Positions 1-31,982 of a stretch of DNA of 31,982 nt are shown piece by piece. A program made the position numbers and the translations under genes. This DNA is from a virus. The notes under the pieces were generated by a model, which saw nothing but the letters and a program-made list of their open reading frames with translations, was not told where the DNA came from and ran no database searches. Positions within the stretch are counted from its first letter, which is position 1. Every line of letters begins with the position of its first letter. The stretch lies in the IMG/VR virus record IMGVR_UViG_3300021513_000090. The stretch is one strand, 5' to 3'.

Positions 1-2
1 GT

Positions 3-752
3 GAGTATGCATATTGCCAGGAGGCTTGCGAGCTGGGATGTCAGGGTACATGTGAGCTGTCGAATCAGGGAGCCGGCTGCCAGGAAGCATGTGAGTCGGC
101 GTGCCAGGGCACATGTGAACTGGAGTGTCAGGGTGAGTGCCAGTCAGGGTGCCAGGGGGTATGTGAGGAAGCATGTGAGCTGGCGTGCCAGGGCACATGT
201 GAGGTGGAGTGCCAGGAAGGATGTCAGACAGGATGTGAGACATCGTGCCAGGGCACATGCCAACACGGGTGTGAGGAACTCTGCCAGGAAGGCTGTGAAA
301 CCACGTGTGAGTGGGGATTTTGTCAGTTAAAATGTCAATCTAGCTGCCAGGGCACGTGTGAGATCGCCTGCCAGGGCGAGTGTCAGGAAGCATGTGAGAC
401 GTCATGCCAGAGCACATGCGAAATGGAGTGCCAGGGCGAGGGGTGTCAGACAGGATGTGAGGAAGGATGCGAGGAAGGATGTGAATCAGGTGGATGCCAG
501 GGCACATGTGAGGTGGAGTGCCAGAACGGCTGTATGACCGGATGTGAGGTGTCATGTCAGGGGACATGTGAACTCGCCTGCGAAGAAGCATGTGAAAGTG
601 GACATTGCCAGGGAATATGTGAGTACAGCTGCCAGGGTACATGTGAGGTGGAATGTCAGGGTCCCTGCCAGGCGGTATGTGAAACAAGCTGTCAGGGGAC
701 ATGTGAGATAGAGTGTCAGGGAGAGTCAGAAGGGGGAGGACCGCCGGAATAA
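3..752 (+). CDS. Cys-rich CxxxC repeat protein, 5'-truncated by window edge
   Basis: Frame of track ORF 204..752 is open back to position 3 (EYAYCQEACELGCQGTCEL...). Cys every 4th residue with alternating CE/CQ. Ends GESEGGGPPE*. Confidence 0.85.
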   Translation, partial: EYAYCQEACELGCQGTCELSNQGAGCQEACESACQGTCELECQGECQSGCQGVCEEACELACQGTCEVECQEGCQTGCETSCQGTCQHGCEELCQEGCETTCEWGFCQLKCQSSCQGTCEIACQGECQEACETSCQSTCEMECQGEGCQTGCEEGCEEGCESGGCQGTCEVECQNGCMTGCEVSCQGTCELACEEACESGHCQGICEYSCQGTCEVECQGPCQAVCETSCQGTCEIECQGESEGGGPPE

Positions 753-753
753 A

Positions 754-3063
754 ATGCCAGATTGTGAATCTTATTGTGAGGTATCATGCCAGGGAACATG
801 TGAGGTGGAGTGCCAGAGTGAGTGCCAGGAAGGATGTGAGACATCGTGCCAGGGTACGTGCCAGACCGGCTGCGAGGAGTCATGTGAGAATGGGTATTGT
901 ATGTTGACATGTGAGTACGGCTGCCAGGGAACATGCGAACTGGAGTGCCAGGGCGAGTGCCAGGAAGCATGTGAGACGTCGTGCCAGGGTTACTGTGAGA
1001 CATACTGTGAGTATGAGTGTGAGACTGGATATTGTCAGGAGGTATGTGAAGTCGGATGCCAGGGAACATGTGAGGTAGCATGTCAGACCGAATGTGAGGC
1101 AACGTGTCAGAGCTGGTGTGAGTCAGCCTGTCAGGGCGTATGTGAATCAGGTGGATGTCAGGGTAGTTGCGAACTTGCATGTCAAACTAGTTGTGAAACT
1201 GGATGTGAGATATCGTGCCAGGGGACATGTGAGGTAGCGTGTGAGGCAGCGTGTGAAGCCGGTGAATGTCAGTGTATATGCAATACGGCGTGTCAGACAT
1301 GCTGCGAACTGCAACCCTGTCAGACTGCATGTGAACTCGCTTGCCAGGCATCGTGTAAGTCGGCGTGCCAGGATGAATGCGAGGTTCAGTGTGAAGCAGC
1401 ATGTGAGTGGGGATGTCAGGACGCATGTGAGCTTGGGACCTGCCAGACAACCTGTGAGTTGGCGTGTCAGGCGGAATGCGAGAACCAATGCGAAACCGGA
1501 TGCGAGATTCATCCCTGCCAGACTGCATGTGAGTTAGCCTGCCAGCTACAATGTGAATTGGGGGGGTGCCAGCTAGAATGCGACGCCCAGTGCCAGGACG
1601 CATGTGAGTGGAGGTGCCAGGCGACATGTGACCTGACATGTCAGAACGCCTGTGAAGTGGGTTGTGAGGAAGCATGTGATACAACCTGTCAGACGACGTG
1701 TGAAGCGACGTGCCAGGCGGAATGTGAGTTGCAGTGCCAGGATACGTGCGAGATTCATCCATGTCAGACCGCATGTGAGCTCGGGACATGCCAGCTCACC
1801 TGTGAGTCGGCGTGTCAGGCGGAATGCGAGGTTCAGTGTGAAGCAGCATGTGAGTGGGGATGCCAGACCGCATGTGAGCTCGGGACCTGCCAGACAACCT
1901 GTGAGTCGGTGTGTCAGGGTACATGTGAACTCAGTTGCCAGGCGGAATGCGAGAACCAATGCGAAACCGGATGCGAGATTCATCCATGCCAGACAGAATG
2001 CGAAACGTCGTGCGAACTACTCTGTGAAACGATGAATCAAGCTGGAGGGGTGGGTTGGTCACGTAAAGCACCCTTCCCTGGTTGGGTGAGATGGGGAGCT
2101 GTTGGTTTTGCTATAGGCGATAGAGGTTATATCGGCACCGGACGTTGTGGTGATGAATATTACAGAGATTTCTGGGAGTACGATCCGGGCACTGATACAT
2201 GGACACAAAAAGCAGACTTCGGCGGTATAGCTCGGTATGGAGCATCTGGGTTTAGCATAGGTTCAAAAGGGTATATCGGAACCGGCAAAATCCGATCTCC
2301 AGGTTGGGTGACCAGAGATTTTTGGGAATACGACGCAACAACCAACATTTGGACACAAAAAGCGAATTTTGGAGGTGGTTGGAGAGCATGGGGTTGCGGA
2401 TTTGCCATAGGATCAGTGGGATACTTCGTGGGTGGACACAGTTTCCGCAATTGCAACTGTGTGTGCTGCTGTCGGGATATATGGAAATATGATCCGAGCA
2501 CCGACACATGGACACAAGGGACGGATATACCGGTTGGTCCCTTTACTGGTGCGTGTCATCATTCGGGTTTTTCGATAGGCGGCAAAGGGTACATAGGAGC
2601 GGTACACTGGGGGTGCGAAGACCTCTACCCGTGGTTCTTTGAGTACGATCCGGGCACTGATACATGGACACAAAAAGCAAGTCTCCCACCTGTTGAGACG
2701 TACCGAGAAGGTATACCCGCTCTTCGACTTCGCTCCTTCGGCACCGGCTTCACTATAGGGAATTATGGGTATATTGCGAGCGGTGCAGACTGTACAAGTG
2801 GTGGAGAGCTGCAATGGGTGGATTGTTACAAAGCTTACCCAATAAGATACGACCCAAGTAGCAACACTTGGTCAGTACAACCGCGTTTCGGCGGCACGCG
2901 GCGGATATTTTCATGTAGTTTCGCCATAGGGGATAGCGGATTCGTAACGACCGGATATGATAAAAACAGCCGATGCTGTGGCGATCTATGGCGATACAAA
3001 GAGACCCCGATCAGCGCCAGGACGCGGTTCACCGGAGGATTATCGCATAGAGCAATGCATTAA
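754..3063 (+). CDS. CxxxC repeat region (about 430 aa) fused to C-terminal Kelch-type beta-propeller
   Basis: ATG 1 nt after upstream stop. CExxCQxxC repeats, then Kelch blades such as GAVGFAIGDRGYIGTG...DFWEYDPGTDTWTQKADFGG. Confidence 0.9.
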   Translation: MPDCESYCEVSCQGTCEVECQSECQEGCETSCQGTCQTGCEESCENGYCMLTCEYGCQGTCELECQGECQEACETSCQGYCETYCEYECETGYCQEVCEVGCQGTCEVACQTECEATCQSWCESACQGVCESGGCQGSCELACQTSCETGCEISCQGTCEVACEAACEAGECQCICNTACQTCCELQPCQTACELACQASCKSACQDECEVQCEAACEWGCQDACELGTCQTTCELACQAECENQCETGCEIHPCQTACELACQLQCELGGCQLECDAQCQDACEWRCQATCDLTCQNACEVGCEEACDTTCQTTCEATCQAECELQCQDTCEIHPCQTACELGTCQLTCESACQAECEVQCEAACEWGCQTACELGTCQTTCESVCQGTCELSCQAECENQCETGCEIHPCQTECETSCELLCETMNQAGGVGWSRKAPFPGWVRWGAVGFAIGDRGYIGTGRCGDEYYRDFWEYDPGTDTWTQKADFGGIARYGASGFSIGSKGYIGTGKIRSPGWVTRDFWEYDATTNIWTQKANFGGGWRAWGCGFAIGSVGYFVGGHSFRNCNCVCCCRDIWKYDPSTDTWTQGTDIPVGPFTGACHHSGFSIGGKGYIGAVHWGCEDLYPWFFEYDPGTDTWTQKASLPPVETYREGIPALRLRSFGTGFTIGNYGYIASGADCTSGGELQWVDCYKAYPIRYDPSSNTWSVQPRFGGTRRIFSCSFAIGDSGFVTTGYDKNSRCCGDLWRYKETPISARTRFTGGLSHRAMH

Positions 3064-3078
3064 CAGGAGGAAACTTCA

Positions 3079-3342
3079 ATGGAAATTACAAAAGAAATAT
3101 ACGAAAGCGAATATGGATACGGATACAAAATATACGTTGACGGCAAGCTCACGATCATCCAACCACACACACCCGGGGCACCAGGGTATAGAGGGATGAC
3201 AAGCAGCGAAGCCAACGAATACGCGGATGCGACCATCAAGCGGATGAAGAAGCCGCCAGATGAGACGATGAAGAACAACCAGATGCCGGAAGAGATGATA
3301 CACGCAATACGAACAGTTGCAGCAAAATATGGTCCAAAGTAA
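3079..3342 (+). CDS. DUF4907-like small protein
   Basis: AGGAGG RBS. GYGYKIYVDGKLTIIQPHTPGAPGYRGMTSSEANEYA resembles the DUF4907 pattern as recalled (GxGYxIxxxGKxxIxQxxIP). Confidence 0.6.
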   Translation: MEITKEIYESEYGYGYKIYVDGKLTIIQPHTPGAPGYRGMTSSEANEYADATIKRMKKPPDETMKNNQMPEEMIHAIRTVAAKYGPK

Positions 3343-3351
3343 AATATAGCG

Positions 3352-4170
3352 ATGTGGTTGATAATCACCACAAACCGCGGAGTCAGGCTGATAGATACCG
3401 AATCATGGGAAGAAAATATATTAGTTGAGCGTAAATGCTGTTTCTACGGAGTATCGTGGTACAAGGATCATATTTATGTCGTCAAAGACTTCCAATCAAA
3501 ACAGCCAAAAATATGTGTTCTGGACGAGTGGTTCGATGAGGTGGGAGTATTGGATATGGGCAACCATCTAAAAAAACCACACCAAATAGTTGTTAACAAC
3601 GACAAACTATGGGTAGCGGACGCGGGAAAGGACGCGCTGGTTAAGTACGATTTTAAGAGTGGTGCCGTTTCTGATCATGCTCTACCTAATACAGGCGGCA
3701 ACTTTGGGTCCCCTCTCAGTAAAAACCATTTCAATTCGCTGACTTTCAAAGACGGACTCCTGTATGTCTGTGCACACAACGGTACCGCCCCATCAACTAT
3801 ACTTATTCTGGACAGGTATCTAAACGAAGTCAATCGATTTAATATGGGTTCAAAAACACACAACATCGCTCTAAATAAAGGTATAACTATTTGTAACTCA
3901 GCTGATGGTACAATAGAGCATGGCGAGAAAGTATATTACAAGATAAACGGTTTTACAAGAGGTCTGGCACAGACAGATGAAGAGATCATATTTGGAGTGT
4001 CCGTGCCAGCAAAAAGAAACAGGAGATCAAATGGTGTTAAAGGAGCAAGGATCGGGATTATCAAGAACGGATCGACCAAGGTAAGTGAGATGGAAGGGTG
4101 CAGCCAGGTTTACGATATCAGGATTCTGGACAAGTTTGATTATGGACACTATGTAAAACCATTCCTATGA
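3352..4170 (+). CDS. Predicted beta-propeller protein, DUF4915/TIGR03032-like
   Basis: Repeated short beta-strand blades (PHQIVVNNDKLWVADAG, HFNSLTFKDGLLYV, GFTRGLA, QVYDIRIL). Confidence 0.45.
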   Translation: MWLIITTNRGVRLIDTESWEENILVERKCCFYGVSWYKDHIYVVKDFQSKQPKICVLDEWFDEVGVLDMGNHLKKPHQIVVNNDKLWVADAGKDALVKYDFKSGAVSDHALPNTGGNFGSPLSKNHFNSLTFKDGLLYVCAHNGTAPSTILILDRYLNEVNRFNMGSKTHNIALNKGITICNSADGTIEHGEKVYYKINGFTRGLAQTDEEIIFGVSVPAKRNRRSNGVKGARIGIIKNGSTKVSEMEGCSQVYDIRILDKFDYGHYVKPFL

Positions 4171-4484
4171 AATCACTTTTCATAGGTCGGTGGCAACCCT
4201 TCCATAGGGGTCATAAAGTCTTGGTGGACACAGTGTTGAACGAAGGCAAGGATGTGGTTATTGCTATCAGGGATACCGAGATATCGTCTGATAACCCCTA
4301 CACGGTCGATGAGAGGATAGATATGATAAAGTCGGTGTACGGAGACCGAGTTGAAATAATCGTTGTTCCGGATATTGGCGAGGTGTGTTACGGTAGGAAG
4401 GTGGGGTACAAAATAAGAGAGATACGGCTGCCAGAGGATATCGAGCGCATATCAGGCACAGAGATACGGAGACAGCAATCATGA
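4167..4484 (+). CDS. Small HxGH-family nucleotidyltransferase (cytidyltransferase-like; candidate minimal sulfate adenylyltransferase)
   Basis: FIGRWQPFHRGH (HIGH motif) and C-terminal ISGTEIR; ATGA overlaps with both neighbours. Confidence 0.75.
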   Translation: MKSLFIGRWQPFHRGHKVLVDTVLNEGKDVVIAIRDTEISSDNPYTVDERIDMIKSVYGDRVEIIVVPDIGEVCYGRKVGYKIREIRLPEDIERISGTEIRRQQS

Positions 4485-4849
4485 TACTATGGCTCACTGG
4501 GAACAGTGGATCCGGCAAGACCACCCTTGCACAACACCTGAAGACAAAAGATGCAATAATCCTCGATGGTGATGAGATGCGAAAGTCGATCTCCGAGAGC
4601 GCCGGTTTCTCGAGAGAAGACCGATGGGAACACAACTTACGGGTGGCTCGACTAGCTAAAGTTTTGGAGGACCAGGGATTCGTGGTGATCGTTTCTCTTA
4701 TCTGTCCATACGAGGAGCTTAGGATGAAAATAAAAGAGATGATTGGGTGTAAGTTTATTTACCTGAAAGGAGGCAAAGTACATGATGACTATCCTTACGA
4801 AGTACCGAAATCCCCTGATATCATTCTCGAAAAGTGGAGTTTTGATTAA
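4481..4849 (+). CDS. cysC: Adenylylsulfate (APS) kinase, short form
   Basis: ILWLTGNSGSGKTTLA P-loop, LDGDEMRK, GFSREDRWEHNLRVARLAKVL and VIVSLICPY, typical of CysC. Confidence 0.85.
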   Translation: MILWLTGNSGSGKTTLAQHLKTKDAIILDGDEMRKSISESAGFSREDRWEHNLRVARLAKVLEDQGFVVIVSLICPYEELRMKIKEMIGCKFIYLKGGKVHDDYPYEVPKSPDIILEKWSFD

Positions 4850-5054
4850 GTCTGTGTTGTACAGAACGTATTCAATCTGTATTATGTTTACGATGCTGTA
4901 TGCAGCGACGGGATCGATTGAACGGTCGGCATCCTTGTCGTTTTTGATTGAAGCGATCAAATTATTCCAATACTACATTTTTGAAGTGTTCTGGAAGAGA
5001 CGATGCACGCAGTACAAACAGTCAAAACCGATCGTGAGCCACAGTGAAACATAG
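4842..5054 (+). CDS. DUF2061-like membrane protein
   Basis: Likely TTG start at 4842 after GGAG. KSVLYRTYS...TGSIERSASLSFLIEAIKLFQYYIFEVFWKR fits the DUF2061 pattern, a family often found near sulfate-activation genes. Confidence 0.6.
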   Translation: MIKSVLYRTYSICIMFTMLYAATGSIERSASLSFLIEAIKLFQYYIFEVFWKRRCTQYKQSKPIVSHSET

Positions 5055-5122
5055 ATAAGTTTAAGTGACTCCATACACAATAAATATCAACACAACGACC
5101 TTTAACGGAGAATTAGAAATAA

Positions 5123-6130
5123 ATGATAACTTCGTATCACGGTTACAATATATTGTCATCGGGCAATAAATACATCAGTGGTTGGCAGTTAGATAAAAAC
5201 AACCCGGTTATATCTCCGGCTGGAAAACGAGCATATTACCCCACGTTCCTACATGTGCCAGATGGGGTTGAATACATGGGCACAGATTACTCCTTCATCG
5301 CGTGGGCAGCCACAGCGAGTGGTGGACCCATGGAAGCGTTTGTGAGCAACGACTTCTCGACATGGGTAGGTCCGATCCCCCTGACAGGCGGTCTCGCAGC
5401 ATCGCTTTACCACGCAGCCGTTGTGTATGTTGAAGGCGATGCGAAACCGTTCAAGATGTGGGTATGGGATGGCACTGCATCCCCGATCAGTAGCCATACA
5501 TACATGGTCGAGTCTGCTGATGGTTTTGCATGGGATGCGATTCAGTCGTTTACCGCGTTCACGGTACCTTCTGGCTGGAATGACGCAGGGTATGGTTTCG
5601 GTCACATCAACTACAACCCCGACGCGACCAACACAGGCAACAATCCAAAAAACTACACATACTGGGGGTTCCTGACCGATTGTATGACCAGCACTGGCTG
5701 GGAAGCACAACTCCTTGCGTGGAGTGCAGACGGTCTAAACTGGACATGTGGTGTTGAACAGTCGATACTCCCATCAACAACATCCTCAAGTGAAGATCCG
5801 CACAGGCGTTACAGCCATATATCGCGGATGTCAGTATGTGAGTTACCCAACGGTGAATGGATTGGGTTCTTCAATGGAGGACGCAACGCCGATGTGTATG
5901 AAGGTCTCTGGATGATACACTCATACGATGGAGTATTCTTCGACCCGCTGCATTACTTCCCGCACCCGCAGTTCGGTGATAGGCTGGTCGGATCAGGGCT
6001 GTACGGGGGATACCGGACGGATAGTCCGTGCATCAGGCGAGTCGGTTCAAAACTGTACCTGATGTGGTGTGTGCAGCAGACATCTAGTTCAAGCACGCGG
6101 GCGGTTGCGGTCGCTACACATAGCGTGTAA
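5123..6130 (+). CDS. Glycoside hydrolase-like five-bladed beta-propeller
   Basis: WxxxxxNPVISP start and repeated SxDGxxW motifs (ESADGFAW, WSADGLNW, HSYDGVFF, VSNDFSTW). Confidence 0.5.
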   Translation: MITSYHGYNILSSGNKYISGWQLDKNNPVISPAGKRAYYPTFLHVPDGVEYMGTDYSFIAWAATASGGPMEAFVSNDFSTWVGPIPLTGGLAASLYHAAVVYVEGDAKPFKMWVWDGTASPISSHTYMVESADGFAWDAIQSFTAFTVPSGWNDAGYGFGHINYNPDATNTGNNPKNYTYWGFLTDCMTSTGWEAQLLAWSADGLNWTCGVEQSILPSTTSSSEDPHRRYSHISRMSVCELPNGEWIGFFNGGRNADVYEGLWMIHSYDGVFFDPLHYFPHPQFGDRLVGSGLYGGYRTDSPCIRRVGSKLYLMWCVQQTSSSSTRAVAVATHSV

Positions 6131-6177
6131 CACAAAAAGGTAGACGGTGGGGAGCCGAAGTGGTGCCCCCATCATTC

Positions 6178-6945
6178 TCAACACCAGTGAACGATCACAT
6201 CAAAAATACCATCAAGATATTCGAGATCGCTAACGAAATGATCGATCGCTTCGTCCTCATCCCACACCTCATATTGTTTTACAGATAGGCTGTCCGGTGA
6301 AGTCGCGCCCGGTGGTCGGTAGACAAACAGGACGACATTTTTAGCATCCACCGCTCCTTTATACGGTTCGATTTGTTGTTTGATTTCCCATCTCATCACG
6401 CTATCGGGACGTAGTGCGTATCCTACGATCACTTTACTCCCACCGACCAGTCCACCAATGAAATTGATTTTTCTATTGCCGATGAAGACGTTCATTATAT
6501 CGGCGCGTGATGGTGTGGGCTGTCCGTATGGATGTGTGTGAAACGATCCGATGTGCACACCTTTTGCTTTCTCGAAACATTCCACATGCTCGATTTGTAT
6601 GCCGCTGCCGGTCTCAGCTTCGGCGCAATCGGTCAGCTCGTACCCCCGCGGTCCGACATCACATACTGTGCAACCATACTCAGTAAACCACTTCTCAGCT
6701 TCTGCGAGATGGATCAACTTCATCCGTTTTTCTTCTATGCTGGAATCGACCGACACAATATGGCTCTCAATGTCGCGGGTGTATCGCCCACAGTGTTGGT
6801 CAACCGCCTGGCACAACTCCTCCTGTAGTTCGGCGAGAACACCGAGCAGCAATTCCCTAGGCGTGATCTTCTCCCCACCAACTTTCGATCTGCTGACCGC
6901 TTTTACAGCGGCTTCGAGTTCGCGTGGCATGTAGTCGAATGTCAT
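6178..6945 (-). CDS. JAB/MPN+ (JAMM) metalloprotease-like protein, paralog 1
   Basis: EYGCTVC plus GSFHTHPYGQPTPSRAD (HxH-x7-S-x2-D). Start placed at ATG 6945 (AGGT RBS; avoids overlap with the upstream gene). Confidence 0.75.
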   Translation of the reverse strand: MTFDYMPRELEAAVKAVSRSKVGGEKITPRELLLGVLAELQEELCQAVDQHCGRYTRDIESHIVSVDSSIEEKRMKLIHLAEAEKWFTEYGCTVCDVGPRGYELTDCAEAETGSGIQIEHVECFEKAKGVHIGSFHTHPYGQPTPSRADIMNVFIGNRKINFIGGLVGGSKVIVGYALRPDSVMRWEIKQQIEPYKGAVDAKNVVLFVYRPPGATSPDSLSVKQYEVWDEDEAIDHFVSDLEYLDGIFDVIVHWC

Positions 6946-6947
6946 TT

Positions 6948-6995
6948 TTAATACCTGTTGACTACCCCTGGATATGGGTCGATTTTTTGTTCCAT
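6948..6995 (-). other. 15-codon mini-ORF MEQKIDPYPGVVNRY, homologous to an internal segment of JAB paralog 2
   Basis: AGGTGA RBS; DNA 6964-7008 aligns to about 12655-12700 with few mismatches. Confidence 0.6.
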
Positions 6996-7003
6996 TTCGT
7001 GTT

Positions 7004-7387
7004 TCACCTGGCTGTGTTGGCTGTGTTACAAAATCTAACGAACCTATCAAGCGCCCATCTCATAAGGTTTTTCTTCGTTAGATCGATATATGTAACACCT
7101 ACGAACGATTCCCACATCTCGTCGATCCGGTTGAAGAGTTGATCCGGTACGTCCACGACGACATCAACAATCTTCTCATCACTAACATCTTCTGTGTTGA
7201 TGGGTACAACAATCGTCGTGTCCAGCTGCTTTATGGTTTGATCATCCAGCTGTGCGAAACGTTCCAGTGCCCATAGAACGAGTTTTCGATTCGATATTGG
7301 AATATTCACACTACCGATCAGATCGTTCCATTTAACACGTATACTGTCTAATACTGGTTTAGGTACACTTACTATTATTTTCGACAT
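7004..7387 (-). CDS. Tandem double ribbon-helix-helix DNA-binding protein
   Basis: Two internal repeats: IIVSVPKPVLDSIRVKW...RKLVLWALERF and VVVDVPDQLFNRIDEMW...KNLMRWALDRF. Confidence 0.6.
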   Translation of the reverse strand: MSKIIVSVPKPVLDSIRVKWNDLIGSVNIPISNRKLVLWALERFAQLDDQTIKQLDTTIVVPINTEDVSDEKIVDVVVDVPDQLFNRIDEMWESFVGVTYIDLTKKNLMRWALDRFVRFCNTANTAR

Positions 7388-7423
7388 ACGAGTTTCGCCT
7401 CATGACCTTCTGACTCTCATCGG

Positions 7424-7438
7424 CATATAAAACTTTCG
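7424..7438 (-). promoter_or_regulatory. Archaeal BRE-TATA promoter for the RHH/JAB1 operon
   Basis: Minus strand reads CGAAAG-TTTTATATG about 37 nt upstream of ATG 7387. Confidence 0.55.
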
Positions 7439-7475
7439 TATATGGTTACCACAGTGGGGCATCTGAGGGGAAAAT

Positions 7476-7936
7476 GTGGTACATCCCATGAGGCTTCATA
7501 CCGATACAAGATTCAGACATAGTGGTACATCCCATGAGGCTTCATACCGATACATCCCATGAGGCTTCATACCGATACAAGATTCAGACATAGTGGTACA
7601 TCCCATGAGGCTTCATACCGATACAAGATTCAGACACAGTGGTACACACGAAATTCAATGTGGCGAACATGAGAGCCGGGGCGATACAAGATTCAGACAC
7701 AGTGGTACACACGAAATTCAATGTGGCTAACACGAGGCGCCATACCGATACAAGATTCAGACATAGTGGTACATCCCATGAGGCGTCATACCGATACAAG
7801 ATTCAGACACAGTGGTACATCCCATGAGGCGTCATACCGATACAAGATTCAGACACAGTGGTACATCCCATGAGGCGCCATACCGATACATCCCATGAGG
7901 CTTCATACCGATACAAGATTCAGACACAGTGGTACA
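7476..7936. repeat. Modular direct-repeat array (iteron- or centromere-like)
   Basis: Eight copies of 28-bp CGATACAAGATTCAGACAYAGTGGTACA at 7502, 7573, 7619, 7682, 7746, 7792, 7838, 7909, separated by 43/18/35/36/18/18/43-bp linkers that are themselves repeated. Confidence 0.95.
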
Positions 7937-7952
7937 AAACCAATGAAGGTGA

Positions 7953-10900
7953 TCAATCGATTGTGTACTTGTCACCCACTTTTTTAATAGGTTTTTCGCG
8001 CAATCGGAACATGTTTATGTTATCGTCGATCACCTGTTCGACAATTTCGGTGGTGAGCCCATCTGGCACGTCCATGCCTTTTAGCTCCAATAAGACGTGC
8101 ATTGGGCTGAATTCTCTAAGCCCCTTACTGTAACCGAGGTAGAAAATACGTGACCTGATGGCATTAACAAGTTTCTGTGATTCTGTATCCGAAAAATCAC
8201 CGACACGAACAACACGCTTTTTTCTAGCTGTTGTGTTTACTTCGTTTTCATCTCTTTTCCTATTAAATTCAACAAATAAGGGAAATGCGTGTTGTTCGTG
8301 TAAAGAAGAAATGTCCTTTTTCTCGGTACCAGACAAGTTGTCTCTTACCTTTATGAATCTCCATCCCCTCATTTTTTTACCATTTTCATCAAAAAGATTC
8401 TCTGTGTAGTCCAATCCAGGTTTTGACATCATCTGCGACGTAAAAACCCTTCTTGTTTGTATTTTAGCCGTAGTGTTTCCATCTTCACAATATTTTAGAT
8501 ACCGTTTATATATTTCATTTCCACCGATCTGATCATCCTCGTCTGTTGTTACGGTGACCATGTCCATAAAAAACGATTCAATTGAATCCGCACCTTTGAT
8601 GTACATTCTCTCCACTTTTTTATAATCATCTGTGGTAAGGATGGTTCTATCTTCTTTGATGCGCTGCACACCATCGAGAGCATGATTCAGTATCCCAGAA
8701 AGTTCTTCTTTCGTGGTTAGCTTTTTAAACATGCCACGATCTTCTTTTTTACCAATGAACGTCTGTTTAAATTCCAAAAGCACTACCCGCCTCCAGAACG
8801 CGAGCGTTTTGTCCCTCGTTTGTGGCAGTTCATTCGCCGCATATATCAGTTTAGCGTGATTTACAAACGTAAACGGCTGTCCGTATTTCTTTTGAGCCTG
8901 TATTATATCTGTTCCTGACGATAGTGACTTCAGGTGACCTGTCTGGTACAATTCCTTGCTCGATAGATCACCAACCACATTAGCCAGCTTTCCATACAAC
9001 TCAGCTGGTAGGAACGGATCATCGAGCCGCTGTAGTTCTACTCCTGATATGTTTTGGTGCCCTAAAAATTCTTTTAAGACATCTAACAACGTGCCCTTTC
9101 CGTTTGCACCTGAGCCGTGAAACATAAACCATTTCTGGATGTGATAATCACGTATCAAACAATAACCGAACAGATCGATGACCCTGATCCGGTCATCCTC
9201 ATCTGGTAGCACTTCTGATAAAAAATTATCAAACACAGGACATTTTGCCCCTGGATCATATCTAATCGATACCTGTGTGGTTGAATAATAATCCGGTGTA
9301 TGTGGCATGAGTTTACGTGTGGCGATATTAAGGAGTCCGTTCCCGATGTTGATGATGTTCTCGTCCGCATCGATCTCGTCACGGTCCACATAAGTCAGTC
9401 GCTGGATGTGTCCAATTACCTCAGCGACAGAGTTCCTTGTGACTTTGACCCCTTCCATGATGTTCTCAAGCATCCTCTTGATGTAAACCTCTCCTCTGGG
9501 CTTGTACACGCCACCATCATAGTAAAAAACCTCTTCCGTGTCGGTTAGGGTGATGAAACGTTCACCAGATTCGTTGATAACCCAGCGTGCGAACGCATTC
9601 GGGTCAAACCCGATCACCTTGCCTGTGGTCTCATTGTAAGTTATAAAACTGTCCCCATCCACGTCCCATTTCTTCTTTTTTAGTGTTTTAACCGCATTGA
9701 TTATTTCACTGACAACGTGATCATCGAGTTGGTAATGCCGTGCCACTGCCGACTGTATGAACGCCATCCGTTCGACCGGTTCCATCGCAGCCAGTTCTTT
9801 GACAACAAATGATCTCGCTGCCCGTGCGCTGTCGGTAACGCTGGTCGGGACCTCCTGCTGTGTGAGTTTCATGTCCCAGACCGACATACCTTCGTCACAC
9901 AATTGTTTAAATTCCTCGAAAGTATGTGTGCGAAGATACTCGGCGATGTCCATCTTCTCATCGCCGTTTTCAACCGGCAGCCTAACGACCTTTGTGTTTA
10001 CTCCGTTAACTGTGAGATACTCGGCGGTCTGTATTGATCCCTTGATGCCAGCAGCGTCGGTGTCGTTGCATACAAACACCTCCTTGAACCGCTTCGCGAT
10101 CTTGAGGAGCCTCATACAGTCCGCTTTTCTGAACTTGGTCGTGACCGGGCTGATGCACGCCATCCCTCCGTTCAGCACGGCTATACAATCGGTAACCCCC
10201 TCCGTGATAACAAGCCGGTCATTCACGCCCCTGGTCGAGTCCATACCATACAGGTAACGGTTCTCAACCTGTGGACTGATGTAATCGTTTTTGGGATCGT
10301 TTGTTTTGAGTTTTTTGTATTTCCCTGACTCGTATTTGTTTTTAGGAGTCCATTTTGACTGCCTTGCGATAAAATACACAACATGACCGTTGTACCAGTA
10401 TGGGAATATGATCCTCCCGATAAACTGGTCCATCCATCCTCGTGACGTGCGTCTCACGAGACCGGATTTTTCAACGAGTGTATGATCGAAGACCTTCACC
10501 ATTTCTCTGTATAACGCATCCCCTGTGGTCTTGGATATGCCGATCTTCAGCTCGTCTATAGTATCATCCGTGATACCCCATTTGTCCCGTATAGCGGCTC
10601 TATGGACGTCCAGCAGGTTACTGTGATAATACTCTGCAGCAGCCGTGTAGAGTGTCCGTATCTCCTGCAGTTCAATCCGTGCCTCTATGTCGCCTCTATC
10701 GATCTCGATACCCGCCTTATGTGCAGCGATCTCCAGCACCTGTTGGAACTGTGTCCTGATATCGAGATCGTTCGCATCAGCGATCCAGTCCAGCACGTCC
10801 CCGCCGGCGCCACAGTTCCAACACTTCCAGACCTGCTTCTTCTTGTTAACATTCAGGCTGCGCCCAGACTTGCTCTCGTGTTTTGGATGCTTTCCTACCC

Positions 10901-11003
10901 ATTCATCACCGATTTGTGTTAGGTCAACAGTCTCCTGCACGACCTCAACAATGTCGAGTTTGTCTTTTATTTCATCAATAGTTGTGTCACGATGATCTAA
11001 CAT
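7953..11003 (-). CDS. DnaG-type primase (Zn finger + TOPRIM) fused to D5/P4-like SF3 helicase
   Basis: HPKH...WKCWNCGAGGD Zn-finger region; ITEGVTD and NDTDAAG TOPRIM motifs; D5_N-like region; Walker A GSGANGKG; GAGGTCGT RBS. Confidence 0.9.
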   Translation of the reverse strand: MLDHRDTTIDEIKDKLDIVEVVQETVDLTQIGDEWVGKHPKHESKSGRSLNVNKKKQVWKCWNCGAGGDVLDWIADANDLDIRTQFQQVLEIAAHKAGIEIDRGDIEARIELQEIRTLYTAAAEYYHSNLLDVHRAAIRDKWGITDDTIDELKIGISKTTGDALYREMVKVFDHTLVEKSGLVRRTSRGWMDQFIGRIIFPYWYNGHVVYFIARQSKWTPKNKYESGKYKKLKTNDPKNDYISPQVENRYLYGMDSTRGVNDRLVITEGVTDCIAVLNGGMACISPVTTKFRKADCMRLLKIAKRFKEVFVCNDTDAAGIKGSIQTAEYLTVNGVNTKVVRLPVENGDEKMDIAEYLRTHTFEEFKQLCDEGMSVWDMKLTQQEVPTSVTDSARAARSFVVKELAAMEPVERMAFIQSAVARHYQLDDHVVSEIINAVKTLKKKKWDVDGDSFITYNETTGKVIGFDPNAFARWVINESGERFITLTDTEEVFYYDGGVYKPRGEVYIKRMLENIMEGVKVTRNSVAEVIGHIQRLTYVDRDEIDADENIINIGNGLLNIATRKLMPHTPDYYSTTQVSIRYDPGAKCPVFDNFLSEVLPDEDDRIRVIDLFGYCLIRDYHIQKWFMFHGSGANGKGTLLDVLKEFLGHQNISGVELQRLDDPFLPAELYGKLANVVGDLSSKELYQTGHLKSLSSGTDIIQAQKKYGQPFTFVNHAKLIYAANELPQTRDKTLAFWRRVVLLEFKQTFIGKKEDRGMFKKLTTKEELSGILNHALDGVQRIKEDRTILTTDDYKKVERMYIKGADSIESFFMDMVTVTTDEDDQIGGNEIYKRYLKYCEDGNTTAKIQTRRVFTSQMMSKPGLDYTENLFDENGKKMRGWRFIKVRDNLSGTEKKDISSLHEQHAFPLFVEFNRKRDENEVNTTARKKRVVRVGDFSDTESQKLVNAIRSRIFYLGYSKGLREFSPMHVLLELKGMDVPDGLTTEIVEQVIDDNINMFRLREKPIKKVGDKYTID

Positions 11004-11225
11004 GCACGACCTCTATCCGTTTATGATGTTCGGAGCGGCGGCTATATGTGTTTCCTTTCGTGTTCCTTCACCACCGATGTTCATGGTTTCGCGATCCTTC
11101 GTCACCATCACCACCGTCCGCAGTGGTGAAGGACCGGCGGCGATCCACCGCCGGCGAGATCAAAAGAGATCGCGTTAACATCTCTAAAACGAATGTACTT
11201 AAATGTTGTGCGCATTATCACCACT

Positions 11226-11888
11226 ATGGTTGTGATCATCCTTCCAACGAAAAACGAGGCAGCATCGATCCACACTGTCATTACAGACATCAGGAACGTT
11301 TTCAACAGACGGATAATCGTGGTTGATGGTCATTCAGTAGATGGTACTCGCAAGATAGCACGTAAGTTGGGAGCCGATGTGATACTCGATCATGGTAAAG
11401 GCAAGGGTGACGCGCTCCGGACTGCGTTTGATTATGTTTTCGAGTATTCCAATGAAAGCGTTGTTTTCGTTGACGCTGATGGGAGCTACCCGGTTGATCG
11501 GATACCGGATTTGGTCAACGCGCTCAAAGATTGTGATATGGTGATCGGTGATCGGGTTGAATTCGCACCGGGATCATTATCATTTCTCTTCAGATTAGGT
11601 GACTGGGTATCCAGAGCATTGTTCAGACTCCTCTACGGGCGAAAGCTCGATAACCTGTCCGGTTTCCGTGGTATGACCCGCAGCGCAATAGAGAAGATGA
11701 ATCTCACAGAAGATGGTTTTGGCATCGAAACAGAAATCACAGCAAAGGCTGCGCGATTGGGTCTGCGGATAAAAAGTGTCCCGATAGAGTATTGGAAGCG
11801 CGATGGTAGATCGAAGTTCCGACCGGTCAGGGATGGTCTCACGGTCTTGCGGGCGATGATCCGGTACCGCTGGTGGAAGCCCGATTAA
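11226..11888 (+). CDS. GT2 glycosyltransferase (polyprenyl-phosphate glycosyltransferase, DPM1-like)
   Basis: VIILPTKNEA, VVDGHSVDGT, GKGDAL, FVDADGSY, DNLSGFR, FGIETEI; ATG 11226 gives the canonical N-terminus. Confidence 0.9.
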   Translation: MVVIILPTKNEAASIHTVITDIRNVFNRRIIVVDGHSVDGTRKIARKLGADVILDHGKGKGDALRTAFDYVFEYSNESVVFVDADGSYPVDRIPDLVNALKDCDMVIGDRVEFAPGSLSFLFRLGDWVSRALFRLLYGRKLDNLSGFRGMTRSAIEKMNLTEDGFGIETEITAKAARLGLRIKSVPIEYWKRDGRSKFRPVRDGLTVLRAMIRYRWWKPD

Positions 11889-12468
11889 TTTTTTCCTCGA
11901 TCTCTTTTTTGATGGTGGAATATGCGTTCGTTTCTGTGAACTTGATGTGTGATATGTACATCCCGTCACCATTCAGGTTCGTTGGCACCCAGATGAAATC
12001 TGATGAGCGTTTGGTGTATGCTCGTGTTGCTGCAACCATCGACATCTCAAACCCGTTTATTGTTCGTCCGCGCAATTGGTATAGGTCGAAACTCAATAAG
12101 ACACGAGTGACTTTCTTCGATTTGTTGTATATTTTACGGGCGACGAATTCGTTTACAATATCTGGTATCGCCGATTTTTTTACATTGTACAACAAGCCGA
12201 GAAACCTCACGTCGCTGAATGGTCTGTCCACGATCCTGCTGTTCCATTTAATCAACAGGTTCATAACATCGTCTGCTGAAAGGTCACACGTACCGAGTTT
12301 TATCTGCTCTGGTCCGTACCACAAGGTTGCTTTACCGGAATCGAAATCGGTTTCGATGGTGTAGAAGAGAACCTTTAGTTTTGGGTAGTGCCCTCTCAAC
12401 TTGATATTCTGCTGGCTCAACCGTTCTTCAATATTCTTCCCGAATGTTGTTTTGTCTTCAGATGACAT
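11839..12468 (-). CDS. Hypothetical protein, last gene of the JAB3-JAB2 operon
   Basis: 209-aa ORF starting 3 nt after the JAB2 stop; no recognised motif. Confidence 0.6.
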   Translation of the reverse strand: MSSEDKTTFGKNIEERLSQQNIKLRGHYPKLKVLFYTIETDFDSGKATLWYGPEQIKLGTCDLSADDVMNLLIKWNSRIVDRPFSDVRFLGLLYNVKKSAIPDIVNEFVARKIYNKSKKVTRVLLSFDLYQLRGRTINGFEMSMVAATRAYTKRSSDFIWVPTNLNGDGMYISHIKFTETNAYSTIKKEIEEKINRASTSGTGSSPARP

Positions 12469-12471
12469 ATT

Positions 12472-13200
12472 TTAACACCACTGCACCACAATGCTGAAAG
12501 AACGCTTTAAATATTCTATCTGCTTATAGAATTGTCGGCGCTGTGTAGCGTCATCATATACAGGAATTACCCCCACATGTGCCGACACATTGGCTCCTTG
12601 TGAATCGGATGGTACCTTCCACATGCAAACAGCGCCTTTTGCTCCCTCCCAAATATCCCCCGGATATGGATCGATCTTTTGTTCCATTTTGTACTTCACC
12701 AAACTGCTATCGAATGATCCGTAACCAACTATCACGTCTCTATCCCCGACTTTACCACCTATGAAATCAACTATGCTCTCACCACGAAGTTGATTATTGA
12801 TATCGGCTGCAGATGGGAGGGGCAGCATGAACGGATGTGTGTGGTATGATCCGATTGGATTGCCGCCTGCCTCAATACATGTGGTCTTTGAGATGGTGAC
12901 ATGTGTACCTGAAGACTCCTGTCTGCGACAGTCTGTTAGTTTCGCACCGTTCTCACCCAGATAGCAGACTGTGCAACCGTACTCGGAAAACCATTTATTC
13001 ACTTCTTCAAAAGGCATTATTTTTTGGTATGTTCCCTCTCGTTTTTTCACAATATCGATTACTGACTTGAGATCGACTACCCAATCCCGAATTTCCTCGT
13101 ACGCTGGAACATTGTCAGCGATCATCTGACACATCGGGTCTTCAAGTTCGTCCAGAATGCCGAGAAGAAGATTTTTCGGAGAAATCTCTTCCTCCGTCAT
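12472..13200 (-). CDS. JAB/MPN+ (JAMM) metalloprotease-like protein, paralog 2
   Basis: EYGCTVC; GSYHTHPFMLPLPSAAD; ATG 13200 overlaps the paralog 3 stop (TGATG). Confidence 0.75.
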   Translation of the reverse strand: MTEEEISPKNLLLGILDELEDPMCQMIADNVPAYEEIRDWVVDLKSVIDIVKKREGTYQKIMPFEEVNKWFSEYGCTVCYLGENGAKLTDCRRQESSGTHVTISKTTCIEAGGNPIGSYHTHPFMLPLPSAADINNQLRGESIVDFIGGKVGDRDVIVGYGSFDSSLVKYKMEQKIDPYPGDIWEGAKGAVCMWKVPSDSQGANVSAHVGVIPVYDDATQRRQFYKQIEYLKRSFSIVVQWC

Positions 13201-14030
13201 CAGCACCACCGAATTATAACATCAAAAACATTCGATAGAGCAGTTACCTGTTCAGCGAACCCCACACGCTGCACATCTTCAGAATACACCGAAAGTTCAT
13301 CCACCTCGCCTTCGCTCTCGTAATTATCCCAAAACACGTCAGGTATCTCTCCTGACTCCAGCTCCTCCCTGAATTCTGCGCGTTCGTCTTCGTCATACAT
13401 ATCAGAAGAGAAAATGTAGTCGAAGTCTTCCAGTAGGTCTGATGCCATCGGACCCGGATTCTCCCGGTAGAATCTGATGACACCGATGGGCTCTCCTGGC
13501 ATATCTCCCCACACTGTCCCACCAGGTCTAAAAATAGACATTGCTGCAAGGTGTCCGTATCGCATCTCGCTCGTCGGTCGCGGTGTGTAACCAACAATCA
13601 CATCCCTGCCACCGACCTTACCCCCGATAAAATCATAAGATGTCTTCCAGTTGAAGCCGCATAAGAGATCATCGTGACTCGGTATCGGCAGTCCAGTTGG
13701 ATGTGTGTGGAAAGTCCCAACGCGTCTCCCCCCCTGGTGCACACAATCAATGATATCGATGGTACATCCAGCAGCGGTGTGTCCAGTATCGCAATCGGTT
13801 AGTCGATATGCCTCACCGATCTTACATATCGTGCACCCGTGCTCTGCGAGATATTTCTCTGCCTCAAACATATCCATCATTCGATAAGACTGTGCTTCAT
13901 CATCCATGTCTGGAGTAATAATCCAATCTTCGATCTCTTTATTCGGTACACAATGCCGCTCGATTCGATCACACATAGCATCCTTCATGGTGTTGAGGAT
14001 GTGTTCGAGTATCTCCAGCCGTGAAACCAT
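13200..14030 (-). CDS. JAB/MPN+ (JAMM) metalloprotease-like protein, paralog 3, with acidic insertion
   Basis: EHGCTIC; GTFHTHPTGLPIPSHDD; start ATG 14030 (GTG 14048 also possible). Confidence 0.75.
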   Translation of the reverse strand: MVSRLEILEHILNTMKDAMCDRIERHCVPNKEIEDWIITPDMDDEAQSYRMMDMFEAEKYLAEHGCTICKIGEAYRLTDCDTGHTAAGCTIDIIDCVHQGGRRVGTFHTHPTGLPIPSHDDLLCGFNWKTSYDFIGGKVGGRDVIVGYTPRPTSEMRYGHLAAMSIFRPGGTVWGDMPGEPIGVIRFYRENPGPMASDLLEDFDYIFSSDMYDEDERAEFREELESGEIPDVFWDNYESEGEVDELSVYSEDVQRVGFAEQVTALSNVFDVIIRWC

Positions 14031-14070
14031 GTGTAACCATTTCTGCACCTTCTGGTAAAAACTTTCCTGA

Positions 14071-14085
14071 CCAAAAGTTTATATA
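14071..14085 (+). promoter_or_regulatory. BRE-TATA promoter in divergent intergenic region
   Basis: CCAAAAG-TTTATATA upstream of the 14164 operon. Confidence 0.5.
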
Positions 14086-14163
14086 CCATTGATGATGATG
14101 ATAGCATTGGTGATACATTATGACCACTAAACCAAAACCAAGAATACCGGAGGCGTTGTCTCT

Positions 14164-14355
14164 ATGACGGTCAGTCTCAGCGCCCATATCAGTCAATCCT
14201 CGCGGGATAAGTTGAGATTGTACCAGGAAGTACATGGTTTCCGCAATGTGTCAGATGCTCTTGAAAACATACTGACAGAGATGCCGGTGCCAAATAGAAG
14301 GAATAGGGCTATGAATGACCCTAACCAGACAAAACTTCCTGGGGGTATAGAATGA
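14164..14355 (+). CDS. Small ribbon-helix-helix-like DNA-binding protein
   Basis: GGAGG RBS; VSLSAHIS strand followed by two helices (SRDKLRLYQE, NVSDALENIL). Confidence 0.5.
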   Translation: MTVSLSAHISQSSRDKLRLYQEVHGFRNVSDALENILTEMPVPNRRNRAMNDPNQTKLPGGIE

Positions 14356-15089
14356 AATTAGAAGCTGTGATCGAAGCACGCACCCTAAACGCGGTGTTGA
14401 AAGCCGTGCAGAGTGTCAGTCGTGAATGTGCCCTCGGCGTATGGTCTGATGGATTACATACTAGGGCGGTTGACCCCTCTATCGCTACGATGGTTGATGT
14501 GGAGATACCGGCAAGCGCGTTTCTGGAATATAGCGCAGATGAAGGTACGATCGGTATCAACGTCGACGCTCTTGCCGGGAAAACAAACACCTTCTCTGCC
14601 GGGGATGAGGTGAGCATCGTTTGGGATGATATCAACAAGAAAATAAACATCTCGTGTGACGGTGCCAAATGGGGTGTACGTGCAATCGATGCTAACACCG
14701 TGCGAAAACCTCCTGAAATGCCGAACTTGGATTTGCCGCTCAACGTTGAAATTGACGCAGAAAGGTTTAAACGTATGTTGAAGAGGGCAGGGATGGTCAG
14801 TGAGTACATAACCATCGGGTTCGACGCGGATAAACTCTCTGAAGATACCTTCTATATATCAGCAATAGGAGAGATAGACGACTTCCGGGAAGATGTATCA
14901 GGCGCAGATATCACAATCAATGCAGCTGCCCCTCTTGAGACATTGTACACATACGAGATGATGTCATCTCTCGCAAAGAACTTCAGCGGTCTGGTACGTA
15001 TCCGTCTCGGCAGGGATCTCCCTATTGTATTCGACCTCAACATCGGTGTGCCGGTTACATTCCTCCTGGCACCACGGCTTGAGAGGTAA
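14352..15089 (+). CDS. pcn: PCNA, DNA polymerase sliding clamp
   Basis: 245 aa; RAVDPSIATMVDVEIPASAFLEY, IGINVDAL, LGRDLPI and FLLAPR, typical of archaeal PCNA. Confidence 0.92.
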   Translation: MKLEAVIEARTLNAVLKAVQSVSRECALGVWSDGLHTRAVDPSIATMVDVEIPASAFLEYSADEGTIGINVDALAGKTNTFSAGDEVSIVWDDINKKINISCDGAKWGVRAIDANTVRKPPEMPNLDLPLNVEIDAERFKRMLKRAGMVSEYITIGFDADKLSEDTFYISAIGEIDDFREDVSGADITINAAAPLETLYTYEMMSSLAKNFSGLVRIRLGRDLPIVFDLNIGVPVTFLLAPRLER

Positions 15090-15095
15090 TGTACA

Positions 15096-15698
15096 ATGCC
15101 AGAAAAATACGTGCATAAAATCCCTGCTGAAATCGTATCTGATGCCGCGACATACGCAGCATATCTGCTACGCGACACTGCCGAACAGGGATTCAAACCT
15201 CGTTTCGGAGGAGACTTGTGCAGTCACATAATCGGTAAAATCGGCGAGCTGCTCTTCATGGATGAACTGATTGAATCTGACATAGACGTCGGAGCAACGC
15301 CGTTTCGTGCACATTATGAACACCTGCACCCGACAGACGATTTCGTGTTGAACGTGGATGGTGATGAAATCCAGGTCGAGATCAAGACCGCGAATGTTTT
15401 AAAACCGCTTGATGACATAGCAAGCGGTTTTAAATTTTTCCTAAACGCTGCACAGGCTCGAAAGCAGCCGTCGTCAGGTCACGCCGATGGCGACAGGTTG
15501 TACAACTGGGATTGGGTCGTTTGTATCTTCGTGAACCTGACCGACCTCACCTATCGCATCATGGGGTGTGTCGAGGTTGATCATGTTGATGTGTATCCGA
15601 TTGCCGGCAGCCGGCAGAGCAGGCACTACGAGATACCGATTGAGTTTCTGCTGCCAATACAATGCATCTGGGAGGATTGCCCATGGAAGGATCAGTGA
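15096..15698 (+). CDS. Putative PD-(D/E)xK nuclease
   Basis: GKIGELLF helix followed by TDD...VEIKT spacing. Confidence 0.45.
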   Translation: MPEKYVHKIPAEIVSDAATYAAYLLRDTAEQGFKPRFGGDLCSHIIGKIGELLFMDELIESDIDVGATPFRAHYEHLHPTDDFVLNVDGDEIQVEIKTANVLKPLDDIASGFKFFLNAAQARKQPSSGHADGDRLYNWDWVVCIFVNLTDLTYRIMGCVEVDHVDVYPIAGSRQSRHYEIPIEFLLPIQCIWEDCPWKDQ

Positions 15699-16078
15699 AG
15701 ATCGAATGTGATGATCATGTCCCCCATGTGATGTATGCGAACTCACACTGGTTCTTCGCCTACATTGATATAGGTTCGTCTGATCTGGTACACTTCATCA
15801 CCCTACCTCCGGGTGAGAAGAACCCACGCCCCACATTTCGCGCTGGTGATAGAATCCGCGTGGATGGCGATCTCTACACAGTGATGAACTATCAGCTCGT
15901 GGTGTTTCCACGGGTATCCCCCGACCCGGATCAACCGTCCCCTCCAACATCTACATTTGTATTCGTGTACCGGGTCGCCCCTGTATCGGACACAAGTGAC
16001 ACAGAGCGGTGGATTGAGGTACCCGGGGAAGCTTACCGTATGCCGGATAACGACTCCCGTATAATTGAATCGGTATAA
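15683..16078 (+). CDS. Hypothetical protein (paralog of next gene)
   Basis: GGAGG RBS, MEGSVKIE start; shares TFxxGDxxRxDGxxYT with 16104..16640. Confidence 0.6.
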   Translation: MEGSVKIECDDHVPHVMYANSHWFFAYIDIGSSDLVHFITLPPGEKNPRPTFRAGDRIRVDGDLYTVMNYQLVVFPRVSPDPDQPSPPTSTFVFVYRVAPVSDTSDTERWIEVPGEAYRMPDNDSRIIESV

Positions 16079-16103
16079 AAGCGTGTATTTTGGAGGATTG
16101 CCT

Positions 16104-16640
16104 ATGGAAAGACGCGTAAAAATAGAATATCAGAATCGTGGGTCTTATCGTACCGATCGGGGCACAATTGTAAAGACAACGATAATTCGATCAATCTGCC
16201 CCGATCAATGCTGGGAGATCGATCCCGACCGGACAGTGTTGACCCAGTACATCGCACGACATCCAGACGCAATCTCAACCACCGAGACTTTCGCGGTTGG
16301 TGATATTGTGAGGATTGATGGAATAGTGTATACGATCAAAGACACGCTCTCCGGATATTTCGGAGTAGGTGATGGTGAGTGGTATGTGAGCTCCATCTGC
16401 TATTACCTGGAACCACTCCCACCTGATACAGTAATGGAGGGTATAATAGGGTGGAAACTCATGCCAGGCAATATTATCGAGCCAATGGCTGTTCCCGCCC
16501 CAACAACAAAGGCTTTATACAATCAGAGAGTCAGGAAGAAGGACGAGGTGTACGACATCGACGCTGAATTGGAGGAAGCCCGACACCGGTTCTGGTTGGT
16601 TGTAACCGAGCTGGGAAAAATCCGCAGGAGAAAACCATGA
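16104..16640 (+). CDS. Hypothetical protein (paralog of previous gene)
   Basis: GGAGG RBS, MERRVKIE start; TFAVGDIVRIDGIVYT. Confidence 0.6.
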   Translation: MERRVKIEYQNRGSYRTDRGTIVKTTIIRSICPDQCWEIDPDRTVLTQYIARHPDAISTTETFAVGDIVRIDGIVYTIKDTLSGYFGVGDGEWYVSSICYYLEPLPPDTVMEGIIGWKLMPGNIIEPMAVPAPTTKALYNQRVRKKDEVYDIDAELEEARHRFWLVVTELGKIRRRKP

Positions 16641-16954
16641 CTGAAGATAAAAACAATGTCGACGAGATGGAGGAGAAATTAGAACATCTCCTAAGGGAAC
16701 GGATTACCGATCTCACAAAAACAGCATCGCTCCTCGGATCATGGATGTCTGATCAGAGGTTGACACTAGCTGAACAGCTTACCGTGGTCGAGTTGTTACG
16801 TGCATCGCTGTTGGTGAACTACATGGAGAGGGTGCGAACGAGCAGTGTGGAGAAGTTCGTGAGCGAGCATCCGAACTTAAGGGTTGTTGTGGTCGATGGT
16901 TCAAAAAAACCATCATCGACGCCGCCCCGCACATTCAAACCGAGTGAGAGTTGA
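16637..16954 (+). CDS. Hypothetical helical protein
   Basis: ATGA-coupled ORF within the operon. Confidence 0.6.
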   Translation: MTEDKNNVDEMEEKLEHLLRERITDLTKTASLLGSWMSDQRLTLAEQLTVVELLRASLLVNYMERVRTSSVEKFVSEHPNLRVVVVDGSKKPSSTPPRTFKPSES

Positions 16955-16957
16955 AAT

Positions 16958-18043
16958 ATGAGCGCAAGTCAAGAAATAAAAAGGCTGATAACAGCATTTG
17001 ATTTTTATGAACACCCGACGAAGTCCGACCTGTTCAGAAAAAAAATCAATGTACAGGTCGAGGATGAGGGTTCGGGTAGGATGGAACGTATCGATGTGAC
17101 CGTGTACGCGGACTTTCGTAAGACCGACACAGGTCAGTTTTACTCTGATCCGGCTGTACCGAACGAAGACATCCCACTGATACAGGAGGTTAAGGACGCT
17201 ATTGCAAAGCTGCCTGGGAACGGTGATGGTGGTAGCGACAGCACGCCCCCAGAGCCTCCAGGAGAGACGAAGGCAAGTAGCACTGATACTGATACAGTTC
17301 CAAAGAGATCGAAGCAAGAGACGGCGGTTTCGACACGTCAGTCAAAAAAATCAATGGTCAATGGATTGGATACACCGGTCCCGGTGATCGGCATGACCAT
17401 GCGAGAAATGGGCTTTCATGTCGACATCGATTATTACCTATCGCCAGATGGATCACAGATTATGCTGGCGAAAGAAGGCATCACGAAACTCGCTGCTTTC
17501 GCCAGCCGGCTTCCTGATAACCCGATCGTGATATCAGATGATTATGAGGAGGTCGAGTTTGATCGAGACGAGAATGGACAGGTGCAAAAGATTCGGCTCA
17601 TGGGTACGGCGTGGATCGGATCAAAGGACAATCCGATCCGCGTGATAACCGATGAGATCGATTGGGACTGGTCTTCAGCGGTGACCCGTGCTGTTATCAA
17701 GAACGTGCAAAATGGTGAGCGTCTACGGAGGGATGCCGAACACAAGAAGTTTGGTCTGCCACAAAAAGACAAGATCGCTCTCGAAAACGCACTGACCCCT
17801 GATGAGGTCGAGTACAACACAAACGGTATGCTCGTGCCGAAGGAGGGTGTTCCCATGCACAAGATCATCCCGCTGATGTCCTACCTGGCAGACGTGCGTG
17901 AGTTCGCTCTCCGGACGTGTATCGGGAAGCTCAGGTCGAGGATGTGGTCTGAACTACTGGGTATCCGGTCGATATCCGCTAAAGAGGCTAAGATCATACA
18001 GGACAGTCAACCATCCCATGTCAACCACGACGATATGTTGTAG
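16958..18043 (+). CDS. Hypothetical protein, possibly single-strand annealing/recombination protein
   Basis: 361-aa ORF. LAKEGITKLA and FALRTCIGKLRSRMWSELLGI loosely recall Rad52/RecT-like proteins; function is weak inference. Confidence 0.55.
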   Translation: MSASQEIKRLITAFDFYEHPTKSDLFRKKINVQVEDEGSGRMERIDVTVYADFRKTDTGQFYSDPAVPNEDIPLIQEVKDAIAKLPGNGDGGSDSTPPEPPGETKASSTDTDTVPKRSKQETAVSTRQSKKSMVNGLDTPVPVIGMTMREMGFHVDIDYYLSPDGSQIMLAKEGITKLAAFASRLPDNPIVISDDYEEVEFDRDENGQVQKIRLMGTAWIGSKDNPIRVITDEIDWDWSSAVTRAVIKNVQNGERLRRDAEHKKFGLPQKDKIALENALTPDEVEYNTNGMLVPKEGVPMHKIIPLMSYLADVREFALRTCIGKLRSRMWSELLGIRSISAKEAKIIQDSQPSHVNHDDML

Positions 18044-18053
18044 AGGTGTGAAA

Positions 18054-18470
18054 GTGAATAAGAGAACCCCCCTGCTGATATTGGTAACAATATCACTGAT
18101 GCTATCCGGTTGTGTCGGTCCGGATGTGGAGAACGACACAGCAGGATTGACGCCTGCGAGCAGTGAAGTTGCCCCCACACCTACACCTACGCCTGCACAA
18201 ACACCGACACTGACGCCTACCCGATTAAACGAGACCGGTGATGACGTGTCCACCAACGACACCAATGATTCCAGTGAAACGTGGTCGGTCTGCGACCCCC
18301 GACATAACGAATCGTGGCTGTATGCGCATAAGTGTGGTATGTATGCACATGGCGGCGGTGGTGGTGGGAATCATTTTCCACCCCCACCCGTGCCTGAAAT
18401 GCCGAGTATTTACATGGTCGTGATCGGGTTATTCGGGTTAAAGGCGCTCCAGTGGTACAAGAGGCGGTGA
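18054..18470 (+). CDS. Surface lipoprotein with PT-rich linker and PEF-CTERM-like tail
   Basis: GAGGTG RBS, GTG start; lipobox LSGC; TPTPTP linker; VPEMPS + hydrophobic helix + KRR. Confidence 0.7.
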   Translation: MNKRTPLLILVTISLMLSGCVGPDVENDTAGLTPASSEVAPTPTPTPAQTPTLTPTRLNETGDDVSTNDTNDSSETWSVCDPRHNESWLYAHKCGMYAHGGGGGGNHFPPPPVPEMPSIYMVVIGLFGLKALQWYKRR

Positions 18471-18484
18471 CGTGGAGTGATACG

Positions 18485-18673
18485 ATGATCCCATATAATA
18501 TCGTATATGGCGTCGTTTCAGCCGCTATGAGCCTCTTCCTGCTTTTCGTAGCGTGGGAAGGGGCGCATACACACAAAAACGATCAGATCGCGATCATCGC
18601 GGCGGTGATCGTGGCAGTGTTCGGCGTGGTGTTTGGGTTGATGGCGCTAAATTGGATATACACTGGTTTATAG
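18485..18673 (+). CDS. Small two-TM membrane protein
   Basis: GGAG RBS; two hydrophobic segments. Confidence 0.6.
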   Translation: MIPYNIVYGVVSAAMSLFLLFVAWEGAHTHKNDQIAIIAAVIVAVFGVVFGLMALNWIYTGL

Positions 18674-18684
18674 GAGGAAGTCAC

Positions 18685-18870
18685 ATGATAATCGACTTGA
18701 TACTCGGTCTCGCTGAAACCATCATGTGTATTGCTTTCCTTGTGATCGCCTGTAAGATGTGGGAAGAAAGAGAATACGACATCCTAACAAGAATCATCCT
18801 AACCGCGTATCCAGTGATGATCGCGGTGTTACTGGCGCTGCTGGCGCTTAAGCGGATAAGTTGTTTATAG
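18685..18870 (+). CDS. Small two-TM membrane protein
   Basis: AGGAGG RBS before ATG 18685; two hydrophobic segments. Confidence 0.6.
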   Translation: MIIDLILGLAETIMCIAFLVIACKMWEEREYDILTRIILTAYPVMIAVLLALLALKRISCL

Positions 18871-18881
18871 GGGTGAAAGAT

Positions 18882-19070
18882 GTGATACAACCAAGAAAGA
18901 TAGAAAGACAGGATTTCAAAGACGATTTGCGGTTCATTGTCCGCAAATTGCGTGATATGCGAGCAGATTCAGAATTATTTGATTTTAACGCTCATGATAA
19001 TCTGATTGCTGCACAGGTAAGCCTTTCCAATCTGTTGAAACGGATGAATGACGAAGACGAGGTGGAATAA
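18882..19070 (+). CDS. Hypothetical protein
   Basis: GGGGTG RBS, GTG start, in operon. Confidence 0.5.
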   Translation: MIQPRKIERQDFKDDLRFIVRKLRDMRADSELFDFNAHDNLIAAQVSLSNLLKRMNDEDEVE

Positions 19071-19072
19071 CC

Positions 19073-19234
19073 ATGAAAATAGCCGTAACCGTTAATCTCG
19101 GCAACTACGAGAACATACGCGTGGAATCATCGGAATATGATGACGCTGATACGTGTATCGACGAGATCAGAGAGGCTCTCGTGAAGATACGTGAGCCGAG
19201 AGTCGATGACTTTATAAGGCGCGTATTTAAATAG
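19073..19234 (+). CDS. Small hypothetical viral protein (not in ORF track)
   Basis: GAGGTGG RBS; MKIAVTVNLGNYENIRVESSEYDD...RRVFK*, 53 aa. Confidence 0.65.
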   Translation: MKIAVTVNLGNYENIRVESSEYDDADTCIDEIREALVKIREPRVDDFIRRVFK

Positions 19235-19334
19235 AACATGGAATAGAATATGCGACACCCCCACCACCCGCAATCGGTTTCTTGGTACAGCTATTTCTGC
19301 CCCAGGGGAGGGCGGTCAGTGGTGGGGGTCTAAC

Positions 19335-19409
19335 AGCGGGGTAGGGCAGCCAGGTTTCCCCGTCGGGCTCATAACTCGAAGATCGATGGTTCAAATCCAT
19401 CCCCCGCTA
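19335..19409 (+). tRNA. tRNA-Met(CAT), initiator type
   Basis: Acceptor AGCGGGG/CCCCGCT with A1-U72; anticodon arm TCGGG-CTCATAA-CTCGA; T arm GATGG-TTCAAAT-CCATC; no encoded CCA. Confidence 0.92.
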
Positions 19410-19432
19410 TACCTACCAACGGAGATACGCAC

Positions 19433-19639
19433 ATGGTAAAAACAATCGTTGAAATAGACCTGCCTGAACCAGGCAGTGCACAGGAACTGTACCGGAGCAC
19501 CGACCCCCCGATGGTCATAGTGCTCCGTGATAACGGCGACGTCGTCTTAACTCGGTACAGCGATAGAAAAGATGCCGAACGGCTCAGTCCGGTAGAACGT
19601 CGCTCAAAAAAGATACTCTGGATGAAAAAAATAAAGTAG
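19433..19639 (+). CDS. Hypothetical protein
   Basis: GGAG RBS, 68 aa, last gene of the + strand block. Confidence 0.5.
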   Translation: MVKTIVEIDLPEPGSAQELYRSTDPPMVIVLRDNGDVVLTRYSDRKDAERLSPVERRSKKILWMKKIK

Positions 19640-19672
19640 GTTTCCCGCTAAAAAAAATACATCGCCCCGCGA

Positions 19673-19810
19673 TCATTCACGGGGTGATTGGTTCTTTTCC
19701 ATGTCATCCATGTACGATTCGAGTAACCTGTTCATCAGCTCGGGTAGATTTTCATCGATGCCGAGTAGAACGGCTCGTCTGTAGTTGCGCAGTTTTATGT
19801 AGACATTCAT
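19673..19810 (-). CDS. Small RHH/antitoxin-like protein (not in ORF track)
   Basis: ATGA-coupled to the MCM stop; MNVYIKLRNYRRAVLLGIDENLPELMNRLLESYMDDM..., 45 aa. Confidence 0.45.
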   Translation of the reverse strand: MNVYIKLRNYRRAVLLGIDENLPELMNRLLESYMDDMEKNQSPRE

Positions 19811-20784
19811 GCTGTTTCCTCCTGTATGATCTTCTCAAGTAGTTTCATCTTCCCACCGTTTAGATCCGGGTGACGTATCTTTATCGCCCGCAACATGTCT
19901 TCGGGTATTGCATCCCTGTGGTGCATTTTAGCTAGCGTCGTTGCGATCCGTATCATGCTTTCTTCTTCTCTGATGCTTGCATCTGATTCGGTGAGCACCA
20001 GATACATTTCCATCAGTTTCATCCAGATATCTCGGACACTGTTGCTGATCCCGGGCTCGAATCTCTGTATCCAGTGCAGATAGTTTTTAAGGTTGATCCC
20101 GTCGTATCCCTCTTTTTCTCTGAACCAGTACTTGATCCGAGATCGCATGATTTTACGCTTGAATTCCAGTTCTGGTTTATGTACCTCGATCTTAAAATCG
20201 AACCGATCCATCAGTTCACGGGATAGTTTTCTTGTGTCGTTCGCACATGCCAGGCATCGAACTTTCGCATCGATGACTGTGTGTGTTTTACCGACATCGA
20301 TATGGATTCGACCCTCTTCAAGGGCTTCGAGTAGTCCCTGTAGTGACTTCTGGTCAAACTTCTCTATCTCATCGATGCAGATGATGCCGTTGTTTGCTCT
20401 AGGCAGTGCACCGAGTGTGACCTCATTACCTGATGCATCTGCAGTCAAACCAACCTGTGAACTTCTCATGGATGCCCCTATCGCACCGAGTTTAAAGACC
20501 GCCCAGTCCAGGATAAGTGTCTTCGCGGTACCGGGATCACCGTGAAGTAATAAGTGCAACCGCCCCCTGTCACCAAACTTATCGTTGTGTGATGCAAGGC
20601 ACAGTGCAGTCGCTCGCTTCTCCTCCTCCATCCCAACTACCTTTGGGTTAATGCGTGATGCCCAATAATCAAGCATATCTTCAGATTTAGCAAGCGCTGC
20701 GAACTTCTCATCAAGTTCATCACTGTTGTGGAAGTTCAAATCGTCGTCTATGAACTTTTCAAGTGTTTTGTCAGCTTCCGCCAT
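19807..20784 (-). CDS. mcm: MCM-family AAA+ ATPase, core only (no N-terminal domain)
   Basis: HLLLHGDPGTAKT, GLTA, GALPRANNGIICIDEIEK, ACAN, LMDRFD, SIRE. Confidence 0.85.
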   Translation of the reverse strand: MAEADKTLEKFIDDDLNFHNSDELDEKFAALAKSEDMLDYWASRINPKVVGMEEEKRATALCLASHNDKFGDRGRLHLLLHGDPGTAKTLILDWAVFKLGAIGASMRSSQVGLTADASGNEVTLGALPRANNGIICIDEIEKFDQKSLQGLLEALEEGRIHIDVGKTHTVIDAKVRCLACANDTRKLSRELMDRFDFKIEVHKPELEFKRKIMRSRIKYWFREKEGYDGINLKNYLHWIQRFEPGISNSVRDIWMKLMEMYLVLTESDASIREEESMIRIATTLAKMHHRDAIPEDMLRAIKIRHPDLNGGKMKLLEKIIQEETA

Positions 20785-21459
20785 TCAATCCACCTCTGTG
20801 TCCATGTTGCGTATCGATGCTAGCAGAGCCTCGCCATCATCCTCAACAGGACTGCTGTATGCATGTCTCTGAAGTTCGTTGATAGCCGTTCTCATGTCAC
20901 CATCACAGTTCCTTGCGATTTCTTCTATCTCGCCGTTCAGTGATAACCCTTCCTGCTCTGCTATGTACTCAAGTCTTTCCTGGATCGCGTCTTTATCGAT
21001 TGGTTGGAACTCGAATACGACACATCGTGACCTGATCGGTTTGATGAATATGTCCTGGTTCGCCGATAGGATGAATCGAGTCGATCCCCGATTCTCAAGT
21101 GGTTTCCGCAACATGTTTTGCGCTTGTGGTGTGAGCCCATCCGATTCATCCAGAAATATCACCCTGATCGGTGTGAACATCGGCTGGTGGAGTGAACTTT
21201 TGATCACGTCACGTATCGTGTCGACGCCTCTTTCGTTCGATGCATTGTACTCTACAAAATTCATCTCGAAGAACTCTTTGAGTAGTTCCTGTCCGATCAA
21301 GTATGCCACCGTTGTCTTACCGGTTCCGGGCTCGCCGATCATCCGGATGTTTGGTATGTCGCCATCGCGATCCAACATCCCTTTGATCGTGCCCACAATC
21401 TCATCCTGTCCTATGACCTCATCGAATGTATGTGGTCTGTACTTTTCAGTCCAGTTCAT
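20785..21459 (-). CDS. rfcS: Replication factor C small subunit, C-terminally short
   Basis: WTEKYRP, GEPGTGKTT, NASNERG, LDESD, SRC, GDMRTAINELQ; ends about 27 aa after the lid motif. Confidence 0.88.
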   Translation of the reverse strand: MNWTEKYRPHTFDEVIGQDEIVGTIKGMLDRDGDIPNIRMIGEPGTGKTTVAYLIGQELLKEFFEMNFVEYNASNERGVDTIRDVIKSSLHQPMFTPIRVIFLDESDGLTPQAQNMLRKPLENRGSTRFILSANQDIFIKPIRSRCVVFEFQPIDKDAIQERLEYIAEQEGLSLNGEIEEIARNCDGDMRTAINELQRHAYSSPVEDDGEALLASIRNMDTEVD

Positions 21460-21496
21460 TGACCTTCGCCACCTGTTCTGTTATACTGTATTCCAT
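21446..21496 (-). other. 16-codon upstream ORF overlapping the rfcS start
   Basis: GAGGTCGT RBS then MEYSITEQVAKVNELD*; its stop lies 14 nt inside rfcS. Confidence 0.45.
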
Positions 21497-21533
21497 AATT
21501 TTACGACCTCTTGTGTCTTTTGTAACTGATTAG

Positions 21534-22862
21534 TTACTGTAATAACTCTTTTACGGTTTTCAATTCGATATTGATACCGTATTTAGATTTGGCGTCTTCC
21601 GCCTTCTTTATCGCTCCTGATGTGAAACCGAATGCTATGATTATGCCTCCCATCCGGTTGTCGTCCTGGATCACTGTCTGAAATTCCCTTACGACCTTCA
21701 CACCCACGCGGTCACTACGTTTAACCTGTATCGGGTCACCAACAATCGTCCACCCGTCTATACCGCCATCGGCGGATAGTTTTCGATTCATCCTACCCTG
21801 AACTGCCTTGACCGCCCACGCCTGGAACAGTGCCGGTTTTATATCCCGTAACTTCGCTTCGGTCATCAACTCCACTTCATCGATGATCTCTGGTCTGCTG
21901 CCCAATTTATCCAGTCGCTGTTGCATCACCACACAGGCAGGCATTTCTGCATCGATACCAATCCATCGCCTGCCGAGTCGTTGTGCAACCGCAAGGGCAG
22001 TGCCGCATCCACAGAACGGATCAAGGATTAGATCACCCGGCTTGCTGCTGGCTTTTATTATGCGCTCCAACAGGGCTTCTGGCTTCTGTGTGGGGTATCC
22101 CAGGCGCTCTCTTGATGTTGATGCCATTGTTGGAATATCCCAAACGTCGGTTTCTGGCGCACCCTTCTCATTAACGTAACTTTTACCATAATATACCGTT
22201 CCGTCTCTCCGTTTTCGTTTTATGAGGGCATACTGTCCTTTTTCATCACGTTTGTTGTACCTCTTCATCTCGGTATCTTTGTATGGTCTGTAGATCGGAT
22301 TGAACGTGTATTTTGATGATTTACTGTATAATAATATTGTATCGTGTTTACGCGGCAGTCCACTTTTCCTAACAGTTGCCCTAGCTCCATAATGCCATAT
22401 TATCTCATTCCTAAAGTTCCCGTATCCAAATATCTCATCCATCGCCACCTTTACATAATGAACCGCGTGCCAGTCCAGATGCACGTAGATACTGCCGGTT
22501 GGTTTGAGCACCCGGTAACATTCTTCCAGTCGAACCTTGAGCCATCCAACATAAGCCTCGATGTCGTTCATCCGAACATCTCTTGCCTTATGCACAGATT
22601 CGCCGCAATGCGGGCAAAAGAGATATCCCTCCATGAAGTCTTTCCCGCACTCTGGATTCCCACAAACCTTCTTGTAGAATTTGGTGTCCTCGAATGACCG
22701 TATGGTGTTTTTGTTATCGCCGTCCCATATCAGATCATAGTTTTTCCCTGAAAAGAATGGTGGATCAAGGTAGATCAGATCGACCGATTCATCAGGGATG
22801 TACTGCCGCATCTTATCCCGGCAGTCGCCACAGATTATCGAATTCGTTATCAACGCTTGCAT
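21534..22862 (-). CDS. N4C/N6A DNA methyltransferase (beta class) with inserted Zn ribbon and C-terminal Mrr-like nuclease domain
   Basis: LIYLDPPF, YPTQKPEALLERII, ILDPFCGCGT; inserted CGNPEC...CPHC; C-terminal DGGIDG...IQVKR. Confidence 0.88.
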   Translation of the reverse strand: MQALITNSIICGDCRDKMRQYIPDESVDLIYLDPPFFSGKNYDLIWDGDNKNTIRSFEDTKFYKKVCGNPECGKDFMEGYLFCPHCGESVHKARDVRMNDIEAYVGWLKVRLEECYRVLKPTGSIYVHLDWHAVHYVKVAMDEIFGYGNFRNEIIWHYGARATVRKSGLPRKHDTILLYSKSSKYTFNPIYRPYKDTEMKRYNKRDEKGQYALIKRKRRDGTVYYGKSYVNEKGAPETDVWDIPTMASTSRERLGYPTQKPEALLERIIKASSKPGDLILDPFCGCGTALAVAQRLGRRWIGIDAEMPACVVMQQRLDKLGSRPEIIDEVELMTEAKLRDIKPALFQAWAVKAVQGRMNRKLSADGGIDGWTIVGDPIQVKRSDRVGVKVVREFQTVIQDDNRMGGIIIAFGFTSGAIKKAEDAKSKYGINIELKTVKELLQ

Positions 22863-22933
22863 AGTTTTGTGACCTCTTTTAGTTCTTTACCCCCGTTAGC
22901 ACGTAACTAATGGGGTTTGTAAAAAATAAAGAG
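22863..22933 (-). promoter_or_regulatory. Leader hairpin, divergent copy, upstream of methyltransferase
   Basis: TTTTAC-AAA-CCCCATTAG loop CTAACGGGG-GTAAAG followed by GAGGTC RBS. Confidence 0.7.
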
Positions 22934-22943
22934 TATCGGGGGT

Positions 22944-23267
22944 TCATTCATCGTCCTCGATAGTCTTCCTGTACACTTCTTTCGCCTTCTCGAATGCCTC
23001 TTCAATCTCGATCATTCCCATGTTCTCGGATTCCAACATATCCTGCAGGAATGCGATCTTAAGCGACATTTGGCTCTTGTAGGTATCCGGTGTCCTGTGC
23101 ACCACAGCCGGGTGTATCTCATACCCACCCGATAGAAAACCTCTCACAAACTCATCGGTGTTTCTACCTTCAAGTGCGTCTGTGATCAGTTTAATATCGT
23201 CTGTGGGTAGTTTTATCATAAGTTCCCGTGCCCGCTGGTAAACTGTATCGTGTTCCATTGTTATCAC
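22944..23267 (-). CDS. Hypothetical protein
   Basis: Coupled to the upstream gene (GTGA overlap). Confidence 0.6.
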   Translation of the reverse strand: MITMEHDTVYQRARELMIKLPTDDIKLITDALEGRNTDEFVRGFLSGGYEIHPAVVHRTPDTYKSQMSLKIAFLQDMLESENMGMIEIEEAFEKAKEVYRKTIEDDE

Positions 23268-23653
23268 AGATGTCCTGCGGCATATCTCACCGCCACTGAT
23301 ACGACCATTGACCAGTCATCCAGTCCGCTCTCAACCCCTTTTTTGACTGCGTGCATCTCCTCTGGGGTCAGTTCCCTGTTGAGTATATCTTTCGCTATGA
23401 TTTGTGCGTCTTCTTCGGTGATGATGAACAGTGGTTCAGCCTTCCCATCCCAATCGCCCACCTGTGCTCGGTATACAGCCATGAAAGCGGCTTTTTCAGG
23501 GAGTCCATTGACCACATTCTTGATAAACTCTCTCTGCTCCGCCGTGAGCCTGTTCAGGATGTCAGCCGATTGCTTATAATCATCCCCTATCTTATCCATC
23601 GTCTTTACGTCCTCTGCATTGCGCAGTTCTCCGATGTTTAATTCCTGGTTCAT
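23264..23653 (-). CDS. Hypothetical protein (MNQEL-type N-terminus)
   Basis: Directly after a leader repeat; N-terminus shared with 24802..25224. Confidence 0.7.
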   Translation of the reverse strand: MNQELNIGELRNAEDVKTMDKIGDDYKQSADILNRLTAEQREFIKNVVNGLPEKAAFMAVYRAQVGDWDGKAEPLFIITEEDAQIIAKDILNRELTPEEMHAVKKGVESGLDDWSMVVSVAVRYAAGHL

Positions 23654-23729
23654 GTTTACGACCTCTTTATGGTTTCACCCCTGCGATACGGTTTTAGCCG
23701 CTCACAGGGTTTATGAAAAAATAAAGAAA
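23651..23729 (-). repeat. 79-bp dispersed leader repeat, copy 1
   Basis: Identical to 27641-27719 and 1 mismatch to 25222-25300. Confidence 0.95.
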
Positions 23730-23743
23730 TTATGAGATTTTAA

Positions 23744-24124
23744 CTAAAACCACTTTAGTTTAGCAGCCTCCATAGCATGTTTCGCAACATGTAGGGTGAT
23801 CTCACCATCTGGCGAACTTCCGTTCGTTGTATACTCTTTCCATATCTCTGCTGCGATCATGTGCCGCGTTGCAGTTGGAAGACTGTCGAACTGCATCCAT
23901 CTCATCCCTTCACCACTGTAATGGCGAATACCTCCTATATCTTTGCCCCATAGGTAATCAGCCAGTTGCAGTTTTGTAAACACCGCCCCAACATGGTATC
24001 TCTCCGAGTTGCCGAGTTTCGCATACAAATAATTCACCAGTGCGGTTTTACTGCTGGCGGATATTCTGTGAAACGTTTCTTCACCGGTTTTTTTCGATAC
24101 CAGTTGATATGCGAACATGGTCAT
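23744..24124 (-). CDS. Hypothetical protein
   Basis: AGGAG RBS, 126 aa. Confidence 0.6.
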   Translation of the reverse strand: MTMFAYQLVSKKTGEETFHRISASSKTALVNYLYAKLGNSERYHVGAVFTKLQLADYLWGKDIGGIRHYSGEGMRWMQFDSLPTATRHMIAAEIWKEYTTNGSSPDGEITLHVAKHAMEAAKLKWF

Positions 24125-24163
24125 ATCTCCTTCGCCTCGTTTTCTCTGGTGGGTTGTCCCGAT

Positions 24164-24673
24164 TCATTCGGTCTCATCATCCTCCCCTGTCTCATCATAG
24201 AACCCATTGATAGCCTCGTCGACCGCCGCCGCAACCTTATCGATCGCTGGTGTGGTCATGTCGTCCAGATACTCCAGTGCACACCCCATAGAACAGAACG
24301 TGTTTACAACCCCTGTTTTTGTGCCTGTCCACATCCGGATCGCATCAGTGTAGATGATTCCGCCACACCACACACATCGCGGCATTAGATCGACCTGTAC
24401 CGCCGCCCATACCCGTAACCCATGTGCATCCATTGGATGGTATTCTGTCGCGTTACCCACTGCCATAGTGATGTTCACGTCCTTCCTGTCGCGTTGCCAT
24501 AGGTTACGTATCAGTATCGCTGTCTCTACTGCAGCCTGTGGGTCAATCCAAAGATCGCCCTCGCCTTTATACTCTGGTTGTAGCATATCGCCGTTTATTA
24601 CGTCCTTCTCATTAGTAATCTCAACGATATGGCTCGCATCCATCCGTGCCTGCCTTGTTATGTAGTATCCCAT
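24164..24673 (-). CDS. Hypothetical protein with CxxC...FCSxxC zinc finger
   Basis: GAGGT RBS; RCVWCGG...TFCSMGC. Confidence 0.65.
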   Translation of the reverse strand: MGYYITRQARMDASHIVEITNEKDVINGDMLQPEYKGEGDLWIDPQAAVETAILIRNLWQRDRKDVNITMAVGNATEYHPMDAHGLRVWAAVQVDLMPRCVWCGGIIYTDAIRMWTGTKTGVVNTFCSMGCALEYLDDMTTPAIDKVAAAVDEAINGFYDETGEDDETE

Positions 24674-24704
24674 AATATTACCTCATAAATAAATGGATAG
24701 AGTG

Positions 24705-24797
24705 TTAAACACCCATCCAAAGTTCTTTCGATATCTCTTTACCGTCTATGGTGATTCTCTGTGTGTCCGGGTTATCTAACTCATTCATCCGGTTCAT
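24705..24797 (-). pseudogene. 30-codon ORF equal to the C-terminal fragment of 26493..27011
   Basis: DNPDTQRITIDGKEISKELWMGV* versus GNTDTQKITIDGKEIPTELWRGV*. Confidence 0.75.
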
Positions 24798-24801
24798 CTC
24801 A

Positions 24802-25224
24802 TCACTTCTCTCTGTACTCGATCAACGCCGCGTTGAAATCGTCGAGATACATATCCAGTAAGTCGAGTTCCTCCGCCCTGTCAAGTGCCGCCACACACTG
24901 GATGAAGATCATCCGATCTTTAGGGTTATCAAATTTATCCAGTGACCGGCTGTAGAAGTCCTTAACCGCCTCTACCCGCGGCTGTGGTGCAACCCAACTT
25001 GCCATCTCACCGCGTGCCTTGATACTTTCCATGAGATTTACAAACTCACGGTTAAAGTAATCAAGTGAACATCCGTTAACGACCATCTCAACGCGTGCGA
25101 TATGGTTCACTATCACCCTGCGGGTGTATTGTAGTTCTTTCAGATACCCTTCTATCGTATCGAACGGTTTCTGCCTTACGTCCTCCGCCTTGAACAGTGC
25201 TTTAATGCTTAATTCCTGGTTCAT
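24802..25224 (-). CDS. Hypothetical protein (MNQEL-type N-terminus)
   Basis: Directly after leader repeat copy 2. Confidence 0.7.
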   Translation of the reverse strand: MNQELSIKALFKAEDVRQKPFDTIEGYLKELQYTRRVIVNHIARVEMVVNGCSLDYFNREFVNLMESIKARGEMASWVAPQPRVEAVKDFYSRSLDKFDNPKDRMIFIQCVAALDRAEELDLLDMYLDDFNAALIEYREK

Positions 25225-25300
25225 GTTTACGACCTCTTTATGATTTCACCCCTGCGATACGGTTTTAGCCGCTCACAGGGTTTATGAAAAAATAAAGAAA
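25222..25300 (-). repeat. 79-bp dispersed leader repeat, copy 2
   Basis: One substitution relative to copies 1 and 3. Confidence 0.95.
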
Positions 25301-25486
25301 TCAGAGAACGTCCTTGACTAACTCCCTGAATTTCTCTGTTGGTATACTGAAAGACCTTGATACCACTGTTTTATCATTTACTTCTGTCTCTATCTCGATA
25401 AAGACATAATCGCCCGCCTGGTTCTTAAACACGTTAATCGTGTTCATCACAACACCGGTTTCTCCTCTGCTGTATGTTCCTGTCAT
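25301..25486 (-). CDS. Small hypothetical protein
   Basis: GAGGT RBS; has a deleted paralog at 27684..27803. Confidence 0.65.
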   Translation of the reverse strand: MTGTYSRGETGVVMNTINVFKNQAGDYVFIEIETEVNDKTVVSRSFSIPTEKFRELVKDVL

Positions 25487-25524
25487 TGTTTACCTCATTG
25501 AATAAAGAAATTATGAGAGGGTTC

Positions 25525-26463
25525 TCACCCTCTCCGGTTGTGGGTAAACACCCACCCTGTACCTTCATTGCGACCATCTGCTATCTGCCTGGCTATCTCA
25601 TGGAGTTTCGTTACAATCTCACCCCATTGATCGGCTTCAAGTTCAACCGTCACCGCCCATTCTTTCTTTAAGGCTTTCTCCAGTTCGATTATACGCTTTT
25701 TTACGTCGTCGATGTATTTACCGACCATTGAAGGCAACTTTAGGCGTGCTTCACAGTCGTAATCATAGAACTGTTTTATATTTGGCATACTGTACCCGAT
25801 CCCGCACCGTGCATCTATGTACACACTACCGAGTGGATACCCGCCCCATGTGCCGGCATTCTCTGCAAGGTTTACCCATTGCTTCAATACAAACAGTTCA
25901 TCAGCCCCGCCGGTTTCGATTGGCTCAACGGTGTGTTCGCTTATGTATTCGCTCCATATCTCATCTATGTTCCCGCGTCCCTCTGTAACCTCAAGTCCTA
26001 ACTCTCCGTTGGGATCATTCCTTTTAACGCTGTCTTCTGCCTCATCTTCATCACTGAAGGTTTCGACCTCATTACCGTCGGCATCGATCACGATCCAGGA
26101 TGGTTCAAACATGTCACATAACGCCTCATATTGGCTTGTGACCTCCGCCCATACGTCGTTAGAACGGCTATACGCTGCACATATCCGTATCGCATCTTCT
26201 ATGTCGCTGTTGTACCACAAACCATCATCGGTTTCCTTCTCATTGCAGTTTGCGATTATGTACGCGGCATCTTCAAGAGTGCACCCCTGATCTGTAACCT
26301 CTGTTGTGAAGTATTCCCGGATGTCTCCATATCCGCTTTCATCGAGATATAGATCATCAATGCATTCCTCACCGTCGATTATTGCCTTCTTTATATCTGG
26401 TTCGATCTCTGATATAAACTCGAACGCTGCCTTTTTAATGTCTTTAGCATATTCATATTCCAT
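25525..26463 (-). CDS. Highly acidic protein with Ocr-like N-terminal region (candidate DNA mimic)
   Basis: GAGGTTGT RBS before ATG 26463; about a quarter D/E in the first 120 aa; ETDDGLW...NDVW segment resembles T7 Ocr as recalled. Confidence 0.5.
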   Translation of the reverse strand: MEYEYAKDIKKAAFEFISEIEPDIKKAIIDGEECIDDLYLDESGYGDIREYFTTEVTDQGCTLEDAAYIIANCNEKETDDGLWYNSDIEDAIRICAAYSRSNDVWAEVTSQYEALCDMFEPSWIVIDADGNEVETFSDEDEAEDSVKRNDPNGELGLEVTEGRGNIDEIWSEYISEHTVEPIETGGADELFVLKQWVNLAENAGTWGGYPLGSVYIDARCGIGYSMPNIKQFYDYDCEARLKLPSMVGKYIDDVKKRIIELEKALKKEWAVTVELEADQWGEIVTKLHEIARQIADGRNEGTGWVFTHNRRG

Positions 26464-26492
26464 TTTTACAACCTCTTTAAAGAAAAAAGGGG

Positions 26493-27011
26493 TTAAACCC
26501 CCCTCCATAGTTCTGTTGGTATCTCTTTGCCGTCTATGGTGATTTTCTGTGTATCGGTGTTACCCGCCCATGAGTAAAACCACTTAACGACCTCTGGCAG
26601 TGTCTCCGGTGTGTAATCCAGTGACATACATCCGCGTGGATACCGGTCATGACACTGAAAGAAACCGCCCTTAAACCCCTTATCGTTGTAATGATCAAGG
26701 GTAAAATGCGCTCTCCAGTTCCAGATAGTGCCTTCACGTTCTCCAATGAATTCGCCTGATACAACCCGCATGAACGTTCTTACTTTTTCAAGTATCGCGC
26801 TCATACTGTTGTTTTCCTGTGCCCACCCGATATAAACGCTCGAACCCGCTCCAAACGCTTTAGAGATATCGTTTTTCACGATATCAACAATAACAGGATG
26901 TGCATCGATGAATTCAATGACTTTAACGTCGTGCTCATCCTGTGAATAGATATCGGGGTATTCACTGCTCTGATATGTCTTTACTTCAACTGTGCGAGAA
27001 GTTGTTTCCAT
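26493..27011 (-). CDS. Hypothetical protein
   Basis: GGAGGTCGTAAAC-ATG at 27011 (the track start 27083 lies in the promoter). Confidence 0.7.
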   Translation of the reverse strand: METTSRTVEVKTYQSSEYPDIYSQDEHDVKVIEFIDAHPVIVDIVKNDISKAFGAGSSVYIGWAQENNSMSAILEKVRTFMRVVSGEFIGEREGTIWNWRAHFTLDHYNDKGFKGGFFQCHDRYPRGCMSLDYTPETLPEVVKWFYSWAGNTDTQKITIDGKEIPTELWRGV

Positions 27012-27029
27012 GTTTACGACCTCCATATA

Positions 27030-27074
27030 ATACTTATATGTATACGTATAAGTATCACCACCCACCTTATAAAT
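27030..27074 (-). promoter_or_regulatory. TATA box with downstream palindromic operator-like site
   Basis: ATACTTATA-N8-TATAAGTAT inverted repeat; TACGTATAAGTAT shared with 29407-29419. Confidence 0.5.
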
Positions 27075-27105
27075 GTTCCGCATGGTGATACCTATACATA
27101 CCCAT

Positions 27106-27273
27106 TTATCTGTACATCATCCCGGTATCGCTGCCTGCACCATCATCAATAGCCAACAAGTATGTACCATCATCTGATAGTCTTATCTCTGCATCCAGGG
27201 CGTCCGCATCCGTCCACAGTGATTTAAAAAATATCACCGTGAATCTGATCTTATCGTATATTCTCATCCGCAT
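27106..27273 (-). CDS. Small hypothetical protein
   Basis: GAGGTC RBS before ATG 27273. Confidence 0.45.
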   Translation of the reverse strand: MRMRIYDKIRFTVIFFKSLWTDADALDAEIRLSDDGTYLLAIDDGAGSDTGMMYR

Positions 27274-27281
27274 GTGTGACC

Positions 27282-27464
27282 TCATAGATGATCGAGTTTT
27301 CCGGACTCCAGGCATGATATGATTGTACGCACCTCGTTTATGCGTATATTCATTGCAATCTCTTGTTTGGTGTCATGCCTGCGCTGTGCGTCGTCTATGT
27401 TCTGCTCCTGTGCTCGAACCCTTCTTTCCAGGGCTTCTATGATCTTCTGATATCTCTGACTCAT
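27282..27464 (-). CDS. Small coiled-coil hypothetical protein
   Basis: ATGA-coupled to the upstream gene. Confidence 0.6.
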   Translation of the reverse strand: MSQRYQKIIEALERRVRAQEQNIDDAQRRHDTKQEIAMNIRINEVRTIISCLESGKLDHL

Positions 27465-27643
27465 GGTTCTCTCCAGATGATGCTCCCGCCCAATGCTTCA
27501 ACTATTTCCGTTACTTCTGCTATCATCCGGGCTGCCTGTAAATCTACCCGGTGCCTGAACCCCTGCCTTCTCAACCGCTCTACCGCTTTGTTAAGTGCGG
27601 ATTCTGGTATTTGGGTGTTTATCGATGTTCCTGGGTTTTCCAT
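27461..27643 (-). CDS. Small hypothetical protein
   Basis: Directly after leader repeat copy 3. Confidence 0.65.
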   Translation of the reverse strand: MENPGTSINTQIPESALNKAVERLRRQGFRHRVDLQAARMIAEVTEIVEALGGSIIWREP

Positions 27644-27719
27644 GTTTACGACCTCTTTATGGTTTCACCCCTGCGATACGGTTTTAGCCGCTCACAGGGT
27701 TTATGAAAAAATAAAGAAA
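27641..27719 (-). repeat. 79-bp dispersed leader repeat, copy 3
   Basis: Identical to copy 1. Confidence 0.95.
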
Positions 27720-27803
27720 CCAGAGAACGCCCTTAAATAGTTCCCTGGATTTTTCTGTTGGTATAACGATACCGGTTTCGCCTCTGCTGTATGTTCCTGC
27801 CAT
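27684..27803 (-). pseudogene. Internally deleted paralog of 25301..25486
   Basis: MAGTYSRGETGIV/IPTEKSRELFKGVL versus MTGTYSRGETGVV.../IPTEKFRELVKDVL; stop TGA changed to TGG, so it reads into the leader repeat. Confidence 0.75.
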
Positions 27804-27811
27804 TGTTTGCC

Positions 27812-28024
27812 TCATTGGTCTACCGTATCCGTTTGATGTGGTTTATTCCAATTTTCCACTATTATTACATGGTACGTCCGGTTGTTAACGGTTATCATTC
27901 TACCCATGTTCAGATGTGGATATATACCCTGCAGATTGCTTATCGCAGCCGATAAAACTTTATCACGCCTCGCTCTCCGCTGATTTATCCGCTCACATGT
28001 TTTATTCCAATGTTCTGATGTCAT
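27812..28024 (-). CDS. Small hypothetical protein
   Basis: ATG 28024 just after the upstream gene end. Confidence 0.5.
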   Translation of the reverse strand: MTSEHWNKTCERINQRRARRDKVLSAAISNLQGIYPHLNMGRMITVNNRTYHVIIVENWNKPHQTDTVDQ

Positions 28025-28047
28025 TGTTTGCCACACCGTCCAAAAGG

Positions 28048-29007
28048 TCACACGGATTCGGTGACCCCAAACGTAACCTCTTTTCTGCAGTCCATGCACA
28101 TAACGCGGTTGTTATCCTGGTCATACCACCAGTCTATGGGTTTCGATGGTGCACAACCATCAAAATACCAACTATACCCGGCATCATCTGATGACCACAT
28201 ACCGCACCCGCACACTGCTGTTATATCCGTCTGTGCCATACTGAAGTAGTCCGGGTGATTCAAACTGAATATCTGTGGCACAGTGTAGCCGCCTCTCACG
28301 TCACACCCGCCATGTATCTGAAGGATAATATAGGGCTCACCGTCCACTTCAAATATGCCATACTGCAGCACCTGGGAGATTATGTTATCATAGTTGTACG
28401 TATTCACGATACCACCGCACGCGTATCCGTCTATATCGACCTCGTCACGCTCTAAAAACTCTTCCATGTCCTGAAGGTACGACCTATTGCCTGATGTCTC
28501 AACGATATTCTTTAATATCGCATTTAACCGCTCGGATTCGTCTGTTATGTCCAGGAACAGGGTTAAGTATCGGTATACATCGTACGATATGGTAACCTCT
28601 CCATCTCTACCGTGACCATATACGGTAACATGGCACGCGTCCCGTTTATCCCATTCATCCATAGGGATATGTCGGTTGCGCTCCCATGCTCTACCGTACG
28701 CACCGCCCGAATCCAGGATATCGCACCCGGTGTTTTCTGTTAACATCCTGATTATCCGTGCTTTTACCGGATCAGTTTCTGTTATCTCTGGTTGTGGGTT
28801 CTTTCGTTCGCTCTGTGCGCATTCTGCATCAGATAGTACGCTTGCAATCCCTCTAACCAGTGCATCCGTGCAATCGGTTGTTTCGCCTGTGGTTGTTGGT
28901 TCTACTTCTGTATCCAATAATCCAGGCGAACCGTTCGATTTAAACCGCTCATCGACGTAAGCCATCGCCCGGCACCATTCGTTTATGTCCTGTTCTATGT
29001 CTACCAT
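28048..29007 (-). CDS. Conserved-looking viral hypothetical protein
   Basis: MLTENTGxxILDSGGAYGRAWERN, NTYNY and LQIHGGCDVRGGYT motifs recalled from uncharacterised phage/archaeal-virus proteins; follows a leader hairpin. Confidence 0.7.
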   Translation of the reverse strand: MVDIEQDINEWCRAMAYVDERFKSNGSPGLLDTEVEPTTTGETTDCTDALVRGIASVLSDAECAQSERKNPQPEITETDPVKARIIRMLTENTGCDILDSGGAYGRAWERNRHIPMDEWDKRDACHVTVYGHGRDGEVTISYDVYRYLTLFLDITDESERLNAILKNIVETSGNRSYLQDMEEFLERDEVDIDGYACGGIVNTYNYDNIISQVLQYGIFEVDGEPYIILQIHGGCDVRGGYTVPQIFSLNHPDYFSMAQTDITAVCGCGMWSSDDAGYSWYFDGCAPSKPIDWWYDQDNNRVMCMDCRKEVTFGVTESV

Positions 29008-29060
29008 TTTTATGACCTCTTTACCCCCATAAGCCTGAACTTATGGGGTTTATAAAGAAA
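29008..29060 (-). promoter_or_regulatory. Leader hairpin, divergent copy
   Basis: CTTTAT-AAA-CCCCATAAG loop CTTATGGGG-GTAAAG followed by AGGTC RBS. Confidence 0.7.
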
Positions 29061-29081
29061 AAGAGGGCTGTTAACCCCTCT

Positions 29082-29207
29082 TTAATCACCATGCCTTAAA
29101 GGTATAATATCGATACCCAAATACATGAATATGCCTTTTGGTGTCATATACGGTATCGGGTAATCGTATATCTCTGCAGGCGTCTCATTCATCATCATGG
29201 TCACCAT
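29082..29207 (-). CDS. Small hypothetical protein (not in ORF track)
   Basis: 41-codon ORF overlapping the upstream stop. Confidence 0.35.
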   Translation of the reverse strand: MVTMMMNETPAEIYDYPIPYMTPKGIFMYLGIDIIPLRHGD

Positions 29208-29371
29208 TCAACAGTTACCTTGATCTGTTCTGGTACGTTGCCGGTGATAGCCTTCTTTTGTAGGTATATCGACCCCATAATAGGGCTGTCGTCCTCTGCA
29301 CCATATCGCATGGTGTTTTTGGTCTCTTTATTGCGGATAAATACCGCCTCTCTCTTATCGTTCTTTATCAT
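29201..29371 (-). CDS. Small hypothetical viral protein, first gene of the leftward block (not in ORF track)
   Basis: GAGGTGG RBS; MIKNDKREAVFIRNKETKNTMRY...GSIYLQKKAI...PEQIKVTVEW*, 56 aa. Confidence 0.65.
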   Translation of the reverse strand: MIKNDKREAVFIRNKETKNTMRYGAEDDSPIMGSIYLQKKAITGNVPEQIKVTVEW

Positions 29372-30040
29372 GGTTTATTCCACCTCTTTATATATACGTA
29401 TGCAGTTACGTATAAGTATAAGTATCGGCTTTATCCGATATAAAGGTATCGCTAGTTAAAAAATTTCACATAAAAAAATTTATAAAAACATTTAAGATAT
29501 AAAGCAACAAAAACTCAAAAATCGGTACAAAAGTGTGTGTAGTAAGCCCATACTTAACCAACTAAGTTCGTGTATGATACCCTATTTTTTGTTTGTATTC
29601 GTGAGCGTTTTTAAAATTTTTTTATAAATTTTTTAAATAAAAACGGAGAAGGCTTGTTTTTCCAAAAGGAGGCTTTAGGGGGCTTCTTTTAGCAAAAGGA
29701 GGCTTTAGAAGGCTTCTTTTTGGAAATAAGGCTTTAGAGCGCTTATTTCTGAGAATAGAGCACTATTATACCCCCTTTTTTAGGTTACCTAAAATCGCCA
29801 ATATTGCGAGTTAGGTTACCCATTTAGGTAACCTAAACAGCAAAAACGCTATCTATAGGCTGGTTACCCACATCCATGCTGGTTACGCAGGTTACCCGCC
29901 TGGCAACCCAGATGTGCATATTTGACGGTGTGGGTTGAAACATGGTTACCTCAATATCTCCCCGAATCCGCCAGATGTGCTAATATGATAGAAGGATATT
30001 GATATTTTTACCTGCCTGCCAGTGAGCGATCGGTTCGATG
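29372..30040. other. Non-coding AT-rich control region with inverted repeat, 30-bp tandem repeats and clustered GGTWACC boxes
   Basis: 16-bp IR at 29473-29488 / 29619-29634; about 30-bp tandem units 29651-29750; GGTWACC at 29783, 29814, 29827, 29862, 29890, 29944. Confidence 0.8.
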
Positions 30041-30280
30041 CGTCTATCGGGGTGACTTCAGCACGATTTCCACGATGTGTCCATTAGAGCCCCCACATCG
30101 CACAAACTCGATTGCCTGTGTTGGCACATCAATTGCATCGAGAACTATCGCCTGTCCCCACAAAAACAGTTGACCCCTGGAGGGGCGATGCCGGAGATAT
30201 ACACTGTTGTGCCAACCGTCTCTCGGCATCGTACGTGTGTCCAAAGTGCAGATATCATCTGCACCACATTCTACATAAAC

Positions 30281-31486
30281 CTATTCTCTCTCTCGTGCGG
30301 CTGCCTTAAGTTCTGCGAGTTCCTGCCGCAATGTCCTCAATTCTTCCATCACGTCAGCCCCCACCGGTTGTTCGAGTATCTGCACGTCTCTCTCGATCTC
30401 ACCGTATCTTTTCGTGTATTCTTTCGGTAGGTATATCCGGTATTCCTTCGCGATCTTATAGGCTTCTTCAGGTCGCATCACCTCAACGTAATGCATCAGC
30501 GGCATCGATGCCGACTCCCAGCCCCCGAACTTAACGAGTGTCGGCAGCCCGACATCTCCCACCATCGCGTACACAACGCTAGCCCATGTGTGCCGGATCG
30601 ACCACGAGAACTTCGGTAACCCTGCCCTGTTCTTGATAGCCCTCCCCTCGTCGCGGACAGCAGCGATGCTTGCAGGGATGATCCTGTCCCTGGGTCCCAG
30701 CCCCATCCGCTCACACCACTCCTTGATGTCGTTGTAGAGATTCATGTCGATGTATATTTCCGACGGAGGCATCTTCTTCTTGAGCTCTTCCTCGACTTCC
30801 GACTTGTGCTCTTCGACCGCCTCGATCGCGGGGATGACGCAGTACCTGTACCCGAACAGTGGGGAAACCTCCTCACGCCGGCACTCGATATCGCCACATC
30901 TGAATTCGAGAGCGTGTGAATACCGGAGCCCGGTCTGCAAGAGGAATCTCGCGAGGATGTTGTACTGTGTCTTCACATCATACGCGGTCATTCCCTTCGG
31001 GGCTCGGCTGATGCGGGAAATCGCATCAAAGATTCGGTGCAGCTCATCGAGGTTGTAGATCGGCGGGCGGCTCTTCACCCGGCTCTTCTTCATTTTGATG
31101 CCCTTGAACGGGTTGTATACCGTGTACCTCTCCTCCAGAAGCCACCGCCCAAATGCAGATAGTGTCGCGTTGATCTGTGTCTGGACTGATTTGCTGTCTG
31201 AAAGACTTCGGGAAAACCGTTCTCCATCCCCTCTGCGGATGCTATCCAGATCACGGAGATCTAGGACGTCCAACCCCTTCTGCTTGGCATACCACCTGAA
31301 AAACCGCGGCAGATACTTGTATATCCAATCCCTGAGACGCTTTGCGCTATACTCGTTGTACGCATAGTCGGAAAGGTACTCATCGACCACGATGCTCTCC
31401 AATTCCGGTGTAAGCGGCAGGGGATTATCATCAAGCCGTTTCATTAATTTATCGAGTGCAACCTCTTTCGGTATTCTATCAGCCAT
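30281..31486 (-). CDS. Tyrosine recombinase / integrase (XerC/D-like fold)
   Basis: SAM-like N-terminal region ending NPF; LLQTGLRYSHAL (Arg I); SIRH (Arg II); GGW; catalytic Tyr in MHYV; start ATG 31486. Confidence 0.88.
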   Translation of the reverse strand: MADRIPKEVALDKLMKRLDDNPLPLTPELESIVVDEYLSDYAYNEYSAKRLRDWIYKYLPRFFRWYAKQKGLDVLDLRDLDSIRRGDGERFSRSLSDSKSVQTQINATLSAFGRWLLEERYTVYNPFKGIKMKKSRVKSRPPIYNLDELHRIFDAISRISRAPKGMTAYDVKTQYNILARFLLQTGLRYSHALEFRCGDIECRREEVSPLFGYRYCVIPAIEAVEEHKSEVEEELKKKMPPSEIYIDMNLYNDIKEWCERMGLGPRDRIIPASIAAVRDEGRAIKNRAGLPKFSWSIRHTWASVVYAMVGDVGLPTLVKFGGWESASMPLMHYVEVMRPEEAYKIAKEYRIYLPKEYTKRYGEIERDVQILEQPVGADVMEELRTLRQELAELKAAARERE

Positions 31487-31736
31487 TCCTAGCCTCCAAT
31501 TCAACAATGCGCTTCGTCACGATGTCGCTGATCTCGTCGATCTGCTCTGGCGTGAGCACACGAGAATTATGTATCTCTGCATCCGTGTCGACCAGGTCTT
31601 CGACAGATTCGAGAGCATTCACATAGTCCCGGACGGCATCGTAGTCCCAAAATGTGATGTCCTCTGGATACGACACAGACATATCATCGATCTTCTGCTC
31701 GATCTCTGCACGCATCGACGCGACGGTGATGCTCAT
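31479..31736 (-). CDS. Small acidic hypothetical protein
   Basis: 85 aa, overlaps the integrase start. Confidence 0.6.
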   Translation of the reverse strand: MSITVASMRAEIEQKIDDMSVSYPEDITFWDYDAVRDYVNALESVEDLVDTDAEIHNSRVLTPEQIDEISDIVTKRIVELEARNG

Positions 31737-31788
31737 AGTCAGTTGTTTTTGCGCTGATGACTATATGTGTTTCCCTGCAGGTCGGTTG

Positions 31789-31980
31789 GTTGCAGCGCTC
31801 TTTGCTCGTTGCATCGCTTATCACCCGAAACTCATTCCGCGATCGTACCTGTTGCCTAACATACCTCATCGTTGCATCGCTCATTGCTCCGCAACTTTGC
31901 TCTGCGGCGATGTCCTCCTGGCGTTCCTCCACGTACGTTGCATCGCTTATCGCTCGTTGCATCGCTTATCACCCGAAACT
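31789..31980. repeat. Cluster of short direct repeats (GTTGCATCGCTTATC core)
   Basis: 29-bp GCTCGTTGCATCGCTTATCACCCGAAACT at 31804 and 31952; core also at about 31870 and 31936, degenerate at 31789. Confidence 0.8.
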
Positions 31981-31982
31981 TG

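Follow-up and report, generated by a model that had tools for sequence, protein, structure and literature searches.

The window analysed here, the entire 31,982-nucleotide stretch of IMG/VR virus record IMGVR_UViG_3300021513_000090, contains three paralogous JAMM/MPN+ metalloprotease-like genes, all on the minus strand: J1 (type 1; 6178..6945, 255 aa, active site E89, H136, H138, S146 and D149), J2 (type 2; 12472..13200, 242 aa, active site E73, H120, H122, S130 and D133) and J3 (type 3; 13200..14030, 276 aa, active site E63, H108, H110, S118 and D121). The ATG of J2 overlaps the stop codon of J3. The original prediction described three paralogous JAMM ORFs with intact catalytic motifs, and this was confirmed at these coordinates by regular-expression searches, which found every motif in all three genes (E[YH]GCT[VI]C, HTHP-x6-S-x2-D, LTDC, [LM]C[QD], FIGGxVGxxxVIVGY, and a terminal F-x-[VI]-[IV]-x-x-W-C-stop). 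Pairwise identities are 32–40% (BLAST E-values 1e-29 to 1e-48), six Cys are invariant across the three, and H-x-H-x7-S-x2-D occurs three times in the window in any frame, only in J1, J2 and J3. A longer J1 beginning at a TTG (7050; 290 aa) was rejected; it overlaps an upstream 127-aa gene, and the homologues begin at the ATG at 6945.

The Glu, both His and the Asp are invariant in 55 homologues, with the Ser conserved in at least 90%, and the same catalytic residue set is present in CsRpn11 (PMC6043591). The shared WC terminus noted previously is present in all three ORFs, but the Trp is not fixed among the homologues (YC in three, WI and WF in two), and on sequence grounds it is the terminal Cys, not the Trp, that is the C-terminal feature that matters. 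As had also been proposed, the proteins are stand-alone: each is a single-domain protein encoded in the replication region, without an NlpC/P60 fusion and outside any tail operon. No JAMM fusions were found among candidates of 623–2000 aa, although this is weak evidence. Locus L053 encodes a protein of 878 aa, part of which is distantly JAMM-like.

Several of the Cys residues appear to be paired. In a set of 28 sequences with mutual identities below 60%, the terminal Cys is gained or lost together with the N-terminal Cys (18/0/0/10), the 89–124 pair that is extra in J3 also co-varies (10/5/0/13), and Cys 69 and 96 are invariant; for the 66–80 pair the support is weak once redundancy is removed (p 0.06, with p-values that ignore shared ancestry). 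The tally is two strong pairs, one invariant and one weak. The corresponding J1 pairs inferred from co-variation are 45–255, 95–123 and, more weakly, 92–107. This pattern fits disulfide staples, including one that would tie the last residue to the first helix, and it speaks against a single four-Cys zinc site, since losses of Cys come in pairs. The pairwise co-variation in this family is new here.

AlphaFold (AF2) models, which cover J1 and J3 only, have pLDDT values of 92.6 and 93.8 respectively, and the top rows of VIA-align searches with both are MPN domains throughout. J1 aligns with PfJAMM1 at Z 9.4 (rmsd 2.8, 118 residues aligned), with RadC at Z 6.3 and with cytidine deaminase at Z 4.1; J3 matches Sst2 (Z 9.1), PfJAMM1 (8.8) and Cap3 (8.6) at tied levels, and RadC at 7.1. 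The best matches of both models are therefore PfJAMM1, Sst2/AMSH and Cap3 (Z ~8–9.4), with RadC at 6.3–7.1 and deaminases at 4.4 or below, although Z-scores of 8–9 show fold only and RadC lies within 2–3 Z units of the best matches. A comparison with JAMM structures had been suggested as a check, and in both models the ubiquitin-like (Ubl) isopeptidases do outrank RadC and the deaminases. The Ins-1 position of J1–J3 is occupied by a small-residue segment, and J3 has an acidic helical insertion of ~45 aa. With an MPN fold, a Glu that opens a core strand, and the H-x-H-x7-S-x2-D motif, J1 and J3 are predicted to be JAMM/MPN+ metalloenzymes.

The genes lie among those encoding PCNA, a GT2, a primase and ORFs of unknown function. 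A DnaG-type primase fused to a D5-like helicase (7953..11003, minus strand) is located between J1 and the J3-J2 pair, and a PCNA gene (14352..15089, plus strand) is divergent from J3, in a neighbourhood that is kept in relatives L001 and L003. Directly after J2, at the place occupied by J1 in relatives, is a 209-aa ORF with no family match (11839..12468, minus strand) that is probably co-transcribed. A scan for promoters and terminators gave results at chance level.

This setting beside PCNA and the primase-helicase raises the question of whether the proteins are hydrolases of the RadC or Tox-JAB kind, with nucleic acids or nucleotides as substrates and a part in replication, recombination or anti-restriction. 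RadC-type JABs and some from archaea have been argued to have a nucleic-acid role (PMC3239186), the J1 motif is locally RadC-like (Pfam E 0.042), with the motif spacing of the RadC-type JAB (PDB 2QLC), and DUF4329 proteins are among the Atlas neighbours. We nonetheless consider it quite improbable: RadC ranks below the Ubl isopeptidases for both models, PF04002 scores 14.2 bits against a cut-off of 22.1 for J1 and does not match J2 or J3, there is no HhH domain, the pI of 4.4–5.0 is unusual for DNA-binding enzymes, and distant homologues occur without a replication context.

The element also carries a tyrosine integrase gene (30281..31507, minus strand) that is 100% identical to a contig of the ANME-2 MAG WYZ-LMO14, and an ANME-2 MAG includes pieces of the element among its binned contigs. 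The carrier is an integrase-bearing, virus-like mobile element of marine ANME-2 archaea, probably a temperate virus. Neither the window nor its close relatives showed a capsid, portal or terminase gene, and its viral nature is therefore something that we infer; a suspected capsid gene in L004 was discarded with an Atlas score below 0.9. Scans of viral contigs with the primase, MCM, type-3 JAMM and one gene of relative L054 found nothing, neither the spacers of the host family nor those of L001 gave a convincing match to the element or any match to the window, respectively, and homologues of J1–J3 were absent from 392 host-class genomes at E 1e-8 and from a GenBank phage set beyond one motif-level match. 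A J1–J3 profile does match five small JAMM-like genes (best E 1e-17) on a low-GC (32%) contig, L051, a candidate Borg sequence.

In a virion-associated or element-directed role, the peptidases would mature proteins encoded by the element itself, or would be packaged and work on entry or outside the cell, where disulfides between the paired Cys would stabilise them. Viral JAB domains are known in tail and minor-capsid proteins, the BFVD and Atlas neighbours include MuF-type proteins, J1 adjoins a convergent module with tail-fibre-like genes, and distant homologues are found in single copy among virus-like genes. There are also weak matches to PHROG 5556 tail proteins (E 4e-4 to 8e-3), but these span the HxH motif only, and whereas lambda gpK-like tail-assembly JABs are likewise virus-encoded with an intact motif, J1–J3 have no NlpC fusion and lie outside a tail operon. 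Moreover, in all close relatives the JAMM genes stand between PCNA and primase, within the replication region and on the strand opposite to the structural-type module, and no signal or membrane segment is evident by hydropathy. We regard this role as unlikely.

Comparison with the relatives indicates that J1–J3 represent three old orthologous types, with a J3-J2-J1 tandem in L003 and two of the three types in L001 and L055. Upstream of J1 and out of frame with it is a 44-bp remnant of a J2-like gene (6965..7008, minus strand) that is 86% identical to positions 12657–12700 (E 7.6e-8; its alignment score of 58 compares with a maximum of 28 in 300 shuffles) and that is also present in L054; we read it as a putative scar of J1 leaving an ancestral J3-J2-J1 tandem. 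The dN/dS values of the types are 0.07–0.39, reflecting purifying selection. The original prediction of an expanded and diversified family does not hold in this respect, since old types under purifying selection argue against a recent arms-race expansion.

What the proteins might act on depends on the host, which is assigned at the family level. No Ubl or E1 gene is near the JAMM genes, in agreement with the original prediction: neither the window nor related loci match a host-family SAMP profile, and the window lacks GG-ending ORFs of at least 50 aa. In family-wide counts, a ThiS/MoaD-type GG-ending protein, for example that at L032:1068–1340 on the minus strand, is present in 23 of 27 host-family genomes and an E1 in 24, so that the expected Ubl machinery was found at this level, but neither was found in the two MAGs (78% and 83% complete) of the genus holding the element's DNA. 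There, moaE has no moaD beside it, and the absences could be due to the incompleteness of the MAGs. Signs of Bil or CBASS defence are scant. A CD-NTase is above cut-off in one of the 27 genomes, a single candidate, and the strong ThiF matches that were examined adjoin moaD; weak extra ThiF matches in genomes G011 and G020 proved to be a dehydrogenase-like ORF and another unrelated ORF, and a Prok-E2_B search was empty, as was its control.

The stronger form of the earlier proposal, that the proteins serve specifically to defeat Ubl conjugation by Bil-type or CBASS type II systems, accordingly finds little support and is in our estimation very unlikely, the more so as selection is purifying and not diversifying. 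Both models have Cap3 among their tied best structural matches (Z 7.9 for J1 and 8.6 for J3), there are weak PADLOC JAB matches (E ~1e-4), and the Cap3/Bil deubiquitinases (PDB 9ILD, 8TYY; Z 5.9–8.6) have the JAB fold and active site in common with J1–J3; however, the locus has no CD-NTase, E1/E2 or Ubl gene and is carried by a parasite, not a defence operon.

The reading that we favour, at about even chances, is that J1–J3 are candidate element-borne desampylase-like isopeptidases. PfJAMM1 (PDB 5LD9/5LDA) and HvJAMM1 share their catalytic residues and provide the best or tied-best structural match, whereas J1–J3 are about twice as long, 14–16% identical, and on mobile DNA. They score at most 17 bits with the desampylase and Cap3 models (cut-offs 130 and 200), but the NCBIfam desampylase model (NF041370) is specific to haloarchaea, and the JAMM encoded by the host itself is also below its cut-off (18.5 bits). 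In favour of this reading, the JAB peptidases characterised so far are described as confined to Ubl tails (PMC3239186). The counter-SAMP idea is already published for Borgs (PMC12660748), each of which has ~18 Cys-paired deSAMPylase-like JAMMs of predicted function; those of Group 1 have 3–4 Cys pairs, are often adjacent, have a dN/dS of ~0.2, and are proposed to counter host SAMP tagging (PMC12660748). Common to both are multicopy stand-alone JAMM-fold predicted Zn proteases on an extrachromosomal element of an anaerobic methanotroph, with three or four Cys pairs (in J1–J3 by co-variation only). Here, however, the types are fixed and orthologous, number three and sit on a small integrase-bearing marine ANME-2 element, rather than ~18 per megabase-scale Methanoperedens Borg. 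The proteins, of 240–280 aa, also differ in their large helical insertions and in the putative Cys pair that links the first helix with the last residue.

Under the same model as for Borg Group 1, J1–J3 would be Zn2+-dependent JAMM isopeptidases that have sub-functionalised into three types and are produced in the cytoplasm of the host alongside the products of the neighbouring replication genes. The His-His-Asp residues would hold Zn and the Glu would activate water, and the cut would fall immediately behind the Gly-Gly with which the ubiquitin-like protein of the host (SAMP/MoaD) ends. The outcome would be either that element proteins escape tagging and degradation by the proteasome or that the SAMP pool is diverted. 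Each type may owe a different substrate surface to the large family-specific insertions, which three or four Cys pairs would hold in place. Against this, an anaerobe's cytoplasm is not where disulfides would be expected, and one broad-specificity desampylase would suffice, such that three conserved types need further explanation. Alternatively, J1–J3 could form a JAMM family that is peculiar to viruses and whose substrate is not a Ubl, on an element persisting in an ANME-2 lineage from which SAMP and E1 have been lost, the three disulfide-stapled proteases with large insertions cutting specific host or virion proteins. We consider this distinctly doubtful, but if true JAB peptidase activity would extend beyond Ubl tails, and the deSAMPylase reading of the Borg proteins would also be questioned.

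Three compact, confidently folded and conserved types, for which the host family offers a candidate substrate of 91 aa, allow a simpler in vitro test than 315 Borg proteins. If the desampylase reading is right, counter-sampylation would be no Borg peculiarity and would extend to ordinary-sized elements of marine methanotrophs, and SAMP tagging would act against archaeal viruses.

The three JAMM/MPN+ open reading frames of the window, J1 (6178–6945), J2 (12472–13200) and J3 (13200–14030), representing types 1, 2 and 3 and all on the minus strand, lie where the original prediction had placed them, and each motif it attributed to them is found in all three. They are 32–40% identical to one another, and in a six-frame scan of the window the H-x-H-x7-S-x2-D motif occurs in J1, J2 and J3 only. 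J3 and J2 share one base at their junction, with an unknown 209-aa ORF after them. J1 lies ~5.5 kb downstream of this pair, beyond a primase-helicase gene, a repeat array (7476–7963) that is likely an origin or operator region, and a 127-aa gene. Directly upstream of J1 is a 44-bp fragment of a J2-like gene (86% identity, E 7.6e-8), common to the window and its relative L054.

Confident AF2 models were obtained for J1 (pLDDT 92.6) and J3 (pLDDT 93.8). The J1 model matches Pyrococcus JAMM1 best (Z 9.4, rmsd 2.8, 118 aligned), followed in order by BRCC36, Sst2, Rpn11 and Cap3, and for J3 the matches to Sst2, PfJAMM1 and Cap3 are tied (Z 8.6–9.1). Ubiquitin-like protein (Ubl) isopeptidases score above RadC for both (Z 6.3 for J1, 7.1 for J3) and above deaminases for J1 (~4), and a RadC-like action of J1–J3 on nucleic acids is unlikely. 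The catalytic Glu is at the start of the strand after the first helix, and the Glu, His, His, Asp set, which CsRpn11 also has (PMC6043591), is invariant across 55 homologues. A Gly/Ser/Ala/Thr-rich segment occupies the position of Ins-1, with which the Ubl tail pairs in known JAMMs (PMC6043591). Ahead of the Glu strand the family has ~35 additional residues of short helices, and its C-terminal extension is long; type 3 has a further acidic insertion, and every score of J1–J3 against curated families is below cut-off. Both models also align over ~140 residues with ORF273 of Acidianus two-tailed virus (PDB 4ART; Z 4.6 for J1 and 5.7 for J3), which may have a degenerate viral MPN-like fold.

Cysteines in this family vary pairwise. 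In a set of 28 sequences below 60% identity (residues numbered as in J3), Cys20 and the terminal Cys occur jointly in 18 and are both missing in 10; Cys124 never occurs without Cys89 (both in 10, Cys89 alone in 5, neither in 13), Cys69 and Cys96 are invariant, and Cys66–Cys80 co-variation is weak. Two type-1 homologues on separate branches (P0007 and P0029) have each lost both the first and the last Cys. The C-terminal WC that the original prediction singled out is indeed present in all three proteins, and the joint gain and loss suggests that it is one half of a staple, best read from co-variation as joining the first helix to the last strand.

We found 32 close and ~20 further full-length distant homologues, all on metagenomic or MAG contigs, and none among 392 genomes of the host class at an E-value of 1e-8. 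Type-1 and type-2 sequences form well-supported sister clades (100/99), and the type-3 sequences fall outside these clades in two groups, with an architecture nearest to that of single-copy homologues from more distant elements. Among related elements, L003 has the types in tandem order 3-2-1 between PCNA and GT2/primase genes, and L001 and L055 have types 3-1. The tree and these gene orders indicate that the common ancestor of these elements already had all three types, that type 2 is dispensable and that J1 relocated in the window's lineage, leaving the J2-like fragment behind as a scar. Pairwise JAMM dN/dS values (0.07–0.39, rough because synonymous sites are near saturation) are similar to those of PCNA (0.20) and MCM (0.05–0.10), indicating conservation rather than a fast arms race.

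Two elements with a single-copy distant JAMM homologue contain tandem arrays of other paralogues, four of 200–270 aa (L044:793-3813), possibly capsid proteins, and five of 106–165 aa (L046:2175-4213). The wider family also occurs in fused form, in an 878-aa protein of a virus-like contig (L053:3053-5686) with a distant JAMM-like region (E 5e-14). L001:11300-15733 holds, directly after the JAMM pair, a CRISPR-like array with 29 or more repeats of ~36 nt and, next to it, a 426-aa TnpB/Cas12f-like gene; the array's spacers do not match the window. By eye, this gene resembles a TnpB/Cas12f-like ORF just past the window's right end, upstream of the integrase (L039:659-2089). A 220-aa ORF in L054 (5879-6541), lacking Pfam matches, has His-Gly and Ala-Cys motifs reminiscent of caspase/gingipain-like peptidases.

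The window also encodes a DnaG/D5 primase-helicase, PCNA, a short MCM, a short RFC, a DNA methylase-Mrr fusion, a tyrosine integrase and a tRNA-Met(CAT) (19335–19409), with a tRNA gene in the equivalent position in L001 (5663-5737). In MAG WYZ-LMO14, titled an ANME-2 cluster archaeon, two binned contigs match ~9.4 kb of the window at 98–99% identity, which is a hint of the host rather than proof. The tRNA is 86–94% identical to tRNAs across the family of this MAG, another member of which has a related MCM-RFC pair, and element DNA is found in hydrothermal-vent and marine-sediment metagenomes from at least four studies. A stretch comprising the 3′ end of the integrase gene and the DNA beyond it (30156–30301) recurs at 90% identity on another WYZ-LMO14 contig (L030:358-503), after an NrdD-like zinc-ribbon ORF, perhaps reflecting a second related element. 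An ORF with Cys at every fourth residue (1–752) extends past the window end to at least 838 aa (L040:16299-18815) and is followed there by a second Cys-repeat/Kelch gene. A relative has tail-fibre-like genes, and since no capsid gene was seen in the window or close relatives we term the element virus-like.

The element encodes neither a Ubl nor an E1. Of 27 host-family genomes, 23 have a 91-aa ThiS/MoaD-type protein with a GG terminus and 24 have an E1, mostly encoded within one molybdopterin locus. Unlike in the rest of the family, neither MoaD/SAMP nor moeB/E1 was found in the two MAGs of the nearest genus (G001 and G002, 78% and 83% complete). These have molybdopterin enzymes and moaE alone (L102:1465-1851 and L100:1465-1839), with an atypical C-terminus, and the missing genes may reflect either a gap in the assemblies or a true loss. 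CBASS seems to be rare (1/27 host-family genomes), and a dedicated anti-Bil/CBASS activity of J1–J3 is very unlikely. With fold, active site and conservation established computationally, we infer substrate, location and benefit: most likely, though close to an even call, J1–J3 are Zn-dependent isopeptidases that would strip host SAMP/MoaD from proteins, each type with its own binding surface. That they process proteins of the element or of a virion is considerably less likely.

This hypothesis, which is also that of the original prediction, is one already published for Borgs, 17 of which encode 315 JAMM-fold proteins, often clustered, with three or four Cys pairs and a dN/dS of 0.235, proposed to be deSAMPylases acting against SAMP-based defence (PMC12660748). 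The window JAMM profile matches five paralogues on L051, a 39-kb, 32%-GC contig (best E 1e-17); they are small, Cys-rich and JAMM-like and lie in an 8-kb stretch (6689–14956). A recognizable motif is present in two of them by regex, both sharing the invariant Cys pair, and the other three lack the standard motif; this similarity suggests a common wider family, with L051 a Borg-like contig that may be a Borg. What is new relative to Borg JAMMs is the larger architecture with its putative staple, the fixed three-type set, and its location on a small marine ANME-2 element that bears an integrase. The three-JAMM finding is real and testable, and the known Borg type of system, of which it is a variation, is itself unproven.

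Follow-up and report, generated by a model that had tools for sequence, protein, structure and literature searches.

Hairpin leaders with a fixed A bulge in the accessory gene array of an apparently temperate archaeal virus

In the early region of phage T7, RNase III sites are hairpins that recur between cistrons, carry an asymmetric bulge or loop and lie just upstream of ribosome sites. The MS2 operator, lambda nut and HK022 put provide analogies for RNA signals that are not cleaved. To our knowledge, how viruses of methanogens and of ANME archaea control their genes after transcription has hardly been described, and the enzymes of archaeal mRNA processing are for the most part unassigned. 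PeSLs of T4-type phages combine strong consensus promoters with simple terminator stems (PMC2839356, PMC4122927), and a T4 late promoter lies within an inhibitory hairpin at gene e and I-TevI (PMC3014915). BHB substrates of the tRNA-splicing endonuclease EndA include an intron in the HVO_1309 5' UTR, so a site cut by this enzyme is known in an mRNA leader (PMC7714728); the alpha2 type of EndA reportedly fails to cut non-canonical introns (PMC5829648). Transcripts of a Methanosarcinales archaeon are processed just upstream of ribosome sites, with 44% of intergenic sites in duplexes (PMC5499594).

Here we describe bulged hairpin leaders in IMG/VR record IMGVR_UViG_3300021513_000090, of which the whole stretch of 31,982 nucleotides analysed is called the window. 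Like the RNase III sites of T7, these are repeated, bulged, intercistronic hairpins in what appears to be an early, anti-restriction-bearing polycistron. They differ from the T7 sites in their archaeal host, in whose nearest genome RNase III was not found, in carrying a 3-nt A bulge on the 5' arm, and in that cleavage is here a prediction.

The element and its gene array

The element looks like a temperate archaeal virus, a status suggested by its gene content (integrase, tRNA, primase-helicase, PCNA, RFC, MCM, tail-like JAB and adhesin-like genes, and a phage-wide family). Integrases of relatives adjoin tRNA genes, as in prophage integration; capsid, portal and terminase genes were not found in the contigs examined. 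The nearest genome is an ANME-2 MAG (G001), and methane-eating deep-sea archaea are the probable hosts. Host EndA is a two-domain alpha2 type of 352 aa. An RNase III domain exceeded the cut-off in one of five host-family genomes and was not found in G001, which is 78% complete. Genes of the array and its surroundings referred to below are as follows.

30281..31486, minus strand: tyrosine recombinase (phage-integrase type), upstream of the array
29201..29371, minus strand: 56-aa gene, the array's first, a position conserved in relatives
28048..29007, minus strand: 319-aa protein, phrog_11344, widespread among uncultured phages
27684..27803, minus strand: copy of the 61-aa gene with an internal deletion, a scar of recombination
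25525..26463, minus strand: 312-aa acidic protein, residues 3-121 aligned with T7 Ocr
25301..25486, minus strand: 61-aa protein, followed directly by a long-class hairpin in this element and in L094, L096, L097 and L098
21534..22862, minus strand: fusion of an N6/N4 DNA methyltransferase and an Mrr-like domain; all relatives with this gene have a hairpin ahead of it

A sequence-only reading of this DNA had associated the leaders with host-takeover or anti-defence genes. The leaders do precede genes of anti-defence flavour, namely the methyltransferase-Mrr fusion and the gene whose acidic N-domain matches Ocr (at only Z 5.4). T7 Ocr was the top match for this region of the 312-aa protein (residues 3-121; rmsd 3.5, 102/106 residues; Foldseek E 1.7), and an Ocr-like DNA mimic is a model-based lead only. 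Solved-structure matches to the 319-aa protein all had Z of 3.7 or less. The hairpin marks the early accessory region, likely the home of these viruses' anti-defence genes. Likenesses of the two small proteins to PC4/PurA-like single-strand binders (61 aa) and to AbrB (56 aa) were unsupported by Pfam, PDB and homolog searches and were rejected.

Structure, position and family of the leaders

The window contains five leaders, all at the sites, with the layout and on the strand that the sequence-only reading had given.

29008..29067, minus strand: A-bulge hairpin leader, short class, preceding the 319-aa gene; bulge 29051-29049
27644..27718, minus strand: A-bulge hairpin leader, long class, preceding a 60-aa gene; bulge 27702-27700
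25225..25299, minus strand: A-bulge hairpin leader, long class, preceding a 140-aa gene; bulge 25283-25281
23654..23728, minus strand: A-bulge hairpin leader, long class, preceding a 129-aa gene; bulge 23712-23710
22865..22934, minus strand: A-bulge hairpin leader, short class, preceding the methyltransferase; bulge 22918-22916

Folded as RNA, each leader has two stems, outer and inner, separated by a bulge of three A's in the 5' arm; z against dinucleotide shuffles was -3.56, -5.23, -6.27, -3.32 and -5.03. The motif spans about 70 nt. A pattern scan of the window returned 4 copies against 0.00 expected, and a covariance model, proposed earlier as a check, recovered exactly these five copies at 70-77 bits with everything else at 23 bits or below. 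The long copies, described as near-identical 79-mers, are identical at 23651 and 27641, and the copy at 25222 is one base off. Segments 23605-23730 and 25176-25301 have 126 nt in common (92%), extending into the first codons of the downstream genes.

Each array gene had been taken to be driven by such a leader; the five leaders are real, but only a minority of the genes have one. The remainder have either a GC hairpin with U-tract only or a canonical BRE-TATA promoter. Promoter and terminator-like signals of the array are listed here.

29437..29452, minus strand: BRE-TATA promoter candidate P1 at the array head, matching the BRE-TATA of relatives
27066..27081, minus strand: BRE-TATA promoter candidate P2 within the array, inside the inverted repeat 27035-27060 / 27083-27108
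29063..29080, minus strand: terminator-like GC hairpin, then U-tract, directly upstream of the first A-bulge hairpin
27721..27747, minus strand: terminator-like hairpin at the end of the deleted 61-aa gene copy
26489..26503, minus strand: GC hairpin and U-tract without A-bulge hairpin, directly before a ribosome site
25515..25534, minus strand: GC hairpin and U-tract without A-bulge hairpin; U-tract 25501-25515 recurs at 23720-23734
25302..25328, minus strand: terminator-like hairpin overlapping the final codons of the 61-aa gene
24695..24718, minus strand: GC hairpin and U-tract without A-bulge hairpin

An 11-nt motif following P1 (29416-29426) is common to P2.

The hairpin family is present in about 10 related elements from separate metagenomes. 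Across 24 distinct copies 97.3% of stem cells are paired, versus roughly 50% in slid controls, and 11 of 14 stem pairs show two-sided changes, although the copies are related and such cell counts therefore overstate the independent evidence. On a tree, parsimony placed 14 changes on both sides of a pair, 13 on one side with pairing kept, and 4 that broke the pair. With about 14 independent two-sided changes and 97% pairing, the earlier argument from compensatory change to a selected structure is upheld. The stems differ in sequence and in length (24-33 nt inside the bulge), whereas bulge length, bulge letters and both closing pairs are fixed, leaving as the only constant core Y-AAA-C/G-G, that is, a U-G or C-G pair, three unpaired A's and a C-G pair. 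A fixed bulge in a variable stem is the pattern of a protein-recognition site and not of a plain stabilising stem. When the bulge letters were left free in a structure-only search, every match with a downstream ribosome site had AAA. The sense strand holds 37 G-U versus 6 A-C cells, wobbles which point to that strand and hence to RNA; as DNA, too, the sense strand gave the better fold in four of five tested copies.

In 18 of 23 copies the ribosome site lies 13-14 nt from the bulge-closing G. Pairing toward the ribosome site had also been claimed, and in many copies it reaches the first bases of that site, but the cost of opening is not raised: the computed median was 3.9 kcal/mol for hairpin genes versus 3.5 for 100 other genes of the same elements. 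Without the 5' arm the cost fell from 3.9 to 1.7 kcal/mol, a drop to be read with the caveat that shorter 5' context reduces the cost in any case.

The proposal of an uncatalogued cis-element in an archaeal mobile element agrees with database searches. Rfam matched only a tRNA in the whole window and nothing at E<=2 between 22700 and 29600, and literature searches did not find a description of the motif. Tandem G-A pairs beside the bulge, as in a K-turn, are absent. Pattern scans of IMG/VR and JGI metagenome contigs gave chance matches only, which neither adopt the motif's fold nor score with the model, and protein-based locus searches of IMG/VR returned zero relatives. In host chromosomes the motif was not found, by pattern in 392 genomes of the class or by model in 61 relatives and 151 genomes of the phylum; the single exception was G001, which itself carries the element.

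Processing site, promoter or binding site

Our preferred reading, with a probability of about 0.4, is that the hairpin is a protein-recognised cleavage site in early polycistronic mRNA, like the RNase III sites of T7, an analogy drawn by the sequence-only reading and the one of its three that is retained. Building on structure, strand preference, conserved core, position and exchange borders, all established directly here, we propose that the element acts as an RNA signal within a polycistronic message made early by a temperate archaeal virus. Transcription would come from two or three ordinary BRE-TATA promoters and pass through leaky U-tract terminators; such read-through is suggested by several genes in which the U-tract sits directly before the ribosome site, leaving no room for a promoter. 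A protein would then recognise the fixed core and cut at or near the bulge, yielding separate mRNAs as RNase III does from T7 early RNA. Release of the 5' arm would make the ribosome site about 13 nt downstream cheaper to open, with a presumed effect on translation. Against processing, control genes have ribosome sites just as occluded, and a TATA box, present in 17 of 23 copies, can also account for the fixed A's. The alpha2 type of the host EndA and the patchy occurrence of RNase III domains in the host family count against it as well.

The host tRNA-splicing endonuclease would fit the size and side of the bulge, not the full motif, and a viral or other host enzyme is equally likely as the nuclease. 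Shared with BHB substrates are a three-purine bulge 3' of a helix, a closing inner helix and location in an mRNA leader. The hairpin differs in having one bulge only, with an outer helix of 5-12 bp and not 4, and the host enzyme is of the strict alpha2 type. A BHB has a second 3-nt bulge across a 4-bp helix on the other strand; that bulge is absent here, and an alternative register offers 0-1 closing pairs in 19 of 23 copies; single bulge and outer-helix length rule out a full BHB. A single-bulge RNA signal cut by half-site action of EndA or by a viral nuclease, processing an early anti-defence transcript as the archaeal counterpart of the T7 RNase III system, is a tentative possibility. If true, it would be a new class of archaeal mRNA-processing signal.

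The sequence-only reading overlooked the TATA-like 5' arm, and the main rival arises from that box. Following the logic of PeSLs and T4 gene e, a promoter inside the hairpin would use the 5' arm as TATA box and start transcription about 21-24 nt downstream. The short leader without 5' arm would be translated well, while read-through RNA would fold and attenuate or be translated less; the A's would be kept as part of the box and unpaired since a perfect repeat would make a second box. We consider this somewhat unlikely. Of 23 distinct copies, 17 do have a consensus TATA box in the 5' arm, one outer-stem variant retains both box and pairing, and each hairpin directly follows a terminator-like hairpin and U-tract, where re-initiation would be expected; a pyrimidine-purine step 20-23 nt past the box is found in every class, a weak sign that is common by chance. 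There is precedent (PMC2839356, PMC3014915). As with PeSLs, the leaders are conserved intergenic units, about 80-100 bp long and composed of a terminator-like stem, a possible promoter and a ribosome site, that act as recombination joints for small unknown genes of a hyperplastic region, and gene-exchange borders fall at them; as at T4 gene e and I-TevI, the hairpin extends to the ribosome site and holds a TATA-like box in its 5' arm. Unlike PeSLs, the motif has no BRE, its box is sometimes broken and it conserves a fixed bulge; unlike the T4 promoter, it recurs as a family, its occlusion of the ribosome site is weak, and its promoter activity is doubtful. BRE is absent from all copies, with 0-3 purines (mostly 0-1) against 3-4 in nine true promoters, and every clear promoter of the element has one. 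The box itself is broken at position 3, 4 or 5 in three independent lineages that keep the pairing, two of them by compensatory change, and four of the five window copies lack the consensus. Nor would a promoter explain why the G that faces the base before the bulge is fixed.

The structural evidence for processing serves equally a reading that we regard as unlikely, in which a viral or host RNA-binding protein occupies the bulge without cleavage and jointly represses or activates translation of the gene set, or the RNA reloads an antitermination state on RNA polymerase after each U-tract, on the models of RegA, the MS2 operator, lambda nut and HK022 put. The distance to the ribosome site is fixed, and the stem hides the U-tract, a type of sequence (U4) that aCPSF1 binds (PMC8716108); yet some copies have lost the U-tract, and the hairpin stands after the terminator-like signal, not before it. 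Placement of the 61-aa gene directly upstream of the long class at five loci makes its product a candidate partner of that class, although Pfam, PDB and homolog searches found no RNA-binding fold in the 61-aa or 56-aa protein.

A promoter read from single-stranded DNA must fold on the template strand. There, the fixed U-G pair becomes an A-C mismatch in 23 of 24 copies, and folding breaks the TATA duplex rather than rebuilding it. An ssDNA promoter or priming site of Frpo/ssi or N4 type, an analogy drawn by the sequence-only reading, is thus very improbable, even though the element encodes a primase-helicase and its same-strand hairpin-led array, with a methyltransferase and a possible Ocr-like DNA mimic, resembles plasmid leading regions (PMC11541004). 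The sense-strand fold is favoured, and no relaxase or conjugation gene was seen in the stretches inspected, about 37 kb from this contig and 39 kb from a relative, neither genome being complete.

Depending on the outcome, the motif would define a class of promoters without BRE or else a new archaeal signal for RNA processing or protein binding. Compact, well covarying and built on a fixed core, the motif is directly testable in vitro or in Methanosarcina reporters.

Recombination at the leaders

An integrase followed by small same-strand genes with imperfect hairpins repeated between them, and mosaic scars in the array, recall integrons, and the sequence-only reading had drawn this analogy and suggested cassette shuffling. 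That the hairpin is an integron-like site for the adjacent tyrosine recombinase is scarcely credible. The attC cores (R'', R') were found on neither strand, IntI models gave no match, and relatives' integrases lie beside tRNA genes. In L079 the array is 99% identical but stands behind a different integrase of 599 aa, so that the same array follows two unrelated integrases. Gene order, the proposed check on shuffling, is largely collinear across relatives at 50-65% protein identity.

Better shown than cleavage is that the conserved leaders serve as homology patches where units of a hairpin and its gene are exchanged or duplicated. In comparisons of relatives, homologous blocks often begin 7-20 nt 5' of the bulge and continue through the downstream gene. 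In contrast to the fixed crossover point of an integron site, the exchange borders are spread over about 13 nt, and both arms of the hairpin move together.

An A-bulge hairpin in probable early-gene leaders

The five hairpin leaders proposed in the sequence-only reading are all present on the minus strand with the layout described, and a covariance model applied to the whole window recovers exactly five copies. RNA folding of these leaders gave z-scores of -3.3 to -6.3 and a common core, in which three A's of the 5' arm stay unpaired between an outer and an inner stem. Rfam holds no match to the motif. The accompanying claim that each array gene is driven by such a leader applies to some genes only; others follow a GC hairpin with a U-tract or an ordinary promoter. 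In relatives, the true promoters have a second conserved leader in common, which includes a small hairpin of alternating purines and pyrimidines 5' of the ribosome site. These features are:

29437-29452 (P1), ordinary BRE-TATA promoter candidate ahead of an array gene lacking the A-bulge leader
27066-27081 (P2), ordinary BRE-TATA promoter candidate ahead of an array gene lacking the A-bulge leader
Related loci L094 12270-12348, L094 16735-16807, L107 2073 and L098 12301, second conserved leader at true promoters

A long inverted repeat (27035-27108; z -4.8) flanks P2 on both sides and was not seen at the corresponding promoter of relatives.

Through the homologs of two array proteins, about ten related loci in other metagenomes were identified, all of which carry the hairpin except L107, a partial contig. 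In a structure-only search, the bulge was AAA in every match with a ribosome site downstream. With 24 distinct copies compared, pairing holds in 97.3% of the stem cells, and two-sided changes occur at 11 of 14 stem pairs; slid controls brought pairing down to about 50%. Because the copies are related, changes were counted as events on a tree, where 14 two-sided and 13 one-sided pair-keeping events versus 4 pair-breaking events bear out the suggestion of compensatory change in a selected structure. The invariant core comprises the three A's, a C-G pair inside the bulge and a G outside it, the latter pairing as U-G in 23 copies and C-G in 1. The copies fall into a short and a long class, with an inner length of 24 to 33 nt. 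On the sense strand there are 37 G-U cells against 6 A-C cells, so it is the mRNA-sense strand that is meant to fold. Searches of host chromosomes and IMG/VR did not find the motif, which to that extent is restricted to this lineage. The hairpin is a real and selected RNA motif, absent from catalogues, in a single lineage of mobile elements associated with ANME.

Exchange of hairpin and gene

Gene order is largely conserved among relatives, with insertions, losses and replacements, contrary to an earlier integron analogy. Three hairpin slots are conserved (5' of the 319-aa gene, 3' of the 61-aa gene and 5' of the methyltransferase), with additional slots in some lineages. Blocks of homology often extend from a point 7-20 nt on the 5' side of the bulge through the next gene; hairpin and gene therefore move as one unit without a fixed crossover. 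The window bears two exchange scars: an internally deleted copy of the 61-aa gene that is accompanied by its hairpin, and a pair of different genes that open with the same 126 nt. In the related locus L079, a 99% identical array lies behind a different integrase. This mobility resembles the homologous exchange of PeSLs (PMC2839356, PMC4122927), and the integron reading was rejected in its favor.

The integrase module is swapped exactly upstream of P1 (L079 844-3154 versus window 29471-31486), the L079 replacement being an unrelated 599-aa recombinase. L099 (6803-9728) and L100 (6814-9692) have divergent methyltransferase-Mrr genes in tandem, with the hairpin flanking each; the two strains are 99.9% identical, and a block swap that distinguishes them ends at a hairpin.

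Proposed cleavage and alternative readings

A constant bulge combined with stems that vary is the hallmark of protein recognition. In T7, RNase III divides the early transcript, and by analogy the hairpin is best read as a cleavage site that would split the early transcript in that manner; it would act as known leaders in phage early regions do. In Methanosarcinales, processing at positions 5' of ribosome sites is on record (PMC5499594). In size and side the A-bulge matches one BHB half, and there is precedent for a BHB within an mRNA leader (PMC7714728); the hairpin has no second bulge, however, and its outer helix is too long. The hairpin is outside the BHB family, as it is outside attC and Frpo. 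Also against cleavage by the host tRNA-splicing endonuclease (EndA), that enzyme is of the alpha2 type. RNase III occurs patchily in the host family, and one genome from the genus of the host carries a stand-alone 150-aa RNase III-domain gene (L114 1447-1899). Without the 5' arm, the computed cost of opening the ribosome site drops to 1.7 kcal/mol, from 3.9 kcal/mol with it. The complete leader is not closed more tightly than control genes (3.9 versus 3.5 kcal/mol), so a strong translational block by the hairpin is unsupported.

The main rival to cleavage is a promoter embedded in the hairpin, as at T4 gene e (PMC3014915), with the 5' arm serving as TATA box. Such a box is readable in 17 of 23 copies and a terminator-like signal precedes each copy, both of which fit a promoter embedded in a hairpin, whether of the T4 gene e or the PeSL kind. 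However, the hairpins lack the BRE found in nine clear promoters of these elements, the consensus box is absent from 4 of the 5 window copies, and in three lineages the box is broken with the stem kept. Protein binding without cleavage, for translation control or antitermination, is a less likely reading and would accord with U4 tracts, the aCPSF1 signal (PMC8716108). The strand evidence disfavors the suggested analogy to ssDNA promoters, making a promoter on the template strand unlikely.

Element, host and cargo

The nearest genome is an ANME-2 cluster MAG, in which both region ends are found at 99-100%. The window encodes a tyrosine integrase, methyltransferase-Mrr fusion, RFC, MCM, PCNA, primase-helicase, three JAB-domain proteins, Kelch, glycosyltransferases and tRNA-Met. 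This gene make-up suggests a temperate archaeal virus, although neither the window nor 39 kb of a relative yielded a gene for capsid or terminase. The array, which lies entirely on a single strand, starts directly behind the integrase and extends as far as the replication genes.

For the N-domain of the 312-aa protein, the best match for the region is T7 Ocr (Z 5.4), a lead. The methyltransferase has a hairpin ahead in every locus carrying it, twice in tandem in L099/L100, and the 319-aa protein belongs to a widespread uncharacterized phage family. These matches make an anti-defense role plausible for part of the array. The 312-aa protein, encoded at 25525-26463, is acidic, has 49 homologs and joins its possible Ocr-like N-domain to further domains.

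The tRNA-Met(CAT) (19335-19409) is 92% identical to a host tRNA and also present in relatives, some of which carry tRNAs directly after the integrase. Just past the integrase stop, 146 bp (30156-30301) show 90% identity to another contig, C128, of the ANME-2 MAG G001. Short direct repeats of variable number lie upstream of the integrase (window 31789-31982; L076 3108-4478; L094 1-1050), adjoined in several strains by a TnpB/Cas12f-like gene; in L094 an RRXRR-domain gene is nearby. A candidate iteron origin lies at 7476-7963, where the primase-helicase gene ends in eight related repeats of 46-71 nt. The JAB-domain genes (6178-7050, 12472-13209, 13200-14048) are three paralogues in one element, for which tail assembly or counter-defense is a possible role. 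Long cysteine-rich tetrapeptide repeats (12-nt period; 1-2030) occupy ORFs 3-752 and 754-3063, the second of which closes with a Kelch propeller; the product is possibly a metal-binding or surface protein. Small genes at 4167-4849 resemble, by eye, a nucleotidyltransferase and a P-loop protein akin to APS kinase, and a similar region in L127 carries NeuB and acetyltransferase genes.
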